In this document: piece by piece, positions 1-64,000 of the stretch | How positions within the stretch are numbered: position 1 is the stretch's first letter | Layout: the number at the start of each line of letters is the position of its first letter | NCBI GenBank assembly: GCA_009784235.1 | Contig: WRCC01000002.1 | Span: forward strand, 89,687-153,686 | Source: Alphaproteobacteria bacterium | Lineage (GTDB): Bacteria; Pseudomonadota; Alphaproteobacteria; Rs-D84 | Length of the DNA stretch: 64,000 bases | Direction of reading: 5' to 3' | The notes under the pieces: generated by a model | The model's input: only the letters and a program-made list of their open reading frames with translations | Database searches by the model: none | Told to the model about the DNA's origin: nothing | Made by a program: the position numbers and the translations under genes

Positions 1-1
1 T

Positions 2-544
2 TTGCGCTTCTTTTATTTTATTGGTTTCTGCATAAATTTGGCCACGAATAAATGCACGCCAAGAATCATTGCCGCGCAAAGAATCAATAAATTTCAGCGC
101 GGCGGGCGCATTTCCCGTTGCGACCGCTGACCAAATCCGCACGGGCGCGATTAATTGTGAATCATTGTTTTTGAATTTATTATAAAGCGTTTTCCAATCG
201 TCTTTTTGCACCAGATAAGCGGCATAGGCAACCTGGGCGGCCAGACCGGGTTCATTTGCCAAAATGCCGGCTGAATCATCAATTTGGCCGGCAACAAATT
301 TTGCAATCGCGCGACTATTTCGTACAGATGGAATATCAACATTTTGCAGTCGGTCGGCAAACCGTGCGACCGCATTAAAATCATCCACATGCATTGCGTG
401 TTGTGCCGCCAAGAAATTACCGAAATCAGTATCCGGAAATGCCGCACGTGCGGGCATGGCGGAATCATGCGCAACACGTATGCCCAGCGATACAGCTAAT
501 GCCGCCGCGGCCACGAACGACACAATCATACCTGTGCGTTGCAT
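2..544 (-). CDS. Hypothetical secreted protein, N-terminal 181 aa in window; gene continues past position 1
   Basis: Hand translation of the minus frame. ATG at 542-544 gives MQRTGMIVSFVAAAALAVSLG..., a signal-peptide-like N-terminus. No stop was found down to position 2. The frame is absent from the ORF track because it has no in-window stop. The rest is Ala-rich and TPR-like. Confidence 0.4.
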   Translation of the reverse strand, partial: MQRTGMIVSFVAAAALAVSLGIRVAHDSAMPARAAFPDTDFGNFLAAQHAMHVDDFNAVARFADRLQNVDIPSVRNSRAIAKFVAGQIDDSAGILANEPGLAAQVAYAAYLVQKDDWKTLYNKFKNNDSQLIAPVRIWSAVATGNAPAALKFIDSLRGNDSWRAFIRGQIYAETNKIKEAQ

Positions 545-594
545 TGTTTTTATTTCTGGATGTTTTTTTGCAGATGTTTTCATCATATGTTATA

Positions 595-1167
595 ATGATG
601 CAAATGGACATAGAAGTCAAATTTTCAATATATGAAAAAATGCTGCGCGAATGGAATTCGCGGATGAACTTGGTCGCGCCCAGTACTTTGGCCGATGTGC
701 GCATACGCCATATCGATGATTCACTGCAATTGGCGGAATATATTCCAATGAATACGCACGTTATAGATTTGGGCAGTGGCGCTGGATTCCCAGCGGTTGT
801 TTTAGCGATACTTGGGTATAATGTTACATGCATTGAATCAATTTCAAAAAAATGTGCGTTTTTAAATGCGCTGAAATCCGAATTGAATTTGCCGAATTTA
901 ACAATCATAAACGACCGTATTGAAAATTTTGTAAAAACAATGCGCTGCGGCAAATCTGTGGTGTTCACGGCACGCGCATTCGCATCTTTGGAAAAGATTT
1001 TTGATATGACGGGACGCGTCGGCGCACCATACGCTTTGTTAAAAGGTGAAAATATTGACGCCGAAATTACAACTGCGCGCGAAAAATATAAATTTGAAGA
1101 TAGGTTACATCCATCAAAAACTGGACCTGGTTTTATATTTTTATCTGGTCCGGTCAAATTAATATAG
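595..1167 (+). CDS. rsmG: 16S rRNA (guanine527-N7)-methyltransferase RsmG (GidB)
   Basis: HIDDSLQLAEY...IDLGSGAGFPAVVLAI motif region. The ATG at 595 (or 598/604) lies downstream of a TATAAT. The longer ORF from 394 overlaps the divergent gene and is unlikely. Confidence 0.85.
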   Translation: MMQMDIEVKFSIYEKMLREWNSRMNLVAPSTLADVRIRHIDDSLQLAEYIPMNTHVIDLGSGAGFPAVVLAILGYNVTCIESISKKCAFLNALKSELNLPNLTIINDRIENFVKTMRCGKSVVFTARAFASLEKIFDMTGRVGAPYALLKGENIDAEITTAREKYKFEDRLHPSKTGPGFIFLSGPVKLI

Positions 1168-1256
1168 TTTCGCTCGATGCTTCACATCTGCGCGTATCCT
1201 CATGGTTGCTCGAATTTCGCTGTGCTCGTTCTTGCATACTCGGATTCCGGCCGAAT
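1168..1256. repeat. Dispersed ~80 bp repeat R-F, copy 1 (rsmG-parA intergenic)
   Basis: Same as copy 2. 14-mer CTGCGCGTATCCTC is identical. Ends in the T-arm-like CTCGGATTC. Confidence 0.7.
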
Positions 1257-1441
1257 CGCACATTTTTATATGTCATTTTGCCGGCCTTTTTGATGTTTTT
1301 TATCGATTCGGCCGGTAATTTTGAACAACATTATTTTTCATACGAACTTTTTGGTAACTAATTGATTTTCCGCATTTTATAAAAATCTCTTGACCGAATC
1401 GGTCAATAGCGCCATTATTTCATATGAACAAAGGAAGACAA

Positions 1442-2206
1442 ATGGCGAAAATTATTGCATTTGCGAATCAGAAAGGCGGCGTTGGAAAAACCACAACGGC
1501 GATAAATATTGGCGCATCTTTGGCCGCAACAAACAATCGTGTTTTGTTGATTGACCTGGACCCCCAAGGCAATGCCGGTACGGGATTGGGCTTTGTTCGC
1601 AACGCGCATACGCAATCGGTCTACCCGGTGATAATGGGGCGCGAATCGGCTGCAAATAATATACTTTCGACGGCGGTCAAAGGCATGCATATTATGCCGG
1701 CATCAATGCAGTTATCAGGGGCCGAGGTCGAATTGTTAGATGCCGATAACCGCGAATATCGTCTGCGCGATGCCTTGGTGCCGATTGCCAGCCATTATGA
1801 CTATATTTTGCTGGATTGTCCGCCTGCCCTGGGTTTTTTGACTATAAATGCGCTGTGTGCGGCAAAATGGTTGGTTGTGCCATTGCAGTGCGAATTCTTT
1901 GCGCTGGAAGGATTACAGCAATTAATCAACAGCACGCAAAAAATCCGTGAAAAATGGAATCCGGAATTGGAATTACTGGGCGTATTATTAACCATGTACG
2001 ACCGGCGGAATAACCTGTCGCGCGCAATCGAGGACGACGTGCGCACCGCATTCGGCGACAAAGTGTTTAAAACCGTAGTGCCACGGAACGTAAGGGTCAG
2101 CGAGGCACCATCACATGGCCAGCCCGCCCTGTTCTATGATTTTAATTCACCCGGCGCCCAGGCGTATCTGCGGATTGCAACGGAATTAATAGGAGCATCA
2201 TCATGA
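1442..2206 (+). CDS. parA: Chromosome partitioning ATPase ParA/Soj
   Basis: MAKIIAFANQKGGVGKTTTAINIGASLA P-loop. AAGGAAG ribosome-binding site before the ATG at 1442. Positioned between rsmG and parB. Confidence 0.9.
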   Translation: MAKIIAFANQKGGVGKTTTAINIGASLAATNNRVLLIDLDPQGNAGTGLGFVRNAHTQSVYPVIMGRESAANNILSTAVKGMHIMPASMQLSGAEVELLDADNREYRLRDALVPIASHYDYILLDCPPALGFLTINALCAAKWLVVPLQCEFFALEGLQQLINSTQKIREKWNPELELLGVLLTMYDRRNNLSRAIEDDVRTAFGDKVFKTVVPRNVRVSEAPSHGQPALFYDFNSPGAQAYLRIATELIGASS

Positions 2207-3072
2207 GTAAATTTGGACTTGGCAAGGGTTTGGCAGATTTAAAGGCGGAAATGGGTGCACCGGTGGAATTGGGCGTTTTGGCCGGGGGTGAACGCGTTGT
2301 TGTTAAACAAATCTCAATTTCGCAGATTATTCCAAATCCGGACCAGCCGCGTAAAACATTCGCACCGGCCGAATTAAATGATTTGGCGGCATCAATCAAA
2401 GAAAAAGGCGTGTTACAGCCTATTTTGCTGCGCATGGGTAAAAATGGCCAATATGAAATTGTTGCGGGCGAACGGCGTTGGCGCGCATCACAAATCGCCG
2501 GCCTTTCTGACATTCCGGCATTGGTTAAAACTCTGTCGGATTCGAATACGATGGAAATCGCGCTGATTGAAAATGTCCAGCGCGAAAACCTGAACCCGAT
2601 GGAAGAATCGGCCGCGTATGTAAATTTAATTTCGGCCTGTGCGTACCAGATTTCCGACGTTTCACGCATTATTGGCAAATCGGAAAGCTATGTCCGGAAT
2701 ATCATGCGTCTGGACGCCCTGCCTGAATCTGTAAAAGAACTGGTCCGGTCGGGCGAACTGTCATCATCACATGCGCGTGCGATTTTGGTGGCTGAAAACC
2801 CGGCCGAATTAGCAAAAAAGATTCTGGATGCCAAGATATCCGTAAGCGATACTGAAAAAATGGTAAAAAACGTCGCGCGTTCGTCAAGTTCCCGGTCTTT
2901 TCGACCAAATTTGGTCTCGGACAAAGAAATTTGTCAATATCAGAAACAAATTGGCAAAGCAATCGGCGCACCGGTCAAATTCAAAATGCGCAAAGGTGGG
3001 GCAGGGGACATAATCATCCGATTCGAAACCAAAATCCAAATGGATAAATTAATTGAAAAATTATCTAAGTAA
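2203..3072 (+). CDS. parB: Chromosome partitioning protein ParB/Spo0J
   Basis: ParB box IVAGERRWRASQIAG. ATGA overlap with parA. Confidence 0.9.
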   Translation: MSKFGLGKGLADLKAEMGAPVELGVLAGGERVVVKQISISQIIPNPDQPRKTFAPAELNDLAASIKEKGVLQPILLRMGKNGQYEIVAGERRWRASQIAGLSDIPALVKTLSDSNTMEIALIENVQRENLNPMEESAAYVNLISACAYQISDVSRIIGKSESYVRNIMRLDALPESVKELVRSGELSSSHARAILVAENPAELAKKILDAKISVSDTEKMVKNVARSSSSRSFRPNLVSDKEICQYQKQIGKAIGAPVKFKMRKGGAGDIIIRFETKIQMDKLIEKLSK

Positions 3073-3095
3073 TCAAAACTAAAAAGGAGTAAAAT

Positions 3096-3440
3096 ATGAG
3101 AAAAATACTACTGTCTACTGTCTGCTGTCTACTGCTTGCCGCGTGCGGTGGGATATCTGCGGGCAAGGGTTCAGAAAATCTGGTTAAATTTAATAACGAA
3201 CCGACAGAATGCAGATTTTTGCATCGCATAGATGTTGATGTGTCGGCTTATAATGCCGAAGATGCGAATCAGTTCCTGCGTAATCGTATCGCGGCGCAAC
3301 CGGTTCACGGCAATGCATACTGGATTGTGTCAGAGCGTACCCGCCGGAACGAAGGCGCAGTATTTGGTCCAAAGAATACGTTCTATTTCACCGCGAATGT
3401 TTATGACTGCCCAAGTTCGGTCTTATATGGCAGGAAATAA
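3096..3440 (+). CDS. Small lipoprotein, paralogue 1
   Basis: MRKILLSTVCCLLLAACGG lipobox. Paralogous to the ORF at 3622..4014. The signal-peptide hydrophobic region is encoded by a CTACTGT heptamer array at 3108..3136. Confidence 0.6.
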   Translation: MRKILLSTVCCLLLAACGGISAGKGSENLVKFNNEPTECRFLHRIDVDVSAYNAEDANQFLRNRIAAQPVHGNAYWIVSERTRRNEGAVFGPKNTFYFTANVYDCPSSVLYGRK

Positions 3441-3445
3441 AATAA

Positions 3446-3566
3446 GTTCCCCTCCTTTGGAGGGGTGTTTTTTACGCGCAGCGTAAAAAATGGGGTGGTT
3501 TACCAAACTATCGGATGCACCGTAAACCACCCCGGCCTGCGGCCACCCCTCCAAAGGAGGGGAACT
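3446..3566. repeat. Palindromic element family P-A (full copy, nested hairpin)
   Basis: GTTCCCCTCCTTTGGAGGGGTG at 3446-3467 pairs with CCACCCCTCCAAAGGAGGGGAAC at 3544-3566. An inner GGGTGGTTTAC / GTAAACCACCC pair sits inside. A related partial copy lies inside mnmG at 35471..35514. Confidence 0.8.
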
Positions 3567-3621
3567 TTGACTTGTTGGAATCATAAAAACATGGTAAAAT
3601 ACAGCCAATAGAGGATTAATT

Positions 3622-4014
3622 ATGAAAAAGATTTTAATGCTGTTGGCCGCAGCTGCCATCGCTGGTTGTGCGAATACCGTCGCGCCGACGAATGCGTCGC
3701 ATGGGCTGGTGAAATTGACGGGGGAGCCGATAAATTGCCAATTCTTGTACAGATTGGAAAACGAAGTTTCGGTTTACGGCGTTGATGATGCGGAACAGCA
3801 CTTGCGCAATAAAATCGCCGACCAAGTTCGCGGCGGCAATGCTTATTGGGTCGTATCAACACGCACCCGCCCGAATGAATGGGTGGTCTTTGGCCCCGAA
3901 CGCGCATTTGTCCAAGTCGCGAATGTTTATTCATGCCCGGATACACGAAATATCCAAACGCGCCAGCCGATGCAAGTGGTACAAGAATGTCCCCGCGACA
4001 TCGCATGTTATTAA
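3622..4014 (+). CDS. Small lipoprotein, paralogue 2
   Basis: MKKILMLLAAAAIAGCANT lipobox. Paralogous to the first lipoprotein (shared NCQFLYRLENEVSVYGVDDAEQHLRNKIA...GNAYWVVSTRTRPNE). Confidence 0.6.
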   Translation: MKKILMLLAAAAIAGCANTVAPTNASHGLVKLTGEPINCQFLYRLENEVSVYGVDDAEQHLRNKIADQVRGGNAYWVVSTRTRPNEWVVFGPERAFVQVANVYSCPDTRNIQTRQPMQVVQECPRDIACY

Positions 4015-4036
4015 AAACCGCCGTTCGGCGGTTTTT
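4013..4036. terminator. Bidirectional rho-independent terminator
   Basis: AAAAACCGCCGTTCGGCGGTTTTT hairpin flanked by A and T runs, between convergent lipoprotein 2 and infC. Confidence 0.7.
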
Positions 4037-4619
4037 ATTTCGTTGGGGCGATAATAATCGACTTTGTTCGCTCGTCCGGTTTGGATTTTGTTTCCAAAAT
4101 GCCTTTGTCGCCGATGATTGAAATTATACGGTCGAACAAAACCGGCACGGTATCACGGCCGCGCGCCAAGACTTTTTTACTGCCCTTTGTCATAACTGAA
4201 ATTTTAACCTTGTCGCCGTCGGCCAAAAATTCAAAAACCTTTTTCATCTTGATATTCATATCGTTTTCTTCGATAAATGGTTTTATCCAGACTTCTTTCA
4301 GTTCATTGGTTTTTTGGTTTTTGCGCTGTTCGGCGGCTTTTTTCTTTTGGTCATATTTGAATTTGCCGAAATCCATAATTTTTACAATCGGTGGCACATT
4401 GGTCGCATTAATTTCGACCAGGTCCATGTCAGCATCCATTGCAATCTGCAAAGCCGCCGGTGTCGGCATAATGCCCAGATTGGCGCCGGCGGCATCAATC
4501 ACTTGGACGCTTTTGGCGAAAATTTTATTGTTTATACGCGGGCCCATGTCCCGGCGGTTATCACGGTTGAATGGCGGTTTAATGTTAAGCTCCTTTGATT
4601 GCTTTGCCTGTATTTTCAA
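4035..4619 (-). CDS. infC: Translation initiation factor IF-3
   Basis: IF-3 signature: VQVIDAAGANLGIMPTPAALQIAMDADMDLVEINATNVPPIVKIMDFGKFKY. The true start may be internal, since infC classically uses AUU/AUA. Confidence 0.8.
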   Translation of the reverse strand: MKIQAKQSKELNIKPPFNRDNRRDMGPRINNKIFAKSVQVIDAAGANLGIMPTPAALQIAMDADMDLVEINATNVPPIVKIMDFGKFKYDQKKKAAEQRKNQKTNELKEVWIKPFIEENDMNIKMKKVFEFLADGDKVKISVMTKGSKKVLARGRDTVPVLFDRIISIIGDKGILETKSKPDERTKSIIIAPTK

Positions 4620-4625
4620 CTATTT

Positions 4626-5435
4626 TTATGCATTTTGCAACAATTTTTGCAAATTTTGCAACGCATCCCAAACATCGCGCTTGGAATCGGGTTTCAGCAG
4701 CATATAGTTCGGGTGCCAGATTGGGATAGTTCGAAATTCGAAATTCGAAATTCGAGATTCGAAAACTTTCCCATGGTCGGTGGGCAGTTTGGCGCTGGCG
4801 ATTTCTGTTGCGGCCAATGTCCCAAGGGTTAAAATTTTTTTTGCGTCGACCAATTCAATCGCGCGATTAACGAACGGTCGGCATAAATCCAATTCTTCGC
4901 GCGATGGCGTGCGTCCGCCTGGTGTTCGCCAGAATAACAATGGAATAATCGTGACCATATTGCGCTTGATTCCAATAGAGGATAACATTTTATCCAATAA
5001 TTCGCCCGCCGCACCCGTCATAATTTTTCCGGCCGCATCGTCGTCAGAAGAGGGCAGGTCGGTGATAATGGTGATTGGTGGTTGGTGCTGGTGGCTGGTG
5101 GTTGAAAATTGTGGTGGTACGAAATTAGCAAATGATGATAATGGATGGTTGTAATTTTTAATTGCGGCGCACAGTGATTCAAAATCCGCGCATGCGGATG
5201 CAGCTGCGTCCGCGGCGTCCAGCGCAGCATTGGTTGGTGTAACGGGAATAGGGGCAACCACAAAATCGCCTGGCGATTTTGTGGAGAGTTTAGAGTTGAA
5301 AGTTGAGATTTGAGAGTCATTGCTGCCTTTATCTAAACTCTTAGCCCTTAACTCTAAACTCTCCGGCGAGGCCGGCTCATCCAACTCCCACTTGATTCCG
5401 GCCAGTGCCAAATCCAACAAAGAATATTTTCCCAT
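4626..5435 (-). CDS. Uracil-DNA glycosylase family 4 (phage-polymerase-associated type) with N-terminal extension
   Basis: GxAGELLDKML...VTIIPLLFWRTPGGRTPSREELDLCRPFVNRAIEL...IWHPNYML motifs. ~120 aa low-complexity N-terminal extension. Contains TTCGAAA heptamer array H2. Confidence 0.7.
   Translation of the reverse strand: MGKYSLLDLALAGIKWELDEPASPESLELRAKSLDKGSNDSQISTFNSKLSTKSPGDFVVAPIPVTPTNAALDAADAAASACADFESLCAAIKNYNHPLSSFANFVPPQFSTTSHQHQPPITIITDLPSSDDDAAGKIMTGAAGELLDKMLSSIGIKRNMVTIIPLLFWRTPGGRTPSREELDLCRPFVNRAIELVDAKKILTLGTLAATEIASAKLPTDHGKVFESRISNFEFRTIPIWHPNYMLLKPDSKRDVWDALQNLQKLLQNA
4730..4764. repeat. Heptamer tandem array H2 (TTCGAAA x5) inside the UDG coding sequence
   Basis: ttcgaaa ttcgaaa ttcgaaa ttcgaga ttcgaaa. 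Translated in frame as FESRISNFEFRT. The reverse-complement array lies in mrcA at 53821..53855. Confidence 0.85.
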
Positions 5436-5510
5436 TATAGTTTTCCTTGCAATTTCAATAAATTTGAGTTAGAATAACGGGCGAGACACAAAAATACAAG
5501 GGAGTATTTC

Positions 5511-5930
5511 ATGAAAATTAGAAATTATGCAATGATGCTTTGCGCGGCCGGTCTTTTGGCAGCGTGCGGCGGTTCCAGCAAGGTCACAGAAATCGACCCG
5601 GCGACAAACCCAATGGTTTTCTTTGCGTTCGATAAATCAGACATAACCGAAGAAGCACGTCACAACCTGCTTGGCCAAGCGTTGTACATGAAGAACAATC
5701 CAAGCACGGAAATCATGATTGCCGGTAATGCTGACGAACGTGGCACGGTTGAATATAACTTGGCACTGGGCGCACGTCGCGCGAACGCCGCGAAAAACGT
5801 GATTGTTCGCGATGGTGTCGATGCAAACCGTATCCAAACGATTTCTTATGGTAAAGAACGCCCATTCAAATTGGGCACAGGCGAAGAAGTCTGGAAATGG
5901 AATCGTAACGCCACAACCACGAAAAAATAA
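5511..5930 (+). CDS. pal: Peptidoglycan-associated lipoprotein Pal (OmpA family)
   Basis: Lipobox LLAACGG. VFFAFDKSDI...NADERGTVEYNLALGARRANA OmpA-like motif. Confidence 0.85.
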   Translation: MKIRNYAMMLCAAGLLAACGGSSKVTEIDPATNPMVFFAFDKSDITEEARHNLLGQALYMKNNPSTEIMIAGNADERGTVEYNLALGARRANAAKNVIVRDGVDANRIQTISYGKERPFKLGTGEEVWKWNRNATTTKK

Positions 5931-5956
5931 AAAATGCCCCGTTCGGGGCGTTTTTC
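5931..5956 (+). terminator. Rho-independent terminator after pal
   Basis: GCCCCGTTCGGGGC hairpin followed by TTTTTCTT. Confidence 0.65.
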
Positions 5957-5962
5957 TTGTGT

Positions 5963-6015
5963 ATAGGGGCGCATACTTGCGCCCTTTTGTTTTGGGCGCG
6001 AATACGCGCCCCTAC
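5963..6015. repeat. Palindromic element family P-C (intergenic copy, double hairpin)
   Basis: ATAGGGGCGCATACTTGCGCCC ttttgtttt GGGCGCGAATACGCGCCCCTAC. Two internal hairpins plus an outer TAGGGG/CCCCTA pairing. Copies also lie in metG (7493..7538) and mnmG (34925..34990). Confidence 0.8.
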
Positions 6016-6060
6016 AATTTTTATTGCAACGTAATAAAATCCTGTTATAATCCCCGGCAC

Positions 6061-6137
6061 GGACGCGTAGCTCAGTTGGTTAGAGTATCTCCTTGACATG
6101 GAGGGGGTCGGAAGTTCGAGTCTTCTCGCGTCCACCA
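6061..6137 (+). tRNA. tRNA-Val (anticodon GAC)
   Basis: Cloverleaf folded by hand. Acceptor stem GGACGCG/CGCGTCC. Anticodon loop TTGACAT. T-loop TTCGAGT. 3' CCA encoded. Confidence 0.85.
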
Positions 6138-6199
6138 CAATTTGGGATGAAAGATGAATGTTTCATCTTTCGCCCTTTTATTTTTTTACGGGTGAAATT

Positions 6200-7957
6200 A
6201 TGGCCAAAAAATACCTTATATCTTCTGCATTACCTTATGTGAACAATATTCCACATATCGGGAATTTTGTGGGCAGTGTTTTGCCCGCCGATGTATATGC
6301 GCGGTTTATGCGCGCGCGTCATGGTGCGGAAAATGTCTTGTTTGTATGCGGCGCGGACGCGCACGGCACGCCGATTATTGTCAGCGCGAAAAAAGAGAGT
6401 ATGTCGGTCGAAGCATTAGTTGAAAAATACCACGCGATGCATTCCAAGATTTTTAATGATTTCAAAGTTTCTTTTGATGGTGGATATGGTTCGACACATA
6501 CGGAATTGCAGACAAAATTGGTTCATGATTTATTTACTGCGCTGGATAAAAATGGATTTGTCGAAGAAAAGACTACAATTCAGCCATTTTCAATCGATGA
6601 TAATATGTTTTTGGCTGACCGCCAGATAGAAGGTACTTGCCCGAAATGCGGCGACCCGCGTGCACGCGGCGACCAGTGTGATAAATGTGGCGAACTGCTG
6701 GACCCGGCGGATTTGATAAATCCATGTGTTGCGGATACAGGCAGCAAAAACATCGAAATGCGGGAAACAAAAAATCTTTTTTACCGTGCAGATTTGGTCA
6801 AAGATGACGTGAAAAAATGGGTTTTGGATACGGCCGAAAAAAATAAATGGTCACCGTCCGCGATTTCCGCCACGAAAAAGTATTTAACCGAAGATGTGCC
6901 AAATCCGTCGATTACACGCGATTTGCCATGGGGAATTCCGGTGAATAAACCCGGATATGAAAATAAAGTATTTTATGTCTGGTTTGATGCGCCATGGGGC
7001 TATATCTCGATTTCACAAGCAGCGCGACCAATCGCGCCGGAGCAAGGCGAAGGCGGAGAATCGCGCCGTAGCGATAGTGTAGGCGGATGGGCGGATTGGT
7101 GGCATGGCGGTGATAATTGCCATTATGCGCAATTTATGGGCAAAGATAATATAAAGTTTCATTCGCTGTTTTTCCCGGGGCAAGAGATTGCATGGCGGGA
7201 CGGAAATTGGAAAAAAGTCGATTTGTTAAAAGGACTTAATTTCCTGAATTTCGAAGGCGCGAAGATTTCAAAGTCCGCGGGTCACGGAATATTTTTGGAC
7301 GCGGCATTGGTGGATGCGCCGTCGGATGCATGGCGTTATGCTTTGATGGCAAGCGCGCCCGAAAGCGATGATACAGATTTCACAATCCAGCGATTTGCGG
7401 ATATCGTGAACAAAGACCTGAACGGGATGCTGGGCAATTTTGTGTCGCGTGCAACGAAATTGAGCGAGAAAAATTTTGGGAATACAGTTCCCGTAGGGGC
7501 GCATAGTTGCGCCCCAGGGCGCGAATACGCGCCCCTACGGGAATTGGAACAATCAATCAATTTCCGTCTGGCTGAATTAACTGATGCGTTGGAATCTTGC
7601 GAATTTCGTAAATCCGTGAACGCTTTGCGCGAATTATGGGCCGTCGGAAATGAATTTATGGCGAAAATGGAACCGTGGTCTATGGTCAAAAACGGCGATA
7701 TAGATGGTGCGGCGGCGGTTCTGAATGAATGTTTCCAATTGATAGATTTATATGCACGCGTATCTGCGCCGTTCATACCGGATGCAGCGACAAAAATGCA
7801 AAATATATTCGGCACTAAACGCGATTTGTCATGGCCGATTGAATACGAGCGCCGTGTTGAATCCGGCGAATTGTTCACCATTCCGGAAAACCTTTTTGAA
7901 AGAATCGACACCGATAAGGTCGAAAGCATGACCGCGAAATATGTTAAAAAATCATAA
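6200..7957 (+). CDS. metG: Methionyl-tRNA synthetase
   Basis: ISSALPYVNNIPHIGNFVGSVLPADVYARF class-I HIGH region. Zn-binding CPKCG...CDKCG knuckle. Carries an in-frame P-C palindromic insertion at 7493..7538 encoding VGAHSCAPGREYAPLR. Confidence 0.9.
   Translation: MAKKYLISSALPYVNNIPHIGNFVGSVLPADVYARFMRARHGAENVLFVCGADAHGTPIIVSAKKESMSVEALVEKYHAMHSKIFNDFKVSFDGGYGSTHTELQTKLVHDLFTALDKNGFVEEKTTIQPFSIDDNMFLADRQIEGTCPKCGDPRARGDQCDKCGELLDPADLINPCVADTGSKNIEMRETKNLFYRADLVKDDVKKWVLDTAEKNKWSPSAISATKKYLTEDVPNPSITRDLPWGIPVNKPGYENKVFYVWFDAPWGYISISQAARPIAPEQGEGGESRRSDSVGGWADWWHGGDNCHYAQFMGKDNIKFHSLFFPGQEIAWRDGNWKKVDLLKGLNFLNFEGAKISKSAGHGIFLDAALVDAPSDAWRYALMASAPESDDTDFTIQRFADIVNKDLNGMLGNFVSRATKLSEKNFGNTVPVGAHSCAPGREYAPLRELEQSINFRLAELTDALESCEFRKSVNALRELWAVGNEFMAKMEPWSMVKNGDIDGAAAVLNECFQLIDLYARVSAPFIPDAATKMQNIFGTKRDLSWPIEYERRVESGELFTIPENLFERIDTDKVESMTAKYVKKS
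7493..7538. repeat. P-C palindromic element inserted in-frame in metG
   Basis: GTAGGGGCGCATAGTTGCGCCCCAGGGCGCGAATACGCGCCCCTAC with extended flanks ttccc.../...gggaa. Near-identical to the intergenic copy at 5963..6015. Confidence 0.8.
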
Positions 7958-8492
7958 ATCAGAAATCATAAATCAGAAATTAGTTTTAATGTCATGTTGT
8001 GCGCCATGCAGCGCCGGTGCGATTGAGCAATTAAAAGGGCAGGGTGCAGATTTTTGCATCTTGTTTTACAACCCCAATATTTTCCCCGATACCGAATATC
8101 AAAAACGCCTTGCGGAACAAATAAAATTATGCGAATTGCTGGGCGTAAAATATCATGTCGGGGATTACAATCATGACGAATGGTTAAATTGCGTGCGCAG
8201 CATGGAAAATGAACCAGAACGGGGGTTGCGTTGCAGCGAATGTTTCAAAATGCGAATCAAATGGGGCGCGGATTGGGCACGTGCAAATGGATATGATGCA
8301 ATTGCGACCGTATTCGGCGTGTCGAAACATAAAGACCAAGCGCAAGTTGATGCCGCGGCACTTGCCGCTATTTGCGATTTAGAATATATCCCAATCAATA
8401 ACCAACCACCGCTACCCGCCACCAGTCACCAGAAGTTCTATCGCCAAAATTATTGCGGCTGTGAATACTCGATGAAAAAAAACGTGGGATAA
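7941..8492 (+). CDS. queH: Epoxyqueuosine reductase QueH (DUF208)
   Basis: LVLMSCCAPCSAG N-terminal motif. YRQNYCGCEYS at the C-terminus. Start uncertain: 7941 overlaps metG, or 7989. Confidence 0.65.
   Translation: MLKNHKSEIINQKLVLMSCCAPCSAGAIEQLKGQGADFCILFYNPNIFPDTEYQKRLAEQIKLCELLGVKYHVGDYNHDEWLNCVRSMENEPERGLRCSECFKMRIKWGADWARANGYDAIATVFGVSKHKDQAQVDAAALAAICDLEYIPINNQPPLPATSHQKFYRQNYCGCEYSMKKNVG
7949..7983. repeat. Heptamer tandem array H1 (AAATCAK x5) at the metG-queH junction
   Basis: aaatcat aaatcag aaatcat aaatcag aaattag. Contains the metG TAA stop at 7955-7957. Lies within the putative 5' end of the next ORF. Confidence 0.85.
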
Positions 8493-8504
8493 TTCCCACC
8501 GTTT

Positions 8505-8789
8505 TTATTTAACCATTCCGAATCTGGCGCCCTTGAAAAATTCGCTGATTACCCCGTTTGTCATGTATCTGCTCATGCTGGATACTTTGCCAGCGTCTCT
8601 CTTTTGAATTTCTGTTATCTTGCGATAGAATTTGGCGTCGTTGCCGGTTGCTATCCATAAATTCAGGCAACTTCCAATATTATTGCCTTCGTTGCATTTG
8701 GGACCCTGGCATATGGATTCTTGGCGCAGGCACAGGCTGATGGGCGCGCGCAGATTTTGATTCGCTTCTTTTTTCATGTTTTGCATCCT
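8505..8789 (-). CDS. Hypothetical small Cys-containing protein
   Basis: ORF containing MQNMKK...CLRQESICQGPKCNEGNNIGSC. No recognisable family. Start chosen at an internal Met. Confidence 0.25.
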   Translation of the reverse strand, partial: RMQNMKKEANQNLRAPISLCLRQESICQGPKCNEGNNIGSCLNLWIATGNDAKFYRKITEIQKRDAGKVSSMSRYMTNGVISEFFKGARFGMVK

Positions 8790-8909
8790 TTGTTTTAATT
8801 GCGGGAACGCATCATAATACAATATTATTCGTTTTGTCAATCGGCCGATTAATGATTGATAATCGTATCGCGTTGGGCTATAATCGGGACACAAAAAAAG
8901 GAGTCTGCT

Positions 8910-9824
8910 ATGTCATCCATTTTTATATTCCCCGGCCAAGGGTCGCAAACCGTCGGCATGGGCAAAGAGTTGTTCGATAATCATACTGCCGCGCGCGCGG
9001 TATTTGATGAAGTCGATGATGCGTTAAACCAAAAATTATCCAAAATCATTTTCGAAGGTCCGATGGAAGAATTAACCATGACGGCCAATGTCCAGCCGGC
9101 GATTTTCACGGTATCTGCCGCAATGCTAGCCGTATACGCCCATGAAAACATGGACAAAGGCATCATCGAACCAAAATACGTCGCGGGACATTCTTTGGGC
9201 GAATATTCCGCACTTTATTATGCAGGCGCAATGACACTTGCCGACACGGCAAAACTTTTACGTCTGCGTGGCGATTCTATGCAGCGGGCGGTGCCGGTTG
9301 GAACCGGCGCAATGGCCGTTGTAATGGGGCTGTCTATCGATGTGTTGGCCGCAGTATGCAAAGACGCTGAATCACAAATTCCGGGCGTATGCGATATTGC
9401 AAACGACAACGCGCCGGGCCAGATTGTTATATCGGGCAGTAATACGACGATACTTCGTGCAATGGAATTGGCCAAGGACGCGGGTGCCAAGCGTGCGATG
9501 TTATTACCATTGTCTGTGCCGCCGCATTCGCGCCTGATGGCGCCGGTGGCGGATGATATGCGCGAAGCATTATCAAAGATTGATATGAAATCGCCGTCAG
9601 TTCCGTTGATTTCAAATAAAACGTGCGCGCCGATGACAGATGTTAATGAAATCAAAGAAGCATTGGTTTATCAGATTACACATGGTGTGCGCTGGCGCGA
9701 AACTGTATTGGCGTTGCCGGCATTGGGCATCACAGAAACCGTTGAAATCGGCCCGGGCAGTATTTTGACTGGCCTGACCGACCGTATAGTGCCGGAAATG
9801 ACAGCAAGGAAATTGGAGATATAA
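8910..9824 (+). CDS. fabD: Malonyl-CoA:ACP transacylase
   Basis: FIFPGQGSQTVGMGKELFD and GHSLGEYSALY active-site Ser motif. AGGAG ribosome-binding site before the ATG at 8910. Confidence 0.9.
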   Translation: MSSIFIFPGQGSQTVGMGKELFDNHTAARAVFDEVDDALNQKLSKIIFEGPMEELTMTANVQPAIFTVSAAMLAVYAHENMDKGIIEPKYVAGHSLGEYSALYYAGAMTLADTAKLLRLRGDSMQRAVPVGTGAMAVVMGLSIDVLAAVCKDAESQIPGVCDIANDNAPGQIVISGSNTTILRAMELAKDAGAKRAMLLPLSVPPHSRLMAPVADDMREALSKIDMKSPSVPLISNKTCAPMTDVNEIKEALVYQITHGVRWRETVLALPALGITETVEIGPGSILTGLTDRIVPEMTARKLEI

Positions 9825-9825
9825 A

Positions 9826-10548
9826 ATGATATTAAAAGACAAAGTTGCATTGGTTACCGGTGCGACCGGCGGAATTGGTGAATCGATTGCAAAATCTTTT
9901 CGTGATATGGGCGCGACGGTTGTTATTACCGGACGCAATGTTGCGAAACTGAACGAGCTTGGGACCGGATTTATTGCAATTCCGGCAGACTTGGGCGTTC
10001 CGGGCGAAGCAGAACGCCTGATAAAGGAAACAGTCGAACGTGCCGGTAAAATCGATATCCTGGTTAACAATGCTGGCCTTACCCGCGATACATTGATGAT
10101 GCGAATGACGGACGAACAATTCGACGAGGTCATGGACGTTAATGTCCGCGCCACATTCCAATTATGCCGCGCAGCGATTACACCGATGATGCGCGCGCGT
10201 ACCGGTCGCATAATAAATATCACATCCATCGTCGGACATATTGGCCAAGCAGGCCAGGTTAATTATGCGGCGTCCAAGGGCGCGATTACCGCGATGACAA
10301 AATCGATTGCGGCCGAAGTCGCATCGCGCGGAATAACCGCGAATTGTATCGCGCCGGGATTTATCAAAACCGCGATGACAGATGTATTGCCGGATGAATT
10401 AAAAGACGCGTATATGAAACAAATTCCAGCGGGTCGTTTTGGTGAACCAGACGATATCGCGAATGCGTGCTTATTCTTGGCATCCGATATGTCGTCTTAT
10501 ATCACTGGTCAGACGCTGCACGTAAATGGCGGATTGGGGCGATTCTAA
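9826..10548 (+). CDS. fabG: 3-oxoacyl-ACP reductase
   Basis: LKDKVALVTGATGGIGESIA Rossmann motif. SDR catalytic YxxxK (NYAASKGAI). Confidence 0.9.
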   Translation: MILKDKVALVTGATGGIGESIAKSFRDMGATVVITGRNVAKLNELGTGFIAIPADLGVPGEAERLIKETVERAGKIDILVNNAGLTRDTLMMRMTDEQFDEVMDVNVRATFQLCRAAITPMMRARTGRIINITSIVGHIGQAGQVNYAASKGAITAMTKSIAAEVASRGITANCIAPGFIKTAMTDVLPDELKDAYMKQIPAGRFGEPDDIANACLFLASDMSSYITGQTLHVNGGLGRF

Positions 10549-10620
10549 GTAGGAAGTTTGAAGGTTGAAGTAGGAAGATTATTAATAATTTCTTCAAGCC
10601 TCAACCTTACTACTTCAAAC
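10547..10620. repeat. Long imperfect inverted repeat with AAGTTTG-like motifs, likely a terminator after fabG
   Basis: GTAGGAAGTTTGAAGGTTGAAGTAGGAAGA...TCTTCAAGCCTCAACCTTACTACTTCAAACTTT. The motif matches heptamer family H4. Confidence 0.5.
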
Positions 10621-10626
10621 TTTATT

Positions 10627-10842
10627 ATGTCAAAAATACTCTTATCTTTAATCGAGTTCTATCAAATTTGTATATCGCCCATATTCGGCGGGCGGATGGC
10701 ATGTCGTTTCACGCCGACTTGCAGCGAATATGCGAAGGCTGCAATTGAAAAACATGGTTCGTTAAAGGGTACAAAAATGGCCGCCAGCCGCATTTGCCGA
10801 TGCCGTCCCGGTGGTGGGTTTGGGTACGACCCAGTTGAATAA
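10627..10842 (+). CDS. yidD: Membrane protein insertion efficiency factor YidD
   Basis: LIEFYQICISPIFGGRMACRFTPTCSEYAKAAIEKHG...RICRCRPGGGFGYDPV (PF01809 pattern). Confidence 0.7.
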   Translation: MSKILLSLIEFYQICISPIFGGRMACRFTPTCSEYAKAAIEKHGSLKGTKMAASRICRCRPGGGFGYDPVE

Positions 10843-10905
10843 TTTTTTGACTTGGATGCAATTTTTGCTACCATAAACGTCAGAGAGAAACTCAAAAGGA
10901 ATTTT

Positions 10906-11361
10906 ATGTCAGCCAAGACAATCGAAAAAATGTCCAAAATGATGGACAAAATGGGATTGACCGAATTAAAAACAGAAAGCAGTTTTTTATTCGGCGTATT
11001 CCGCAAAGAAATCCACCTGTCAAAGCAGCAAAATATAATAGCCGCCGCCGCGCCACAACAATTTACCGCGAATGCCGCATCTGCTGCGCCGCTTGCCGCA
11101 ACGAATGATGCGCCTGTTGCACCTGCTGCAAATGCACTTCGTTCACCAATGGTTGGTGTTGCGTACCTGTCGCCTGAACCCGGTGCATTGCCGTTTATTG
11201 AAATCGGTAAAAAAGTCAAAGCAGGTGATACGCTGGTACTGATTGAAGCCATGAAAACATTTAATCCGGTCAAGGCCGACAAGGATGGCACCATCAAAGA
11301 AATCTTGATTAAAGATGGTCAAGCGGTCGAATTCGATACGCCATTGGTTGTCGTTGGATAA
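10906..11361 (+). CDS. accB: Biotin carboxyl carrier protein of acetyl-CoA carboxylase
   Basis: C-terminal biotinyl domain LIEAMKTFNPVKADKDGTIKEILIKDGQAVEFDTPLVVV. Ala/Pro linker. Confidence 0.85.
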   Translation: MSAKTIEKMSKMMDKMGLTELKTESSFLFGVFRKEIHLSKQQNIIAAAAPQQFTANAASAAPLAATNDAPVAPAANALRSPMVGVAYLSPEPGALPFIEIGKKVKAGDTLVLIEAMKTFNPVKADKDGTIKEILIKDGQAVEFDTPLVVVG

Positions 11362-11364
11362 GCC

Positions 11365-12720
11365 ATGCCACAAATTAGAAAAATCTTGATTGCAAATCGT
11401 GGTGAAATCGCATTGCGTATTATACGCGCGTGTCGTGATATGGGCATACGTTCCGTTGCGGTATATTCCACGATTGATAAAAATTCCGCGCACGTTCATC
11501 TGGCCGATGAATCTGTATGTATTGGGCCTGCGTCGGCCCGTGAATCTTACTTGAATGAATCTGCGATACTGACCGCGGCATTATTGACCAATGCGGACGC
11601 AATTCATCCGGGATATGGATTTTTATCGGAACGCGCCGGGTTTGTCGATAAAGTTGAACAACACGGTATTATCTGGATTGGGCCGACGTCGAAATTAATC
11701 GCCAAAATGGGCGATAAGGTTGAAGCAAAAAAGACCGCAATCAAATGCGGATTGCCTGTGGTTCCGGGGTCGGATGGTTCGGTTGATAATTTGTCGGACG
11801 CATTGGAATGGGCGAATAAAATCGGGTATCCGGTTATGCTGAAAGCGGCGGCCGGTGGCGGCGGCAAAGGCATGCGTCCAGTATTTGCAGAATCGGAAAT
11901 GGCCGAAGCATTCCAGATGACGCGGGCCGAAGCAAAAAACGGATTCGGCGATGATACCTTGTACATGGAAAAATTGCTGACGCATCCGCGGCATATTGAA
12001 TTCCAAGTCTTGGCCGACCAACATGGCAATGTCGTGATATTCGGCGAACGCGATTGTTCTTTGCAGCGTAAAAATCAAAAAGTTATGGAAGAATGCCCGG
12101 CCGCTGCACTGACCCAAAAACAGCGCGACGATATGATTGAAACGTGCAAGAAAGCCGTCAAGAAAATGAAATATACAAATGCTGGCACGTTGGAATTCAT
12201 GTTTGAAGACGGGAAATTTTATTTCTTGGAAATGAATACGCGTCTGCAAGTGGAACATCCAGCGACTGAAATGGTATACGGTGTCGATTTAGTGCGCGAA
12301 CAGATTCGCGTCGCATCCGGTGAAGAATTGGGATACACCCAATCAAATGTTATTCCAAACGGTCATGCGATTGAATTTCGTATTAATGCCGAAGACCCGG
12401 AAACTTTCGTTCCAAATCCCGGCACGATTACACAATACTCTGTTCCCGGCGGCCTGGGCATACGCGTTGATTCGGCGTGTTACCCCGGATATAAAATTCC
12501 ACCGACATACGATTCTTTGATTGCGAAACTGATTGTCTGGGCGCCAAATCGTCCGGCATGCATCATGCGTGCCCAACGTGCATTGGACGAATTTGTAATT
12601 GACGGTGTGAAAACCACGATTCCATTGCAACAAAGATTGTTGGGCAACAAAGACGTCCGGAATTTAAATATCGATAATACTTGGTTGGAAAAGTTTTTGG
12701 CTGCCAGTAAAAATGATTAA
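11365..12720 (+). CDS. accC: Biotin carboxylase
   Basis: MPQIRKILIANRGEIALRIIRAC...GYPVMLKAAAGGGGKGMR ATP-grasp. Confidence 0.9.
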   Translation: MPQIRKILIANRGEIALRIIRACRDMGIRSVAVYSTIDKNSAHVHLADESVCIGPASARESYLNESAILTAALLTNADAIHPGYGFLSERAGFVDKVEQHGIIWIGPTSKLIAKMGDKVEAKKTAIKCGLPVVPGSDGSVDNLSDALEWANKIGYPVMLKAAAGGGGKGMRPVFAESEMAEAFQMTRAEAKNGFGDDTLYMEKLLTHPRHIEFQVLADQHGNVVIFGERDCSLQRKNQKVMEECPAAALTQKQRDDMIETCKKAVKKMKYTNAGTLEFMFEDGKFYFLEMNTRLQVEHPATEMVYGVDLVREQIRVASGEELGYTQSNVIPNGHAIEFRINAEDPETFVPNPGTITQYSVPGGLGIRVDSACYPGYKIPPTYDSLIAKLIVWAPNRPACIMRAQRALDEFVIDGVKTTIPLQQRLLGNKDVRNLNIDNTWLEKFLAASKND

Positions 12721-12750
12721 AAATGCCGCAAATGCGGCGTTTTTATTTTT
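12721..12750. terminator. Bidirectional terminator between accC and sspB
   Basis: GCCGCAAATGCGGC hairpin followed by a T run. Confidence 0.6.
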
Positions 12751-13204
12751 TATTCTTCTTGAAATCTTCCAGGCTGACAATTCTTTTTTCATCCGCTGTG
12801 GGTGATTTATCGCCGACCAGGGGTAATTCCAAATCATTTCCTGCACGTTGAGTCTTGGGATGAAATTGCATCATAAAATCGGTCGATGGGTCCTTGAACT
12901 CCATCAGTGAATCGTATGGAATTCGGATATAAAACGGCCGACCATCGAATGTCAGTGTTACGCCGAATTCATTTTCCGCAACGTTCAGGTTCGAAAAAGA
13001 ATGCTGCAAAACAATCGTCATCATTTCTGGATATCGCATCCGCAAAAAATCAGGAATAACAACGCCTGCGTCGCGCGTGCGGAACGTGATATAAAAATGC
13101 GTCCCATCGCCCAGGCCGTTGATTTGCGCATATCGCAGCGCATCGCGCACTACATTCATCAATGCGCCGTCCAGTAATTGTTTGTAATCAAGCTTTGGTG
13201 CCAT
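12743..13204 (-). CDS. sspB: ClpXP adaptor SspB (alphaproteobacterial type)
   Basis: LDGALMNVVRDAL...HFYITFRT...YPEMMTIVLQHSF...FGVTLTFDGRP...FKDPSTDF matches the SspB family pattern. Confidence 0.65.
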   Translation of the reverse strand: MAPKLDYKQLLDGALMNVVRDALRYAQINGLGDGTHFYITFRTRDAGVVIPDFLRMRYPEMMTIVLQHSFSNLNVAENEFGVTLTFDGRPFYIRIPYDSLMEFKDPSTDFMMQFHPKTQRAGNDLELPLVGDKSPTADEKRIVSLEDFKKNKK

Positions 13205-13210
13205 AATTCA

Positions 13211-14257
13211 TTATTGCTGAATCGTACCGGCGGTGCAACCAATAAATATAGCATTCGGTACACCGATAAAAGATTCTGGTTCAATGCCAGTCATCCACAC
13301 TTGGGCATCTGCTTTGCCCAGTTCCATAAACAAGTGCGTGCGCGCATTTTTATCCAGATGCGCGGCAACTTCGTCCAGTAATATTATGGGTGATTTGCCG
13401 GTTTTGGCACGAATTAACTTCGCATGTGCGATTGATAGTGCCAGCAAGGCGGATTTCTGCTGGCCTGTTGATGTCATTGCCACAGGCATATCCAGCGCAG
13501 CATTAAACATACCGAAATCAGTTCGATGTGCACCATCGATATTCATTTTATCCGCGACCAGAAACCGATTCGCCGCCAAATATTCCGCGTATTCGCGTTC
13601 TGTGTTCGCAGACATATTTTGTTCCAGCCAACCAGAAATCGATATCGCGTAATTTTCCAAGAAATAATTAATTTCGCCCGCGTATGTCACGCGCGCGGCG
13701 GCGATGGCGGTTGCTGCACTTGCAATTTGTGCATCCAGTCCGGCAATCCAATTATTATCTGCGCGGCTTTTCAGCGCAAATGTTCGTTCGGATAATAATT
13801 TGGAAAGTCGTGCAGTGCGCCCAGAATGCGCCGGGTCAAACCCGGCCACCAATCGGTCAAAGAAAGCCCGCCGGTCGGACGCAGTTTCAACAAACAGTCG
13901 GTCTTCGCGCGGTGTAATCCAGATTATACGCAAATGCCGCGCCAAATCTGATAATGGCACTGCATCGCCGTCAATCATTACACGCCGCCGCGCATCGCCA
14001 TTTGTCCACGACACGGATATATTTGTTTCATTATCCAATTCCGCAACAACACCAAAATCATTTGCACCGATTTGAACCAGTTCCGCTGGGGCGCCACCAC
14101 GCAGTGTTCCGGATGCGGACATAATGCTGACTGCTTCCAGAATACTGGTCTTGCCGCTGCCGTTCGGGCCAGTGACAACAATATTCTTTGCGTCCGATGT
14201 TTTTATCCGGCTGGCCGAATGATTACGAAAATTGGAAAATGTCAGGACAGAAATCAT
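13211..14257 (-). CDS. recF: DNA replication and repair protein RecF
   Basis: MISVLTFSNFRNH start. VVTGPNGSGKTSILEAVS Walker A. ABC/SMC-like C-terminal region. Confidence 0.85.
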   Translation of the reverse strand: MISVLTFSNFRNHSASRIKTSDAKNIVVTGPNGSGKTSILEAVSIMSASGTLRGGAPAELVQIGANDFGVVAELDNETNISVSWTNGDARRRVMIDGDAVPLSDLARHLRIIWITPREDRLFVETASDRRAFFDRLVAGFDPAHSGRTARLSKLLSERTFALKSRADNNWIAGLDAQIASAATAIAAARVTYAGEINYFLENYAISISGWLEQNMSANTEREYAEYLAANRFLVADKMNIDGAHRTDFGMFNAALDMPVAMTSTGQQKSALLALSIAHAKLIRAKTGKSPIILLDEVAAHLDKNARTHLFMELGKADAQVWMTGIEPESFIGVPNAIFIGCTAGTIQQ

Positions 14258-14269
14258 AATAAAAAACAG

Positions 14270-14343
14270 TGGAGGCCTGGGTCGGAATCGAACCGGCATA
14301 GACGGATTTGCAATCCGCTGCATAACCACTCTGCCACCAGGCC
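14270..14343 (-). tRNA. tRNA-Cys (anticodon GCA)
   Basis: GGCCTGG...TTGCAAA anticodon loop. Discriminator U + CCA. Near-identical to E. coli tRNA-Cys through the anticodon and T arms. Confidence 0.85.
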
Positions 14344-14442
14344 ACCGTTGGCATAACATAGGGCATTAAACCCTACTTTTCAACTTAAAAATTTCTGGAA
14401 ATTCGTTTTTTATGATATAATATTCAAGCCGAGAGAATTTTC

Positions 14443-15777
14443 ATGAAAAAGACAATAATATTATCACTTGCCGTTTGTTTGTTGCCGGCTTTTGCGGCGC
14501 ACGCCAAAAAAAATGACTGCAACACGCGTAAAAATCCGCCATCCGGCGAAGTTACGTTGCAGCAAGTCATCGAACTGGGCCTGTGCCGAAATCCGAATAC
14601 TGCGGCGGCTTATCTGTCTGCGGAATCTGCGCGTCTGTCCAAAAACGCCGCCTATGCGCCGTATTTACCATCTGTAAATGCGTCGGTTGATGGAACAAAA
14701 CGATTACGCAACAAAGAGTGGTCCGATTGGCAATCTGGCGCGTCTTTGTCTGCATCATGGTTATTGTTTGATTTTGGAAAACGTCTGGCTGATTTAAACG
14801 CGATGGCGGCCATGTGGCGTGCGACCGGATTTGATTACAGTAATACGGTGCAAAATTTCGTGTATGAAATGGTTGCGGCTTATTATGGAATGCTAGGCGC
14901 AGATGCAGAAGTTCGCGTTGCAGAATATCTGGTCGATGTTGCGCGTGGCGCCAGGGATACAGCATCGAAAAAACACAGTGCCGGTTCGGTCGCGCGGGCG
15001 GACGTGTTGCGGGCGGACACAACGCTGGCATTACGTGAATTGGAATTACAGCGTGCAAATGGAAATCGCGAAATTGCAAAGGGTCGCTTGCTGTATTTAT
15101 TGTCATTTACCCAAGACCAAGAATTAAAAATTGCCGATATGCCGGCGCAATTCGGGTCACAAAATGAATCCAAGGCAATCGAAGATTTAATCGAACGCGC
15201 GCGCCGGCAACGCCCGGATTTATTATCCGCGGGCGAAAGCAAAAATGCTGCGTGGCATCGGCGAAATTCTGCGTTCTTGCGCAATTTGCCGTCTATTTCC
15301 GCATCCGGCACATTATATTACGATTTCAATAATAATTATGACGATTTTGGCGCCGGACCAAATGACCGCATGGGTGCGTCGATTGGTTTGCGTGCATCAA
15401 TGCCGATATTTGCCGGATTCGCGAATGCTTATAATTTACGTGCATCCCAAGCAAATTATGAACGCAGCGATGAACAAATGCGCGCGCGCGATGATAATGT
15501 TCAGATGGACGTCTGGACTGCATTTCAAAATTACCAAACTGCACAGAAAGTATTGGTTCAATCCGAAGCATTGCTGAAATCCGCCACTGAATCAGAACGT
15601 GTTGTTGCTGGGATGTACCGCGTTGGACGTGCGACCATGTTAGATTGGCAAACCCAGCAAGCAGATTTGGCATCTGCCCAGCGTCAAAATATTACGGCAA
15701 AATATGATTTGTTTGTACGGCGTGCGGCATTGGCATTGGCCGCCGGCGAATTGACCGAAGCATTAGAGAGTGAATAA
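14443..15777 (+). CDS. TolC-family outer membrane efflux protein
   Basis: Signal peptide. Two OEP-repeat halves. LQQVIELGLCRNPNTAAAYLSAESAR... pattern. Confidence 0.75.
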   Translation: MKKTIILSLAVCLLPAFAAHAKKNDCNTRKNPPSGEVTLQQVIELGLCRNPNTAAAYLSAESARLSKNAAYAPYLPSVNASVDGTKRLRNKEWSDWQSGASLSASWLLFDFGKRLADLNAMAAMWRATGFDYSNTVQNFVYEMVAAYYGMLGADAEVRVAEYLVDVARGARDTASKKHSAGSVARADVLRADTTLALRELELQRANGNREIAKGRLLYLLSFTQDQELKIADMPAQFGSQNESKAIEDLIERARRQRPDLLSAGESKNAAWHRRNSAFLRNLPSISASGTLYYDFNNNYDDFGAGPNDRMGASIGLRASMPIFAGFANAYNLRASQANYERSDEQMRARDDNVQMDVWTAFQNYQTAQKVLVQSEALLKSATESERVVAGMYRVGRATMLDWQTQQADLASAQRQNITAKYDLFVRRAALALAAGELTEALESE

Positions 15778-15778
15778 A

Positions 15779-17077
15779 ATGAAGAAAGAAAAAAACATAC
15801 CAGAGCCAAAAATATCAAAATTGTCCGTTGTAATGGACAAAGTTCGTCCGGCCATGGCATGGGTTTGGCGAAAAAAATGGTGGGCCGCTGGCGTGATTGT
15901 TATCTTGATTGGTGCGGCTTATATCTTGACGCCCAGCAATCGAGGCGCGCCACAATTTGCAACCACGCCGGTAACACGTGGGACTTTGCGCCAAGTTGTC
16001 ACCGCAACCGGCGAAATCCGCCCAGTGAATACAATTAGAGTGGGCAGCCAGGTGTCCGGAATTATTGAAGATATATTTGTCGATTTTAATGACGTTGTTA
16101 AAAAGGGCGACGTATTGCTCAAAATCGACCCGTCTGTATTACAGGCGCGTGTTGATGAAACCCGCGCGGCACTGGAATCAGCCGAAGCAACAATGCGCAA
16201 AGCGCGCAGCGATTTCAACCGCAGCCGCACCTTGTTCGCCGAAGGATTCATTGCAAAATCCGAATTGGAAAATGACGAAACAAATTTTAAAACATCCGAA
16301 CAACGCGTGAACCAAGCGCGTTCGCAATTCGACCAGGCCAATGTCAACTTGGGATATGCCACGATTATATCGCCTGTTGATGGTACGGTTATTTCACGCA
16401 AGGTTGACCGTGGACAAACAGTTGCGGCCAGTTTCCAAGCACCAGATTTATTCGAAATCGCCGAAGATTTACGATTAATGCAGATTCAGACAGCGGTTTC
16501 TGAAGCAGACATCGGCATGATAAAAGACAAACAGAAAGTAACATTTACGGTTGATGCGTATCCGAATCAGACTTTCGATGGATACGTGCAACAGATTCGA
16601 CTGTCGCCCACAACGACGCAAAATGTGGTTGTTTATACGGTTATTATCGAAGTCGATAACAGCGACCTGCGCCTGATGCCGGGTATGACTGCATTTGTGA
16701 CGATATTAATCGAAGAACGCGATGATGTATGGAAAGCGGCAAATTCCGCGTTCCTGGTGCGTGATTTAAAGGCATTGTCCGATGACCCGCGTGTGCAATC
16801 GGGTGAAATGACCGGCCGTAACACGTTGTTAATCGAACGTGACAAACCACGCGCGCGTCGCGATGGCACTGGCGACAATTTCGACCTGGTCCTGGTGCCG
16901 TTTAGGCGCGGCCTGACGACGGCCACAGAAACAGAAATAGTTCCGTTAGATGGGGCAGAATTGCACAAAGGCGACCGTGTTGTAACCGGCCGCACCGGCG
17001 TTACAGTTCGTCCGAATGTTCAGATGGGTCCGGGTGGTGGCGGTCAGAACAGGCCAGGCGGCGGAATGGGAAGATAA
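15779..17077 (+). CDS. HlyD/MacA-family periplasmic adaptor subunit
   Basis: N-terminal TM. Coiled-coil and lipoyl/beta-barrel domains (VDGTVISRKVDRGQTV...). Gly-rich C-terminal tail. Overlaps the tolC-like stop. Confidence 0.75.
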   Translation: MKKEKNIPEPKISKLSVVMDKVRPAMAWVWRKKWWAAGVIVILIGAAYILTPSNRGAPQFATTPVTRGTLRQVVTATGEIRPVNTIRVGSQVSGIIEDIFVDFNDVVKKGDVLLKIDPSVLQARVDETRAALESAEATMRKARSDFNRSRTLFAEGFIAKSELENDETNFKTSEQRVNQARSQFDQANVNLGYATIISPVDGTVISRKVDRGQTVAASFQAPDLFEIAEDLRLMQIQTAVSEADIGMIKDKQKVTFTVDAYPNQTFDGYVQQIRLSPTTTQNVVVYTVIIEVDNSDLRLMPGMTAFVTILIEERDDVWKAANSAFLVRDLKALSDDPRVQSGEMTGRNTLLIERDKPRARRDGTGDNFDLVLVPFRRGLTTATETEIVPLDGAELHKGDRVVTGRTGVTVRPNVQMGPGGGGQNRPGGGMGR

Positions 17078-17104
17078 AAAATGCGCCACCCGGCGCATTT
17101 TTTA
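17076..17104. terminator. Bidirectional terminator
   Basis: AAAAAATGCGCCACCCGGCGCATTTTTT. Confidence 0.7.
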
Positions 17105-17824
17105 TTAGATTGCCTTTACCACCCGACAAAATACAATTCCATAAACTGCTTTCGCGCCGGATTTTTTCAGCGTGCGACGCAATTCTGAAAAAGTCGCGCC
17201 GGTTGTCATAACATCATCAACCAATAAAATCGTTTTGCCGCGGATGTTGCCCGGTCGCGAAACTGTAAATACACCGCGAATGTTGTCGACGCGCGCACGA
17301 TAATTTTTATGTCCCATATCGGGTCGATGTTTTCGGCGGACAGATGCAGTATCAATCGGCGCATGCAAATGCCGCGCAATTGGTCGGGCCAGCAATGCTG
17401 CTTGGTTATATCCGCGTTTAAATAATCGGCGCCAAGACAATGGCACTGGCATAATTACGTCAATTTCTGTATCCAATTCGCGAAGTGATGCAATCATCGC
17501 ACGCGACATCAAATCACGATATTTAAGTGCAGACGCGTGTTTAAACGGCAGCATAACATTTTTCGATGCATCATCATAAATGCATGCCGCCCGCATCCAA
17601 TCCAATTCATTCTTGTCTGCGGCGCATATCGGGCACATCGGCCGCGACCCCAAATCCAAATTTGCTGGAAACGGATATCCGCAGATACAGCATTTCGGGT
17701 CAGAAATCCAATCAAAATTCGCCCAACACGATGCACACAGCATGCCATTTGTCGATACTGATGCGCTGCACACTGGACATGCGGGCGGAAATATAAAATC
17801 TAAGATTTTGGAAAATACTACCAA
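17105..17824 (-). CDS. comF: ComF-family phosphoribosyltransferase-like protein
   Basis: N-terminal Cys4 zinc ribbon (CPVCSAS...CASCW...CCICGYPF). C-terminal PRTase motif ILLVDDVMTTGATF. Confidence 0.7.
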   Translation of the reverse strand: MVVFSKILDFIFPPACPVCSASVSTNGMLCASCWANFDWISDPKCCICGYPFPANLDLGSRPMCPICAADKNELDWMRAACIYDDASKNVMLPFKHASALKYRDLMSRAMIASLRELDTEIDVIMPVPLSWRRLFKRGYNQAALLARPIARHLHAPIDTASVRRKHRPDMGHKNYRARVDNIRGVFTVSRPGNIRGKTILLVDDVMTTGATFSELRRTLKKSGAKAVYGIVFCRVVKAI

Positions 17825-19260
17825 CTCATACTGCGATAAGTTTTGCTGGAAATCGTATCGCCGAATATATCGCGTTGGGCATCAACCAATGTTTGATGCA
17901 AATCGCTGGAAATCACGCGCAAGACAAACGAATCATCGGCGCGGTCGGACAGTACCGGGATTATGCGACTGTCTGAAACGCCTGTATCGCGCAAGACTTG
18001 TTCAATGATGGCCAGGCGGCGTGCAGCCAATTTTCGTCCGTCATAACTGCGCGTGGCGCGTTCGGGAATGGATACTTGGATTGCACGTTTTGGATTTGCA
18101 ACAACAATCCCGGCATATTCGGAAAGCAGGTTGAAATTATCACGCGACAATGCCGAATCGTTTCCGCGGAATCCAATTTTTATTTCCAGTGGTCGTATGC
18201 CACCCGCTTCGGACAAATCGCGACGTGAATCAAATCCAGCCATTTGGATACTTAAATCGCTGGCCACATCAAATGGGTCATCGATGCGATACGTTGATAA
18301 ATGTTTGTTTTCAGAAATATAAGTTTTCTGGAATGCGCGTTTCAGCTGCATCGGCGACATTTGTGTCAACGGAACGTCTTCGCTGTGCGCATTGCGCGCG
18401 ACGCGCGTATCGGCGGCGCGAACAGCAACTGGTTCGTCGAAATAGTCGTCCGCGGGCACAACAACGCGGCGTACAAATACATCATCGTTGTTTGTTGCGC
18501 GTGCTTGGGGTTGCTGCGTTGCAACGCGTTGCGTGGGAACAAACCGATTTTCAATTGTGGATGCTTGGCGAACTGCGACACGTGGCGTTGGTTCTTCGAA
18601 TTCAATCACGCGCGCAGGCATCGGTTGTGCAACGCGTTCTGGGACAGGCGCAGGTGCGGGCGCAGCAGCGCGCAGCGGCACAGATGCAATTCCAGCGCCA
18701 CGGCTACCCGCGAATAATTCAGCATCATTGTTGCGACGTGCATTTTGCTGCATCCGGACGATTTGTGTATCCAGCGATTCTTCGGGCAATATAAAGTCAT
18801 CGCGCAACATTGCGAATTCATGTGATTCTGGCATGCGAAGCGGCGTGGGTGCGGCAACATTTGATGCGCGTGCGATTGTTGGTATCGCCGGTTCACTGGA
18901 CCGGGCCCAAATATTTCCATTTGGTCGGTTGGGCATCAAGATATCGCCGATCGCGGCCGGACGTGCGGCAACCTTTGGTGCCGAAGCAGCACGTTGTTCA
19001 GAAACAGGGGTTGGTTTCGCAATGGCAATCGGTTGCGCGGGTGCGGTTGCAACAGGTGCTTCGCCAAACAGCGCACGTGCGGAAACGGCATTTCCACTGT
19101 TCACAACTGGCAGACGGGCGTTCGCAAAAGCGCCGCCGAAACACGCGGAAATCAGCGCAAATATCGATATAGCGCGGGATGTATTACGCAAATTGACCCT
19201 TCCTTTGCCATAATGATAGAACAAATGGCAGAAGGCGGGCAAGGGAAAAGTGATGGTCAA
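17818..19260 (-). CDS. Pro/Ala-rich envelope protein with degenerate OmpA-like C-terminal domain
   Basis: Signal-like segment AISIFALISACFGGAFANA. Long low-complexity P/A/V/R-rich middle. C-terminal LEIKIGFRGNDSALSRDNFNLLSEYAGIV...RLAIIEQVL resembles a peptidoglycan-binding OmpA/MotB domain. Markedly GC-rich relative to the surroundings. Confidence 0.35.
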   Translation of the reverse strand: MTITFPLPAFCHLFYHYGKGRVNLRNTSRAISIFALISACFGGAFANARLPVVNSGNAVSARALFGEAPVATAPAQPIAIAKPTPVSEQRAASAPKVAARPAAIGDILMPNRPNGNIWARSSEPAIPTIARASNVAAPTPLRMPESHEFAMLRDDFILPEESLDTQIVRMQQNARRNNDAELFAGSRGAGIASVPLRAAAPAPAPVPERVAQPMPARVIEFEEPTPRVAVRQASTIENRFVPTQRVATQQPQARATNNDDVFVRRVVVPADDYFDEPVAVRAADTRVARNAHSEDVPLTQMSPMQLKRAFQKTYISENKHLSTYRIDDPFDVASDLSIQMAGFDSRRDLSEAGGIRPLEIKIGFRGNDSALSRDNFNLLSEYAGIVVANPKRAIQVSIPERATRSYDGRKLAARRLAIIEQVLRDTGVSDSRIIPVLSDRADDSFVLRVISSDLHQTLVDAQRDIFGDTISSKTYRSMSW

Positions 19261-21311
19261 ATAATCAAAAATTTGCGAGCGACTTTTTTAATACCCTTGT
19301 CCTTGAATGCAACAGTAACGATATCATCACCGGCGATATCAGCAATAACGACGCCAGTGCCCAGGTCTTCATGTCCGACCAATTGTCCAACCATTGTTGC
19401 TGGTCGTGATGCACGTGGTTTTATGATTTGTCGCGCGGCTGGCTCGTAATTTATTCGATGTGGCTCTTCCTTGAATTCTGGGTCAATTTCGCCGATGAAT
19501 TGCGATGGTATATTGTTTTGAAATTTGCCAAACACCATGCGTGATGTGGCGCGCGATATTGTGCAATGTTTTCGCGCACGTGTTATCGCAACGTATGCCA
19601 GACGTCGTTCTTCTTCGATATTTCCATCGTCAATTGCCATTTGGTTTGGAAATATCCCTTGTTCCCATGCGGGCAAGAAAACAGTATCGAATTCCAAGCC
19701 CTTGGCCGCGTGCATTGTCATAATTGATACGGCGTCCGCGGAATTATTTTGCTGGTCATCGTCGGTCATCATCAGTGCGGCATGTTCCAGAAATTCGTGC
19801 AAAGAATCATATTTGGCAATAACACCGGTGATTAATTCATTGATGTTTTGCAATCGGTCCGGCGCGTCCAGTTCCTTGGATTCGCGCCAAATATTCATGT
19901 ATTTCGAATTTTCCAATAATTGCGTTGCGGACGTTGCCGTGGGCATTCCGTTCCAATCGAAATCAAATGCAGATAAAAATTCGTCTGCGGCATTGCGCTG
20001 TTTGCCTGGCAATTTTGCATCGCGCAAGGCATCCATTAAATTTTTTCCAGTTGCGCGCAGGGCACCGATTGCTTTGTCGCCAAAGCCACGCCGCGGCTTT
20101 GAAATAATCCGCAAGAAAGATAAATCATCAAATGGATATACCAATAGACGAATATATGCAATCGCGTCGCGGATTTCCATTCGGTCATAGAATTTTGTTG
20201 CGCCAACCAATCGATATGGAATATGGCGCGCGGCCAATGCTTCTTCGATTTTTCGCGACAATGAACCCGCGCGAATAAGTATTGCGGTATTTTTGTAATT
20301 ATCTGGATTAATTGCGCTGGCGATTTCGCGTGATTCCGATAAATCCGAATCATACACGCGAATTTTTATTTTATCGCCTGCATTGGTGGATGGTGCGGGC
20401 CGTAAATCTTTGCCCAATCGGCCGCGATTATGCCGGATTAATGAATTCGCTGCGGCCAGTATATTGCCGGTCGAACGATAATTCGTCTCCAACCGGATAA
20501 TTTCTGCGCCCGGATATTCGGACGTAAAATTCAAAATATTTTTTATTTCTGCGCCGCGCCAAGAATAAATTGATTGGTCATCATCGCCGACGCAGCATAT
20601 ATTTCCATGTCCGCCCGCCAACATGCGGATTAATTGATATTGCGCGGCATTAGTATCTTGATATTCATCGACCATTACATATTTAAATTGATGTTGATAT
20701 TTTTCCAGGATTTCTGGATGTTGGGCGAATAATTCCAAAGTCTTTAAAATCAAATCGCCGAAGTCAACAGCGCCCAGCCGTGCCAGTTCGGCATTATATG
20801 CATCATAGATTTTTTTAATGTGCGCCGATGGATTGTGGCCAAGCCCTTTGTCTTTTATCGCGGAAATTTTATCAACCCAATCGGCCGGCGGATAATTTTT
20901 TATATCCAGGTTCAGATTGGTGATGACCGTTTTCAAAACTGCTTTCTGTTCATCTTCACCGAAAATCAAAAAATCATTGCGCAATCCGGCGGCCGCGGAA
21001 TTGTAACGCAGTATCCGCAAAGCAATTGAATGAAATGTTCCGGCAACGGTTGGCGGAACTTCAATACCGCGCGAACGAAGCCGTTCTTTCATTTCATTCG
21101 CGGCTTTATTTGTGAATGTTACAGCCAATACTTCCCACGGTTTTGCCAAGGCATTGTTTATTATGTATGCCGCGCGTTCAATCAAAACAGTTGTTTTTCC
21201 TGTCCCCGCGCCAGACAAGACCAAAACCGCGCCGTCGGTTGTTTGCACAGCGCGCGTTTGTTCATCATTCAATTTTCCTGGCAATATATTCACAGTGTTG
21301 TTATGATACAC
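19257..21311 (-). CDS. uvrD: ATP-dependent DNA helicase UvrD/PcrA
   Basis: LNDEQTRAV...VLVLSGAGTGKTTVL Walker A. UvrD helicase motifs throughout. Confidence 0.9.
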   Translation of the reverse strand: MYHNNTVNILPGKLNDEQTRAVQTTDGAVLVLSGAGTGKTTVLIERAAYIINNALAKPWEVLAVTFTNKAANEMKERLRSRGIEVPPTVAGTFHSIALRILRYNSAAAGLRNDFLIFGEDEQKAVLKTVITNLNLDIKNYPPADWVDKISAIKDKGLGHNPSAHIKKIYDAYNAELARLGAVDFGDLILKTLELFAQHPEILEKYQHQFKYVMVDEYQDTNAAQYQLIRMLAGGHGNICCVGDDDQSIYSWRGAEIKNILNFTSEYPGAEIIRLETNYRSTGNILAAANSLIRHNRGRLGKDLRPAPSTNAGDKIKIRVYDSDLSESREIASAINPDNYKNTAILIRAGSLSRKIEEALAARHIPYRLVGATKFYDRMEIRDAIAYIRLLVYPFDDLSFLRIISKPRRGFGDKAIGALRATGKNLMDALRDAKLPGKQRNAADEFLSAFDFDWNGMPTATSATQLLENSKYMNIWRESKELDAPDRLQNINELITGVIAKYDSLHEFLEHAALMMTDDDQQNNSADAVSIMTMHAAKGLEFDTVFLPAWEQGIFPNQMAIDDGNIEEERRLAYVAITRARKHCTISRATSRMVFGKFQNNIPSQFIGEIDPEFKEEPHRINYEPAARQIIKPRASRPATMVGQLVGHEDLGTGVVIADIAGDDIVTVAFKDKGIKKVARKFLII

Positions 21312-21325
21312 AAAATGGATTGGAA

Positions 21326-22021
21326 ATGAACAGAATAATTTGCTTTGACACTGAAACCACTGGATTTAATTATTCGGGCGGCGACCGTGTAATTGAAATT
21401 GGCGCGGTTGAAATTCTGGACGGAAAAATCACTGGCAATAATTTTCATGCATATATTAACCCCGAAGGCAAAATGATTCCGCCCGATGCCTATATGGTGC
21501 ATAAATTGTCGAATGAATTCCTGGGTGACAAGCCAACAATGCGCGAAACCGCACCAAAATTATTGGATTTTATCGGCGAATCGATGGTTGTTGCGCATAA
21601 TGGATTTGATTTTGACTTTCCTTTTATTAATCATGAATTGTCCAAATTAGGGTTACCGACAATTCCGCGAAATCGGCAAGACGATACGATTGTAATCGCG
21701 CGAAACCGCGTGTTTGGGCCCAAAGAATTTTCGCTGGACGCATTGGCCAAATGGTTTGGAATATCGACCGCCGCACGTGCCGAAGCCCATGGTGCATTAA
21801 TCGATGCAGAAATTTTGGCGCGACTTTATTTAGAGCTGGCCACTGTCGCACCATCTGAATCAATTGAAGACATAATTGAAAAACATGCGGCGGCATGCGC
21901 CATGCATCCAAAAATCGGTGCTGATTTTCCGCGGCGTAATTTCATACCGACGGATACGGAACTGGAAGTGCACGATGATTTTGTAAAGAATAATATTAAA
22001 GATTCAATTTGGTTAAATTAA
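21326..22021 (+). CDS. dnaQ: DNA polymerase III epsilon subunit (3'-5' exonuclease)
   Basis: Exo I motif IICFDTETTGFN. Exo II VVAHNGFDFDFPFI. Exo III HGALIDAEILARLY. Confidence 0.85.
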   Translation: MNRIICFDTETTGFNYSGGDRVIEIGAVEILDGKITGNNFHAYINPEGKMIPPDAYMVHKLSNEFLGDKPTMRETAPKLLDFIGESMVVAHNGFDFDFPFINHELSKLGLPTIPRNRQDDTIVIARNRVFGPKEFSLDALAKWFGISTAARAEAHGALIDAEILARLYLELATVAPSESIEDIIEKHAAACAMHPKIGADFPRRNFIPTDTELEVHDDFVKNNIKDSIWLN

Positions 22022-22026
22022 AACTC

Positions 22027-22070
22027 AGTTGTCATTGCTTCGCGTTCGCTCGCAATGACAACTCTTTTTA
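22027..22070. repeat. Palindromic element family P-D (short copy), also a dnaQ terminator
   Basis: AGTTGTCATTGCTTCGCGTTCGCTCGCAATGACAACT followed by a T run. Shares the TGTCATTGC...GCAATGACA arms with 40243..40393 and 48353..48445. Confidence 0.7.
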
Positions 22071-22090
22071 TGACGAGGATAATATCAGAT

Positions 22091-22112
22091 AAAACGCCCC
22101 GAAGGGCGTTTT
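22091..22112. terminator. Terminator downstream of rpmA
   Basis: AAAACGCCCCGAAGGGCGTTTT. Confidence 0.7.
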
Positions 22113-22117
22113 ATTTC

Positions 22118-22372
22118 TTATTCTGCGGTGACGTGGACCGTTTTACGATTACCCATGCTGCGCTTGAATGCGACCATGCCATCGATTTTAGAGAAAATCG
22201 TGTGGTCTTTACCAATGCCGCAATTTGCACCCGGATGGATTTTTGTTCCGCGTTGACGGACAATGATATTCCCAGCGATGACCCGTTGGCCGCCGCCTTT
22301 TTTAACGCCAAGACGGCGTCCGGCCGAATCGCGTCCGTTGGTTGTTGAACCGCCACCCTTCTTTGTTGCCAT
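22118..22372 (-). CDS. rpmA: 50S ribosomal protein L27
   Basis: [24 protein letters not shown]...[16 protein letters not shown]. Confidence 0.92.
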
Positions 22373-22375
22373 GAC

Positions 22376-22675
22376 TTACCCCTTTATTTCCGTAATTTTA
22401 ACGACCGTCAATTGCTGGCGGTGACCTTTGGTCCGTCTGTAATTATGACGGCGTTTTTTCTTGAATACAATGATTTTGTCGGCGCGTGTCTGTTCGACGA
22501 TTTCGGCCAATACTTTGGCGCCCGTAACCGTCGGATTGCCGATTTTATCGCCAACCATCAAGACATGGTCGAATTCAACCTTGCCTTCACCTTTGATTTT
22601 TTCCAGTTTCAAAATATCGCCAGCCTTGGCCCGATATTGTTTTCCACCGGATTGAAATATTGCATAATCTGCCAT
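22376..22675 (-). CDS. rplU: 50S ribosomal protein L21
   Basis: MADYAIFQSGGKQYRAKAGDILKLEKI... Confidence 0.92.
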   Translation of the reverse strand: MADYAIFQSGGKQYRAKAGDILKLEKIKGEGKVEFDHVLMVGDKIGNPTVTGAKVLAEIVEQTRADKIIVFKKKRRHNYRRTKGHRQQLTVVKITEIKG

Positions 22676-22805
22676 GTTTTACCCCTGTTTGTAAAAAACT
22701 TTATGCAATAATGGCATTTTTCAACCAAAAGTCAAGAAAAATTACAACTGATTCACAATATTGTTTTATTTGCAATATGGATTCCTGCGTTTTATACTTG
22801 CCCGG

Positions 22806-23885
22806 ATGGGAATTCTTAACAAATATTTCACAAAACAATTGGCGGCGTTTTTTATAATGCTGATGCTGGTATTGGCGGGATTGGCTTGGATGATGCAGAT
22901 TTTGACCATGCTGAAATTCTTGGTCCAATACGGTATTGATTTATGGGGATTTCTGGGCCTGACCATTTTAATGATTCCGTTCATCATATCCATCATTATG
23001 CCGTTTGTAATATTTATTGCGGTTTTGTTTATTTATAACAAGTTTATCGCAGACCGTGAAATTACCACAATGGCGGCCAGTGGCATATCGCCATTTCGTA
23101 TTGCAATGCCGGCAATCAAGTTGGCCGCGGTTATGACCGCAATACATTTGGCGCTGAATATTTGGATTGTGCCGGCGACCCAAGTAAAGTTTTATGATAC
23201 CCAATGGGAAATGCGATATGGATTGGCGCACTTGAAATTACAAGAAGCCACGTTCACACAAATGGCACCGGGTTTGGTTGTATTTGTTGAAAATGTTGCC
23301 GGACATGATTTGTCGAATTTAATGCTTTATGATAATCGTGGCGCGCGCGGCCAGATGGTTATTACGGCCGAAAAAGGCAAATTGGTGAATACTATCCGCG
23401 GTCTTTCGATTGTGATGAGTGGCGGCAGTATTCAGTACAGAGATGATAATTTCACCGTCGGAACATTTGATACATTTGATATGGATATGAATATGGCCGA
23501 CCGCGGCCAGAACAATGCGTTCCGCGTGCGTCGGGTATCAACCGGTGATTTAATCAGTTTGGCCGCGCACCCAAAAGGTTTATCGCCGCGCGAATTAAAA
23601 TCGATTATGGCCGAAGTTACGGCACGGTTCTTGGGTCCATTGATGAACATAATTTTGGTGCTTATTTGTATGGTTTTCATGTTAAAAACGTCACTGCTGC
23701 GCCGGGCCAGTTTTAATATGGCTGCACCGATGGCCGTGGGTGCAATGGCGGTGGCACAAACCGGATTTATGGCGATGTCGGATGCCGTTTTGGCGGTGCC
23801 GCATATATTAACACTGGGGGCCGCACAGATTATTGCAATCATAATGCTGTTTTACATATTGAAAAGTGACAGATTCCAATCATGA
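22806..23885 (+). CDS. LPS export ABC permease LptF/LptG family
   Basis: YjgP/YjgQ-type six-TM permease (KYFTKQLAAFFIMLMLVLAGLAWMMQ...). ATGA overlap with lptD. Confidence 0.75.
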   Translation: MGILNKYFTKQLAAFFIMLMLVLAGLAWMMQILTMLKFLVQYGIDLWGFLGLTILMIPFIISIIMPFVIFIAVLFIYNKFIADREITTMAASGISPFRIAMPAIKLAAVMTAIHLALNIWIVPATQVKFYDTQWEMRYGLAHLKLQEATFTQMAPGLVVFVENVAGHDLSNLMLYDNRGARGQMVITAEKGKLVNTIRGLSIVMSGGSIQYRDDNFTVGTFDTFDMDMNMADRGQNNAFRVRRVSTGDLISLAAHPKGLSPRELKSIMAEVTARFLGPLMNIILVLICMVFMLKTSLLRRASFNMAAPMAVGAMAVAQTGFMAMSDAVLAVPHILTLGAAQIIAIIMLFYILKSDRFQS

Positions 23886-25912
23886 AAAAATTAATCTATG
23901 CCTTATGCATTACGCCTTATGCCTTGGCTGCGCAAGCAGGCCTTATCGATATGAATGTGCCCAAAACAATTGTTGCAGAAAAAGTCGAATATGACGTACG
24001 TACACGGTCGGTTCAAACAAAGGGCGATACAACTGTATCAAATGAAACGGGCCAGCGTATGACATTGCGTGACGCATATATGGATGAAACCGGATTGCGC
24101 GCTGGCGGCGGAAATTTGGATTTAATACTGGGCTATCGCACGCGTGTGACGGCGCGGACTTTGCACAAAGATGCGCATATCACGACCGCCGAAGATGCGA
24201 CATATACCGCGTGTTATGCATGTGATGTCGATGTTAATGCCTGGGAAATATCCGCATCAGAATTCCGGCATGATAACGAGGCGCATTTGATGCATTTTGA
24301 TAATCCAGTATTTTGGGCGTATGGATTGCCGATATTTTGGGCGCCGTATTTGTCATATCCAGACCCGACGATTAAGCGCAAAAGTGGCTTGCTGATGCCG
24401 TATATGAACACAACAAATCAAATGGGAACCCAGTTTAATTTTCCGCTGTATTTGGCATTTTCGGATTATCATGACGCAACGTTGACGTCATCTTATCTGA
24501 CGGCTGAAAATCCATTATTTCAATTGGAACATCGATTGAATTATGACCGGTCGTCGTTCCGTACAACCGGGTCTTTTACCAAGAACAGGGAAGGGGACGA
24601 GCGATGGCATATATTCAACAAAGACCTGATTGAAATGGGCGACAATGTTCGCGCAAATGTTTTTGTTGAACGTACATCGGATAAATTATACCTGCAAAAA
24701 TATGGATTTTATGATTCGCGGCCGTATTTGGATTCCGGTGCGCGTGTCGAAGTATTTGGCGAATCCGCGTACGTTGTGGCCGACGCACACATATTCCAAG
24801 AACTTCGTTCAACGCCGTACAGCAATGTTTCAAATCCGTCCGGCGATATTTTGCCGAATATTCGCGGAACATTGCAATCAGACCCATTTTGGATGGATAC
24901 TTATTTTACATTAACCGGCGATATTATTGGAATCAGCAATATGGATAACAATGCCGCGGCACAGCGTATGCTGGGTATTGCGCGGGTCACATCGCCATGG
25001 ACGATATGGCTTGGTCAAAAATTAACATTGTCCGCGTCTGTTCGATATGACGTTTATCATTTTATGAATACAGATATGTTGGATGGTACGACAGACTTTA
25101 CGGGCGTGCGTGCACGGTTTTTGCCATCTGGTTATGCCGATTGGTCGTGGCCGTTTATGAAATCTGGCGATGATTGGATTCATGTCGTGGAACCACGTGT
25201 GCGTGTTACGGTAAAAAATACACTCGATTCGCCGGCGTTTGCGAATATCGATTCGTCGGGTTCGTTATTATCCGATGCAACTTTGTTTGCGGATAATCGT
25301 TTGTCCGGTTATGACTTGTGGGAAAACGGCAGCTATATAGATTACGGTATGGGATGGACGGCTTATTCAAATGATGCGATAACGCTGTCTGCGTTCGCCG
25401 GCCAATCGTATGATTTCGCACCGCCAATTGATTTGGACCCGAATTCCGGATTCCATGATGGCGCATCTGATTATGTTGGACGGTTGTCAGCGGATTATCG
25501 CGGATTGCTTTCTGTAAATAACCGGTTCCGATTCGCACAACGAGATTTGACATTGCGTCACCTTGAATCAGTCGGTAAAATCGGTGGACGCAATTATGTC
25601 GAAGTTGGGTACATCCGCGCGACACAATTATTGGACGCGGTTACAATTGATAAAGTTAATAACGAAATTGTCGGCGGGTTCGGCATTGGATTTACCGAAC
25701 GGTTGTCATTACAGGCACGCACGATATACAACGTGACCGATAATCGTATTCAACAGCAAAGTGCCAGCTTGTATTACGACCATCCGTGTTATATAGTCCA
25801 GCTGGGCTATTCCAAAGACGGCGCGGTTCGGTATAATGTTGATGGTTCAAACTATGTTGGCCGTACGACATTCCATCTGCGGTTTGCTTTGAAGATTACA
25901 GAAACTAAATAG
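23882..25912 (+). CDS. lptD: LPS assembly outer-membrane protein LptD
   Basis: Signal peptide. OstA N-terminal domain. Large beta-barrel C-terminal domain (OstA_C-like). Gene order lptF-lptD-surA. Confidence 0.8.
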   Translation: MKKLIYALCITPYALAAQAGLIDMNVPKTIVAEKVEYDVRTRSVQTKGDTTVSNETGQRMTLRDAYMDETGLRAGGGNLDLILGYRTRVTARTLHKDAHITTAEDATYTACYACDVDVNAWEISASEFRHDNEAHLMHFDNPVFWAYGLPIFWAPYLSYPDPTIKRKSGLLMPYMNTTNQMGTQFNFPLYLAFSDYHDATLTSSYLTAENPLFQLEHRLNYDRSSFRTTGSFTKNREGDERWHIFNKDLIEMGDNVRANVFVERTSDKLYLQKYGFYDSRPYLDSGARVEVFGESAYVVADAHIFQELRSTPYSNVSNPSGDILPNIRGTLQSDPFWMDTYFTLTGDIIGISNMDNNAAAQRMLGIARVTSPWTIWLGQKLTLSASVRYDVYHFMNTDMLDGTTDFTGVRARFLPSGYADWSWPFMKSGDDWIHVVEPRVRVTVKNTLDSPAFANIDSSGSLLSDATLFADNRLSGYDLWENGSYIDYGMGWTAYSNDAITLSAFAGQSYDFAPPIDLDPNSGFHDGASDYVGRLSADYRGLLSVNNRFRFAQRDLTLRHLESVGKIGGRNYVEVGYIRATQLLDAVTIDKVNNEIVGGFGIGFTERLSLQARTIYNVTDNRIQQQSASLYYDHPCYIVQLGYSKDGAVRYNVDGSNYVGRTTFHLRFALKITETK

Positions 25913-25921
25913 GAAACGGGC

Positions 25922-26755
25922 ATGAAGAAATTATTGTGGACTTTTTACTTTTTACTTTTTGCTGTGCCTGCAAATGCAGGTACAGTTGTTGCATCCATAA
26001 ACGGTACGCCGATTACGGATACGGATGTGACCGCGCGCACGCGACTGATGTCTTTCCAAGGGCAATCCGGAACGGATAATCGCCGCCGCGCGCTATCGAA
26101 TATTATCGATGACCATATTAAATTGGCATACGCGGAAAGCATGCGCATTGTCCCAGCGGACAGCGATGTAAAAACTGAATTCGAAGGCATTCAGCGCAGC
26201 GGGTTTGACGCATCAAAATTGACGGCCAGTGATACTGCAATGCTGACCACCGCTGTGCGTGCTAATATCGCGTGGCAAATGGTAATTGGTCGCACAATTA
26301 TGCCAACCATTGATGTTACCGATGAAGACATTGCGACCGAACGCCGTGAATTGGCCCGTGAACGCGGATTGCCGATTGAAATGACATTTATTCGCCTGGT
26401 TGATATACCAACGGATGTTGCATCGCGTCTGACGCGCCCATCATCTTGTGACGGCGCGATGGATATGGCGCGTGATTTGGGTGGCTGGCCACAGCGTATG
26501 ACTGTGCTGCAATACGAATTGTCTGCGGATGTGCGCACCGTTTTGGTTGATTTGGCGCCGATGACTTGGTCGCGCCGGATTGATGGCAATGTATTCTTGG
26601 TATGCAGCACAAAAAGAACCAAAGAATGGGGACAATTGGACGACATTATAAAACAAAACGCGATGTTTCGCCGTGCATCATTCCAAGCAGACCAGCAATT
26701 AAAACAATTGCGCCGCCGCGCAGTAATAGTAATCACTGATGACAGATATAAATAA
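25922..26755 (+). CDS. SurA N-terminal-domain chaperone-like protein (no obvious PPIase domain)
   Basis: Signal peptide. SurA_N-like region (INGTPITDTDV...). Short at 277 aa. Position downstream of lptD. Confidence 0.55.
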   Translation: MKKLLWTFYFLLFAVPANAGTVVASINGTPITDTDVTARTRLMSFQGQSGTDNRRRALSNIIDDHIKLAYAESMRIVPADSDVKTEFEGIQRSGFDASKLTASDTAMLTTAVRANIAWQMVIGRTIMPTIDVTDEDIATERRELARERGLPIEMTFIRLVDIPTDVASRLTRPSSCDGAMDMARDLGGWPQRMTVLQYELSADVRTVLVDLAPMTWSRRIDGNVFLVCSTKRTKEWGQLDDIIKQNAMFRRASFQADQQLKQLRRRAVIVITDDRYK

Positions 26756-27800
26756 ACCAATTTTATTCAATATGTCGGCGGGCGAACTGGAACAGTTTGT
26801 TGTCGGATTGGCCCAGCCTAAATTCCGCGCAAAACAAATCGCGGAATGGCTGGGCCGTGGTGCACCGGATTTTTCAGTTATGAAAAATCTGCCGGAAAAT
26901 TTGCGAAAAGATTTGGATGCAGCCGCGCGTACAATGCCCGTCGAAATTGTTAAAAAACTGGAATCATCAGACGGCGCGACAACAAAGTTTTTATTAAAAC
27001 TGAATGATAATGAACAAATTGAAACTGTTCTGATGCGGACGACGTATGGTAACAGCGTATGTGTATCGTCCCAGGCCGGATGTGCAATGGGGTGCAAATT
27101 CTGTGCATCAACATTGCTGGGCCTGCGTCGAAATTTAACAATGAATGAAATGATTGCCCAGGTTTTGGTTGCACAATGGGTGTTGCGTACAAATCACGAC
27201 ATTAAACCAAACGGCGACGCAAATAATAACGATGTATCGCATATTGTCGTTATGGGTACAGGCGAACCATTGCAGAATATGGAAAATCTGAAAGGGTTTT
27301 TGGAATACGCGAATTCAAAACTGGGTATTTCTTGGCGGCGGATGACAATATCAACATGTGGCATTGTGCCAGGTATCAATGAATTGACACAGTGGGGTCG
27401 GCCGGTAAACCTGGCTATTTCATTGCACGCACCAAATGATGAATTGCGCACCAAATTAATGCCAATTAATAACAAATATAAAATTAGTGATGTTATGGAT
27501 GCGGCATACGCACACGCAGACAAAACCGGTCGCCAATTGATGATTGAATATATATTATTGGCCAGCGTAAATGATTCCCAAGAAATCGCCGAAGAATTGT
27601 CCGCTCTGCTGGCTGGAAAGAATGTTATGGTGAATATAATTCCATGGAATGCGGTAACCGAACGCGAATTCAGCGCACCGTCGGGCAATGCAGTTCACCG
27701 GTTCCAAGATATTTTAATCAAAAATAAAATTCACACGCGGATTCGCCGTGAACGTGGTGCTGATATCGGTTCGGCTTGCGGCCAGTTGCGTATTAAATAA
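26739..27800 (+). CDS. rlmN: 23S rRNA m2A2503 / tRNA m2A37 methyltransferase RlmN (radical SAM)
   Basis: CVSSQAGCAMGCKFCAS radical-SAM cluster motif. RlmN-specific flanks. Confidence 0.85.
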   Translation: MTDINKPILFNMSAGELEQFVVGLAQPKFRAKQIAEWLGRGAPDFSVMKNLPENLRKDLDAAARTMPVEIVKKLESSDGATTKFLLKLNDNEQIETVLMRTTYGNSVCVSSQAGCAMGCKFCASTLLGLRRNLTMNEMIAQVLVAQWVLRTNHDIKPNGDANNNDVSHIVVMGTGEPLQNMENLKGFLEYANSKLGISWRRMTISTCGIVPGINELTQWGRPVNLAISLHAPNDELRTKLMPINNKYKISDVMDAAYAHADKTGRQLMIEYILLASVNDSQEIAEELSALLAGKNVMVNIIPWNAVTEREFSAPSGNAVHRFQDILIKNKIHTRIRRERGADIGSACGQLRIK

Positions 27801-28646
27801 TTATTTATAAACCATCAATCGATAAGTTTTGCCAATATGGAATAAAATACGTCTGAAAAATCCACCACGATGGCGCAGATGTAACGGTGCACGCTTTAAT
27901 ATGGTCAAATCTAAATCGGGATAGCCTAATTCAACCAAATGTTTGCGCAATTGTTCGCCCGTATATGTTTTTCCGCGTTTCCACATCCGGTTCGAAACAT
28001 TTTTACCGTTGATTATTTGTAATCCGCCGCCGCCGGGTAACAATATCATCGGATGTTCATATCGTACGCGAGTATGAATTTCACGCACCCCCAATGTTAA
28101 AATATTCCGATAATCATTTTTGGTCGTCACGTAAGCCAGACCCATCGAATTCGCAATAAAATCAAACGGTGTTGTCATATATTTATCCGGACCGATTCGT
28201 TGGGCAACAGTGATTTTTGGTATACTGATTGCAAAACCGGCGAATTCCGGCCGCAAAAACCGGCGCAAATTCGCAACGAAATCAACCGGCAGTGCGTCAT
28301 CATTATCAATCCGGAAATTTATTGTGACGCCATTTTCGAACGTGACATCGTTCGGCGACGGCCGCGCATATTTTTCATCACCATCTTTTATCCATACATT
28401 ATGCAAAAATGGGAATTCGCGCGCCAAATCGTTCATAATGTCTTTGAAGTTCTGTGGCGCATCATCGGAATGATATAAAAATACATTAAAGTCTTTATCT
28501 GTTTGCGCCAAGAATGATTTCAAAGTAATTTCACGGAACAGTTTCAACCGATAATTCATAAAATCAGGCGCGAATATATTCTGGCGGTCCGCGAACGGAT
28601 GCTTCATTGAATATTGAATAACGCAATTGATTGTGGTTTTTGTCAT
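27801..28646 (-). CDS. Glycosyltransferase-like protein (GT2-like, putative rhamnosyltransferase family)
   Basis: NFRIDNDDALPVDF DXD-like motif. Overall GT-A-like pattern. Family assignment from memory only. Confidence 0.3.
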   Translation of the reverse strand: MTKTTINCVIQYSMKHPFADRQNIFAPDFMNYRLKLFREITLKSFLAQTDKDFNVFLYHSDDAPQNFKDIMNDLAREFPFLHNVWIKDGDEKYARPSPNDVTFENGVTINFRIDNDDALPVDFVANLRRFLRPEFAGFAISIPKITVAQRIGPDKYMTTPFDFIANSMGLAYVTTKNDYRNILTLGVREIHTRVRYEHPMILLPGGGGLQIINGKNVSNRMWKRGKTYTGEQLRKHLVELGYPDLDLTILKRAPLHLRHRGGFFRRILFHIGKTYRLMVYK

Positions 28647-28741
28647 GGCGCGATTATAAATGATTGTTCGACAAAAATCAAACACGCATTGCGGTCTTTT
28701 ATCCTATGGCGCACCCGTTTTTATCAGGTTAAAATCGCGGC

Positions 28742-28939
28742 ATGACATTCAAAGAATTTATTGAAATTATTGCCGCTTTGCTTACCATATTTATATCCTT
28801 GATTGCGTTATATGGAATTTTCATCGCGCACAAACGCGGATTTTTCAAAGCGTTTCGGAATATATCTGAATCTTATCATGACATCATTGAACATATAAAA
28901 ATCGATGGTAAAAAGAAAAAACCAAAGAACAATGCTTAA
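28742..28939 (+). CDS. Small predicted membrane protein
   Basis: Single hydrophobic helix IIAALLTIFISLIALYGIFIA followed by a Lys-rich tail. No family recognised. Confidence 0.2.
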   Translation: MTFKEFIEIIAALLTIFISLIALYGIFIAHKRGFFKAFRNISESYHDIIEHIKIDGKKKKPKNNA

Positions 28940-29017
28940 ATTCCCAGGCATTCTATCCTGACGAAAACTCCTTTGAATTAAGATAAAATGAAAATCGGAA
29001 ACACAAAGGAGAAAATC

Positions 29018-29560
29018 ATGAAGAAGCTTTCCATTCTGGTATCCGTTTTGGCCGTTACCGCGGTCCTGGGCGGATGTTCATCCAGTAACGAGCCAAAAAC
29101 CGGCGAATTCGTTCAAACGCACCAACGCGATAATATTACAGAGGTCAGCGCACGTATAGTCCAAGTACGCGGCGAACAAACAACACGCCTGGGCGAAGTT
29201 CGTTTCCGTGAACGTGAAAGCGGATTGCAAATGCTGGCCGATTTGAATAACCTGCGTGCGAATACCGAATATCGTTTTGTCGTGTATAACTTGGTCGATT
29301 GCACTGTTCCAGGCGCCGTGAAAAAAGATGAAAAGTGTCCGGATAACAAAAAGACCGCCGCCAAGAAAGACTGTGAAAAAGAACGTTCCGATATTCGCTT
29401 GCCCGCATTCCATGCCGATGCGAATGGCCGTGCGAACATATCGTTCTTGGCGAATGGTGTGACCGCGGCTGAGCTGAACAATACCAAAATCGGCCTGACC
29501 CGTGGTGGCGTCAAAGTCGGTCATGGTATGTTGACAGAGCGTAATTGGCTGGGCCTGTAA
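29018..29560 (+). CDS. Lipoprotein, possibly Cu/Zn-SOD-like fold without metal ligands
   Basis: Lipobox VLGGCSS. AAGGAG ribosome-binding site. Weak SodC-like spacing of conserved Gly/Asp. No His ligands. Confidence 0.4.
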   Translation: MKKLSILVSVLAVTAVLGGCSSSNEPKTGEFVQTHQRDNITEVSARIVQVRGEQTTRLGEVRFRERESGLQMLADLNNLRANTEYRFVVYNLVDCTVPGAVKKDEKCPDNKKTAAKKDCEKERSDIRLPAFHADANGRANISFLANGVTAAELNNTKIGLTRGGVKVGHGMLTERNWLGL

Positions 29561-29575
29561 AGACACAATGTTATA

Positions 29576-29605
29576 AAAACACGGAACGATTGTTCCGTGT
29601 TTTTA
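29576..29605 (+). terminator. Rho-independent terminator
   Basis: AAAAACACGGAACGATTGTTCCGTGTTTTT. Confidence 0.75.
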
Positions 29606-29643
29606 TTTATGGATTTTTATTTTATGGTTGATATTATTTATTC

Positions 29644-30159
29644 ATGAAAATATCAAATTCCATTGAAATGATAAACAGCGATGTGTGTTTCCAGACGGGT
29701 GATTGCCGCCGGTTTCGCTTGCGCGCGGCTGCAATCATTATCGAAGACGGATGTGTTCTGTTCGCCGGAAACGATTCGGAAAAGTACTATTATTCCATCG
29801 GCGGCGCGATAGAATTGGGCGAAACTGCGGAATCCGCAGTCCTGCGCGAAGTGTTGGAAGAAACTGGCGTTCCGTACGAAATCGACCGTCTGGCATTTAT
29901 ACAAGAAAACTTTTTCCGGCGTGATGACGGAATGTTGAATGGGTTGGCGTGTCATGAAATTACTTTTTATTTCCTGATGAAGCCGTGTGGAACGCGGGAA
30001 TTAAACAGCAACAGCAAGACGCTGAATGATACGATTCCAGAGCACATGTACTGGCTGCCTATTGATAAAATGTCCGAATACGAAGCATATCCGAAATTTT
30101 TCCGGGAAAAATTAAAAGATTTAAAACCATACGTCGAACACATCGTAACGATACAATAA
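29644..30159 (+). CDS. NUDIX hydrolase
   Basis: Nudix box GGAIELGETAESAVLREVLEETGV. Confidence 0.7.
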   Translation: MKISNSIEMINSDVCFQTGDCRRFRLRAAAIIIEDGCVLFAGNDSEKYYYSIGGAIELGETAESAVLREVLEETGVPYEIDRLAFIQENFFRRDDGMLNGLACHEITFYFLMKPCGTRELNSNSKTLNDTIPEHMYWLPIDKMSEYEAYPKFFREKLKDLKPYVEHIVTIQ

Positions 30160-30160
30160 A

Positions 30161-30182
30161 AAAACCGCCATCCGGCGGTTTG
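30161..30182 (+). terminator. Terminator after the NUDIX gene
   Basis: AAAAACCGCCATCCGGCGGTTT. Confidence 0.7.
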
Positions 30183-30263
30183 AATTTTGGTGGAAGATAT
30201 TACACGAAGTTCGAACTTCCACGCCCTTTGATTTCGTCAGCTTAGTAAAACAAATCAAATCCT

Positions 30264-30923
30264 TCAAGGAGAAACATAATTGTAAAACCCGCGCCCCTTA
30301 GGAATGTGTTTTAATATTTCGTTTAAATATTCATATCTTGTTTTTGCAAATTTAAATAGTTCATCTAAAGAAATCCAAAAAAACTTACTATCTATGTTAT
30401 TAGACAAGTCTATTTTAGAAAGGATTACAGAAAAATCACCACCGAACCCCATGTTACCTGACCAGCTAGCACAATACGATTCTTTCCTACTACCAATTTT
30501 TAAATTGACCGGATGGGCTGAAAAAATTGCTCTAATTTCTTTAAAGTAAGCATTGTCATCTTCTACATGTATCAACTTATTGAGAAATATGCTATTGTCA
30601 CCTTTAAAAGGTACAGTATCTTTATTAATAAAAACTCTATGTAATTGAGTTATGCTTTCTAAAAGAATATCAATACTTGATATAAGTAATATCATTTTTC
30701 TACTGTTATCCAATCCGCCCGTTGGTTTGAAATTCTTTTTATCACAATCAATCCCACCCACGGCGACAGTAATCCAGTCCATAACCGAACAAATTACACT
30801 CCAATGGGCTTTCCCTTCAACACACCCATATTTTCCAATCATAGCAGTTGGATTCTCATTTATCCTATTACGAAAATTATCAATAAGACTTGTATTTAGA
30901 GAGCTGCACATTTTTTTATCCAT
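30264..30923 (-). CDS. Hypothetical protein in AT-rich islet next to tRNA-Val(UAC)
   Basis: 219 aa with no recognisable motif. Local GC clearly lower than flanks. Palindrome GTTGTCCACTATAGTGGACAAC sits ~55 bp upstream. Confidence 0.4.
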   Translation of the reverse strand: MDKKMCSSLNTSLIDNFRNRINENPTAMIGKYGCVEGKAHWSVICSVMDWITVAVGGIDCDKKNFKPTGGLDNSRKMILLISSIDILLESITQLHRVFINKDTVPFKGDNSIFLNKLIHVEDDNAYFKEIRAIFSAHPVNLKIGSRKESYCASWSGNMGFGGDFSVILSKIDLSNNIDSKFFWISLDELFKFAKTRYEYLNEILKHIPKGRGFYNYVSP

Positions 30924-30977
30924 TTAAACTCTTTTTTATTCTCATAACGATATAAGTATATATTTTCCAAAAATCAA

Positions 30978-30999
30978 GTTGTCCACTATAGTGGACAAC
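30978..30999. promoter_or_regulatory. Perfect 22 bp palindrome P-E upstream of the islet gene (candidate operator)
   Basis: GTTGTCCACTATAGTGGACAAC. Near-copy AAGTTGTCTGCTATAGTAGACAACTT at 40327..40352 sits inside a MITE-like element. Confidence 0.4.
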
Positions 31000-31146
31000 G
31001 GATTCTAATCGTCAGAAAGGCTTCAAAATCCAAGGGCTGGTTCGAACTGGGGCGAAAAACAGCCTTTTTTAATAATTGTGAGTTCGAGCCGGGCGAAAGC
31101 CAGGGCAGCAATGAAAAACCGCACGAAAATCGTGCGGCAGTGTAAT

Positions 31147-31222
31147 ATGGTGGATGCTGAGGGACTCGAACCCCCGACCTACTGGATGTAAACCAGACGC
31201 TCTACCAACTGAGCTAAGCATC
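31147..31222 (-). tRNA. tRNA-Val (anticodon UAC)
   Basis: GGATGCT acceptor. Anticodon loop TTTACAT. T-loop TTCGAGT. CCA encoded. One T-T mismatch at pair 27-43. Confidence 0.8.
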
Positions 31223-31379
31223 CATAACTTTTCCATATACTATCAAGTACAGAGAAAAAATCAATAATAATGGTGTGGATACTGCGTATTGCGAAATTTT
31301 TGCGATGGGAGTGTATATGAAATACATGACCGGAGCAAAAATGAGCAAACGCAAAGTAGGCGCGCCATTATTATTGATT

Positions 31380-31679
31380 TTATTCAGGCATTGGCATGCC
31401 GGCGGTCGCATCCCCCATCACTTTATCGATAAGCGCGTCCGCTTTGGATTTCGCATCGTTAAATGCGGCCGAAATCATTGCCGTAACCGTTTCTAAATCT
31501 TCCGTCATTAAATCCGGATTGATGGTCAGTTTAACCAAATCGTACTTGCCTGTCAATTCAACAATCACCATCCCGTTGCCGGCGATGCCTTTGACCGTCG
31601 ATTGGCCCAAGCTTTCTTGCGCGGCGGCAACCTTGCCCTGCAATTGTTTCGCTTGCTCCATTAATGCTTTCATGTCCAT
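31380..31679 (-). CDS. ybaB: Nucleoid-associated protein YbaB/EbfC
   Basis: MDMKALMEQAKQLQGKVAAAQESL...GNGMVIVELTGKYDLVKLTINPDL. Confidence 0.85.
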   Translation of the reverse strand: MDMKALMEQAKQLQGKVAAAQESLGQSTVKGIAGNGMVIVELTGKYDLVKLTINPDLMTEDLETVTAMISAAFNDAKSKADALIDKVMGDATAGMPMPE

Positions 31680-31752
31680 GTGATGCTCCCTTGAAATCTA
31701 CGAGGTCCTGCAAAATTCTGCATTCGCAGAATTTATGCGGGATGACACTCTT

Positions 31753-33924
31753 TTATTTCTTCTTTTCTTCGCCGGTTTTCTGGTCAATTCCAACCATGCT
31801 GAAACGCGTTTTTCCGCGTTTATCAACGCCCAGATATTTCACGAATACCTTGTCGCCTTCTTTCAATTTAGCATCTTCGATTTTAGCCAATCTTTCGCCG
31901 GTGATTTCAGAAATATGAACCAAAGATTCAAATGTTCCGTTCATGATTTTCACGAAAATTCCGAAATCTTTCATACCGGATATGACGCCTTCGTAAATCA
32001 TGCCGACTTCTGGTTCTGCAACGATGGCTTTGATTTTTTCGACTGCCAAATCTTTGTCCGCAATGTCTGTGTACATGATTTTCACAGTACCATCATCCGA
32101 CAAATCAATGGTGGTATTGGTTTCAGCGGTCAATGCTTTGATAACTGAACCACCTTTACCAATTACTTCGCGGATTTTGTCCGGATGGATTTTCATGAGG
32201 TATGCCTGTGGTGCGTGTTCAGACAATTCTTTGCGTGGTGCTTTGATTGTCTTGTTCATGACACCCAGGATGTGCATGCGGCCTTCTTTTGCTTGGGCCA
32301 ATGCTTTTTCCATGATTTCGAATGTAATCGATGTGATTTTAATATCCATCTGCAACGAAGTGATACCTTTGTCTGTACCGGCAACCTTGAAATCCATGTC
32401 GCCCAAGTGGTCTTCGTCGCCCATAATATCAGACAAGACTTCGTATTCGTTGCCTTCCTTGATAAGGCCCATCGCGATACCCGCAACCGGACGCATCATC
32501 GGAACGCCACCGTCCATCAGCGCCAATGTTGCGCCACAGACCGTCGCCATCGAAGACGAACCATTAGATTCCAGAACATCCGACACGATGCGAATTGTAT
32601 AATCAAAATCAGACTTTGCCGGCAACATCGGTGATACCGCGCGCCATGCCAGGTTTCCATGACCCAATTCGCGGCGTTTCGGCGCACCAATGCGGCCGGT
32701 TTCGCCAACCGAAAACGGCGGGAAATTATAGTTCAAGATAAATGGCTGTTCCGATTTGCCGTCCATCAAATCCAATGGCAATGCATCCGACGCACCGCCC
32801 AGGGTCACTGTGACCAGGGCTTGCGTTTCGCCGCGTGTGAACAGCGCGGAACCGTGCGTGCGCGGCAATACGCCGACTTCGCATTCAATTGCGCGAACAG
32901 TTTTGGAATCACGGCCGTCGATACGTGGCTTTTTATCCAATATCGCGCGACGCATGATGCGCGCGGTAATCGATTCGCAGATTTCGTTCGAATATGCTTT
33001 CAACAAATTTTTATCGCCATCTGGGAATACGGTTAATGCTTTTTCTAATGCTTTGGCTTTCACAGCATCCAGCGCAGAATAACGGTCTTGTTTAATGGCA
33101 ATAGACAATCCAGCGGCAATTTCGTCCGCAAATTGTTCTAATTCAGATGTCAGCGCGACGTATTCCGGTGCGCGTTCGCGGACCGCCCATTTTTCTTTGC
33201 CGACTTTGGATGCAAGCTCGTTAATTGCGGCAATTACCGGCTGAATCGCGTCGAAACCGAATTTGACAGCTTCCAATGTAACTTTTTCATCCAATTCGCC
33301 GATTTCAGATTCAACCATCAAAACGCCGTCTTTGGTTCCGGCAACGACCAAGTCCATTTCCAAATCGCCAATTGTTTTGACGGCTGGATTCAAGATAAAT
33401 TTGCCATCTGCATATCCAACGCGTGCGGCACCAATCGGGCCCAAGAACGGAACACCGGAAATCGCCAATGCGGCAGATGATGCAATCATTGCGATAATGT
33501 CGGGTGAATGCTTTTTATCGTATGAAAAACAAGTCGCGACAATCTGTGTGTCATTCGTGAATGTTTCCGGGAACAGCGGACGTATCGGTCGGTCAATCAT
33601 GCGCGCAGTTAAAACTTCGTGCAATGCGGATTTGCCTTCGCGGCGGTCGCGTGAACCCGGGATTTTGCCGGCCGCAGAAAATTTTTCGACATAATCAACG
33701 GTCAGCGGGAACCAGTCTTGGCCTTCGACAACATTTTTCGATGACACAACAGTCGCCAAGACCATGGTTTCGCCGATTGTCGCCATAACAGAACCGGTGG
33801 CTTGCTTTGCAAAGCGGCCAGTTTCCAGCGTTAATTTTTCGCCGCCAAAGTCCAATGACACGGAAACGGGATTGTTCAAAGCGTTTTTATTGGCCGCCTT
33901 GTCGCCAAAAAGTCCAAATAACAT
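31753..33924 (-). CDS. pnp: Polynucleotide phosphorylase
   Basis: Two RNase PH domains, KH and S1 at the C-terminus (GKGGSVIKALTAETNTTIDL...). No rpsO upstream. Confidence 0.9.
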   Translation of the reverse strand: MLFGLFGDKAANKNALNNPVSVSLDFGGEKLTLETGRFAKQATGSVMATIGETMVLATVVSSKNVVEGQDWFPLTVDYVEKFSAAGKIPGSRDRREGKSALHEVLTARMIDRPIRPLFPETFTNDTQIVATCFSYDKKHSPDIIAMIASSAALAISGVPFLGPIGAARVGYADGKFILNPAVKTIGDLEMDLVVAGTKDGVLMVESEIGELDEKVTLEAVKFGFDAIQPVIAAINELASKVGKEKWAVRERAPEYVALTSELEQFADEIAAGLSIAIKQDRYSALDAVKAKALEKALTVFPDGDKNLLKAYSNEICESITARIMRRAILDKKPRIDGRDSKTVRAIECEVGVLPRTHGSALFTRGETQALVTVTLGGASDALPLDLMDGKSEQPFILNYNFPPFSVGETGRIGAPKRRELGHGNLAWRAVSPMLPAKSDFDYTIRIVSDVLESNGSSSMATVCGATLALMDGGVPMMRPVAGIAMGLIKEGNEYEVLSDIMGDEDHLGDMDFKVAGTDKGITSLQMDIKITSITFEIMEKALAQAKEGRMHILGVMNKTIKAPRKELSEHAPQAYLMKIHPDKIREVIGKGGSVIKALTAETNTTIDLSDDGTVKIMYTDIADKDLAVEKIKAIVAEPEVGMIYEGVISGMKDFGIFVKIMNGTFESLVHISEITGERLAKIEDAKLKEGDKVFVKYLGVDKRGKTRFSMVGIDQKTGEEKKK

Positions 33925-34086
33925 TTGGTTTTCTCCATATAAAAGTTAATTTTATGCAGAGAAAAATCATTCAATTCTGCGCGAATATTTTGCGCACAAC
34001 AGAATAATCTTTATCCCTGCGAACGCTATTATAGACATTTGAAATCGGATTATCAAGCACAGATGGAAAATTTAATTTTTAACTTT

Positions 34087-34112
34087 TCATTTTTGATTTT
34101 TCATTTATGATA
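34087..34112. repeat. Heptamer array H1 (reverse orientation, ATTTNTG x4) just upstream of rnpA
   Basis: atttttg atttttc atttatg at... Confidence 0.6.
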
Positions 34113-34117
34113 CGTGT

Positions 34118-34465
34118 GTGAGAAACACGATAAAACAACATAAAGACTTCCTGATACCGGACGATGCGCCGCGCTTTGTCACGGATTTTTTTATCGTAAA
34201 ATCGCGCCCGACAAAATGGCCGAATGACGCACGATATGGTTTGACGGCGACAAAAAGAACATTCAAATTGGCGCATGACCGCAATCGTGCAAAGCGTCTG
34301 GTTCGTGCATGGCTGCGCGAATGCGAATCTTTGATGTCGCCGGAAATGGATTATGTTTTTATTATGCGTGCACCGATTCTGGTCGCGAAAAAACCCGATG
34401 GTATCGCGCAAATTACGCGCGCACTGAAAAGGCTAGCCATTATTGGTGCGCCGAACCCGGCGTAA
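34118..34465 (+). CDS. rnpA: RNase P protein component
   Basis: KRTFKLAHDRNRAKRLVRAWLRE core motif. GTG start at 34118. Not preceded by rpmH. The 3' end overlaps the mnmG 3' end convergently by ~33 bp. Confidence 0.75.
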   Translation: MRNTIKQHKDFLIPDDAPRFVTDFFIVKSRPTKWPNDARYGLTATKRTFKLAHDRNRAKRLVRAWLRECESLMSPEMDYVFIMRAPILVAKKPDGIAQITRALKRLAIIGAPNPA

Positions 34466-36280
34466 AATATTTATAATGCCCGCGGGCGTTATGCCTGGAA
34501 TACGTGATAATGCGGCGATTGTTTCCGGACGCGCGGCCGATAATTTTTCTTTCAGTTCATTGGTCAATCCGGACATTGCAGCATAATCAAAACCCATCGG
34601 AATTTTAATATCTTTATCGCGGTTATATCGTTCAATTTCACGTTGCGCCCGCGCAATATATCCAGCGTAAAATCTATCATTTTGATTTATGATTTCGGCC
34701 TTTTCAGCGATATTTTTTTCATAATGTTCGCCTGTAATCAATCCGGCTGCAACCGCCATTGGTCCCAGGCGCGTGATTGCATTATCCGCGCGCAGGCTCA
34801 ATCGGTATTCCGCGCGGGATGTGAACATTCGATAAGGTTCATCTACGCCCAGCGTCGTAATATCATCGATTAGTACACCGATATATGAATTGGTTCGGTC
34901 GATTTGTAGGGGTGCGCACCCACCCATTGAAATCGCAGATTTCAATGGGACCCGGGATTCGCGCCCCAGGGCGCAAGTATGCGCCCCTACAAAAGCCGCG
35001 GCGTTCGCACCCGCGACGATACCTTGGGCTGCGGCTTCTTCGTACCCCGATGTACCATTAATTTGCCCAGCGAAAAATAATCCCGGAATGTCTTTGGATT
35101 CCAATGTTGACTTTAACACACGCGCATCAATCGCATCGTATTCGATTGCATATCCATATCGTTCGATACGGGCGTTTTCCAGGCTTGGAACACTGCGAAT
35201 AAATTTATCTTGGACTGCCGCGGACATACTGGTCGATAAACCATTTGGATAAATTAATTTGCCATTTGCTGTCTCTGGCTCCAAAAATATTTGGTGTGAA
35301 CTGTGTTCTGGGAATCGCATAACTTTGTCTTCCAAGGATGGGCAATACCGCGGCCCGGTACCAACAATTTCACCGTTATACATCGGCGCGTCGGTAATAG
35401 TATCGCGAATAATTTGGTGCGTTTCAGATGTAGTGCGGGTGATATAGCAATTGGTCGGTCCAAAGTTTGGGTAAACCACCCCGCCCTTTGGGCATCCCTC
35501 CAAAGGGGGGGAACTAAACCACGGATGATTCGTATCCCCTGGCTGTGCCTCGCACACCGAAAAGTCAATACTGTCCGCATAAATACGCGCGGGTGTTCCG
35601 GTTTTCAGACGTAATAATTTGAATCCGGCGCGTTCAAGCGTCGCGGAAATATTTTTATCGGCCGTCTGATATGTGCCGTCGTCTTGCAATCGGCCAGATT
35701 CGATTTTTTCGCATCCGCGATGGACCAAACCCCGCAAAAAAGTCCCGGTCGTAATAACAATTGCCGTCGCACGATATTTTCCGTTTATGATTTTGTTTTC
35801 GATATCCAAAGTTTCGACGGATTCATAAATTATTTCGGGATAGACTATATCTCCCCCTCCTTGAGGGGGGCCGTCTGCGAAGCAGATCGGGGGGAGCTCC
35901 CCCTCGTCGCCCTTTGGGCGACACTCCCCCTCAAGGAGGGGGAGATATAGTCCGAGCAGATTTTTCACTGCATCCCGATACTTATCCCGATCGATTTGTG
36001 CGCGTAATGCCTGGGTCGCGGGGCCGTGCGAAGCATTTAAAACACGGAAATGAATACCGGCCATATCGGCGGCACGCGGCATTATTCCGCCCAAGGCGCC
36101 CAATTCCGCAACCAATTGCGATTTTCCAGGCCCACCAATCGATGGATTGCAAGACAGCGCGCCCAAATCATCCGGCGATTTGGTCAAAAGCAGGGTGGCC
36201 GCACCCATACGTGCTGCTGCCGCGGCTGCTTCGACCCCGGCATGTCCGCCGCCAATAACAATTACATCAAATTCTTTCAT
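34433..36280 (-). CDS. mnmG: tRNA uridine-5-carboxymethylaminomethyl synthesis enzyme MnmG (GidA)
   Basis: MKEFDVIVIGGGHAGVEAAAAAARMG FAD motif. GPRYCPSLEDKVMRF. Carries three in-frame palindromic-element insertions (P-C, P-A partial, P-B). Confidence 0.9.
   Translation of the reverse strand: MKEFDVIVIGGGHAGVEAAAAAARMGAATLLLTKSPDDLGALSCNPSIGGPGKSQLVAELGALGGIMPRAADMAGIHFRVLNASHGPATQALRAQIDRDKYRDAVKNLLGLYLPLLEGECRPKGDEGELPPICFADGPPQGGGDIVYPEIIYESVETLDIENKIINGKYRATAIVITTGTFLRGLVHRGCEKIESGRLQDDGTYQTADKNISATLERAGFKLLRLKTGTPARIYADSIDFSVCEAQPGDTNHPWFSSPPLEGCPKGGVVYPNFGPTNCYITRTTSETHQIIRDTITDAPMYNGEIVGTGPRYCPSLEDKVMRFPEHSSHQIFLEPETANGKLIYPNGLSTSMSAAVQDKFIRSVPSLENARIERYGYAIEYDAIDARVLKSTLESKDIPGLFFAGQINGTSGYEEAAAQGIVAGANAAAFVGAHTCALGRESRVPLKSAISMGGCAPLQIDRTNSYIGVLIDDITTLGVDEPYRMFTSRAEYRLSLRADNAITRLGPMAVAAGLITGEHYEKNIAEKAEIINQNDRFYAGYIARAQREIERYNRDKDIKIPMGFDYAAMSGLTNELKEKLSAARPETIAALSRIPGITPAGIINILRRVRRTNNG
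34925..34990. repeat. P-C palindromic element (variant) inserted in-frame in mnmG
   Basis: CCCATTGAAATCGCAGATTTCAATGGG + GCGCCCCAGGGCGCAAGTATGCGCCCCTAC. Encodes VGAHTCALGRESRVPLKSAISMGGCAP, compared with VGAHSCAPGREYAPLR in metG. Confidence 0.75.
35471..35514. repeat. P-A palindromic element (partial) inserted in-frame in mnmG
   Basis: GTAAACCACCCCGCCCTTTGGGCATCCCTCCAAAGGGGGGGAAC. Encodes SSPPLEGCPKGGVVY in the FS...CYIT loop. Confidence 0.75.
35846..35950. repeat. P-B palindromic element (105 bp) inserted in-frame in mnmG
   Basis: TATATCTCCCCCTCCTTGAGGGGG...CGTCGCCCTTTGGGCGAC...CCCCCTCAAGGAGGGGGAGATATA. Encodes ~35 extra residues (LPLLEGECRPKGDEGELPPICFADGPPQGGGDI). Confidence 0.8.
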
Positions 36281-36443
36281 GGGGGTAAATATATAATAAA
36301 AAAACTGGAAATCCATAAAAACTTGTACTATAATTGGCGCTATGTACAACAAGAACATAATTATTAGAGGATAACTGGCAGACGCGCTTTGCAGTTATTC
36401 CTGTGGGCGCATCGGCGTCCATTTTTTTATCAAAGGCATCAAA

Positions 36444-39400
36444 ATGAAATACCCAGAAACAAAACCAAAGGCAAATTTTCCGGAAATGGAACACCAGATT
36501 TTAAAATTCTGGCGTGACCATGATATTTTCCACAAATCTTTGGATGCAACGGCGAACGGCGCGCCGTTCACTTTCTATGATGGTCCGCCATTTGGAAATG
36601 GGTTGCCGCATTGGGGGCATTTGGGTGTTTCGGCCGTCAAAGACATGGTTCATCGTTATCAAACAATGCGCGGTCGTCACGTGGAACGCGAATTGGGTTG
36701 GGATTGTCATGGGTTGCCGGCGGAAAATTCAGTTGAAAAAGCACAAAATCGCAAATCCAAGGATATCGTTGAATCCGATGGCATGGCGGCGTTCTGTGAG
36801 ATGTGTCGCGTTGATGTGCAAACGTACGTCAAAGAATGGGAACGCTTTATTGAACGCATGGGTCGTTGGGTGGATATTGGTGATGATTTGGGATACCGCA
36901 CAATGGATAAAAATTATATGGAATCCATGCTGTGGACCATCAAGGAATTGCGTAACAAAGGTTTGCTGTACAAAGATTATCGCGTGAATCCGTTCGATTG
37001 GGTAAATGGCACGGTGCTGAGCAATTCCGAAGCATCCAGCGATTACCGAGAAGTGATTGATGACGCGATAACAGTCTGGTTTGAATTGATGGATGGTCGT
37101 CGCATTTTGGCATGGACAACAACGCCGTGGACTTTGCCGGGAAATTCAGCATTGGCTGTAAATCCGAAATTAACGTATGCCGTGATGCGCGATAGCGATG
37201 GTGCGGAATATATCATCGCAGAATCACGTTTGGGGAATTACGAAAAACAATTGGCGAATGCCGAACGTGTCGGCACGGTTATGGGCGCGGATTTGGTTGG
37301 TTTAAAATATAAACCGCTGTTTGATTATTATAACGATGCAAAATTGCATAACATTATCGCGGGCGGATTTGTGTCGGACGATTCGGGTACCGGTATCGTT
37401 CATATCGCGCCGGCGTTCGGTGAAGACGATTTCTGGGCGCTGAAAGACAATGACCCAGAATTTCCAGTAATTGTTAATGTTGATAATTATGGAAATTTTG
37501 ATGCGACTGTGCGTGATTTTTCGGGTGAAAATATTTTTGCCGCAAATCCAAAAATTATTGCTAACTTGAAAGAACGCGGGCACCTGGTTAAAAAAGAACA
37601 ATACAAGCACGCATATCCGTATGGCGACCGCAGTAAAGAAAAATTAATCTATCGCGCGACGGAATCCTGGTACATCAATGTTCCGAAAATTAAAGACAAA
37701 TTATTAATAAATAATGAATTGGTTACATGGACATCGGCCGGCGAACGTTTCCGCGCTTGGATTGAAAACGCGCGGCCTTGGTCGATTTCGCGCAATCGTT
37801 TCTGGGGCGTGCCATTGCCAATTTGGGCGCGCGGCGATGAATATAAAATATTTGGTTCAATCGCTGAATTGCAGGAATTTTTTGGCGTTGAAATTCACGA
37901 CCTGCATCGGCCGACGATGGATGCTTTGACCAAAGACGGCTGGACGCGTATTCCAGATGTTCTGGATTGCTGGGTCGAGTCCGGTTCAATGCCGTGGGCG
38001 TCGCTGCATTATCCGTTTGACCCATCATCGCACAGTGATTTCGATGCTGAATTACCAAAAAACTTTCCGGCAGATTATATTATCGAAGGCCAAGACCAAA
38101 CCCGTGGATGGTTTTATTCGCTGATGGTCCTTGCGACCGCATTGTTCGATAAACCCGCGTTCATAACCGTGTCTGCGAACGGCATGGTTGTTGATGAACA
38201 CAAGAAAAAGTTTTCAAAATCCGTTGGCAATTATGTAAACCCAGAACAACAGATTGAACAGTTCGGCGCGGATGCGATTCGCTTGTTTATACTGGGTTCC
38301 AATTTTATGAAAGCCGAACCAGTTCCAATGGATAAAGAAGGCAAAGTGTTTGGTGAGCCAACAAAAAATATCCTGGTGCCGCTGTGGAATGCTTATCATT
38401 TCTTTACGCTTTACGCCAACGCCGGCGCGGTAACCGCGCAGGAGACAGTAGACAGTAGACAGTCAGAAAATGTTCTGGATAAATACATATTGGCCGAACT
38501 TAACGACTTGACTGGCGTGGTGCGTGGTGCGCTGGATGAATATAAACCGGACGCTGCGCTGCGCGGCATGACGTCGTTCTTGGAAATCTTAAATAATTGG
38601 TATATCCGTCGTTCGCGGGAGCGTTTCTGGAACGAAGAACAATCCGCGTTCGACACACTGCATTTCGTGTTGGTCAAATTCACAAAATTACTGGCACCAT
38701 TTGCACCATTTGTAAGTGACCATATTTTCAGAAACTTAACGGACCCGGAAAATAAAAAAATGGATACTTCCGTGCATCTTGAAAAATTCCCGGAAAATGA
38801 ATCACATGCATTTGACAGCAAGGAATCATTCATTCTGGATACAATGCGATATATTCAGCAAATTGTTTCAGTTGGAAAACAGCTGCGTGAAAAACATGCA
38901 CTAAGAAACAGGTTGCCGTTAAATAATATTTCAATTTATGGCACATCGATAAATCTTGGCGATTATGCACTGGATATAATCAAAGGCGAATTGAATGTAA
39001 AAAATGCTGAAAATAAAACTACTGGTCTGGAAAACGTTGCTGATTCGTTTGTATATCTTATCACGCCGAAAATCGGTGCGCGGTTGGGTGCAGGCTTAAA
39101 AGAAATCATGACTGCATCAAAACAGCCAGGATTTGACCCGGTGGCACATGGATTGTTGCCCGATGAATACGAAATGCGCCTGACCGTAAAACCCGGAATC
39201 ACCGGGGCGGCGCTGCCGGATAATACCGCGGTGGTTGTTTTGGATACAAATGTGACACCGGAATTATTGGCGACAGGATTGGCCAACGATGCACTTCGTT
39301 TTATCCAAGATACGCGCAAAGCAATGGACTTGGATGTTTCCGACCGGATAACTTTGACCGTGTCGGGCGATATGGAATTGTTGACCGCGCTGGATACACA

Positions 39401-39515
39401 CAAAGTACGCATCATGGCGGACGCCTTGATTACCGATATGCACCGCGGCACGGCGGATGAATTCCACACAGAAATCGAAGGTCATAAATTTGGAATAAAG
39501 ATTACGAAAGTATGA
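36444..39515 (+). CDS. ileS: Isoleucyl-tRNA synthetase (type 2, eukaryote-like)
   Basis: PFTFYDGPPFGNGLPHWGHLG HIGH region. KMSKS as KFSKSVGNY. 1023 aa. GACAGTA heptamer array at 38444..38464 in frame. Confidence 0.9.
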   Translation: MKYPETKPKANFPEMEHQILKFWRDHDIFHKSLDATANGAPFTFYDGPPFGNGLPHWGHLGVSAVKDMVHRYQTMRGRHVERELGWDCHGLPAENSVEKAQNRKSKDIVESDGMAAFCEMCRVDVQTYVKEWERFIERMGRWVDIGDDLGYRTMDKNYMESMLWTIKELRNKGLLYKDYRVNPFDWVNGTVLSNSEASSDYREVIDDAITVWFELMDGRRILAWTTTPWTLPGNSALAVNPKLTYAVMRDSDGAEYIIAESRLGNYEKQLANAERVGTVMGADLVGLKYKPLFDYYNDAKLHNIIAGGFVSDDSGTGIVHIAPAFGEDDFWALKDNDPEFPVIVNVDNYGNFDATVRDFSGENIFAANPKIIANLKERGHLVKKEQYKHAYPYGDRSKEKLIYRATESWYINVPKIKDKLLINNELVTWTSAGERFRAWIENARPWSISRNRFWGVPLPIWARGDEYKIFGSIAELQEFFGVEIHDLHRPTMDALTKDGWTRIPDVLDCWVESGSMPWASLHYPFDPSSHSDFDAELPKNFPADYIIEGQDQTRGWFYSLMVLATALFDKPAFITVSANGMVVDEHKKKFSKSVGNYVNPEQQIEQFGADAIRLFILGSNFMKAEPVPMDKEGKVFGEPTKNILVPLWNAYHFFTLYANAGAVTAQETVDSRQSENVLDKYILAELNDLTGVVRGALDEYKPDAALRGMTSFLEILNNWYIRRSRERFWNEEQSAFDTLHFVLVKFTKLLAPFAPFVSDHIFRNLTDPENKKMDTSVHLEKFPENESHAFDSKESFILDTMRYIQQIVSVGKQLREKHALRNRLPLNNISIYGTSINLGDYALDIIKGELNVKNAENKTTGLENVADSFVYLITPKIGARLGAGLKEIMTASKQPGFDPVAHGLLPDEYEMRLTVKPGITGAALPDNTAVVVLDTNVTPELLATGLANDALRFIQDTRKAMDLDVSDRITLTVSGDMELLTALDTHKVRIMADALITDMHRGTADEFHTEIEGHKFGIKITKV
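38444..38464. repeat. Heptamer array H3 (GACAGTA x3) in-frame in ileS
   Basis: gacagta gacagta gacagtc. Encodes ETVDSRQS. Confidence 0.8.
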
Positions 39516-40240
39516 AGTTAACACCAAATATTTACTTCACCAAAGTTCCGCCGGCGCTGGATATGTCTATCCGGTCGGAATTGTATTATACCAACGAATT
39601 TACCTTCGCGGTGGCGGTGATTTTGTCGGCGCAAGCCACCGATAAAAAAGTCAACGAAGTCACGCCGGCGTTATTCGAAATTGCCGACACACCGGAAAAA
39701 ATGTTTGCGCTGGGCATCGACGGCCTACGCGAACATATCAAAGTAATTTCGTTTTTTAATAACAAAGCGAAAAATATTATTGGGTCGAGCAAGATGCTTG
39801 TCTCCCCCTCCTTGAGGGGGAGTGTCGCCCAAAGGGCGACGAGGGGGAGCTCCCCCCAGTCGGCTATGCCGACAGCCCCCCTCAAAAAGGGGGGCACAGG
39901 AGAATGGTTCTTCCCTACCAAATACCACAACCGCGATGAATTGTTGAAACTGCCGGGCATTGGCCAAAAGACTGCAAATGTTATTATGAATGTTTTATGG
40001 GGTGCGCCGCTGATTGGCGTTGATACTCATGTTTATCGTAACGCGCATCGATATGGGTGGGTTGCGGAATCCGATAATACGCCGGAAAAAGTCGAAGTGA
40101 AATTATTACAAATTATTCCAAAGAAATATCACGGAATTGTGAATCACGTTATGGTCTTGCACGGGCGGTATATTTGCAAAGCGCTGCGTCCGTTGTGTGA
40201 CCAATGTCCCGTTGCGAAATATTGCCCTGTCCGGAAGTAA
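39512..40240 (+). CDS. nth: Endonuclease III (Nth) with in-frame P-B insertion
   Basis: HhH-GPD motifs LPGIGQKTANVIMNV. Fe-S cluster C-x6-C-x2-C-x5-C (CKALRPLCDQCPVAKYC). ~32 aa insertion before the HhH. Confidence 0.85.
   Translation: MKLTPNIYFTKVPPALDMSIRSELYYTNEFTFAVAVILSAQATDKKVNEVTPALFEIADTPEKMFALGIDGLREHIKVISFFNNKAKNIIGSSKMLVSPSLRGSVAQRATRGSSPQSAMPTAPLKKGGTGEWFFPTKYHNRDELLKLPGIGQKTANVIMNVLWGAPLIGVDTHVYRNAHRYGWVAESDNTPEKVEVKLLQIIPKKYHGIVNHVMVLHGRYICKALRPLCDQCPVAKYCPVRK
39801..39896. repeat. P-B palindromic element (96 bp) inserted in-frame in nth
   Basis: TCTCCCCCTCCTTGAGGGGGAGTGTCGCCCAAAGGGCGACGAGGGGGAGCTCCCC... The first 57 bp are identical to the reverse complement of the mnmG copy. 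Confidence 0.8.
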
Positions 40241-40242
40241 AA

Positions 40243-40393
40243 CTGTCATTGCGAGGAACATAGTGACGAAGCAATCCAATAAATAATATACTTGTTCATT
40301 ATAATGGACATCACATCTATGTTTTAAAGTTGTCTGCTATAGTAGACAACTTTTTAAATTACTGGATTGCTTCGCATGCGCTCGCAATGACAG
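40243..40393. mobile_element. MITE-like element (family P-D)
   Basis: ~35 bp terminal inverted repeats CTGTCATTGCGAGGAACATAGTGACGAAGCAATCCA / TGGATTGCTTCGCATGCGCTCGCAATGACAG flank an AT-rich 85 bp core. The core contains palindrome AAGTTGTCTGCTATAGTAGACAACTT. No coding capacity. Confidence 0.6.
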
Positions 40394-40396
40394 CTA

Positions 40397-41626
40397 TTAT
40401 TCATATCTCAGCGAATCAATCGGATTCAACCGCGCGGCTTTCAGTGCCGGAAACACACCCGATGCAATACCAACGACCACGGCGACGATTACGGATAGTA
40501 TTACCGCATATATACTTATCGGTGCGGTATAATTCAATAACATTGGCACGAATATTTTTGATAATACAATGCCCAGTACCATGCCGAACATACTGCCCAT
40601 AAATGAAATCAAAACCGATTCGGACAAGAATTGAACAATTATGTGTTTTTCTTTGGCGCCGATGGCTTTCCTGATTCCGATTTCGCGTGTGCGTTCTGCG
40701 ACCGACACCAGCATCATATTCATAATCCCAATTGACCCAACCAACAGCGATACTGACGCAATCGACACCAACAACATCCGCATAAATCCGGCGATGGTGT
40801 TCATTGTTTCCATAACCTGGCGCATGTCCATAATCTGAAAATCATCTGGTTCATCATCACGCAATCTGTGACGTTCGCGCAGTATCGTCGTAATCTGTTC
40901 AGTTACCAAATGATTGTCCGCGTCCGGAAATAATCGCAGCATAATCATTTGGACCGCGTCCGGAAAACGTCCACCCCATATACGTTTGGTCAGCGTGGTC
41001 AGCGGGATAATAAGCATATCATCTTGGGAACCCATCATAGAATCGCCGCGTTCGCGCAGCATGCCAATAATAACAAACGGTACGTTGTTAACACGTACGG
41101 TTTGTCCGACTGGATTTTCCGGCAAATCAAGTTCGGCGGCAGTCTTTGGCCCGATTACAGCAAACGTTGATGCATTGCGAAGCGCGCTTTGGTCGAAAAA
41201 AGTACCGTATTCCATTTCAACATTTTGCACTGTTGCCCAATCTGGATGTGTTCCGATAACCTGGGTTGTCCAGTTGCGGTTACCGAACACGGCCTGGGTT
41301 GAAATTTGACGCACTGGTGCGACCGCGTTAACATCAGGCAAACGGCCCAGCACGGCCGCAGATTGCACGGTAAGGGTTTGACGCATGCCGGTGCGAATGC
41401 CACCGGTTTGCGCCGCGCCTGCGCGAACGATAATTGTATTAGTGCCCAGCGAAGAAAACTGGTCATCGATTTGTTTCTGAACCGTTTCGCCAAGTGTCAC
41501 CATGACCACAACGGCCATAACACCAATAATAATGCCCAGAATTGTTAATATGGAACGAACTTTGTTGCCGGAAATCGACAACCATGATTCTTTGAGTATA
41601 TCGTTGAATGTCATTGCTCTCTCCAT
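40397..41626 (-). CDS. ABC transporter permease (MacB/FtsX family, standalone permease)
   Basis: N-terminal TM. Large periplasmic domain. Three C-terminal TMs (FtsX). The start codon lies inside an H1 heptamer array. Confidence 0.75.
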   Translation of the reverse strand: MERAMTFNDILKESWLSISGNKVRSILTILGIIIGVMAVVVMVTLGETVQKQIDDQFSSLGTNTIIVRAGAAQTGGIRTGMRQTLTVQSAAVLGRLPDVNAVAPVRQISTQAVFGNRNWTTQVIGTHPDWATVQNVEMEYGTFFDQSALRNASTFAVIGPKTAAELDLPENPVGQTVRVNNVPFVIIGMLRERGDSMMGSQDDMLIIPLTTLTKRIWGGRFPDAVQMIMLRLFPDADNHLVTEQITTILRERHRLRDDEPDDFQIMDMRQVMETMNTIAGFMRMLLVSIASVSLLVGSIGIMNMMLVSVAERTREIGIRKAIGAKEKHIIVQFLSESVLISFMGSMFGMVLGIVLSKIFVPMLLNYTAPISIYAVILSVIVAVVVGIASGVFPALKAARLNPIDSLRYE

Positions 41627-41708
41627 TTATGATTTCTGATTTATGATTTATGGTTGCATAGGCTGATACAGCGTCAAACCAAATCATAAATCAGAAATCA
41701 GAAATCTT
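41625..41708. repeat. Inverted pair of H1 heptamer arrays at a same-strand gene junction
   Basis: atttatg atttctg atttatg atttatg (41625-41652), 27 bp near-palindromic spacer, then aaatcat aaatcag aaatcag aaatctt (41681-41708). Contains the permease ATG and the thioesterase stop. Confidence 0.85.
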
Positions 41709-42428
41709 CTCCCACTCACAAATCATCACTGCATTTATTTCTTCATTTGATTTTATAATATGCCGACTGGTTGCGCCATCTAATTTTGATTCGACTGTAA
41801 CCGCAGGCACACCGGCCGGGATTTCTTTTTTGAAATTTATGGAAAGGCCGCGTAATTTATGTGCATTGCGGAATTCAAAGCCCAGCGCTTCGGTCGCCCA
41901 GACGGCATAAACCGCGTTATTAATATGCTGATTCAAATCGATATCATCAAAACGTAGCAGTGCGGCCATTGAAACATCTGCATCAAAATCTGGAAATTTA
42001 TCAAATGTCCGGTCCAATGCGCGTTCGGAAATTATGCCCCATCCGGACATAATATCGTCCAGGCGCAACGGCCGCCGTGCCGCCGCATCGATAAGAATCC
42101 ATTGCGATGTGGCGCGTACCAATTCGCGGCCCGTGGCGACATCCGTAATACGAAAATCGCGTATTGCGCGCACCGCGTCACGTCCCGATGGCCATGTGGA
42201 TATTTCGATTTCTTGGCCTTCGCCCGGCATTTCATTTATTTCAATCAGGTAATGCGTAACAACCCATGCGCAATTTTTATCCATGCAATATGTGCGTCCG
42301 CGGTCTAAATCTTCGGCATGAGTATCTGCGACTGCTTGCAATTCATTCATCAGCATAATCGGCCGCAGCAGTCCATGCCGGTCCATCTGATAAGTTTTTG
42401 GTTTGCGAATTTCAATATGCTTGTGCAT
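41691..42428 (-). CDS. Acyl-ACP thioesterase (double hotdog)
   Basis: PF01643-like pattern (DIDLNQHINNAVYAVWATE). TAATG overlap with the valS stop. Confidence 0.65.
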   Translation of the reverse strand: MHKHIEIRKPKTYQMDRHGLLRPIMLMNELQAVADTHAEDLDRGRTYCMDKNCAWVVTHYLIEINEMPGEGQEIEISTWPSGRDAVRAIRDFRITDVATGRELVRATSQWILIDAAARRPLRLDDIMSGWGIISERALDRTFDKFPDFDADVSMAALLRFDDIDLNQHINNAVYAVWATEALGFEFRNAHKLRGLSINFKKEIPAGVPAVTVESKLDGATSRHIIKSNEEINAVMICEWEKISDF

Positions 42429-44833
42429 TATTGCGCCTTTACAATTATTTCGACTTTGTCGGATTGCGCGCGGTCGATTTCCAGCGCGTCGCTGCGCGTG
42501 CCGGAACATATAACGCCATGCAGCATGGCCGGAACATCGAAATTCACAATGACTTTGTCCAATTTCGCGCCGTTGCCGATTTTACGGTCCGTGCGCAGAC
42601 CGCGAACGGATTTTATTATATCCATTGCGATTTCCATTTGCGATACGTCTGTATTCCTGTCGGCATGGATGGCCGGATATTCGGTTATGTGCAATGTTTG
42701 CGATGATTCAAATTGTTTGTAAATTTTTTGCCACAGCTCTTCGGTAACAAACGGCACGAACGGCGCGTACAGTCCGATGATTGCACGTAATACTTCGAAC
42801 AGCGTCCATTGTGCGGATAGTTTCGAATCGGTGCCGTATTTTTCCGCCGACCAGAATCGGTCCTTGATATATTCCAAATATTGGTCGCAGAATACGCCGA
42901 AAAAGAATCCGTCGATTTCTTCGCGCGCATTGAAAGTATCATATTTATCCATATGCTTGCGCACTTCGCCAATCGTTTTATTTAATTCAGACAATATCCA
43001 TCGGTCTTCGATAAATCGTTCCGATATCGGCATTGTGTCCGCAGATGCTGGTTCGAAGTCATCCAAATTGCCAAGTGTATATTTCGATGCATTCCAAAGT
43101 TTGGTAATTAATTTTGTGCCGCGTTTAACTTCGTCTTCGGAATAGCGAATGTCTGTACCAGTTGGTGCGGTGGATATCCAATAGCGCAACGCATCCGCAC
43201 CGTATTTTTCAACCGCGTCCAATGGGTCGATGCCGTTACCGATTGTTTTTGACATTTTGCGGCCTAATTTATCGCGGACTATGCCATGGATATTGACCGT
43301 TTTGAATGGCATTTTGCCCGTGGCATACATACCCATCATTGCCATGCGCGCAACCCAGAAAAATATTATATCAACGCCAGTATTCAGATAATCGTTCGGA
43401 TAATATTTTGCCATTTCCGGTGTATTATCCGGCCAATCCATTAATGAAAATGGCAACAGGGCAGATGAAAACCAAGTATCCAAAACGGCCATATCCCGCG
43501 TTAATTTTTTTCCGCCAGATTGTGCGATTGCATCGTCTTCAGTTGAAGCAACATATACATTGCCATCGTTGTCATACCATGCCGGGATTTGATGGCCCCA
43601 CCAAAGCTGGCGCGAAATGGACCATTCATGAATATCCTTCATCCATGCCATAAATAAATTATAACGATGTTCCGGTAAGAATTTTGTATCGCCGCGCATG
43701 GTGGCCGCGATGACTGGTTCGGCCAATTTTTTTGCATCAACAAACCATTCTTCGCGCAGCATGTATTCGATAACGCAATTGCCGCGCTGGGAATAGGGCA
43801 CCGGAATTGTCTTGTCTTCGATTTTTGTAATCAGCCCGGCCGCATCCAAATCGGCGATAACCGCATCGCGTGCTTTATACCTGTCCAAACCGCGATATTT
43901 TTCCAGGACTGCCGGCACATCCAGCATTTTTGCATCGTTCGTTAAAATGCATAATGGTTCCAGATTGTGGCGCTTGGATACTTCCCAGTCGTCCATATCA
44001 TGTGCGGGCGTAATTTTAACGGCGCCGGTGCCTTTGTCCGGGTCGGCGTGTTCGTCCGCGATAATCGGGATTTCAATTGTGGTCAGCGGGATGACAGCGG
44101 TTTTACCAATCAGGTGTTTTAATTTTTCATTTTCCGGATGGATTGCGATTGCCTGGTCGCCGAACATCGTTTCGGGCCGCGTGGTTGCGATTTCGACAAA
44201 TCCGCCATCCTTTACCGGATATTTGAAATAGTAAAATTTACCCTTTTCTTCGCGCGATTCAACTTCCAAATCAGACACGGTCGTCATCTGTTTTGGGCAC
44301 CAATTGACCAGACGTTTTGCGCGGTAAATAATTCCTTCGCCATACATTTTTACGAATAATGTTATAACGGCGCGTGATAATCCATCATCCATTGTGAATC
44401 GCATCCGCGACCAAGCGGGTGTTATGCCCAGTGTATGAAACTGATGCACAATCTGGCCGCCTTTGTCATTTTTCCATGCCCATGCATGTTCCAATAATTC
44501 ATCTTTGGACAATGTTCGCGGATTAATTCCGCGTTTGGATAAATCACGTTCGACCAATAATTGCGTTGCGATGGATGCATGGTCTGTGCTGGGCTGCCAC
44601 AACACATCAAACCCGCACATGCGTTTGTATCGTGCGATGAAATCTGTCTGGGCGTTTTCAAGTGCATGCCCCATGTGCAAATTGCCCGTAACATTCGGTG
44701 GCGGCATAATTGTGCAGAATGCCGGTTTGCCCGAATTTACATCATTTTCCCAGAATTTGTTTTCATCCCAGAATTTTTGGATTTTTGTTTCTAATTCGCG
44801 CGCGGCGATATTGCTGCCAAGTTCTATGTGCAT
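42428..44833 (-). CDS. valS: Valyl-tRNA synthetase (short, archaeal-type)
   Basis: PPPNVTGNLHMGHALE HIGH region. KMSKTIGN KMSKS. 801 aa, lacking the long C-terminal coiled coil. Confidence 0.88.
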   Translation of the reverse strand: MHIELGSNIAARELETKIQKFWDENKFWENDVNSGKPAFCTIMPPPNVTGNLHMGHALENAQTDFIARYKRMCGFDVLWQPSTDHASIATQLLVERDLSKRGINPRTLSKDELLEHAWAWKNDKGGQIVHQFHTLGITPAWSRMRFTMDDGLSRAVITLFVKMYGEGIIYRAKRLVNWCPKQMTTVSDLEVESREEKGKFYYFKYPVKDGGFVEIATTRPETMFGDQAIAIHPENEKLKHLIGKTAVIPLTTIEIPIIADEHADPDKGTGAVKITPAHDMDDWEVSKRHNLEPLCILTNDAKMLDVPAVLEKYRGLDRYKARDAVIADLDAAGLITKIEDKTIPVPYSQRGNCVIEYMLREEWFVDAKKLAEPVIAATMRGDTKFLPEHRYNLFMAWMKDIHEWSISRQLWWGHQIPAWYDNDGNVYVASTEDDAIAQSGGKKLTRDMAVLDTWFSSALLPFSLMDWPDNTPEMAKYYPNDYLNTGVDIIFFWVARMAMMGMYATGKMPFKTVNIHGIVRDKLGRKMSKTIGNGIDPLDAVEKYGADALRYWISTAPTGTDIRYSEDEVKRGTKLITKLWNASKYTLGNLDDFEPASADTMPISERFIEDRWILSELNKTIGEVRKHMDKYDTFNAREEIDGFFFGVFCDQYLEYIKDRFWSAEKYGTDSKLSAQWTLFEVLRAIIGLYAPFVPFVTEELWQKIYKQFESSQTLHITEYPAIHADRNTDVSQMEIAMDIIKSVRGLRTDRKIGNGAKLDKVIVNFDVPAMLHGVICSGTRSDALEIDRAQSDKVEIIVKAQ

Positions 44834-44936
44834 TTTATTACCTTTTGCTTTCGATTTTACTATTTATGGTTTGTGAAATCAAATAAAAGTGCTGTCCTTT
44901 GGACAGCACTGCGAAACGCGTAAATACACGTTTCGC

Positions 44937-45449
44937 TTACCAACGAACTACTTCCCATGCCGATACGTCCAGATTGCGCAGGTCGGCGGGCAAATCAGAT
45001 GTTGGTACCGCATGCCATACTTGCGTGCGTCCGAATGGTCCGATTTGACCGCGAACGTTCAAGCGCGTATCATCATTTTCATCAATCCAAAGCCGTGCGC
45101 GGTATATACTGCCACTCTTTGGGTCCATAATCCGGCCGTCGCGCCATTCATTTCGGCGTGCATCCCAAGACATGTCCCAAATTATATCCAGTCCGTCATA
45201 GAACGGCTTGCCCGCCAGTTTTTCCGCAACGCGAATCGGTTTTGATATTGTTTCAGCGATGGTTTTACCATCTTCTTCGAACAGCGCAACAATACGGCCG
45301 CACAATTCATTTCCGCATTCGTAAATGCGCACGATGGTTTTTGCTTTGTTGGTTGTGTCATCAACGGTCTTGAAAAAGCCGAATACAGACGCGTCGGCTG
45401 CGCTGACAGTCAATAGTCCAAAGCCCAAAACCCATAGTAATTTTTTCAT
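44937..45449 (-). CDS. DUF2147-family periplasmic protein
   Basis: Signal peptide. GRIVALFEEDG...DGLDIIWDMSW...WRDGRIMDPKSGSIYRARLW...LNVRGQIGPFGRTQVW pattern. Confidence 0.6.
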   Translation of the reverse strand: MKKLLWVLGFGLLTVSAADASVFGFFKTVDDTTNKAKTIVRIYECGNELCGRIVALFEEDGKTIAETISKPIRVAEKLAGKPFYDGLDIIWDMSWDARRNEWRDGRIMDPKSGSIYRARLWIDENDDTRLNVRGQIGPFGRTQVWHAVPTSDLPADLRNLDVSAWEVVRW

Positions 45450-45581
45450 AATATTTTCCTTTCTCGTTTTATATTGGACGATGAAAATTTTAGCATATAA
45501 AAAACAAAAAGCGCAAAGGAATAAATGCATCGTAACTGCTATTATTTTGCGCGTTCTGATTTTTATGGTATAATATTATCT

Positions 45582-46301
45582 ATGACCAAGCAGCCGCCAA
45601 TAATTTCATTTAAAAAAATAAACAAAGATTTTCCGCTGGAAATCGGCGGGATTCAGCGTGTCTTATATGATTTGTCGTTTGATATAAAGGCCGGGGAATT
45701 TGTATCAATCATGGGGCCGTCGGGTTCCGGAAAATCGACATGTATGAATATAATCGGCGTACTGGATGTACCGACCAACGGCACATACGAACTATATGGC
45801 CACGACGTATCCAAAATGACCACAGATGAACAAGCAACTGCGCGTAACGAATACATTGGTTTTGTGTTTCAAAGTTTTAATTTGCTGGCCAAACGTACCG
45901 TGTTGGACAATATCATGTTGCCGCTGATGTACCGCGGATTGCCCATGTCCGAACGTGTGGGCCGTGCGCGCGAAATGCTGCGTCGCGTGGGACTTGAAAA
46001 GTTTGAATCCTATTTGCCCACCCAATTATCCGGCGGGATGAAGCAACGTGTTGCAATTGCCCGTGCATTGGCTGGTGACCCGAAATTAATCTTGGCGGAC
46101 GAACCGACCGGTGCCCTTGATTCCAAAATGGGGCATGAAATTCTGCAATTATTTAAAAAATTAAATAAAGAACTGGGCATAACCGTTGTAACAATCACCC
46201 ATGAATTTGATATTGCGAAATACTCGCAAAGACTGATTCACATACGCGACGGCCGGATAAATTATGACGGCGTGGTACCGAAAGATAATCGGAAGTTATA
46301 A
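45582..46301 (+). CDS. ABC transporter ATP-binding protein (MacB/LolD-like)
   Basis: Walker A GPSGSGKST. LSGGMKQRVAIARAL signature. Walker B LILADEPTGALD. Confidence 0.8.
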   Translation: MTKQPPIISFKKINKDFPLEIGGIQRVLYDLSFDIKAGEFVSIMGPSGSGKSTCMNIIGVLDVPTNGTYELYGHDVSKMTTDEQATARNEYIGFVFQSFNLLAKRTVLDNIMLPLMYRGLPMSERVGRAREMLRRVGLEKFESYLPTQLSGGMKQRVAIARALAGDPKLILADEPTGALDSKMGHEILQLFKKLNKELGITVVTITHEFDIAKYSQRLIHIRDGRINYDGVVPKDNRKL

Positions 46302-46326
46302 AAATGCCGCATTCGCGGCGTTTTTG
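46301..46326. terminator. Bidirectional terminator
   Basis: AAAATGCCGCATTCGCGGCGTTTTTG. Confidence 0.7.
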
Positions 46327-47031
46327 TTATTGGCCTTTGATACGTGTTCGAAATATTTGATTGCCAATTTTTTGAATCTGTAATTTATCTTCGATACTTC
46401 CCAATTTTTCATGCTCTGCATTTATATCGATTTGTCCAGGGGCAGATATGCATAAATTATATAAATACGCCATCAATCTATCCGGATAAAAGATTTCATC
46501 ATTGGAAGAAATCAGCGAATAATCCGGATTCAGACCAACGCGCCAAAAATCCGATAAGTCACAGGTATTCATTTGCCGAACGGCCAAATCATTTGGCATA
46601 TTTGCACGAGCATTTGCGATATCATAATTATTTTTCGGCGGCTGGAAATGAAAAATTTTACACTCATATTCCATTTCATTAATCTTTACCCAATCCATCA
46701 TCTGCTTGATATATTTGGGTTCTATGACATCATACACCAGATGTTTGCCTGGATTTTGTGCAAATTCCGATTCAGGCACACCGTACAGCCATTTTGGCAT
46801 GCCGCATTTCCAAATATGTTCATTAACAAACAAGGTGGTTGCGCGCGGTGTGTTATAAAAATCTGCTTCGTCCACGAAATAGTATTCGCGACCATCTTTT
46901 TCGCCATCGCGCATTGGGCGTGTGGTCATGGATTTTAATTTATAGAAAACATCCGGCATGACATGTTCGCAGAACCATCCCTTGCCAGAACCAGACAGGC
47001 CGGACAGAAAAACAAGGTGGGGCTTTTGCAT
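46327..47031 (-). CDS. Divergent guanylate-kinase-like P-loop kinase
   Basis: P-loop LSGLSGSGKG. Gmk-like substrate motif KSMTTRPMRDGEKDGREYYFV. AT-rich gene with a ~50 aa C-terminal extension. Confidence 0.5.
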   Translation of the reverse strand: MQKPHLVFLSGLSGSGKGWFCEHVMPDVFYKLKSMTTRPMRDGEKDGREYYFVDEADFYNTPRATTLFVNEHIWKCGMPKWLYGVPESEFAQNPGKHLVYDVIEPKYIKQMMDWVKINEMEYECKIFHFQPPKNNYDIANARANMPNDLAVRQMNTCDLSDFWRVGLNPDYSLISSNDEIFYPDRLMAYLYNLCISAPGQIDINAEHEKLGSIEDKLQIQKIGNQIFRTRIKGQ

Positions 47032-47116
47032 ATTGTGCGCCTTTTTGTTCCATCTCTCTCGGCGACAATATTAATATTAAGTGCACAAAAAAGCAAATTA
47101 TATAATTAATGATGAA

Positions 47117-47137
47117 AGAAAAACCCGCCGAAGCGGG
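47117..47137 (-). terminator. Terminator after rpmH
   Basis: AACCCGCTTCGGCGGGTTTTT on the minus strand. Confidence 0.7.
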
Positions 47138-47144
47138 TTGAAGT

Positions 47145-47297
47145 TTATCGTGCGGCAGACACGGCGACGCGCTTGCGTCCCGCGGCGCGGCGGCGATTCA
47201 ATACATCGCGGCCAGATTTGGTCGCCATTTTCGCGCGGAATCCGTGCGTTTTTACGCGGCGGCAATTCGACGGTTGATAAGTTCTTTTCGTTGACAT
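47145..47297 (-). CDS. rpmH: 50S ribosomal protein L34
   Basis: Hand translation gives [50 protein letters not shown] (50 aa). Absent from the ORF track because it is below the size cutoff. Confidence 0.88.
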
Positions 47298-47371
47298 GAT
47301 ATGTACCTTTATTTAACTTGCCCGCGCATTTAATCATGGATTTCATCGGAAAGCAAATATTTATTGATTTC

Positions 47372-47390
47372 TGGTTGGGGTGCCTGGATT
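47372..47390. repeat. Direct repeat of the tRNA-Gln 3' end (att-like remnant)
   Basis: TGGTTGGGGTGCCTGGATT is identical to the plus-strand image of tRNA-Gln positions 56-74 at 47533-47551, ~140 bp away. Confidence 0.65.
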
Positions 47391-47465
47391 TGCTCGCCCT
47401 TTGGGCTGCGCGTATCCTCGTATTTATTCGAACTGCGCTTTGCTTGTTCTCATATACTCGGATTC
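47390..47465. repeat. Dispersed ~80 bp repeat R-F, copy 2
   Basis: Shares ...GCTCG...CTGCGCGTATCCTC...TTCGAA...CGCT.TGCT.GTTCT.CATA.CTCGGATTC with 1168..1256. Confidence 0.7.
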
Positions 47466-47532
47466 GAACAGCTGGTTCTCATCTCATACCCCCTGCAACC
47501 AAATTAAAACCCGCAAAAGGCGCGTTTGAATT

Positions 47533-47606
47533 TGGTTGGGGTGCCTGGATTCGAACCAAGATAAACGGAACCAAAATCCGTTGTCCTACCATTAGACGAC
47601 ACCCCA
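47533..47606 (-). tRNA. tRNA-Gln (anticodon UUG)
   Basis: UGGGGUG acceptor. Anticodon loop TTTTGGT. T-loop TTCGAAT. CCA encoded. Closely resembles E. coli tRNA-Gln. Confidence 0.88.
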
Positions 47607-47726
47607 AAAGCCAGCCAATTATATACATGTCGAATAAAAAATCAAGAAATATAAACACAATATAGTTTTTTAACTGGATTTTTTGGTGGCGCCAGATATA
47701 ATCGTCGAAGTCCAAAGGGTATTAAA

Positions 47727-48347
47727 TTGAAAAAGATTATTTTGGCAATTGCCATGTCATTTTTTGTGTTTTCATCGGCCATTGCAGATGATGCGTCCGT
47801 ATTCAACCCAATGTTTGGCGGTAATCGGCATCAGATTCACGTCATGCTGGGCCAAGGGTTTGATTCCGGCGAATTGATTTTATTTAAAAATGCTAATCGG
47901 CCGACGCCTTATTATATGTTGGCGCTGACATATTCCCAGCCGAATACTTTTTTCCGTTTGCCGGGACGCCAATCGATAAACCTGATTAAAACCCAAGGCA
48001 CCGGGTCACGTCGTGCCGGTGATTATGATGGCCGATGCCTGCATGGCTGGCCATGCGAATGGTATAAATATAATTCCGAAATCGCGATGCTGTCCCAGGA
48101 TGTTGTGCTGTGGTCGCCATTTGCTGGTAAATTATATTTCGGCACGGGCGCAGGATTGGGCGTCCAAGGCCGATACAACGACCGCCTGAACACTAAATTC
48201 TTAATCGGATTTCGGATGTTTGCCGGGTATAGGATGACCGAACGCTGGAACACAGAAATTATTATGCAGCATTTTTCCAACGGTGATACCGGTACGAATA
48301 ATTATGTATATGATTTTTATGGAATTGGGGTTTCTTATAGTTTTTAA
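47727..48347 (+). CDS. Lipid A 3-O-deacylase PagL-like outer-membrane protein
   Basis: Signal peptide. Small beta-barrel. C-terminal HFSNGDTGTNN...GIGVSYSF with conserved His-x-Ser as in PagL. Confidence 0.5.
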   Translation: MKKIILAIAMSFFVFSSAIADDASVFNPMFGGNRHQIHVMLGQGFDSGELILFKNANRPTPYYMLALTYSQPNTFFRLPGRQSINLIKTQGTGSRRAGDYDGRCLHGWPCEWYKYNSEIAMLSQDVVLWSPFAGKLYFGTGAGLGVQGRYNDRLNTKFLIGFRMFAGYRMTERWNTEIIMQHFSNGDTGTNNYVYDFYGIGVSYSF

Positions 48348-48352
48348 GAATT

Positions 48353-48445
48353 ACTATTCACTGGATTGCTTCGCGTACGCTCGCAATGACAAAAATAGTG
48401 TTGTCATTGCGAGGAGTGAAACGACGAAGCAATCCAGTGAATAGT
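48353..48445. repeat. P-D palindromic element (arms abutted)
   Basis: ACTATTCACTGGATTGCTTCGCGTACGCTCGCAATGACA...TGTCATTGCGAGGAGTGAAACGACGAAGCAATCCAGTGAATAGT. Same arms as the MITE-like element at 40243..40393 but with no core. Confidence 0.7.
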
Positions 48446-48472
48446 AAAAAACCGCCGATTGGCGGTTTTTAT
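48446..48472. terminator. Bidirectional terminator
   Basis: AAAAAACCGCCGATTGGCGGTTTTT. Confidence 0.7.
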
Positions 48473-49185
48473 TATATTGTCATCCCGTTGGTGACATAAA
48501 GAGTTCCATCGTCCGACCAGATTTTGCCACCCGATTCGTTTACAATCAATTCCCCGGCGGCCAATTCGGCATAATCCAATGGTTCGGACACAAATGCATC
48601 GAATTTTCCAGATGCAACCCATGCCAAATCCAGGGCGGGGCAGCCAGTAACACGAAAGTTTGAAGTTTGAAGTTTGAAGTTTGAAGTTTGGGAGTTCAAC
48701 CCAACCATCAAATCACGAGTTTCAACTTTTTCTTTGGATACATGAATTCTGGTTGAATGGAATGCATTGAAAATAAATGCACCATGCCCCAGTTCCGCAT
48801 AATACAAGCGGTCTTCAATCGGTGCATAAATCAGTGCGATTTTGGTTTCATCGTTTTGGCGCAGCGCCAACGATATCGCAAAATGTGGATTTCCGCGCAC
48901 GAAATTCGCAGCACCGGACAATGACAAAACAAATTCCGAAATCCCGCCGCCATCACGCGATACGTTCGGTGTCAAAATGCCGGCAGTCGGCCGCACCAGC
49001 GACAAATCGGATAGAATCATTTCTTCGATTCGCGTTTGTGCTTTATTTACAAAATCGGTCGCGGATTTTAATGATTGTTGCAGATTTTCAACTTCGGAAA
49101 AATCACGACGCAAACCAGTCGCAGTCCGCTGCAACGCAGCGAACATCTGGTTTAATTCCGAAGAGCCCTTGATTACATTTTCCAT
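48472..49185 (-). CDS. suhB: Inositol monophosphatase (SuhB) homologue lacking catalytic acidic residues
   Basis: IMPase fold motifs AAGELIVNESGG and DLAWVASGKFDAF retained. Metal-binding EE and DPxDGT replaced (PNVSRDGGGISE; LSLSGAANF). AAGTTTG heptamer array at 48656..48683 in frame. Confidence 0.65.
   Translation of the reverse strand: MENVIKGSSELNQMFAALQRTATGLRRDFSEVENLQQSLKSATDFVNKAQTRIEEMILSDLSLVRPTAGILTPNVSRDGGGISEFVLSLSGAANFVRGNPHFAISLALRQNDETKIALIYAPIEDRLYYAELGHGAFIFNAFHSTRIHVSKEKVETRDLMVGLNSQTSNFKLQTSNFRVTGCPALDLAWVASGKFDAFVSEPLDYAELAAGELIVNESGGKIWSDDGTLYVTNGMTI
48656..48683. repeat. Heptamer array H4 (AAGTTTG x4) in-frame in suhB
   Basis: aagtttg aagtttg aagtttg aagtttg, then degenerate ggagttc. 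Encodes the duplicated peptide QTSNFKLQTSNFR. Confidence 0.85.
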
Positions 49186-49395
49186 TTAGAATTTGAAATC
49201 GCCAAATTTCTTTTTGAATTCTGCGGCGCGTTGGCCTTTATCAACCGTTTGACGTTGACCCGTCCATGCAGAATGGTTCAAGTTATCAATAGACAAGACT
49301 TGGTTTTTCTTGACCGCGGAATACATTTTTACAGTTTTGCCGTCTGTCATTGTGACGTCAATTTCGTGATATTCCGGATGAATGTTCTTTTTCAT
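49186..49395 (-). CDS. rpmE: 50S ribosomal protein L31 (non-zinc type B)
   Basis: MKKNIHPEYHEIDVTMTDGKTVKMYSAV...FTGQRQTVDKGQRAAEFKKKFG. Confidence 0.8.
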   Translation of the reverse strand: MKKNIHPEYHEIDVTMTDGKTVKMYSAVKKNQVLSIDNLNHSAWTGQRQTVDKGQRAAEFKKKFGDFKF

Positions 49396-49725
49396 GATGT
49401 TACCTTTTATTAAAACAAGGGCGATTATACATGGAATTTGTTGGAAATCAATCGTTATTTGGATTTTCCCATCAATTTGGACCATATGTCGTTTATCCAT
49501 GACCAAAGGACCCACAGTAAAAATACATTGGCGATGCTGGCGGTCATTTTAAATCCTTTTTATTATGCGCCCGCAGCATAAGATTGATTAGTATGTTTGT
49601 CAAGATATTTGTCGGAAAAAATCGATTAAAAATATTGCATTTTTTATGGTTTTATTCTTGACCGCATCCGGCGGATTTGCTATATTTTCTGGGCAAAAAC
49701 AATATAAATAAAAAGGAAGATTTTT

Positions 49726-52425
49726 ATGTCCGAAATTAATCAGGTAACAGTTCCGCAAAGCGCCATTGAACACGAAATGCAGACGTCTTTCTTGGATTAC
49801 GCGATGAGTGTTATCGTCGGCCGCGCATTGCCAGACGTGCGCGACGGGTGCAAGCCAGTACACCGCAGAATAATGTATGTTATGGATGACGTTGCACGCG
49901 CTGGTGCCAAGCATGTTAAATCCGCGCGTATCGTCGGTGAAGTTATGGGTAAATATCACCCACATGGCGACAGCGCGATTTACGAATCAATGGTTCGCAT
50001 GGCCCAAGATTTTTCGATGGGTGAATTATTGGTCGATGGTCAGGGTAACTTTGGTTCTATGGACGGCGACAATGCCGCCGCGATGCGCTATACCGAAGCA
50101 CGCCTTACCAAATTGGCCGCACAATTAATGGACGACATGGATAAAGATACTGTTGACTGGATGCCCAGCTTTGACGGCAGTCTGGAAGAACCACGCGTAT
50201 TGCCTGCAAAATTTCCAAATTTCTTGGTCAATGGCGGTCAAGGAATCGCCGTCGGTATGGCGACGAATGTGCCGCCTTATAACCTGGGCGAAGTATGTGA
50301 TTCCGTTTTGGCCGTTTTGGACAATAAATCAATCACGGATGAATCATTGTTTCAAATAATTCCGGGTCCGGATTTCCCAACTGGTGGCATTATGATGGGT
50401 CGCGCTGGCGCATACAAAGCGCATATCGGTGGCCGTGGTTCGGTGATTGTTCGCGCAAAAACGCACTTTGAAGATTTGCGTGACCGTGTCCAGATTATCA
50501 TCGACGAAATTCCATACCAAGTGAACAAAGCGCAATTGATTATAAAAATTGCTGAATTGGTCAAAGACAAGCGAATCGAAGGCATTTCCGAAATCCGCGA
50601 CGAATCATCCAAAGAAGGCGTGCGCGTCGTTATCGAATTGAAACGCGATGCGATTGCGGACGTTGTATTGAATCACTTGTTCCAATATACGCAATTACAG
50701 AATTCTTTTCCGGTTAATATGATGGCGTTGAACCGCGGTCGGCCGATGTTGTTTAATGTGCGCGCTGTTATCGATGCGTTTATTGAATTCAGAATCGAAG
50801 TTATTCGCCGTCGTACAATATTTGAATTAAACAAGGCGCGCAATCGCGCACATACTTTACTGGGCCTGTCCGTTGCCGTTGGAAATTTGGATGAAATTAT
50901 CGCGCTTATCAAAGGTTCTGAAAACCCAGAAACCGCACGCAACGCCCTGGTCGGGCGCGGATGGAAAGCGTCTGATATCGAATCATATATTCAATTAATC
51001 GACGACCCAAATACAGAATACAAAGACGGCATGTTCCATATGTCCGAAGACCAGGCAAAGGCAATTCTGGAATTGCAATTGCATCGTTTGACCGGATTGG
51101 AACGTGAAAAAATCCATAATGATTTGGTGGAGTTGGGCGGTGTTATCAAAGGACTGTTGGAAATTTTAGGCAGCCACGAAAAAATCGTCGAAATTATCCG
51201 TACCGAAACCACGACGATACGCGATTCGTTCGCGCAACCGCGCCGCACGCAAATAAGCGACGCCGAAATCGATATCGATATGGAAGATTTAATTGCGCGC
51301 GAAGATATGGTGGTTACTGTGACCAGTACGGGCTATATCAAACGCGTTGCGCTGGATACTTACCGTGCGCAAAAACGCGGCGGCAAGGGTCGCAATGCAA
51401 TGACGACCAAAGAAGACGATTATGTCACGAATGTGTTCGTTGCGAATACGCATACCGCGCTGATGTTCTTTTCCAGCCGCGGAATTTGTTATCGTCTGAA
51501 GACTTATAAGTTACCGGAAGCAGCCGCAAATGCCAAAGGTCGCCCGCTGATTAACTTGCTGCCGTTGGCCGCGGGTGAAACGATTACGACCATATTGCCG
51601 GTGCCGGAAAATACAGAAAATTCATACATGATGTTTGCAACATCGATGGGCACGATTCGTCGTAATGATTTCAGTGACTTTGAATCAATTCGCGCGAATG
51701 GAAAAATCGCAATGAAACTGGAAGAGGGCGAAAGCCTTGTATCCGTCGCGCTGTGCGATGAATCGATGGATGTGTTTATGTCCACATATCGTGGCCGATG
51801 CATACGTTTCCCAGTATCGGAAATTAGAGTATTCCAATCGCGCAATTCAACCGGCGTGCGTGCGATTAAACTTTCCAAAGACGATGGGATTATCGGCATG
51901 GCGATGTTGGCCGGCGGTACGGAAGACCCGGCAACCCGCGCCGCATACATAAAACAATCGCGCGCGGCGCGCCGCGCCGCAACCGGTATCGAAGAAGAAG
52001 CCGGGGATGCGGATGCGGAAGACAACGCAGCCGAATCAGTTGTCTTGGACGATGCAAAAATGGCATCAATGGCTGCGGCGGAACAATTCATTTTGACCAT
52101 TTCTGAAAACGGATTTGGTAAACGCACATCGTCTTATGAATATCGCACAACGCATCGCGGCGGAATGGGATTTGCGAATATCAAGCTCGGCGGGAAAAAT
52201 ACCGCCGTGGCTGGTTCGTTCCCAATCGACGATACGCATGATATTATGATGGTAACGGATGGTGGTAAAATTATCCGCACGCCCGCATCCGACGTTCGCA
52301 TCGCGGGCCGCGCAACTGCTGGCGTAACATTATTCCGTACCGCATCGGACGAAAAAGTCATCAGCGCCGCGACGATTGAGAAAGAGGAAGAGGGCGATGA
52401 AACATCAGAGCAGGTCGCAGAATAA
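49726..52425 (+). CDS. gyrA: DNA gyrase subunit A
   Basis: QRDR-region motif [28 protein letters not shown]. Active-site Tyr region ARYTEARL. Six-bladed C-terminal domain plus acidic tail. Confidence 0.9.
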
Positions 52426-52427
52426 AA

Positions 52428-52862
52428 ATGAACGAACCGTTTGTATCAATTAATGAATTATCGAAACGTCTGGGCGTGCCGGCGCATACTTTGCGCTATT
52501 GGGAAAAGGCATTCGGGGGTGCGGTGCGTCCGACCACCGGCGCGGGTGGCCGGCGTTATTACCGCGACGAAGATGTGCAAAAAATCACGATGATTCAGGA
52601 TTTATTGTATAACCAGAAATACACAATTGCCGGTGTGAAGAAATTGTTGAATGATGGTGTCATCCCGCAGAGCCGCAAAGCGGCGAGTGCGGGACCTGGT
52701 CAAAACCAGGCGGTAGAAAATATTTTCGACGGCAAACATTTAGATGCGACCAAGTGCAACAAGGTCCCGCACAATTTTGTGTCACAAAATTTGCGGGATG
52801 ACACACAAATCAACGCTGCGCTTGATTTACTGCGACTCGCACGGGCGGAAATTTCAGAATAA
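52428..52862 (+). CDS. MerR-family transcriptional regulator
   Basis: HTH INELSKRLGVPAHTLRYWEKAFG. Confidence 0.6.
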   Translation: MNEPFVSINELSKRLGVPAHTLRYWEKAFGGAVRPTTGAGGRRYYRDEDVQKITMIQDLLYNQKYTIAGVKKLLNDGVIPQSRKAASAGPGQNQAVENIFDGKHLDATKCNKVPHNFVSQNLRDDTQINAALDLLRLARAEISE

Positions 52863-52897
52863 AAACAAAGGGCGCAAATATGCGCCCTTTGTTTTTA
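52861..52897. terminator. Bidirectional terminator
   Basis: AACAAAGGGCGCAAATATGCGCCCTTTGTT flanked by A and T runs. Confidence 0.7.
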
Positions 52898-53206
52898 TTC
52901 TGTTACACATTCGATTGTTTCAGAATCATCAATAATCAAAATCCAATCTTTGCCTTTGTTCCAGGCGACGATTGCAACGCCTTCGAACGTGCCGGCATAT
53001 CGCACGCCAGATGCACTTTCCGTTTTAATTAATGTGATTCCTTGCATATCGACGGTGGCGACAATTTTATCTTTGAATATTTTTGCCGCAATATCAAAAT
53101 CGCCACATTTCATTTTTACGGTTTCCGCTGGTTGTTCAGTGCACGCAGCCAACAAGCCCATAGCAAAAAGTCCACAGACCATAGTAAATAGTAATTGTTT
53201 TCTCAT
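52895..53206 (-). CDS. MliC-family lipoprotein (lysozyme-inhibitor-like)
   Basis: Lipobox LLAACTE. Conserved SASGVRY and WNKGKDW..C motifs of the MliC family. Confidence 0.5.
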   Translation of the reverse strand: MRKQLLFTMVCGLFAMGLLAACTEQPAETVKMKCGDFDIAAKIFKDKIVATVDMQGITLIKTESASGVRYAGTFEGVAIVAWNKGKDWILIIDDSETIECVTE

Positions 53207-53279
53207 GCCTTTCTCCTTTATATAGGAAAATAAATCAAATATGTGGCATGCGCAATAGGAATAAAAATACTATAAGTTT

Positions 53280-55382
53280 TTAAAATATTCCACCAACAAC
53301 CGCGTTATCAATTGGCATACCATCGGCATCAATGATTCCGGTGCGAACGGGTTCGTTCGGGCGCTGGCCGCTTTTGAATGCTTCCATAATAATTGTGCCG
53401 TCTGGGTCTTGGGATGCGGCGACGCCGCTCGCACGATTAACACGTATTAAATCAATTCCATCCGGCACGGAAAACGGCCGATTTGCTTCGCCTGCCAATG
53501 CCGCCGTCATAAAGTCACCAAATACGCGTGCGGCCATATATGAACCTGCGCCGCCGCCCATTGGTTTTGGTGTGTCGTATCCCATCCAGACACCAGCGAC
53601 CAAGTCTTTGGAAAATCCGACGAACCATACGTCTTTGACTTCATTTGTTGTGCCTGTTTTACCGGCGATTGTTTGGCCCGGGACGCGTGCTTGTCGGCCG
53701 GTTCCCATTTCCACCGCGCCTTGTAATATCGATACGATTTGATACAAGGACTGTGGGTCGGACAGCGGTTCGCCTGCTTCGCGTCGCGCTGGTGGATTCA
53801 AGGTTTCTGACCAATCAATATTCGAATTTCGAATTTCGAATTTCGAATTTCGGTTATCGATAACACGTCCATGGCGGTCCTGGACATAGTCAACCAGTTT
53901 CGGTCGATTGGTATGCCCGCCATTAACAAACGCAGCAAAGCCCAGCGTCAGGCGCGACAAAGTCGTTTCGCCAGAGCCAAGTGCCAATGATAAATTCATA
54001 TGCCGCATATCTTCATCATATACGCCAAACCGCTGCGCGGAACGAATTGCATTGCGTACACCGATGGATTCAACCAATCGCACAGTCGGCACGTTGCGTG
54101 ATGTTTCCAAAGAATATCGCAGCGGGATAAGTCCCATAAATTTCCGGTCGTAATTTTCCGGTTTCCACAGCGTGTTGTCTTCACGCCATCCGACAATCGG
54201 CGCATCCAACAGCAATGTTTGCGGCGTATATTTATTTGTTTCCAGCGCGGCCAGATATACAAACGGTTTGATGGTTGAACCAACCTGGCGATTTGCTTGC
54301 GTTGCGCGGTTAAACGAACTTTCTGCAAAAGAATATCCACCGGACATGGCCAATACGCGCCCGGTGTGTGGATTCATTACAATTATCGCGCCTTGCAACC
54401 GTTCCGTACGGCCGCGGTTATACGCATCCAGCGCGGTTTTAAGCGCATTCGCCGCTGCACGTTGATATTCCGGAACGATAGTGGTTTTTATGTATAACCC
54501 TTCGTTATATAATTTTTCACGGCCCAATGTATGCAGTAATTCGCGACGAACTTCTTCGGCGAAATATTGAAAATCGTCTGTCATCTGCGCCATAAATCCG
54601 CTGTTGATGTTTAATTCTTCGGCTTGGGCCATCAGCATTTCATCGCGCGAAATAAATCCTTCTTCCATCATGCGGCGCAGCACGTAATCGCGGCGGAATA
54701 CCGCGCGCGAACGGTCATTTGGTGCTTTTGGCAATGATGCCAGGAATGCAGCTTCGGACAGTGTCAATTCACCGACGGGCTTGTTAAAATACATCAAAGA
54801 CGCCGAACCAACGCCGTACGAACGTGCGCCCAAGAATATCTGGTTCAGATACAGTGTCATTATATGTTGTTTTGAAAAAGAGCGTTCCAGGCGCAGCGCC
54901 AGGATGGCTTCCTTTATCTTGCGTGATAATTTGCGTTCAGACGTTAAAAAGAAATTCTTTGCAACTTGCTGTGTAATCGTGGATGCACCGGTAAATCGTG
55001 CGCCCAAACCCAATGCATGCCGTGCATTATTCAATGTCGCGCGCGTAATGCCGAATATATCAATGCCTGGATGACGCCAGAAGTTTTTATCTTCGGCTGC
55101 GATAAATGCATTAATCAGCATTGGTGGCATATCTTCGAAATCGATAAATACGCGACGTTCTTCGGCATATTCAATCAATAATGAACCATCCGCCGCATAC
55201 AGGCGCGTTGCAACCGGCGGCGCGTATGTCGCCAATTGCCGGTAATCCGGCAAATCATTGCCGTATCGCATAACCAATAATGCAGTCGCGGCAATACCGA
55301 TAACAACCGCCCAAAACAGGCCCAGCATTATCCATTTGGCAAATTTGCGTAATTTTTGAAAAAAGGAAGTTGATGATTTCAC
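53280..55382 (-). CDS. mrcA: Penicillin-binding protein 1A (bifunctional transglycosylase/transpeptidase)
   Basis: GT51 motifs (RFTGASTITQQVAKNFFL; RKIKEAIL). Transpeptidase STIKPF and KTGTTN. Probable GTG start at 55382. H2 heptamer array at 53821..53855 in frame. Confidence 0.85.
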   Translation of the reverse strand: MKSSTSFFQKLRKFAKWIMLGLFWAVVIGIAATALLVMRYGNDLPDYRQLATYAPPVATRLYAADGSLLIEYAEERRVFIDFEDMPPMLINAFIAAEDKNFWRHPGIDIFGITRATLNNARHALGLGARFTGASTITQQVAKNFFLTSERKLSRKIKEAILALRLERSFSKQHIMTLYLNQIFLGARSYGVGSASLMYFNKPVGELTLSEAAFLASLPKAPNDRSRAVFRRDYVLRRMMEEGFISRDEMLMAQAEELNINSGFMAQMTDDFQYFAEEVRRELLHTLGREKLYNEGLYIKTTIVPEYQRAAANALKTALDAYNRGRTERLQGAIIVMNPHTGRVLAMSGGYSFAESSFNRATQANRQVGSTIKPFVYLAALETNKYTPQTLLLDAPIVGWREDNTLWKPENYDRKFMGLIPLRYSLETSRNVPTVRLVESIGVRNAIRSAQRFGVYDEDMRHMNLSLALGSGETTLSRLTLGFAAFVNGGHTNRPKLVDYVQDRHGRVIDNRNSKFEIRNSNIDWSETLNPPARREAGEPLSDPQSLYQIVSILQGAVEMGTGRQARVPGQTIAGKTGTTNEVKDVWFVGFSKDLVAGVWMGYDTPKPMGGGAGSYMAARVFGDFMTAALAGEANRPFSVPDGIDLIRVNRASGVAASQDPDGTIIMEAFKSGQRPNEPVRTGIIDADGMPIDNAVVGGIF
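53821..53855. repeat. Heptamer array H2 (TTCGAAT x5, reverse complement of the UDG copy) in-frame in mrcA
   Basis: ttcgaat ttcgaat ttcgaat ttcgaat ttcggtt. Encodes NRNSKFEIRNSNID. Confidence 0.85.
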
Positions 55383-55422
55383 GAACGCGATTATACACCG
55401 CTTAATCAGAAAATCAAGAATC

Positions 55423-57729
55423 TTATGACGTTGGTGTCGTGTGGCATGTTCCGTTGTCTGTACGCGCGGTATGTCCGGGCATACATCTGATACCAATCAT
55501 TGGACATCCGATGTTGCCGACTGGCGGGGTCCCGTCAACCACAGCGCCGGGCATCGGTGATGTGCATGTTGGGTCCAGATTGGCATTCGGCGGCGGCAGA
55601 ACACAACGGCCGTTCAAGAATCCATATCCAATATTGCACAGACATTTTTCATTCACAAAAACGCGATTCAATAATGCGGCGGCCAGCGGCGGTGTGGTCA
55701 CGTTTGGATTGGTTAATATTGAACCAGCCGATGGTACGGGCGTCCAATTGGCCGTATTAATATATTCCGAATTCGGGTCGGTGCACAGCATGGATTGATA
55801 GAACAAGCTGGATATGTTTTCGATACATGTTTCTTGCTGGGCCGTTGATGATGATATTACGTTGTTTGTGGTCGTGGTTGGGCAAGATGCGTTATCCGCA
55901 GAAAACACGGCATAAGCACACGTCAATGCCACATTACGGCACGCGCCGCGCATAACGTTATGTATGCTGGTGACAGACGCCGCGGATGACCATGCGTTGA
56001 CCTGGCTGACCTGTTGGCTGTAACAATGCGCGATGTCTTGCATACAAGTCGTTGCGAACCTGGAAATTGCGCGTTCTTGGCCGGCCTTTATATTAACCAT
56101 CGCGCGTTGAATATAATTAACAACGATATCGTTATGCGGATTGTATTTACCGCCAGCAGAGTATGAAAATTGGCGGCATTTATCCAATACCACGCGGCAC
56201 ATGCCGGATGTTGGTGATTCGCCCATGCCGATTTTGCTTTGCAAGAATCGCACGATTTCAAATCCATTGGTTGCCGTGGATAATGATATCCCAGTTGGGC
56301 AAGTGCCAGCCGCATTATTACCGGCAATTATTTCGCCGACCTTGCTGTTATCAAAGCACATCATTGTGCGGCGGATGTTATTTATATTTTGGCCCAATAC
56401 AATTTCGCCATTTTCGTCGATAAAGCGCTTCGATGGGTCCAGGCATTTGATATAATCATTTCCGCAAACCATATCGTCGGACATACATTGTTCCAGCGCG
56501 CCCAGGCAACCCTTGGCATCAAATTGATTCTGATTTTGCAGAACGGCCAGACGGGCTTTCTGTAACATTTGCGTCGCTGCGCGAACGTTGTTGCGCAGCG
56601 TGTCGTTCATACGTCCCAATCCTTGTTCAAACGCGATACAATCTTTATCAATTTCCATGTCATATCGTGCGGTGATTGCTTGGGCATTGACGCCTTGGGC
56701 GGTACAGGTATTCAGAACGTTACGGCAACGTGCTTTGGCCGCATTATGTAATTGTGTTCCACGCATATTGGAAAAAGAACCGCCGCCGCCAAACATTTCC
56801 AGCGAAAACATTTCTTCCAGACTGTCCGTATTTGTGAAATCCAAATCCAGATCCATCAGCGCGTTACCGGTGTTGGCTTCGTTCACAAATGTTTCCGGGC
56901 TGCGAATTAATTTTTCAATGGATTCCAGCATCTGGCGATTTTCGGTCGTATCCGTTTGGCCGGCCAGTGCCAATTCGGCTTCGGTTGCCGTCATAATCGC
57001 GCGGATTTCATCGGCGGACAATCCGACATAGCGAATGCGTTGGGCAACATCATTTAATTGGTTATTCGCATCGCGCACGGCACGTTCCGAACGTGTGTAA
57101 GTGTTAAGGCGCGCCGAACATGAACAGCGTTTCTGGTTCGCATCAATAACATTGCAGAATTGGTCCATGCAATCCATGTATTGCTGGCGGCATGCCTCGG
57201 TCAGGGCGTTCAGCGCGCCCAGTCGTTCGGTTGTTTCCGCAACAGATGCAGATGTTGGGCGTGCAGCGGCGCTGCGCGCGACGCGTTCGGTATTATTTAT
57301 ATTTGAACCGGTCATTGCACCGGCGGTGCCAGGAATGGTTGCGCGGCCGCCAACTTCGGCAACAGATGGGCGAAGCGTGACACCAGCGCGGCGCACGGCG
57401 GCGGATTCATTCGCGATACCTTTTTCATTTTCATTGAATGCCGCTCGCATCTCTTCGCGTTCCATTGCAGTTTGTTGCGCGCCAACGGTTGCGCGCGATA
57501 CGCCCGCACGTGCAGGCATGGGTTCAGATGCACCGCGTACAATTGATGAAGATGCCGCGCCGCGTTGGATAATTGCGGGCTGGACCGCGGCCGCTGTTTG
57601 TGCCGCCGCAACAGATGCAACCGCTGCGCGTCCGGGAACAACAGGCGCGGCTTCATCGGCGTGCAAAACCGGGGCTGATACAATCAACCCCAGTATTGTT
57701 GTTCCAATGATACGGTTCAGTGTTTTCAT
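55423..57729 (-). CDS. Cysteine-rich secreted repeat protein A (768 aa), paralogue of the upstream gene
   Basis: Signal peptide MKTLNRIIGTTILGLIVSAPVLHA. Ala-rich linker. Recurrent CRNVLNTC / CRVVLDKC / CRNVALTC motifs. Shared YMDCMDQFC...RCSC block with protein B. C-terminal EGF-like CLCNIGYGFLNGRC. Confidence 0.6.
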   Translation of the reverse strand: MKTLNRIIGTTILGLIVSAPVLHADEAAPVVPGRAAVASVAAAQTAAAVQPAIIQRGAASSSIVRGASEPMPARAGVSRATVGAQQTAMEREEMRAAFNENEKGIANESAAVRRAGVTLRPSVAEVGGRATIPGTAGAMTGSNINNTERVARSAAARPTSASVAETTERLGALNALTEACRQQYMDCMDQFCNVIDANQKRCSCSARLNTYTRSERAVRDANNQLNDVAQRIRYVGLSADEIRAIMTATEAELALAGQTDTTENRQMLESIEKLIRSPETFVNEANTGNALMDLDLDFTNTDSLEEMFSLEMFGGGGSFSNMRGTQLHNAAKARCRNVLNTCTAQGVNAQAITARYDMEIDKDCIAFEQGLGRMNDTLRNNVRAATQMLQKARLAVLQNQNQFDAKGCLGALEQCMSDDMVCGNDYIKCLDPSKRFIDENGEIVLGQNINNIRRTMMCFDNSKVGEIIAGNNAAGTCPTGISLSTATNGFEIVRFLQSKIGMGESPTSGMCRVVLDKCRQFSYSAGGKYNPHNDIVVNYIQRAMVNIKAGQERAISRFATTCMQDIAHCYSQQVSQVNAWSSAASVTSIHNVMRGACRNVALTCAYAVFSADNASCPTTTTNNVISSSTAQQETCIENISSLFYQSMLCTDPNSEYINTANWTPVPSAGSILTNPNVTTPPLAAALLNRVFVNEKCLCNIGYGFLNGRCVLPPPNANLDPTCTSPMPGAVVDGTPPVGNIGCPMIGIRCMPGHTARTDNGTCHTTPTS

Positions 57730-59768
57730 TACGGATTAATTACGCCCCAATCAGTGCCGAATGTGCGAATACTGTGGTCTGTGCCGATTGCTTGGCTGAT
57801 ACAGAATTCGCGCAGTTTCGCAGAATCCATATTCGCTCCGTACGACGGTGCAAAGCCTGCGATATTGCCCGCGCCCGTAACACCGGACAATATTTCTTGC
57901 AGTGTCACAACGTTGCGGCAAGTGTTCGTATTCCGTTCTTGGATGTTGTTACAGCTGGTGCTGTCTTGCACATCGATAACTTTGCGGAACTGTGCGGCTG
58001 ACGGGTTACATATCATCGGTTGATAACATGCCGGCGCGTTCATCATCTGGACGCAATATGTACGGATACGTGACGGTGTCCACGGTGTTGTCGTGTTACG
58101 CGTTGCTTCGAATTGTGTGCCGTAACATTCGTATATCTGGCTGATACATTCGCTGAAATTCGACATGGCAGAATTTGCTTCGGACAATATTGCGGCTTCG
58201 TCCGCTTGGGCGAATTCCAGACGCTTTGATTGCAGCAATTGTGTCGCAGCGATTTTCTGGTATTGGACGTTTTGTACCTGGCGGCGTAATTCTTCACCAT
58301 ATACGTCACAGTCCGCATTCGCATCCAGCGCATATTTTTGCAATATCGAACGACGTGCATCTGCAATCGGTCGGCGCAGCGCAGCATACGGGTCACCCGA
58401 AGTACCAGTATATCCATAGCATGCCGCAGATGTGCCCGCAGTACCCGTTCCGCCCGGCGTGACAAAATCAATGTCGTTATTATTCACTTGGATAATTGTA
58501 TTATAATTAAATGGACATTGGTTTTGGCCGGCGGGGCATCTTGTGCCTGCGCCGCCTGGGTTACCGCATGTTTCATAAATTCCGTTGAAACACGCATCCA
58601 GAACGCGGTTACAGACATTGTTATGCGCATATTGGAACAAGCTGTAACCCCAAGTATTTGCAAGAACATCGGTTGTAACTTGGCTGCCGAATATATTTCC
58701 GGTTCCGCCGCTGATTTGATTCAGTATGTCGGTTACGCTGGCCATGCTGCCCAACAAGGCATTGTCATTATTCAGCGTAATTGTATCAATGTTTTGAATC
58801 TGATTGGCGTATTGGGCCAATGCGGTCTGGATGCTGGATTCAGAACCGGAAAGTCCGCGCCACCAATTTGCACCAAGGCCGAAATTGGCTTCGGAACAAT
58901 ACTGTGGCGGTACGGTCAAGCTGCATTGCGTGGTGCCGCCGAAATACATGTGGTTTTCGCACCATGCGGTCATCTCGGCCGCGTTTCCGCGACGTTGGAC
59001 ATCATTCCAAGATGCACAGTTCATAACTTTTTCCGCATCGGTTAATGTGAACGCCGCGGTAATCTGGCGGCCGCCCGATGCGATAAACAGCGTTAATTCG
59101 CCAGAAACGCGCAACAAATCTTCGCGTGCAGATTGCAGTTGTGCTTCGACCTCGTTGAATGCGCGAACACGGCCGGCACATGCACAGCGGCGTTGACCTG
59201 GGTTACGTGCAGTACAAATTTCATCCATACATGCATAATATGAATTCAAACAATTTGCATAAGCATCTGCGGAAATAAGGCCAGTTGTTGGGTCGATAAC
59301 ATTCGTGACCGTGCCGGTATAAAGGCGATTGAACAAGTTGCCCGTGGCCGATGATTGACCGCGAATTGGCGTGCCGGACAGACTGATACGGCTTTGCATA
59401 TTTGGGGTTGTCGCAGTGCGTGCAACAACAGTACGTGCTTGATTGCCGCCGCGCGGTTGAACGGCGCGATTATTGTCAGCGCCGGCACGTGTTGTGACTG
59501 CACGACTGGGCGATTGGCCGGTTTGCTGCGTTGTGACTGGTACGGCGGCGCCTGCGCGTTGACCGGTTGCCTGTTGAACAGGAGCGGTCGGACCGGTGCG
59601 TCCGGTACGTGCGGCTTGCTGCGCTGGGCCGCCGCGCGGACTGGCAGTGGTGAAAACAGGTGCCGTTTGCGGAATTGGTTGGCCGTAAATCATACCGATT
59701 TCAGCCGTCGCAGCAAATGCGAACAATGAAAAACAGCCAGCGACCAGCAAATATTTTGTCATTCTCAT
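57729..59768 (-). CDS. Cysteine-rich secreted repeat protein B (679 aa)
   Basis: Signal peptide MRMTKYLLVAGCFSLFAFAATA. Gln/Thr/Arg-rich low-complexity linker. YYACMDEICTARNPGQRRCAC block. CNRVLDAC and CRNVVTL motifs. TAATG coupling to gene A. Confidence 0.6.
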   Translation of the reverse strand: MRMTKYLLVAGCFSLFAFAATAEIGMIYGQPIPQTAPVFTTASPRGGPAQQAARTGRTGPTAPVQQATGQRAGAAVPVTTQQTGQSPSRAVTTRAGADNNRAVQPRGGNQARTVVARTATTPNMQSRISLSGTPIRGQSSATGNLFNRLYTGTVTNVIDPTTGLISADAYANCLNSYYACMDEICTARNPGQRRCACAGRVRAFNEVEAQLQSAREDLLRVSGELTLFIASGGRQITAAFTLTDAEKVMNCASWNDVQRRGNAAEMTAWCENHMYFGGTTQCSLTVPPQYCSEANFGLGANWWRGLSGSESSIQTALAQYANQIQNIDTITLNNDNALLGSMASVTDILNQISGGTGNIFGSQVTTDVLANTWGYSLFQYAHNNVCNRVLDACFNGIYETCGNPGGAGTRCPAGQNQCPFNYNTIIQVNNNDIDFVTPGGTGTAGTSAACYGYTGTSGDPYAALRRPIADARRSILQKYALDANADCDVYGEELRRQVQNVQYQKIAATQLLQSKRLEFAQADEAAILSEANSAMSNFSECISQIYECYGTQFEATRNTTTPWTPSRIRTYCVQMMNAPACYQPMICNPSAAQFRKVIDVQDSTSCNNIQERNTNTCRNVVTLQEILSGVTGAGNIAGFAPSYGANMDSAKLREFCISQAIGTDHSIRTFGTDWGVINP

Positions 59769-59822
59769 GAAAAATCCCTTTCCTTTGATTAATTAATTAT
59801 ATCATGAAAGGGGTATAAATCC

Positions 59823-59857
59823 AAATCAGAAATCACAAACCCAAAATCATAAATCTA
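59823..59857. repeat. Heptamer array H1 at the rluD 3' end
   Basis: aaatcag aaatcac aaaccca aaatcat aaatcta. Contains the rluD TGA stop. Confidence 0.7.
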
Positions 59858-60842
59858 GGATTTCTTTCAGTTCCAGCATATCGTCGGGCAGCTTTGATTT
59901 AAATTTCATTTTTTCACCGGTAATCGGGTGCGATAATTCCAGTAATTCTGCATGCAGCATCTGCATATTATGCGTTTTTATGAATTCCAATAATTCTGGG
60001 TTTTTGACACTGCCGAACCTGGTGCTGCCGCGGCCGTATGTCGGGTCGCACAATACCGGAAATCCGTGCGCGGACAAATGCACGCGAATCTGATGCGTAC
60101 GCCCTGTGCCCAGCGTGCACCGGAATTCAGAAACACCGTTTCGCGACCAAGCATTTAAAACAACGACCGATGTGTGTGCTTCCTTGCCGCCGACCTTGAC
60201 CATTGTCATTTTTTGGCGGTTGTGTGTGCTGCGCCCGATATTGCCTGAAATATCCGCGGATTCCCAATTCGGAACGCCCCAAACAAATGCAACATATTTC
60301 CGCACCAAATCATGCGCGGCGAATGTTTTTACCAATTCGCGATACGCCGCGTCGGTTTTTGCCAAGATGACAACGCCGGATGTACCCTTGTCCAACCTGT
60401 GCACAACGCCTGGACGTGTATCGCCGCCAATATCGGCCAATGTGGTATGCGTTAAAACAGCGTGAACCAAAGTATCTGTTTCATTGCCTGCACCTGGATA
60501 CATTGCAATCCCGCGTGGTTTGTTCACGACGATGATGTCATTGTCTTCGAATAAAATTTCCAGGTCGGTATTCGGTAGACAGTAGTCAGTAGACAGTAGA
60601 GATTTATCTTGTTTTACAGGAATCGCAACCGAAAATTCATCACCGGGTTTTATTTTTTCCGACAATTTTACTGTTAACTGTCTACTGTCTACTGTCGGCT
60701 TTTTTATTTCAAATTTCTGAATTTCTGTGCGGGAAAAATCCGGCATTTGTACGGCAAGAAATTTATCCAGTCGCATTCCGGTATCATCTTCGGTAACGAT
60801 AAAATTTCTTATTTCGGCGGCCATTGTGTTATCTTGTTCCAA
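59847..60842 (-). CDS. rluD: 23S rRNA pseudouridine synthase RluD (RluA family with S4 domain)
   Basis: S4 domain (MRLDKFLA). Catalytic HRLDKGTSGVVILAKT. Two inverted GACAGTA heptamer arrays inside the coding sequence (60575..60602, 60668..60695). Confidence 0.8.
   Translation of the reverse strand: MEQDNTMAAEIRNFIVTEDDTGMRLDKFLAVQMPDFSRTEIQKFEIKKPTVDSRQLTVKLSEKIKPGDEFSVAIPVKQDKSLLSTDYCLPNTDLEILFEDNDIIVVNKPRGIAMYPGAGNETDTLVHAVLTHTTLADIGGDTRPGVVHRLDKGTSGVVILAKTDAAYRELVKTFAAHDLVRKYVAFVWGVPNWESADISGNIGRSTHNRQKMTMVKVGGKEAHTSVVVLNAWSRNGVSEFRCTLGTGRTHQIRVHLSAHGFPVLCDPTYGRGSTRFGSVKNPELLEFIKTHNMQMLHAELLELSHPITGEKMKFKSKLPDDMLELKEILDL
60575..60695. repeat. Inverted pair of H3 heptamer arrays inside rluD
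   Basis: gtagaca gtagtca gtagaca gtagaga (60575-60602) and ttactgt taactgt ctactgt ctactgt (60668-60695), ~65 bp apart. Encode KSLLSTDYCLP and PTVDSRQLTVK. Confidence 0.8.
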
Positions 60843-61309
60843 TCATCACCATGTTCGCAATTTTCCAGACGAACAATCAATCTGCCGGACATTTGTTCAA
60901 CATCGCAAGTCATTATTCCGCGTGTACGTGCTTGGGTTGCACGACTGTCTGCTTCGCGCCATGCCAATACCAATTGTGTCGGTGGCAGCAGACATGTGAC
61001 ACTCATCCGTGCATCGCGGTTTTCGAAAAATCTTTCCGTTGGGCCGACCCAAATACGGACATTTTCGGTCTGGCCATAACATGGAAATCCGTCCAAGTAA
61101 TATATTTCTGTACCAATGCTGCTGGTGCGTCGTTCCGACCCAAACCAAATATCATATGGCGCCAGACGTAATCCGGTGACGGCTTCCCAATCTGAACTGG
61201 TCGAAAATATAGACGCAATTGGACCGCAAACGGGCGGCGGCGGTGTCGCGGCATTTGCCACAGCAAAAAGTAAAAAGTAAAAGGTAAAAAGTAAATAAGT
61301 TTTCTTCAT
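60809..61309 (-). CDS. Hypothetical secreted protein
   Basis: Signal peptide MKKTYLLFTFYFLLFAVANA. Its hydrophobic region is encoded by an AAAAAGT heptamer array (61265..61299). Confidence 0.4.
   Translation of the reverse strand: MKKTYLLFTFYFLLFAVANAATPPPPVCGPIASIFSTSSDWEAVTGLRLAPYDIWFGSERRTSSIGTEIYYLDGFPCYGQTENVRIWVGPTERFFENRDARMSVTCLLPPTQLVLAWREADSRATQARTRGIMTCDVEQMSGRLIVRLENCEHGDDWNKITQWPPK
61265..61299. repeat. Heptamer array H5 (AAAAAGT x5) encoding a signal-peptide hydrophobic region
   Basis: aaaaagt aaaaagt aaaaggt aaaaagt aaataag. Confidence 0.8.
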
Positions 61310-61328
61310 CTTAAATCCTTCACAAACA

Positions 61329-61829
61329 CTAATCTGCGAAAACCACATTTGCGCGGCGGACGCTTTGCGATTTTATTTGGACTTCTTGTTTGAAATTTGC
61401 ATGTTCACCTGCGTCCAGCAACGGTGCCGGCGGCATAATTTTAATTGTTTCAATCACATCGCCGGAATCGTTTTTTAATTCCAATGCCATATCCGGAATG
61501 CCATAAATCTTGTCCGTGATATTTCGCACCGTACCCGTAACCATAAATCCATGGGCGTTGTCCTTGGATTCGGTTGGTATTATTTGAACAGATTCGATAA
61601 TCAATGGGTCCGGTGATTTTCGTGGCCTTGGCGATTTAATTGTTATAACGATTGCGAATACCAGTGTGGCCAACAATGCACATATACTGGCAAAAATCAG
61701 CAAGAAATTATTTTTGGCGCGCACGGGCGCCCATTCGTTTCCACATGCCGCGCATGCAACGCGCGTGGGCACGCCCGTAACCGAATATTCTGTTTTACAA
61801 AAAGGACAGGATGTCTTCATAGGTCGCAC
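61329..61829 (-). CDS. MJ0042-type zinc-ribbon / DUF3426 membrane protein
   Basis: CPFCKTEY...CAACGNEW zinc ribbon. TM helix. C-terminal DUF3426-like domain ending VVFAD. Confidence 0.55.
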   Translation of the reverse strand: MRPMKTSCPFCKTEYSVTGVPTRVACAACGNEWAPVRAKNNFLLIFASICALLATLVFAIVITIKSPRPRKSPDPLIIESVQIIPTESKDNAHGFMVTGTVRNITDKIYGIPDMALELKNDSGDVIETIKIMPPAPLLDAGEHANFKQEVQIKSQSVRRANVVFAD

Positions 61830-61840
61830 TCTACTATAAA

Positions 61841-63142
61841 TTAATCTAAATTCAATAAATGATATTTTGCGGTGACGCGGGTTTTAATTTCAGCAATTGC
61901 CCGTGCATAATCTGCGACCGTGGCATTGGTGTTGTTTGCAATTTGTGACATTGTTCGTTCTGTATCTGTACGCAGTGTGCCAGATTCACGGCGCACGGCG
62001 GCACGCATCATAATACCCAGGTTCGGAATGGACATATCGGATAATTCTGCGGTTTGCGCCGCCGCGTCCCAATAAAATGAATTGTTATTCGGGTCTGAAA
62101 TTTTACCGGTAACGGACAGATATGGCGTGACAGAGCCGGTAAAACCAACGAACGCAAGGCCCGCCGAAATACGTCCGCCGGTCATATCAAGATTACGGTT
62201 TATGTTCAGTGTTGCAGGCGCGCCGTCCGACCGAACAGATGCGCCATGCACATATAAATCACCGGTCCACAGTTCATTCGCGGTGACATTGTTGAACCTG
62301 GACATACCGCTGACCGTCATTCTGTTTGTTTCCAGAACACGCGAATCCGAAGATATCGCACCGTTCACATTCGCATCGGTTATCGTGAACCGACCATCCA
62401 ATGTTGGACTGTTTTCAATTACCGCGCGACTGGCCGACAAAGAATGTGTGTTCAGGAATTCGGAAAACTTTGCAACTTCGCTGAATATACTGCGCGCGCC
62501 GGTGATGGCATGCCCGCCCAGCGATATGTCGGATAACATCGTTGCATCGGACGCGGAATCAGATGGCAGGCGCCGCAAAAATTCCGTACCAAATCCAGAC
62601 GTCCGCGTAACATCCAATATTGCGTTATCGGCAAACCGCGCGTTCCAGATTGTGGCAGATGTTTCCCATGTCCCATATATACTGTGCAATTTTCCGCCGG
62701 CCGCATATCCGCCACCGGTTATTTCTGCAATTTCGCGTGTTCGCATTGGCGTCATTTCGCCGGTTTCCATAATCACGATTCCTTGCATAAATGCGCGTCC
62801 GGCGCGGTCGGCGGTTTTAATAACACGTAACTGATATTGTTCCGGACGGTTTATGTCTGTTGGGGTCAGGCCGTATGGTTCCAGGTCAGCAATATTCACA
62901 CGAAACACGCGTCGCCCGATTGTTGTTCCGAATTCTTTTTTTCGCGCATCAATATATTTTTCAAGCGCAGTGCGAACCATCGCCATATCACGCCCAGCGC
63001 GAATATTTTCAGCGCGCGCAACGCGTGCAGATTCTTGGCGCGACAAAAATGGCAACATTGCGGCGGCCAATGCCATGGCCAGCAATAATTCAATCATCAT
63101 GCGGCCAGATTGCTGTCGAAAATTTAATTTATTCTTCTTCAT
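61841..63142 (-). CDS. Large prepilin-type (class III signal) protein, putative minor pilin or pilus-associated adhesin
   Basis: MKKNKLNFRQQSG|RMMIELLLAMALAAAML: short basic leader, Gly at -1, Glu at +5, hydrophobic helix. ~400 aa Ser/Thr/Gly-rich C-terminal domain. Confidence 0.45.
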   Translation of the reverse strand: MKKNKLNFRQQSGRMMIELLLAMALAAAMLPFLSRQESARVARAENIRAGRDMAMVRTALEKYIDARKKEFGTTIGRRVFRVNIADLEPYGLTPTDINRPEQYQLRVIKTADRAGRAFMQGIVIMETGEMTPMRTREIAEITGGGYAAGGKLHSIYGTWETSATIWNARFADNAILDVTRTSGFGTEFLRRLPSDSASDATMLSDISLGGHAITGARSIFSEVAKFSEFLNTHSLSASRAVIENSPTLDGRFTITDANVNGAISSDSRVLETNRMTVSGMSRFNNVTANELWTGDLYVHGASVRSDGAPATLNINRNLDMTGGRISAGLAFVGFTGSVTPYLSVTGKISDPNNNSFYWDAAAQTAELSDMSIPNLGIMMRAAVRRESGTLRTDTERTMSQIANNTNATVADYARAIAEIKTRVTAKYHLLNLD

Positions 63143-64000
63143 GTTCACCGTTGGATTGTGTGCCTGCGCCGCGCGTTTCTTTCCATCCTTTGTTTAAAAT
63201 TTTTGCAAATTCGGCCACTGGGACATTTGAAAATTCTGGAATATTTTGGGCGGCGCCCGCACTGCGCAGGACCAATGAATTAAATCGCGGCGCCGGTGAT
63301 GTTGGAAACGACCATTGGCCCAGTCTCAGCGGCACGCCGCCGAATGTTAATTCGCTGGACACTGATACGCCGAATCCATCACCGAATCTTAAATTGGTTG
63401 CAGATAAATATGGAACAGATACAGAATAAGCCGATATTTCGGCAAAACCGGACAGCGACCCGGAATATGCCGCGCGAAAATGCAAATTGCGCCCAACATG
63501 CAATGCGTCTGTGATTGTTGCGCGGTCGGCGATTATCTGACCTTGGGCGGGCCAGCTTTGCGTGCCGCCAGTGCCGCGGAATTCATTCGCAGAAATACTG
63601 CGAAATCCGGTTATATCGCCGGATACGCGCAGATTTTGAATTGTTGCGTCTGTTGGATTCATTACGGTGCCGCTTTGAAAAATTGCATCGTCAAATGTGG
63701 CAGATTCCGAATTTACAAACCAAGCGGATACGTGTTTTGAATCCAGCATTCCGGCGCGTGCATCATCAACATTGCGCAATGAACGGCGGCCCATTAACAA
63801 ATCGCGTTCCATCGTGTTTAAAATTGTATCTTCGCCGGTGCGAATGCGGTGCAAGAAAACCGTCGAATCATCCGGTGATAAGTGCACAGATACGCGAAAT
63901 ACCAAATCGTTTTCGTGGAATGTCTCGGATTCAATTGACCAGCCGCCGCCAGCGGAAAACGCCAGGCCATTGCTGTCCGCGATTGCGGCATCAACGCCCA
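63129..64000 (-). CDS. Ser/Thr/Gly-rich protein, C-terminal part; frame open to the window end
   Basis: Hand translation shows no stop upstream to position 64000. Composition resembles the C-terminal domain of the prepilin-type protein. 20 bp overlap with the downstream gene. Confidence 0.4.
   Translation of the reverse strand, partial: GVDAAIADSNGLAFSAGGGWSIESETFHENDLVFRVSVHLSPDDSTVFLHRIRTGEDTILNTMERDLLMGRRSLRNVDDARAGMLDSKHVSAWFVNSESATFDDAIFQSGTVMNPTDATIQNLRVSGDITGFRSISANEFRGTGGTQSWPAQGQIIADRATITDALHVGRNLHFRAAYSGSLSGFAEISAYSVSVPYLSATNLRFGDGFGVSVSSELTFGGVPLRLGQWSFPTSPAPRFNSLVLRSAGAAQNIPEFSNVPVAEFAKILNKGWKETRGAGTQSNGEHEEE

Follow-up and report, generated by a model that had tools for sequence, protein, structure and literature searches.

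Heptanucleotide repeat arrays encode signal-peptide cores of exported proteins in a termite-gut alphaproteobacterium

In two exported proteins encoded within a 64-kb stretch of alphaproteobacterial DNA (the window, meaning the whole stretch of DNA analysed), the hydrophobic core of the signal peptide is written in tandem 7-nt units. The question raised by this arrangement is whether such arrays built the export signals, and whether a change in the number of units could turn export on and off, as the first-pass annotation had proposed for both genes.

The first array lies in the gene for a 114-aa lipoprotein (3096..3440, plus strand), an ORF with 50 homologues sharing an invariant lipobox Cys, which is followed by a tandem paralogue at 3622..4014. 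Its 5' end, ATG AGA AAA ATA CTA CTG TCT ACT GTC TGC TGT CTA CTG CTT GCC GCG TGC, is translated to MRKILLSTVCCLLLAAC followed by GG, lipobox included. The lipoprotein signal peptide MRKILLSTVCCLLLAAC (3096..3146, plus strand), as read from the sequence, consists of the n-region MRK, an h-region and the lipobox LAAC. TRF detected an imperfect CTACTGT array at 3108..3134 on the plus strand (period 7, 3.9 copies, 90% matches), which encodes LLSTVCCLL, and the successive units are CTACTGT (3108-3114), CTACTGT (3115-3121), CTGCTGT (3122-3128) and CTACTGC (3129-3135). The longest pure tract in this array is 2.3 units. The best period-7 match at the 5' end of the gene, expressed as matches over 21 comparisons and kept separate from the array score, which is a simple match/mismatch score, is 18/21.

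The second array lies in the gene for a 166-aa secreted protein (60809..61309, minus strand), an ORF with 18 homologues that overlaps an RluD-type (RluA family) pseudouridine synthase gene on the upstream side of the latter. The gene begins on the minus strand with ATG AAG AAA ACT TAT TTA CTT TTT ACC TTT TAC TTT TTA CTT TTT GCT GTG GCA AAT GCC and encodes MKKTYLLFTFYFLLFAVANA, a signal peptide of the Sec type in which the cleavage motif is A-N-A (61250..61309, minus strand; read from the sequence). An imperfect array of five ACTTTTT units on the coding strand (61265..61300, minus strand; TRF period 7, 5.0 copies, 89% matches) encodes TYLLFTFYFLLF, with a best period-7 match at the 5' end of the gene of 19/21 and a longest pure tract of 2.6 units. 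Thus, the first-pass annotation was right that the lipoprotein core is written in CTACTGT heptamers and the h-region of the secreted protein in ACTTTTT heptamers.

Signal peptides were called on a basic n-region and an h-region of about 7-15 residues, followed by a lipobox [LVI][ASTVI][GAS]C or by AXA and conserved among homologues. The two focal proteins read MRK-ILLSTVCCLL-LAAC and MKK-TYLLFTFYFLLFAV-ANA, an organization kept in 50 and 17 homologues, respectively. Because the two arrays start just past the basic n-region and end before the cleavage motif, they coincide with the h-region. In the AF2 model of the lipoprotein, the core of the mature domain is modelled confidently (pLDDT >90) and residues 5-24 have pLDDT <50; in that of the 166-aa protein, a beta-rich core has pLDDT ~90 and the N-terminus, modelled as a helix, has pLDDT ~60-70. 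The lower confidence of the array-encoded N-termini than of the cores in both models fits a cleaved signal. Pfam searches returned no match for either protein. A fold search with the lipoprotein gave weak matches to RcsF and to the YdgH/DUF1471 fold (E ~1e-2), and that with the 166-aa protein gave no significant match to PDB folds. Members of the lipoprotein family are present in Alphaproteobacteria of the gut, among them 'Candidatus Enterousia' MAGs and MAGs from termite guts.

Leu/Phe-rich, low-complexity h-regions might look periodic simply by chance or through codon usage, and these regions are T-rich, with vertebrate-gut homologues reaching up to 13/21 at period 7. However, the signals in the window score 17-19/21, above all 40 vertebrate-gut homologues, and codon repetition would give a period of 3, 6 or 9, whereas the 3108 array scores only 5 at period 6 and 7 at period 9. 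Among 389 internal 120-nt coding windows, the median period-7 match is 9, and 6 of the 389 reach 17. Moreover, TRF found about 25 arrays of period 7 across the 64 kb of the window, and at an array score of at least 12, 11 were observed versus 0.2 expected from dinucleotide shuffles, while the other periods from 3 to 15, with the exception of 14, gave no array at this score. The window is therefore rich in heptanucleotide SSRs, which are over-represented both versus shuffles and versus other periods. On the basis of the shuffle counts, the homologue scores and the 389 internal windows, an origin by chance or codon repetition was rejected, and we give it practically no credence. An assembly artefact was also ruled out, identical arrays being present in independent ENA, JGI, Logan and NCBI assemblies.

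The CTACTGT and ACTTTTT families recognized by the first-pass annotation are real repeat families, as their units recur at other sites in the window: CTACTGT at 3108, 38439, 60575 and 60669, and ACTTTTT at 25940 and 61265. Other units also recur, including AAATCAG/T (7949, 41625, 41681 and 59823), TTCGAAA/T (4730 and 53821) and AAGTTTG (48656 and 10553). At least 15 distinct units are present in the window and at least 30 across relatives, none of them being TAACTGA or GGGAATC. No consensus motif was found among the units, which lean loosely, with no statistics behind the lean, toward an A3/T3 run. To our knowledge, STRR units have no match among the units found here.

Arrays are enriched in signal peptides. 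About 13 ORFs in the window were judged by eye to encode a signal peptide, and strong arrays (17-19/21) cover the h-region in 4 of these (those of the lipoprotein, the 166-aa protein, LptD and a SurA-like protein), whereas among the roughly 49 other N-termini only 1 scores this high (Fisher p = 0.006). The single high-scoring non-signal N-terminus is that of QueH, where the array precedes the Pfam domain. LptD and the SurA-like protein extend the pattern beyond the two focal genes. The LptD gene (23882..25912, plus strand; Pfam LptD E = 2.8e-36) has four imperfect TATGCCT units in its signal (23897..23925, plus strand; TRF), encoding YALCITPYAL. The gene for the SurA-like protein (25922..26755, plus strand) has three exact ACTTTTT units (25940..25960, plus strand; TRF), the same unit as in the 61265 array, encoding TFYFLLF in the signal. 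A weaker case was found in the gene for an MliC-family lipoprotein (52895..53206, minus strand; Pfam MliC), the signal of which contains the heptamers TTACTAT TTACTAT GGTCTGT (53174..53194, minus strand; period-7 match 15/21). The signal-peptide arrays begin 9-18 nt past the ATG and end ahead of the cleavage motif.

Repeat expansion had been thought to have generated or lengthened the two hydrophobic export signals. This does not hold for the two genes named, for which 50 and 18 homologues have signals of equal length. In each of the 50 lipoprotein homologues the signal contains a lipobox, the Cys being at residue 15-19 (Cys17 in the window), and all full-length homologues of the 166-aa protein (17-18 homologues) have signals of 19-23 aa. 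Similarly, the SurA-like signal in the window has 20 residues before a conserved anchor, which is the mode of 120 homologues. Since removal of three units leaves MRKILLLAAC in the lipoprotein or MKKTYLLFAVANA in the 166-aa protein, both too short for a signal, the array is the h-region itself and not an addition to it. Judged by these alignments, the window arrays appear to have overwritten older h-regions without a change in length, and neither to have created nor to have lengthened them. Lengthening did occur in relatives: the SurA-like signal of L073 and L074, with five TTCATTA units, is about 11 residues longer than the homologue mode, so that this part of the earlier proposal stands outside the window. 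The orthologous LptD signal of L073 has five exact TTTATGC units, of the same unit family as the four imperfect TATGCCT units in the window, and is 3 residues longer over the comparable stretch. When the 50 lipoprotein signals are ranked by period-7 score, the top three (window 18, L009 15, L014 15) are all from the termite clade and involve different units, suggesting that the h-region of this family was probably rewritten in heptamers more than once.

Arrays are also found outside signal peptides, with 17 of 23 arrays in the window overlapping ORFs. In IleRS, a CTACTGT-family array read as CAGTAGA (38439..38463, plus strand; TRF) encodes QETVDSRQS in a linker, where nine residues are replaced with the length unchanged, and L014 has different residues at this place in a gap-free alignment. 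In the ORF of the RluD-type pseudouridine synthase, two CTACTGT-family arrays form the arms of an inverted pair, one encoding SLLSTDYCLP (60575..60600, minus strand) and the other PTVDSRQLTV (60669..60696, minus strand), and both arms are insertions relative to L072. Arrays are present in UDG and IMPase family ORFs as well, that in the IMPase ORF, at 48656, being pure with five units; the array at 53821 is likewise pure, with 4.6 units. UDG contains four arrays, of which that at 5332 matches a 7-aa (21-nt) insertion versus three orthologues and two more fall in length-variable regions. From such alignments, the in-ORF arrays appear to sit mostly at variable sites, as stop-free loop or linker segments. 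Of 11 arrays whose units are free of stop codons on one strand only, 9 are oriented with that strand as the coding strand, and the two exceptions are interrupted or truncated ahead of the stop; in the 60669 array, a variant unit changes an in-frame TAG to TTA (ACA GTA GAC AGT AGA CAG TTA). This orientation, together with the loss of the stop in the exceptions, suggests that the arrays are translated and filtered by selection.

The first-pass annotation also suggested that the arrays are potential on/off switches for exported proteins. In a phase-variation switch, slipped-strand mispairing would alter the number of heptamers and flip the frame past the n-region, turning export reversibly on or off. 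The frame arithmetic behind this suggestion is correct, as a gain or loss of one or two units gives out-of-frame products of 25 to 106 aa, truncating both focal proteins, and only changes of three units keep the frame. The geometry is that of Neisseria opa, in which a tandem unit whose length is not a multiple of three, CTCTT, lies in the part of the ORF coding for the hydrophobic leader peptide and its copy number sets the frame (PMC3745409). SSRs are known to be in excess at the 5' ends of ORFs, and this has been interpreted as a sign of phase variation (Lin and Kussell, as summarized in PMC4692102). In addition, the copy number of the LptD array varies between species (four imperfect versus five exact units), and two Logan contigs from different runs end within the 61265 array, which could reflect copy-number heterogeneity.

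However, the opa tracts are longer, pure and unstable, with a 5-nt unit and switching at ~1e-3 per generation on pure tracts (PMC3745409), whereas the arrays here have a 7-nt unit, contain only 2-3 pure units and show no variation in the one strain sampled. Heptamers in Haemophilus influenzae are closer in unit length and likewise affect exported adhesins, the frame or expression of which depends on copy number; they occur in the hmw1A/hmw2A promoters and, as (AATTTTG)14, within an hmw ORF (PMC2651432). These characterized heptamer switches have 13 to 38 pure units that differ between strains (PMC2651432), in contrast to the three to five imperfect units here, which are invariant in the single strain available and have pure tracts of the short lengths given above. 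Point differences that have accumulated between units argue against rapid turnover, and the approximately 17 in-ORF arrays are all in frame. The genes concerned also differ. The genes with opa tracts encode a family of surface adhesins that the cell can dispense with, whereas arrays of the present type are found in LptD and SurA-like genes, which we take to be essential or housekeeping envelope genes, as well as in IleRS, pseudouridine synthase, UDG and IMPase ORFs, in all of which an off state would, in our judgement, be harmful.

Variation between copies of the locus was searched for in 11 contigs from at least six samples (ENA, including a contig of 498 kb that contains the window, JGI termite-gut and Logan) and in two NCBI MAGs, with exact-protein look-ups for the lipoprotein, ParB, a 163-aa neighbour, the pseudouridine synthase and the 166-aa protein. 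No length variants were found in these contigs and MAGs, all of which are at least 99.95% identical and represent one strain, making this a weak test of polymorphism. The 90% clusters of 10 array-bearing proteins contained only alternative starts or partials and no in-frame length variants, and a metagenome scan with the lipoprotein gave, among the matches listed, one locus, already in the set. A working switch would give this uncultured gut symbiont a contingency system like that of opa. The evidence lends it no support, and we consider this explanation very improbable.

The arrays are a property of a bacterial group. Comparable heptamer arrays are present in at least eight related genomes. 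The termite-gut relatives carry 40 arrays in 157 kb and the vertebrate-gut relatives 7 in 754 kb, a difference in density of about 27-fold, and no other period is elevated in the former versus the latter, indicating that the heptamer habit is clade-specific. Placement varies: 13 of 15 arrays in L072 are intergenic, unlike those in the window. Heptamers are described as the long-unit SSRs with the strongest over-representation in many bacteria, with polymerase slippage blamed (Mrazek 2007, as related in PMC4679880 and PMC4692102). The resemblance to these SSRs lies in the prominence of period 7, the scattered taxa and, in the same secondary accounts, a proposed slippage with a ~7-nt polymerase footprint (PMC4679880, PMC4692102). 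The GGGAATC repeats of Xanthomonas and GGGGAYT repeats of Nostoc lie, as far as these accounts describe them, mainly between genes and each consist of one G-rich unit, whereas the window has many A/T-leaning units located mostly in ORFs. Thus, heptamer over-representation is known elsewhere, and what sets the present arrays apart is the large number of units, their mostly coding location in the window and their frequent pairing.

Inverted array pairs fold into long hairpins. Such pairs are found in the window at 60575/60669 (z = -4.8), at 41625/41681 (z = -4.9) and, within UDG, at 5284/5332, and also in L070, L072 and L073. Similar structures are reportedly formed by REP/REPIN-type dispersed hairpin repeats, said to have been described by Bertels and Rainey in 2011. 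The likeness concerns only the paired arrays, in which inverted arms of ~25-35 nt and a spacer give a long hairpin, mostly at gene boundaries and at several loci. Unlike those repeats, the arms here are internally 7-periodic, belong to many families per genome and can lie separately in an ORF around a conserved coding spacer. The focal arrays at 3108 and 61265 are solitary and lack this REPIN-like inverted-arm feature.

The paired arrays bear on the idea that arrays near start codons are cis-acting nucleic-acid elements, that is, protein-binding sites or hairpin arms acting in translation, processing or stability, with the coding of an h-region as a tolerated side effect. By our tally, positions no more than 60 nt from a start codon account for 11.6% of the sequence and hold about 8 of the 23 arrays, so that arrays in general are about 3-fold enriched there. 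The eight arrays of L073 combine into four hairpins located at gene junctions, and the arrays in the LptD and SurA-like signals are the downstream arms, pairing with upstream inverted arrays such that the RBS and start codon lie in the loop (z = -5.3 and -7.0, respectively). In the pseudouridine synthase orthologue of L070, arms are present at both of the same sites with CACCTGT replacing CTACTGT on each, the two arms having switched unit jointly. There is a precedent in the TAACTGA repeats of Beggiatoaceae, which lie just upstream of starts and have been proposed as translation regulators (PMC4679880). Those repeats and the cyanobacterial STRRs resemble the present arrays in having 2 to 6 heptamer copies, a scattered distribution, frequent proximity to starts and a restricted phylogeny, but they are built from one to three defined units and lie almost entirely between genes (of 170 TAACTGA sets, only 25 are not intergenic; PMC4679880), whereas dozens of units are found here and arrays enter coding sequence, often as inverted pairs.

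The signal-peptide arrays of the window speak against this idea. Searches found no inverted partner for any of the four, including an inverted match within 250 nt of the 3108 array, and no RNA structure is predicted at either the 3108 (z = -0.03) or the 61265 array (z = -1.0). An Rfam scan of the window returned four tRNAs only, with no RNA family overlapping any array. The units are very diverse, so that a single binding motif is not evident, and many arrays are located in the middle of genes or at their 3' ends. The enrichment at start codons and the start-enclosing hairpins of L073 leave room for an mRNA-level regulatory role, but as an explanation for the arrays in general we regard cis-acting elements as unlikely.

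Copying of arrays between loci is suggested by two sequence matches. An identical imperfect 31-nt array is present at unrelated loci in L029 (position 13408) and L073 (position 3930), and the signals of the SurA-like protein and of the 166-aa protein encoded by the 61309 gene have 24 nt of array in common, together with GCTGTG(CCT)GCAAATGC, so that the shared DNA covers both array and c-region. A bolder interpretation would be that the arrays are distinct, actively propagating micro-elements of the termite-gut clade, occurring alone or as inverted pairs with concerted arms and copied between loci. Such elements would write 7-residue modules, exchange or overwrite signal cores between unrelated exported proteins, and build hairpins at starts and junctions that could regulate operons. 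We regard this as conceivable but rather unlikely.

The explanation that we favour, and consider fairly likely, is a clade-specific process generating or copying heptamers, the products of which are filtered by selection, with signal cores as permissive sites. The termite-gut alphaproteobacterial clade would tend to generate short arrays of 7-nt units and apparently to copy them between sites. Arrays would arise genome-wide, and selection would keep those that preserve the frame, are stop-free on the coding strand and are tolerated by the protein. Three units would be read in all three frames, giving 7 residues, and T-rich, stop-free units such as CTACTGT, ACTTTTT and TATGCCT would encode hydrophobic residues in every frame. 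The h-region, lying between a fixed n-region (MKK/MRK) and the cleavage motif, would be only loosely constrained, and because T-rich units are hydrophobic in all frames it would be an especially permissive landing place. The window arrays may then have replaced a pre-existing h-region at the same length and decayed by point mutation, and the two focal arrays would be ordinary, fixed coding sequence derived from a lineage-wide tendency, with no regulatory role of their own.

The generating mechanism would be slippage favouring 7-nt units, ectopic copying or template switching, or a combination of these. Same-length replacement, as in the signals and IleRS, is awkward for a pure expansion model. 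Stepwise slippage in essential ORFs would produce frameshifted intermediates on the way, so that events involving several units, compensating indels or the copying of patches must be assumed.

The favoured process would make this clade a natural example of a non-triplet microsatellite process remodelling proteins, with arrays that are read in three frames and stop-free surviving mainly in signal-peptide cores, loops and linkers. Should copying or hairpin regulation be borne out, the clade would provide a new system in which to study how very small repeats originate and spread. Signal-peptide similarity between unrelated genes carries a risk of false homology, and assemblies may break at arrays, as the two contig ends within one of them suggest. 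Gene callers also disagree on start positions at arrays, giving 211 or 269 aa for UDG and 669 or 689 aa for LptD of L073.

Some heptamer arrays, short tandem runs of 7-nt units, recur at more than one site. An imperfect 31-nt array (AATGAATAATGAATAGTGAATAATGAATAAT) is identical at two loci used for comparison, L029 (13408-13438) and L073 (3930-3960), although its flanks there are unrelated, which suggests copying of arrays from one site to another, and not solely expansion in place. The two copies probably come from one genome or from two closely related ones. Similarly, the signal-peptide DNA of the SurA-like protein (at 25922-25981) is nearly the same as that of an unrelated, secreted 166-aa protein (at 61250-61309, minus strand), the common part comprising an ACTTTTT array stretch of 24 nt and then GCTGTG(CCT)GCAAATGC. 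In the c-region, PANA is typical among the SurA-like homologues, whereas ANA is atypical for the 166-aa family. The near-identity of the signal DNA together with this c-region pattern suggests that one signal core was copied onto the other gene.

Within the ORF of an RluD-type pseudouridine synthase (59847-60824, minus strand), two inverted CTACTGT-family arrays (60575-60600 and 60669-60696) enclose the conserved segment KLSEKIKPGDEF and fold in the window into a hairpin with an RNA-folding score (z) of -4.8. The orthologue in the related locus L070 carries arms at the same two sites (2583-2601 and 2666-2692), both built of the unit CACCTGT instead of the window's CTACTGT, and its hairpin has a z of -6.4; both arms are absent from the orthologue in another related locus, L072. 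By this comparison, the change in this repeat-built hairpin of a coding region is concerted or compensatory.

Paired arrays are also found at gene junctions and start codons. In L073, which comes from the genome of a termite-gut relative, the eight heptamer arrays all pair up into four hairpins (628-716, 1812-1938, 3925-4074 and 4870-5012) at the successive junctions of lptF/G, lptD, the surA-like gene and the next gene. In the lptD and surA-like hairpins, the downstream arm is the hydrophobic core (h-region) of the signal peptide, and the loop holds the ribosome-binding site and start codon. In the window, an ABC-permease-like gene (40397-41626, minus strand) has directly upstream of its start codon an inverted AAATCAT/G array pair (41625-41652 and 41681-41706; 96% complementary, z = -4.9), which also overlaps that codon and sits within an 800-nt intergenic region.

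The UDG gene (4626-5435, minus strand) contains four arrays, including an inverted pair (5284-5317 and 5332-5362) in its N-terminal extension, and one array coincides with a 7-aa insertion that three orthologues lack. The 211-aa NCBI call places the start after these arrays, yet the long N-terminus shows conservation among relatives. An AAATCAT/AAATCAG array (7949-7980) covers the MetRS stop codon and the first 14 called QueH codons; the window has six residues more than the related loci L012 and L014. Only from residue 14 of the called protein does the Pfam QueH domain begin.

Five exact AAGTTTG units (35 nt, 48656-48690) encode QTSNFKLQTSNF in an inositol-monophosphatase family protein. Of the window's arrays that lie in ORFs, this one is the purest, and it is the leading candidate for genuine instability of copy number. 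In addition, two Logan contigs of the window's own strain from different runs, L064 (SRR10512951) and L066 (SRR10512950), stop at exactly the same base (~61266) inside the ACTTTTT array. This shared end may reflect an assembly-graph branch from copy-number heterogeneity, or k-mers common to another array.

The small two-cysteine lipoproteins are tandem paralogues (3096-3440 and 3622-4014; 46% identical), of which only the first, and not the second, has a heptamer-encoded signal. Among the homologues recovered by this search, the family was found only in gut Alphaproteobacteria, and structure prediction gives it a fold with weak resemblance to RcsF and YdgH (DUF1471). A GC-rich hairpin occurs twice between the paralogues, in inverted orientation, at 3444-3470 (CCCCTCCTTTGGAGGGG) and 3541-3566 (CCCCTCCAAAGGAGGGG). 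The first copy is followed by a terminator-like T-run, and a Logan contig stops within the second, at 3552.

Follow-up and report, generated by a model that had tools for sequence, protein, structure and literature searches.

Dispersed heptamer repeats have been known since about 1990 and, to our knowledge, have no accepted origin or function. The STRR units CCCCAGT, TTGGTCA or CAACAGT of heterocystous cyanobacteria were reportedly described by Mazel et al. in 1990, and Vioque is said to have found STRRs in 1997 inside the RNase P RNA gene, at a tolerant helix. The wider class of heptanucleotide long SSRs, STRRs and GGGAATC-type repeats (Xanthomonas, Nostoc) consists of tandem 7-nt units with few copies per site that are dispersed over the genome, with several unit families per genome, an excess of period 7 and inverted pairs. 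Its members are reported to be mainly intergenic and under-represented in ORFs, and their function and origin are unknown (PMC4692102, PMC4679880). As recounted in these two papers, Mrazek et al. (2007) documented heptamer SSR excess in many bacteria and put it down to slippage; by the account in PMC4679880, the heptamer bias was attributed to the polymerase footprint. TAACTGA repeats (Beggiatoaceae, Cyanobacteria, Bacteroidetes; MacGregor 2015) occur in sets of 2–6 copies, many of them just upstream of start codons, their orientation in ORFs is limited by the stop codons of the unit, and a post-transcriptional network has been proposed for them (PMC4679880).

Other systems share single properties with such repeats. 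RPEs of Rickettsia, also an alphaproteobacterium, are conserved palindromic elements of ~100–150 bp that entered unrelated housekeeping genes whole and in frame, at sites that the fold and function of the protein allow (PMC10969869). SSR contingency loci are found in dispensable surface, virulence or restriction-modification genes; the tandem repeat within the ORF has a unit that is no multiple of three, and tract length varies within or between populations. REPs and REPINs combine two inverted repeats, a short spacer and a hairpin; they are extragenic and come with a RAYT transposase. In template-switch mutations, the reverse complement of a neighbour replaces nearby sequence, and inverted repeats arise without large length change (PMC8794818, PMC5941160).

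Here, heptamer arrays are described in a 64,000-nt stretch of DNA (the window) from an uncultured gut alphaproteobacterium that is related to Candidatus Enterousia and known only from metagenomes; its closest relatives point to a termite-gut habitat. A preliminary description of this DNA had reported six arrays in five housekeeping genes. The arrays probably represent what has survived, in coding regions, of a lineage-specific spread of heptanucleotide tandem repeats, which would have proceeded by slippage and templated copying and have been filtered by selection.

Heptamer arrays of the window

The repeat census was made by TRF and by direct reading of the letters. Twenty-five of the 65 TRF rows had period 7 and collapsed into ~17 loci, in which 7-nt units stand head to tail in about three or more copies. 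Seven strict period-7 arrays were observed against 0.01 expected (mean of 100 second-order Markov simulations of the window), and no strict array of period 6 or of periods 8–12 was found in the window. Chance is excluded as the source of the period-7 arrays, which are a real, non-random feature.

The six arrays of the preliminary description were recovered at their places from the sequence and by TRF, in intact genes for UDG, mrcA, ileS, rluD and suhB. The identities of these genes were confirmed by Pfam (family-4 UDG, PF03167; class A PBP, Transgly and Transpeptidase; IleRS, tRNA-synt_1 and Anticodon_1; RluD-type pseudouridine synthase, PseudoU_synth_2; SuhB/IMPase, Inositol_P). The arrays are translated within the host proteins, as had been claimed, and the ORF translations give FESRISNFEFRT, NRNSKFEIRNSNID, ETVDSRQS, PTVDSRQLTVK and QTSNFKLQTSNFR.

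The family-4 UDG gene (4626–5435) contains (TTTCGAA)x5 at 4730..4764 on the minus strand (TRF TTCGAAA x5.0, 92% matches), which encodes VFESRISNFEFRT between the invariant HG and IPIWHPNY. The mrcA array (53821..53852, minus strand; TTCGAAT x4.6, 100%) reads as a perfect (TTCGAAA)x4.6 on the coding strand; its product, NRNSKFEIRNSNI, is part of a variable loop in the PBP1A transpeptidase domain (gene 53280–55496). In ileS (36444–39515), TRF placed (GACAGTA)x3.6 at 38439..38463 on the plus strand, where its translation, ETVDSRQS, belongs to the loop at the opening of the anticodon-binding domain. Both rluD arrays are on the minus strand. Arm 1 (60669..60696) is (GACAGTA)n in sense and encodes PTVDSRQLTV in a hypervariable S4-domain loop; arm 2 (60575..60600), its inverted partner, is (TACTGTC)n in sense and encodes SLLSTDYCLP in the linker joining the S4 and catalytic domains. 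The suhB array (AAGTTTG x5.0, 100%, minus strand; gene 48472–49185) reads as a perfect (CAAACTT)x5 in sense, and its product, QTSNFKLQTSNF, occupies a hypervariable loop. Its presence agreed with the preliminary description; its end had been placed at 48683 and is at 48690, so that it spans 48656..48690.

Two further array loci lie in UDG on the minus strand. An inverted pair of degenerate AACTCTA-type arrays (5283..5364) occupies the disordered N-terminal linker and is followed by a small palindrome, ACAAAATCGCC..GGCGATTTTGT, and an imperfect (ACCACCA/ACCAGCC)-type array (5069..5104) lies in the variable-length segment before the catalytic core. Four arrays encode the hydrophobic cores of signal peptides: (CTACTGT)x3.9 at 3108..3134, plus strand, in a lipoprotein (ORF 3096–3440; hydrophobic core MRKILLSTVCCLLLAAC); (TATGCCT)x4.1 at 23897..23925, plus strand, in LptD at 23882 (MKKLIYALCITPYALAAQA); (ACTTTTT)x3 at 25940..25960, plus strand, in a SurA-like protein at 25923 (MKKLLWTFYFLLFAVPANA); and (ACTTTTT)x5 in sense at 61265..61300, minus strand, in the ORF that starts at 61309 (MKKTYLLFTFYFLLFAVANA).

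At gene boundaries, (AAATCAT/AAATCAG)x4.6 (7949..7980, plus strand) extends across the metG stop codon and the queH leader, and an AAATCAK inverted pair (41625..41706, minus strand) reaches from the end of an acyl-ACP thioesterase gene to the start of lolC/E. The distal arm of this pair encodes the final residues and the stop codon of the thioesterase, and the proximal arm extends as far as the lolC/E Shine-Dalgarno sequence and ATG. A GAAGTTT array with an inverted partner (10553..10622, plus strand), of the unit class of the suhB array, is located downstream of fabG. Degenerate (AAATCAA)x4.7 (59823..59855, unstranded) covers the rluD 3' end and adjoining spacer, and degenerate (TTTAATT)x5 (34071..34106, unstranded) lies in the pnp-rnpA spacer. 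As a separate observation, RPE-like palindromes are also present in the window, inside mnmG, nth and metG.

The loci are thus set in protein loops, a disordered linker, four signal peptides, gene boundaries and spacers. By a rough count, 5 of the 17 are wholly or partly intergenic, and with spacers roughly estimated at ~1/10 of the window intergenic loci look enriched; 12 of the 17 are nonetheless coding. TTCGAAA, GACAGTA, AAGTTTG, AAATCAK, ACTTTTT and TATGCCT make up the units overall. GACAGTA recurs at three loci, and TTCGAAA, AAGTTTG, ACTTTTT and AAATCAK recur at two each, outside genes as well as within coding sequence. Seven coincident unit pairs were counted among the 17 loci against 0.23 expected, a value reached in none of 20,000 simulations; the basis of this unit-sharing test is 64 kb and short related loci. 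The preliminary description had overlooked that its arrays make up only five of the ~17 heptamer loci of the window and that their units also recur outside genes; the arrays of UDG, mrcA, ileS, rluD and suhB are no special trait of these five genes.

For comparison, a second assembly was available that covers 12.7 kb of the window with 8 substitutions and no gaps. Its arrays at 41625, 41681 and 48656 have the same copy numbers as in the window, although the two assemblies may come from related samples; the mrcA array at 53821 is outside the covered part. The suhB region of the window was also found on a contig of JGI metagenome 3300010882. An assembly artefact was rejected, since the second assembly carries the covered arrays with SNP differences and no indels, and because four related loci from other samples show heptamer arrays with other units.

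The preliminary description had considered that slipped-strand changes of one unit would be a liability or a switch. A liability through one-unit slippage is possible in principle. That gain and loss of units reversibly frameshift these genes, as in contingency loci, is highly improbable: a change of one unit would shift the frame, as follows directly from the sequence, but the genes are housekeeping, mostly essential and single-copy, the tracts comprise only 3–5 units, and copy numbers are identical in two assemblies that differ by 8 SNPs over 12.7 kb. Protein clusters also lacked length variants, and the same arrays are also present in spacers and signal peptides, positions that do not imply a switch.

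Host segments, reading frame and turnover between genomes

For the five enzymes, every coding array falls, in alignments with close orthologues and solved structures, within a segment of hypervariable sequence whose length is usually hypervariable too. The SuhB loop, which precedes the conserved TGCPALDLA motif, has 15 aa, 12 of them array-encoded, and falls 2 aa short of its counterpart in the two closest orthologues. The MrcA loop exceeds that of Enterousia-like orthologues by 6 aa and that of the nearest relative, L122 (see below), by 1 aa. In the ileS alignment, the array corresponds to a loop of IleRS 8C9D that differs by 2 aa, and the RluD arrays correspond to two variable segments on either side of the conserved S4-domain core. 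In AF2 models, the UDG array at 4730–4764 is part of a beta-hairpin (pLDDT ~96), the N-terminal UDG arrays are disordered (pLDDT <50), and RluD arm 1 and arm 2 fall in a loop with pLDDT ~70 and in a linker with pLDDT 50–66, respectively. Alignments and models thus agree that the arrays stand in frame in housekeeping ORFs at structurally permissive sites, and in-gene arrays were found only at nearly free positions: signal-peptide cores, the linker between two domains, a disordered linker at an N-terminus and surface loops that are hypervariable.

In the five genes, length has changed by a net ~-2 to +6 residues, while 8–12 residues come from each array. The arrays have largely overwritten the resident loops. 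Simple insertion with duplication of a peptide, as originally proposed, does not agree with the orthologue comparison, in which the arrays sit in hypervariable loops and mostly replace the loop. Such replacement may have occurred via templated copying, judged from the loop lengths in a set of relatives whose nucleotide identity does not exceed 90%.

Array lengths that are not multiples of three were correctly reported, and the frame is kept into conserved sequence on both sides. Three copies of a heptamer are read in all three frames, and an ORF therefore tolerates only the strand that is free of stops. Every coding array of at least three copies in the window is in its stop-free orientation, so that the inferred selection is borne out; read from the opposite strand, the suhB, SurA and LptD units would yield TGA or TAA. 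GACAGTA is the one unit with a stop in sense (TAG), and its arrays in ileS and rluD use the same frame (TVDSRQ) and end exactly before the in-frame TAG. Among metagenome loci (see below), (GACAGTA)3 was located within a long open frame at only ~9 of ~120, without exception in the orientation that lacks stops. Reading frame and stop-codon content thus filter the coding arrays.

For comparison between genomes, 80 species-representative loci were gathered through MrcA. Only the nearest of them, L122 (MAG Nt197P3bin78, 74% identity), had a period-7 excess. Array density per 10 kb was 1.4 in the window, 4.6 in L122 and ~0 in ~70 Enterousia-like loci. L202, L203 and L204 are further positive loci from related metagenomes, and of the four related array-bearing loci three come from JGI samples and one from ENA. 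The excess over composition that is confined to period 7 was found in L122 and L202 as in the window. The period-7 excess is restricted to a small clade comprising the window and these four loci.

Within this clade, units differ at the same site. The UDG loop has TTTCGAA in the window, TCTGAAC in L202 and TATGCCT in L203, and the SuhB loop has (CAAACTT)5 in the window and (ATTTTCA)4 in L204. The arrays of L122 are mostly inverted pairs of a repertoire that differs in part from that of the window. The TATGCCT class of the LptD signal peptide is also present in L122, as in the UDG loop of L203, and the ACCACCA/ACCAGCC class of UDG 5069..5104 forms an inverted pair in L122. In-frame arrays of its own were found in L122 in a UvrD-like helicase and at the N-terminus of a 768-aa protein, in the latter as a 24-residue insertion relative to the window. 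As the same loops carry different heptamers in siblings, the process appears to be ongoing, independent in each genome and channelled by selection to permissive sites.

Copied blocks, inverted pairs and hairpins

Evidence of copying between loci was retained for three cases only. The queH and lolC leader arrays share 25 identical nt, identity between the signal peptides of the SurA-like protein and the 61309 ORF covers the array and continues into the flank, and in L202 a 63-nt block of array plus flank occurs twice within one gene, UDG. Flank similarity between ileS and rluD and between the lipoprotein gene and rluD was rejected as proof of copy-paste; it reflects native A-rich sequence that is conserved in orthologues.

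The least probable of the accounts weighed here is that native seeds slipped locally and independently at each site and that nothing was copied from locus to locus. This account could draw on the heptamer SSR excess that Mrazek et al. (2007), as related in PMC4679880 and PMC4692102, attributed to slippage in many bacteria, and the scanned heptamer triples in viral contigs were far above a rough random estimate for which collection size was assumed. However, units recur at unlinked loci far above chance, array-plus-flank copies and inverted partners exist, and loop lengths have grown less than expansion predicts.

Inverted array pairs with predicted hairpins are present at four window loci (z = -3.4 to -5.4), and pairs were also found in L122 and L202. 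The predicted hairpin of the rluD pair has -37.6 kcal/mol (z = -4.8) and that of the thioesterase/lolC pair -32.6 kcal/mol (z = -5.4); the UDG N-terminal pair and the GAAGTTT pair downstream of fabG fold with z = -3.7 and z = -3.4. Single arrays differ in this respect. TTCGAAA arrays are self-complementary with stems that reach into the flanks, and the UDG array at 4730–4764 self-folds with its flanks (z = -4.2), whereas the arrays of suhB and ileS lack both structure and an inverted partner. The 49–70 nt that separate the rluD arms are native S4 coding sequence, conserved in all orthologues, and a pair in L202 flanks 87 nt of native UDG sequence. It follows that these pairs did not enter as single elements; an inverted copy of one arm appears to have been placed in a second permissive site nearby. 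The UDG N-terminal pair stands at the orthologous position in the window, L202 and L203, with the unit changed in both arms. Intragenic invertons were considered and rejected: inversion of the enclosed segment in six intragenic pairs gave meaningless peptides, with stops in two, and the native orientation is conserved.

In metagenomes, a scan for (GACAGTA)n returned >120 contigs with GC contents of 31–73%. Thirty of 120 contigs show the inverted-pair architecture, and in each of them the GACAGTA arm comes first and the TACTGTC arm follows after the spacer; several of these pairs have a common conserved spacer, and the (TACTGTC)n arms often end 3–15 nt before an ATG. GACAGTA was rejected as a universally favoured unit, as viral contigs contained 7 cases of (GACAGTA)3, 19 and 7 of two scrambled heptamers and 115 of TAACTGA. 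Rfam gave no family match for the window arrays or the metagenome elements, and RNAalifold on 16 copies of a soil element gave arm pairing only, with no covariation.

The fixed-order pairs bear on the possibility that the arrays are terminal inverted repeats of miniature mobile elements, REPIN- or MITE-like, that were inserted in frame, in the manner of RPEs, by a transposase encoded elsewhere (e.g. RAYT-type). Arms of 25–35 nt with spacers of ~15–100 nt recur in the window, L122 and L202, and the 30 metagenome contigs with paired arms, several with a conserved spacer, would fit such elements. GTAG is the tetranucleotide at REP feet, and the GTAGACA rotation of the unit includes it, which is a lead only. 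On the other hand, the spacer is native conserved coding sequence in rluD and in UDG of L202, many arrays are single, and no transposase or reverse transcriptase was found by Pfam among ~55 window ORFs and no target-site duplications were seen. An origin as mobile elements is accordingly quite improbable.

Hairpins and placement could also be explained if the arrays were cis-elements, i.e. recognition modules for an RNA- or DNA-binding factor that were selected to regulate translation or mRNA stability. Many arrays are positioned at start codons, stop codons and leaders, near-identical AAATCAK arrays precede queH and lolC, the hairpins are strong (z = -3.4 to -5.4), and in the N-terminal pair of UDG both arms co-vary from genome to genome. 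The metagenome (TACTGTC)n arms shortly before ATG codons point in the same direction, and the same placement was reported by MacGregor (PMC4679880). Against this, the unit at a given loop is wholly different between siblings, and no gene-specific signal is thus conserved; the suhB and ileS arrays are unstructured and without partner; ~70 relatives run the same genes array-free; and no candidate binding factor was found. Such a regulatory role is unlikely.

The pattern as a whole is better described by repeat spread under a selective filter. Slippage in the 7-nt register would create and resize arrays, and short-patch templated copying, as ectopic conversion between arrays, would spread a restricted set of units. 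Template switching onto an inverted template close by may write the inverted partner, which would give a hairpin-capable pair with little length change. Purifying selection would then eliminate products that are frame-shifted, stop-bearing or at constrained residues. The encoded peptides would be passengers, and the arrays would not act as expression switches for their host genes.

Several observations weigh against this reading. Recurrence of units may instead reflect selection for a recognised motif, and the period of 7 and the restriction to one clade are unaccounted for by the model. The perfect suhB and mrcA arrays, the hairpins that extend beyond the TTCGAAA arrays into the flanks, and the UDG N-terminal pair, which stays complementary while its unit changes between genomes, could each mean function or a structure-specific enzyme instead of neutral passengers. 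It is conceivable, but unlikely, that a dedicated clade-specific, sequence-programmed mechanism of repeat writing or homing, or a heptad-recognising nucleic-acid-binding system that extends into coding regions, is responsible instead of generic polymerase slippage. With repeat writing, a small heritable template repertoire would be used to rewrite permissive loops repeatedly, with different units in siblings and often as hairpin-forming inverted pairs.

Placement among known repeat systems

The arrays lie in housekeeping proteins that can be aligned, and the orthologous loops of siblings therefore serve as natural before-and-after comparisons. These loop comparisons indicate that arrays overwrite rather than simply expand, turn over quickly and are filtered by frame and stops. 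The origin of heptamer repeats thereby becomes approachable by comparative genomics. Through the spread of repeats, essential proteins can acquire altered surface loops and signal peptides, an outcome that resembles that of RPEs in Rickettsia. Tracts of this kind should not be annotated as phase-variable from sequence alone, and the clade gives a view of how heptamer repeats spread, not evidence of a genetic switch.

With SSR contingency loci, the window arrays share an in-ORF tandem repeat whose unit is not a multiple of three. They differ in gene class, in tract length, in that no length variation was observed and in the occurrence of the same repeats at non-switch positions; the hosts are UDG, PBP1A, IleRS, RluD and SuhB and not dispensable surface, virulence or restriction-modification genes. 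The REP/REPIN arrangement of two inverted repeats, short spacer and hairpin is matched at four window loci, of which two pairs are intragenic, and no Y1 transposase was present among the Pfam-scanned window ORFs. With RPEs, the arrays have in common the in-frame position in unrelated housekeeping genes at fold-compatible sites. RPEs were inserted as a unit, whereas here loops are overwritten by single arrays of 20–35 nt and native sequence can lie between paired arms. Template switching is a mechanism and not a repeat family; from the geometry of the pairs, it may have been involved here.

TAACTGA repeats share small copy numbers and positions near start codons with the window arrays and follow the same logic of stop-limited orientation as GACAGTA here, but that system has one dominant unit, whereas at least five recurring units were found here, in conserved enzymes and signal peptides; the window census contained no TAACTGA arrays. 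STRRs in the strict sense are not matched, as the window units differ and the host is alphaproteobacterial. The wider class of long SSRs, STRRs and GGGAATC-type repeats is the closest: tandem 7-nt units, few copies per site, dispersal, several unit families, period-7 excess and inverted pairs are all shared. It differs in its units, in the host, here a gut alphaproteobacterium, and in being mainly intergenic, whereas 12 of 17 loci are coding and in frame here. The repeats of the window thus belong with the dispersed heptanucleotide repeats, to which they add a new host, new units and a high in-frame share in conserved enzymes.

Heptamer arrays and their flanking sequence

Direct evidence that a heptamer array has been copied along with its flank is a 63-nt block that occurs twice, with 94% identity, in the UDG gene of the related metagenome locus L202 (1089-1151 and 1710-1772). 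The block is composed of a heptamer array, the small palindrome ACAAAATCGC...GCGATTTTGT and GTGGTTCC. One copy is located in the N-terminal linker and the other in a loop of the catalytic domain. In the window, heptamer arrays encode the hydrophobic cores of four signal peptides (3096-3150, 23882-23940 and 25923-25985, and 61309-61250 on the minus strand). The signal peptides of the SurA-like ORF starting at 25923 and of the minus-strand ORF starting at 61309 have TFYFLLFAV.ANA in common, and at the DNA level both carry the array and GCTGTG..GCAAATGC.

A (GACAGTA)n element of high-GC metagenome contigs

A conserved element of approximately 110-130 nt was found on high-GC metagenome contigs. 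It runs from (GACAGTA)n and GAAAAACCTTCG through GTGTCGGCGTCAGC and ACGCGGAGCGC, each of these two preceded by variable sequence, to (TACTGTC)n. Copies were located at 5126-5263, 7838-7941 and 12899-13030 of contig L034, and further contigs with the element include L041, L074, L086, L108, L005, L075 and L119, among others. The arm order was identical in all 30 pairs, in several of which the right arm stops a few nucleotides 5' of an ATG. Density reached 3 copies per 15 kb, and no Rfam match was obtained for the element. Possible identities are a leader RNA and an element similar to REPINs (paired inverted REP-type elements).

Locus and gene starts

The window starts with rsmG (gidB), parA and parB (1-3072) and carries mnmG at 34-36 kb; the locus probably lies near the replication origin. 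A minus-strand tRNA (14273-14343, Rfam) overlaps the 5' end of the recF-like ORF 13211-14359; this ORF was called mechanically, and the gene's true start must be further downstream.

Inverted repeats and palindromes in spacers and genes

Copies of an inverted-repeat family, CGAAGCAATCCAGTGAATAGTAA, were located in the spacers beside suhB/pagL (48351-48447) and nth/lolC (40267-40374). Another family, the palindrome TAGGGGCGCATA..GCGCCC / GGGCGCGAATACGCGCCCCTA, adjoins a tRNA gene at 5964-6014 and lies in frame within metG (6158-7957) at 7485-7546, where it falls between the MetRS catalytic domain and the anticodon-binding domain. A palindrome similar to this family is present at L202 26-114. 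The metG coding sequence also contains a 29-nt tandem duplication (7030-7087; 2.0 copies, 79% matches).

Three copies of a palindromic element based on CCCCCTCCTTGAGGGGG were found in the window; their inverted arms measure 24-29 nt and are separated by spacers of 42-76 nt. Housekeeping genes hold two of the three in frame, namely mnmG (35843-35952; gene 34433-36358, minus strand) and nth (39799-39898; gene 39512-40240); the remaining copy is at 3444-3567. In Pfam searches, the GIDA domain of the mnmG product was matched as two separate stretches, and the 108 profile positions of the HhH-GPD domain of the nth product were spread over 170 residues. This pattern of CCCCCTCCTTGAGGGGG palindromes together with split or stretched domains in mnmG and nth resembles insertions of Rickettsia palindromic elements (RPE).

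Follow-up and report, generated by a model that had tools for sequence, protein, structure and literature searches.

Three different repeated palindromic elements, probably mobile insertions, within the intact mnmG gene of an uncultured gut alphaproteobacterium

The mnmG gene and the position of its inserts

The window (the whole stretch of DNA that was analysed, 64 kb in length) originates from an uncultured gut alphaproteobacterium. The features of its mnmG gene and the related copies found elsewhere in the window are as follows.

34433..36280, minus strand: mnmG coding sequence, an intact open reading frame of 615 aa beginning with MKEFDV
35850..35945, minus strand: P-B in mnmG (site 1), 96-bp core (32 codons), residues 113-144, LPLLEGECRPKGDEGELPPICFADGPPQGGGD
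35471..35515, minus strand: P-A unit in mnmG (site 2), 45 nt, residues 256-270, SSPPLEGCPKGGVVY
34906..34990, minus strand: P-C in mnmG (site 3), 85 nt running from GTAG to CTAC, a GTAG-headed REP dimer whose spacer is structured, residues 431-458, VGAHTCALGRESRVPLKSAISMGGCAPL
39801..39897, plus strand: second copy of P-B, in frame in nth (endonuclease III, coding sequence 39512-40240), SPSLRGSVAQRATRGSSPQSAMPTAPLKKGG
3444..3567: full P-A palindrome, intergenic, 124 nt, with a perfect 24-nt terminal inverted repeat and inner hairpins
7493..7538, plus strand: P-C REP dimer in metG (ORF 6158-7957), 46 nt, in frame, read as VGAHSCAPGREYAPL, fold z -8.7
5963..6015: P-C REP dimer, intergenic, just upstream of a tRNA gene (6061-6134), fold z -6.6

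The mnmG product is a member of the MnmG (GidA) family and its reading frame is intact. The TIGR00136 mnmG_gidA model scores 628 bits against it (the family cut-off is 525), and E. coli MnmG (3cp2) matches it at 9.6e-143. In the comparison with orthologues it keeps the GGGHAG motif, C44 and C313, which correspond to C47 and C277 of the E. coli protein, together with all other residues that are invariant in the clade. The AlphaFold2 model has a pTM of 0.83 with a confident core, and its TM score of 0.8 to both 9hiq_C and 2zxh places it in the MnmG fold. An identical MnmG was found in three assemblies, two from ENA and one from JGI. Since E. coli strains mutated in mnmG remain viable, "essential" is too strong a word for this gene.

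A preceding sequence-only reading of the window had estimated the protein at about 616 aa plus the inserts, with a norm of about 620-630 aa. In fact, the 615 aa include the inserts, and the orthologues of the clade are 543-550 aa long, i.e., shorter by about 68 residues; this surplus is confined to three loops of the window protein. All three inserts are in frame and are missing from the insert-free orthologue P0008. The model has no long loops of low confidence other than residues 113-144, 256-275, and 439-454, all with pLDDT below 50; they coincide with the three inserts, modelled as disordered coil. In E. coli numbering the insert sites lie at about 112-124, 228-241, and 395-401, where the E. 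coli protein has short segments and where the inserts fall on gaps of the alignment with solved MnmG structures. The alignment of orthologues and the structural mapping, which the sequence-only reading had proposed, thus bear out its statement that the inserts occupy loops that are short in E. coli MnmG, as they also are in the insert-free orthologue. The residues contacting MnmE and motif 1, as described in PMC12397908, are outside the insert positions. As judged from the model, the inserts are extra surface loops compatible with the MnmG fold. Peptides spanning the insert junctions are, for instance, LLGLYLPLLEGECRPK and AAAFVGAHTCALGR. The nearest insert-free orthologue is only 68-75% identical to the window protein (BLASTP and alignment), which leaves the placement of the insertion junctions and of any target duplications approximate.

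The three element families

Each of the three inserts has further copies in the window, which, along with the open frame and the preserved invariant residues, upholds the initial proposal of three different repeated palindromic elements residing in frame in an intact mnmG. As to P-B, the mnmG copy is repeated at 39801-39893, and blastn-short within the window aligned 35861-35945 with 39801-39885 at 92% over 85 nt (E=5e-28). Its inverted repeat in mnmG is perfect over 27 nt and reaches out to 35843-35952; as DNA, this copy folds at -50 kcal/mol (z -10.7), and the nth copy, which is an insert relative to the nth orthologues, has a fold z of -7.4. P-B is absent from the orthologues P0008 and P0018, and excision of the 96-bp core yields the orthologue loop length. 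The element had earlier been delimited as 105 bp at 35846..35950; its presence was confirmed, and the core shared with nth was narrowed to the 96 bp listed above. Both inner hairpins of P-B begin with CGTC, a possible REP tag, on the plus strand (CGTCTGCGAAGCAGATCG at 35872 and CGTCGCCCTTTGGGCGAC at 35905). Only the two P-B copies in mnmG and nth are known anywhere; the P-B core had no match in the JGI metagenomes. The orientation of P-B relative to the gene is the same in nth and mnmG and the reading frames differ, hence no particular peptide is required of this element.

The P-A insert of mnmG (35471-35515) matches 3522-3566, a part of the full palindrome, at 87% over 45 nt (E=6e-7, blastn-short within the window). 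The full palindrome folds as DNA at -52.9 kcal/mol (z -12.6); the 45-nt unit by itself has a z of just -2.2. Its two small hairpins show covariation in 12 copies, with 97.7% of cells paired and none of 500 shuffles reaching the observed score. Initially regarded as a partial P-A, the insert proved to be a complete copy of the 45-nt unit, which also occurs in L001, L100, and L109-L118 and is found solo in many unrelated genomes. On these sequence comparisons, P-A is a module of two covarying hairpins with a wide distribution. Neither P-B nor the full P-A had a match among 72,556 plasmids, and Rfam contained no family matching P-A, P-B, or P-C.

The P-C insert matches 7493-7538 and 5964-6014: in the blastn-short search of the window, 34957-34990 is 91% identical to 7493-7526 (E=3e-7), and 22 of 22 positions are identical to 5964-5985. 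The GTAGGGGCGCRTA head occurs five times in the window, with 0.09 occurrences expected from shuffles; the stem is preceded by GTAG in four of the five cases and by ATAG in the fifth. The stem, GGGCGCA-loop-TGCGCCC, has 7 bp and a loop of 4-5 nt, and the fold z of the mnmG copy is -7.5. By its sequence, P-C consists of two inverted GTAG-headed REP units, forming a dimer. At 34906-34990, the element is wider than the 34925-34990 given in the sequence-only reading. A nested hairpin at 34923-34949 is unique to the mnmG locus and, having no second locus, was rejected as a repeat family of its own. The segment 52855-52902 was rejected as a P-C copy, as the GGGCGCA stem is all that it shares with P-C and it resembles a terminator.

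Related MAGs contain the P-C REP many times over, as do some Gammaproteobacteria. Among over 100 copies, nearly every one keeps the GTAG head, and inverted dimers are frequent, with plus/minus pairs in L010, L037, L039, L055, L105, and others. The MAG EPI_MAG_00286 contains at least 42 exact 21-mers of P-C, most of them extragenic, and none of 35 gammaproteobacterial copies lies within a long ORF. In alphaproteobacterial MAGs, copies are located inside genes of a TrmB-type methyltransferase, a PD-(D/E)XK nuclease, MerR, an amidase, a terminase, and argS; all four exact or near-exact copies in L001 are intragenic, as are two of the three dimers formed by the five heads in the 64 kb of genome visible here. 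The RayT-like genes of L055 and L039 have the P-C REP at both flanks; their products belong to Pfam Y1_Tnp (the Y1 or HUH transposases), match E. coli RayT at 5.6e-8 (phmmer), and have homologues carrying the JGI name RayT. In two termite-gut MAGs of the "Rs-B50 group" the RayT-type gene flanked by this REP also hosts a P-C REP dimer in frame. The 64 kb of the window contain no RayT gene, and among the best 120 RayT homologues none falls on its 498-kb contig.

A scan of the window for strong intragenic hairpins (threshold above 3 SD) also pointed to 26771-26890, 51931-52020, and 59511-59670, rejected as palindromic elements because they are GC-rich coding sequence, and to 32781-32880. A second insert of metG (7031-7084) was rejected as a hairpin element, being a 29-bp tandem duplication.

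Origin of the inserts

We suppose, with a probability of roughly 78%, that three small non-autonomous mobile elements were inserted in mnmG and add loops to the surface of the translated protein. The larger copies have 2-4 stop-free frames of six, and the 45-nt P-A unit has five of six. A putative RayT would act in trans on single-stranded hairpin DNA and move P-C, the mechanism suggested for REPs and REPINs; P-A and P-B, which are without the GTAG head and without a known transposase, may be spread by the same or another, also putative, transposase. The choice of insertion sites would be broad, with selection sparing only in-frame copies in structurally permissive loops. In the genomes of this lineage, small (about 1 Mb) and probably host-associated, mildly harmful insertions may be tolerated, as in Rickettsia.

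In this clade, as many as four loops of an mnmG orthologue are occupied by inserts, with other element families in the same loops, and we suppose that such a selection filter on frame and loop is the reason for it. The opinion that three insertions in one gene are unusual was therefore overstated. These inserts are restricted to one clade, many relatives having none.

The distribution within the clade provides grounds for considering, as a possible yet rather doubtful alternative, that sites 1 and 3 each received a single insertion long ago, which the clade inherited and which was later overwritten or diverged, so that these are not independent recent events in this genome. The window MnmG clusters with P0002, P0004, and P0006, and all four have the site 1 insert at the same point, after LLGL. 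However, the element of these three relatives is GLNSPSL...EGEF, different from P-B, whose 92% identity to the nth copy indicates recent copying. At site 3, a P-C family element is present at the same loop in the window protein, P0018, and P0006 with a common 3' junction, CCCCTAC|AA, whereas the 5' junction is shifted by three codons, and an ancestral insertion would need many precise losses over the tree.

In their architecture, the full P-A and P-B are like bacterial MITEs (Correia/NEMIS, ERIC, RUP, Nezha): they are 100-125 bp long, have long terminal inverted repeats, are non-coding alone, and can make in-frame fusions. A DDE transposase, for instance an IS630/Tc1-like one that targets TA, could have moved them as classical MITEs, or recombination between copies could have spread them, in place of RayT; we find such an origin unlikely. 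The perfect 27-nt inverted repeat of P-B, TATA on either side of it in mnmG, the missing GTAG head in both families, and the lack of RayT in the window agree with such an origin. However, P-B is not flanked by TA in nth, and a target duplication is improbable for this element because the net insert is 96 bp, its exact removal restoring the orthologue loop length, and the frame would be lost if 2 or 4 bp were duplicated. A TA or TATA target duplication thus finds no support in the nth copy or in the frame arithmetic. Further, the compensatory changes that keep the P-A hairpins fit the recognition of folded single strands, and no DDE transposase with ends matching P-A or P-B was seen. Unlike MITEs, the two families display no consistent target-site duplication or parent IS and have small independent hairpins inside, and the 45-nt P-A unit stands solo in unrelated genomes.

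Co-option of the inserts, either as functional surface peptides on MnmG or as regulatory mRNA hairpins, seems very improbable. The inserts do persist in an otherwise conserved mnmG, with the same sequence in three assemblies, and the hairpins of the elements are very stable; however, the frame in which one and the same element is read changes between genes, the loops of relatives contain different families or none, and the inserts are modelled as disordered. Finally, three foreign insertions, as well as strong hairpins able to mislead assembly, could raise the suspicion that mnmG is a pseudogene or was misassembled; we rejected this as scarcely credible, given the open 615-codon frame, the HMM score above the cut-off, the kept clade-invariant residues, the confident core of the model, and the same sequence in three independent assemblies.

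Relation to known repeat systems

By the mode of insertion, the mobile elements proposed here for mnmG are like RPE-1 to RPE-10 of Rickettsia, which are also palindromic repeats compatible with the protein fold and residing in frame in conserved housekeeping genes, in alphaproteobacteria with a reduced genome; some genes with RPEs are hit more than once (PMC3733652; PMC10969869). The suggested parallel with RPEs, in-frame insertion into conserved genes with the ORF preserved, holds for mnmG three times and for nth and metG once each. Unlike in the case of RPEs, the host is not Rickettsia, and its relatives are the termite-gut MAGs of the "Rs-B50 group", whose assemblies are 0.72-1.02 Mb in size with 70-90% completeness (supplement of PMC7024585). 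RPE-4 and RPE-6 belong to the CGTC-tagged class (Di Nocera et al., 2013; PMC3733652), whereas P-C is GTAG-tagged. The view that the elements are a set different from RPEs was half right, since P-C falls into the known class of GTAG REPs tied to RayT.

P-C resembles the GTAG REPs/REPINs in its head, 7-bp GC stem, and inverted dimers; in related genomes it is also like them in having many, mostly extragenic, copies and in flanking RayT genes. It departs from typical GTAG REPs in that two of the three window dimers and the four L001 copies are in genes, that RayT is lacking from the window, and that a dimer lies in frame within the RayT gene of two related MAGs. Di Nocera et al. (2013; PMC3733652) had already described GTAG and CGTC REPs within genes, some genes being hit twice, and intragenic GTAG REPs are known in Opitutus terrae, Thauera, and Thioalkalivibrio (PMC3733652). 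In-frame REPs and RPEs, two per gene included, are thus already published, and the mnmG case is a further example. It extends in-frame palindromic insertion, best known in Rickettsia, to another reduced alphaproteobacterial lineage, and one of the inserted families, P-C, is tied to the REP/RayT system.

A bolder idea, which we hold to be improbable, is that the gut-associated Rs-B50-like lineage represents, after Rickettsia, a second independent large-scale colonisation of genes by several hairpin families, and that the loops are reused as the elements home to existing hairpins, not through selection alone. The families concerned would be the GTAG REPs, the multi-hairpin palindromes P-A and P-B, and heptamer-repeat hairpins; the RayT gene itself hosts a REP dimer.

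The four MnmG loops reused by unrelated elements in different relatives make up a natural map of tolerance for 15-35 extra residues. As for annotation, the inserts lengthen proteins with low-complexity strings (VGAHxCAP...YAPLQ, PPLEGCPKGGVV), which should not be taken for new domains.

An intact mnmG with three hairpin elements

The mnmG reading frame lies on the minus strand, ends at 34433 and starts at 36280, at the ATG indicated by its homologues (MKEFDVIVIGGGHAG...), giving a product of 615 aa. This protein scores 628 bits against NCBIfam TIGR00136 (mnmG_gidA; cut-off 525), matches E. coli MnmG structures with E=1e-142 and keeps all clade-invariant residues, among them the FAD motif and the counterparts of cysteines C47 and C277. 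The search of a large protein collection revealed thousands of relatives, mostly of 543-550 aa, as well as an identical protein in an 'Alphaproteobacteria bacterium' MAG (498,326-bp contig); the nearest relatives are 62-69% identical by BLASTP and 68-75% identical in the multiple alignment. Because most relatives are so short, the length accounting of the sequence-only reading (about 616 aa plus inserts) was wrong: the inserts are already part of the 615 aa, and about 547 aa is normal for the clade.

Alignment of the window protein with 18, and then with 53 relatives revealed surplus residues at three loops. The E. coli positions were corrected for the 20-residue tag on the structure chains (C67 = C47), and the domain limits were taken from PMC12397908.

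Inserts in mnmG
35850-35945, minus strand, site 1, residues 113-144: P-B, 96-bp core (E. coli ~112-124, FAD-binding domain)
35471-35515, minus strand, site 2, residues 256-270: P-A unit, 45 nt (E. coli ~228-241, Insertion domain 2)
34906-34990, minus strand, site 3, residues 431-458: P-C, 85 nt (E. coli ~395-401, FAD/helical domain junction)

The proposal that these inserts are copies of repeated elements was confirmed, each having a near-identical counterpart within 64 kb: P-B at 39801-39885 (92% over 85 nt, E=5e-28), P-A at 3522-3566 (87% over 45 nt, E=6e-7), and P-C at 7493-7538 and 5964-6014 (E=3e-7). The window contains five GTAGGGGCGCRTA heads, where shuffles would give 0.09. Folded as single strands of DNA, the elements are far more stable than shuffled controls (P-B in mnmG, -50 kcal/mol, z-score -10.7; P-C in mnmG, z-score -7.5; the P-A unit in mnmG, z-score -2.2; full P-A at 3444-3567, -52.9 kcal/mol, z-score -12.6). 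In 13 regions found by a window-wide scan in 90-nt windows, the folding energy is lower than the mean by more than 3 SD; seven belong to the P-A, P-B and P-C families or to the CGAAGCAATCC hairpin family, and the strongest is P-B as found in mnmG. All three inserts are repeated hairpin elements within an intact, conserved gene. An assembly artefact is ruled out, since two ENA assemblies and one JGI assembly encode the identical protein.

In the AlphaFold2 model (54 sequences; pTM 0.83; TM about 0.8 against solved MnmG structures), pLDDT stays below 50 over a long stretch only at 113-144, 256-275 and 439-454, that is, in the three inserts. Their proposed location in loops also stands: the sites, mapped to E. 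coli MnmG, coincide with the low-confidence loops of the model, in which the inserts are predicted to be disordered. All of them lie clear of the MnmE-contact residues and of MnmG-specific motif 1 as given in PMC12397908.

Two further features of this gene deserve mention. The short MnmG (543-550 aa), found throughout the clade (the window protein and orthologues P0002-P0120), is devoid of approximately E. coli residues 485-546, a part of the C-terminal helical domain where the MnmE-contact residues 516-517 fall. Besides, mnmG is convergent with rnpA (plus strand, ORF 34118-34465), their 3' ends sharing 33 nt (34433-34465).

Anatomy of the elements and the link to RayT

P-B has terminal inverted repeats of 27 nt that match perfectly (35843-35869 and 35926-35952); they enclose a central GGGGAGCTCCCC palindrome and two unlike inner hairpins, each with CGTC as its first bases on the plus strand. 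Excision of the exact 96-bp core would leave the empty site GACTATA|TATAGTC, encoding G-L-Y-I-V-Y-P, with the loop length of insert-free orthologues. The other P-B copy, inside nth, has the same orientation relative to its gene but is read in another frame (SPSLRGSVAQRATRGSS... in nth vs LPLLEGECRPKGDEGEL... in mnmG); since P-B is read in two frames, the peptide sequence of the inserts is unconstrained.

The mnmG copy of P-A, initially regarded as partial, is a complete 45-nt unit of the form GTAAACCACCCC + GCCC-TTT-GGGC + A + (T/C)CCCTCC-AAA-GG(G/A)GGGG + AACT. Such units stand alone or form one arm of a 124-nt palindrome, and the contigs that hold them range from 29% to 63% in G+C. When 12 copies are compared, pairing holds in 97.7% of the pair cells; compensatory changes are seen at three pairs, and the observed covariation score is reached by none of 500 shuffles.

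P-C consists of two inverted REP units, each GTAG + GGGCGCA-loop-TGCGCCC; the extra hairpin in the spacer is unique to the mnmG copy. Larger element copies leave two to four of the six frames open, and the P-A unit in mnmG five. In P-C the frame holding the TAG of GTAG is closed, which fits the recurrent VGAHxCA...YAPL(Q) in nearly every intragenic copy.

Scanning one genome per species with TAGGGGCGCATANTTGCGCCC returned at least 99 stretches, while simple arithmetic (20 specified bases, 596 Gb) predicts about one match by chance. Among the matches listed are dozens in the alphaproteobacterial MAG EPI_MAG_00286, as well as those in termite-gut MAGs (WRJH, WRIM, WRHR, WRCO) and 'Rickettsiales bacterium' MAGs. 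Almost every listed match is preceded by G, which gives a GTAG head, and many form inverted pairs; both are defining features of GTAG-tagged REPs (PMC3733652). Multiple copies of the exact 21-mer with the GTAG head are also present (loci L007-L105) in the cultured gammaproteobacteria Rheinheimera and Arsukibacterium, and the 21-mer occurs in contigs binned as Bacteroidales, Phocaeicola, Porphyromonadaceae or Lachnospiraceae, which may be due to horizontal spread of the REP/RayT system, convergence or mis-binning.

The search with E. coli RayT against all ORFs of the fetched loci found two RayT-like proteins, whose homologues bear the JGI name 'REP element-mobilizing transposase RayT'.

RayT-type Y1 transposase genes
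L055 4508-5140, minus strand: E=5.6e-8, Pfam Y1_Tnp
L039 794-1498, minus strand: found by the E. coli RayT search

Both genes have GTAG REPs of the P-C type on either side and contain an in-frame P-C dimer that separates the HUH motif from the region of the catalytic tyrosine. The same search found no RayT within the 64-kb window. The two MAGs, as well as the source of the MnmG orthologue P0008, were assigned to Alphaproteobacteria, Rhodospirillales, 'Rs-B50 group', termite group, with assemblies of 0.72-1.02 Mb and 70-90% completeness (PMC7024585 supplement). P-C is a GTAG REP, and in related genomes it is associated with RayT genes.

Distribution in relatives and possible origin

Intragenic copies were counted as exact P-C 21-mers within an ORF of at least 150 aa, with at least 120 nt between the copy and each end of the ORF.

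P-C copies inside long ORFs
Gammaproteobacteria: 0/35
Bacteroidales/Firmicutes-labelled contigs: 0/13
EPI_MAG_00286: 5/42, most looking spurious
Termite MAGs: 9/22
'Rickettsiales' MAGs: 3/6
Locus L001: 3/3
Window: 2/3

Real host genes, according to Pfam, encode a TrmB-type methyltransferase, a PD-(D/E)XK nuclease, a MerR regulator, an amidase and a terminase. As to P-A, a solo unit occupies the same position of an HsdM (type I methylase; Pfam) ORF in L113 (802-837), L114, L117 and L118, metagenome contigs of low G+C (29-37%).

Orthologue DNA was examined for mnmG of four relatives. The gene of P0008 (termite-gut MAG WRKW01) is free of inserts. In P0002, P0004 and P0006, site 1 is occupied at precisely the same point by a P-A-like element (GAATTCCCCTTC...GAAGGGGAATT), P-C-type elements with the common 3' junction CCCCTAC|AA occupy site 3 of P0018 and P0006, and a fourth loop is occupied in P0006, P0010, P0018 and P0066; several of the inserts found at sites 2 and 4 form hairpins with tandem-heptamer arms. 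Shared occupancy of sites 1 and 3 may reflect either old insertions with turnover or repeated hits. In the neighbour-joining tree (gap-free columns), all inserts are confined to one clade and are lacking in the large 547-aa clades. As relatives' mnmG and other genes of locus L001 (an SMC/RecF-like gene with P-A and argS with P-C) also carry elements, the phenomenon extends across the lineage, and mnmG is no special case but a host that has been used repeatedly.

We suppose that P-C is moved in trans by a RayT-type enzyme acting on single-stranded DNA, and P-A and P-B by the same or another enzyme. Selection would then act as a filter, only in-frame insertions in permissive loops surviving, and could be relaxed in small host-associated genomes.

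In-frame RPEs are well documented in Rickettsia (PMC3733652, PMC10969869). Di Nocera et al. 2013 (PMC3733652) described intragenic GTAG and CGTC REPs, adding 20-30 aa, in Opitutus terrae, Thauera, Thioalkalivibrio and R. conorii; uvrA and uvrB were doubly hit, and the host genes also included those for tRNA synthetase and pseudouridine synthase. The mnmG case adds no new principle to these; it differs in the host lineage, in the new sequences P-A and P-B, and in three hits per gene.

Other repeats and features of the window

Short period-7 arrays (3-5 copies) are numerous across the window and often form hairpins whose arms are complementary heptamer runs, the heptamer being different at each locus. 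ORFs holding them include ileS, a UDG-family gene and a pseudouridine synthase gene; in-frame inserts of this type are also present at sites 2 and 4 of relatives' mnmG.

Period-7 arrays
3108-3134
4730-4764
5284-5362
7949-7980
10547-10622
25940-25960
38439-38463
41625-41706
48656-48690
53821-53860
60575-60696
61265-61300

The CGAAGCAATCC...TGTCATTGCGAG hairpin family, unrelated to P-A, P-B and P-C, occupies three intergenic spacers (22034-22069, 40244-40401 and 48351-48447) and is present in EPI_MAG_00286 (L029) too. The second insert of metG (7030-7087; in-frame, 18 aa, IAPEQGEGGESRRSDSVG), missing in three orthologues, was rejected as a palindromic element, being a non-palindromic 29-bp tandem duplication in origin. 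Finally, a tRNA gene (14273-14343, minus strand) overlaps the 5' end of the RecF/SMC-like ORF 13211-14359, so the true start codon of this ORF is probably located further downstream.
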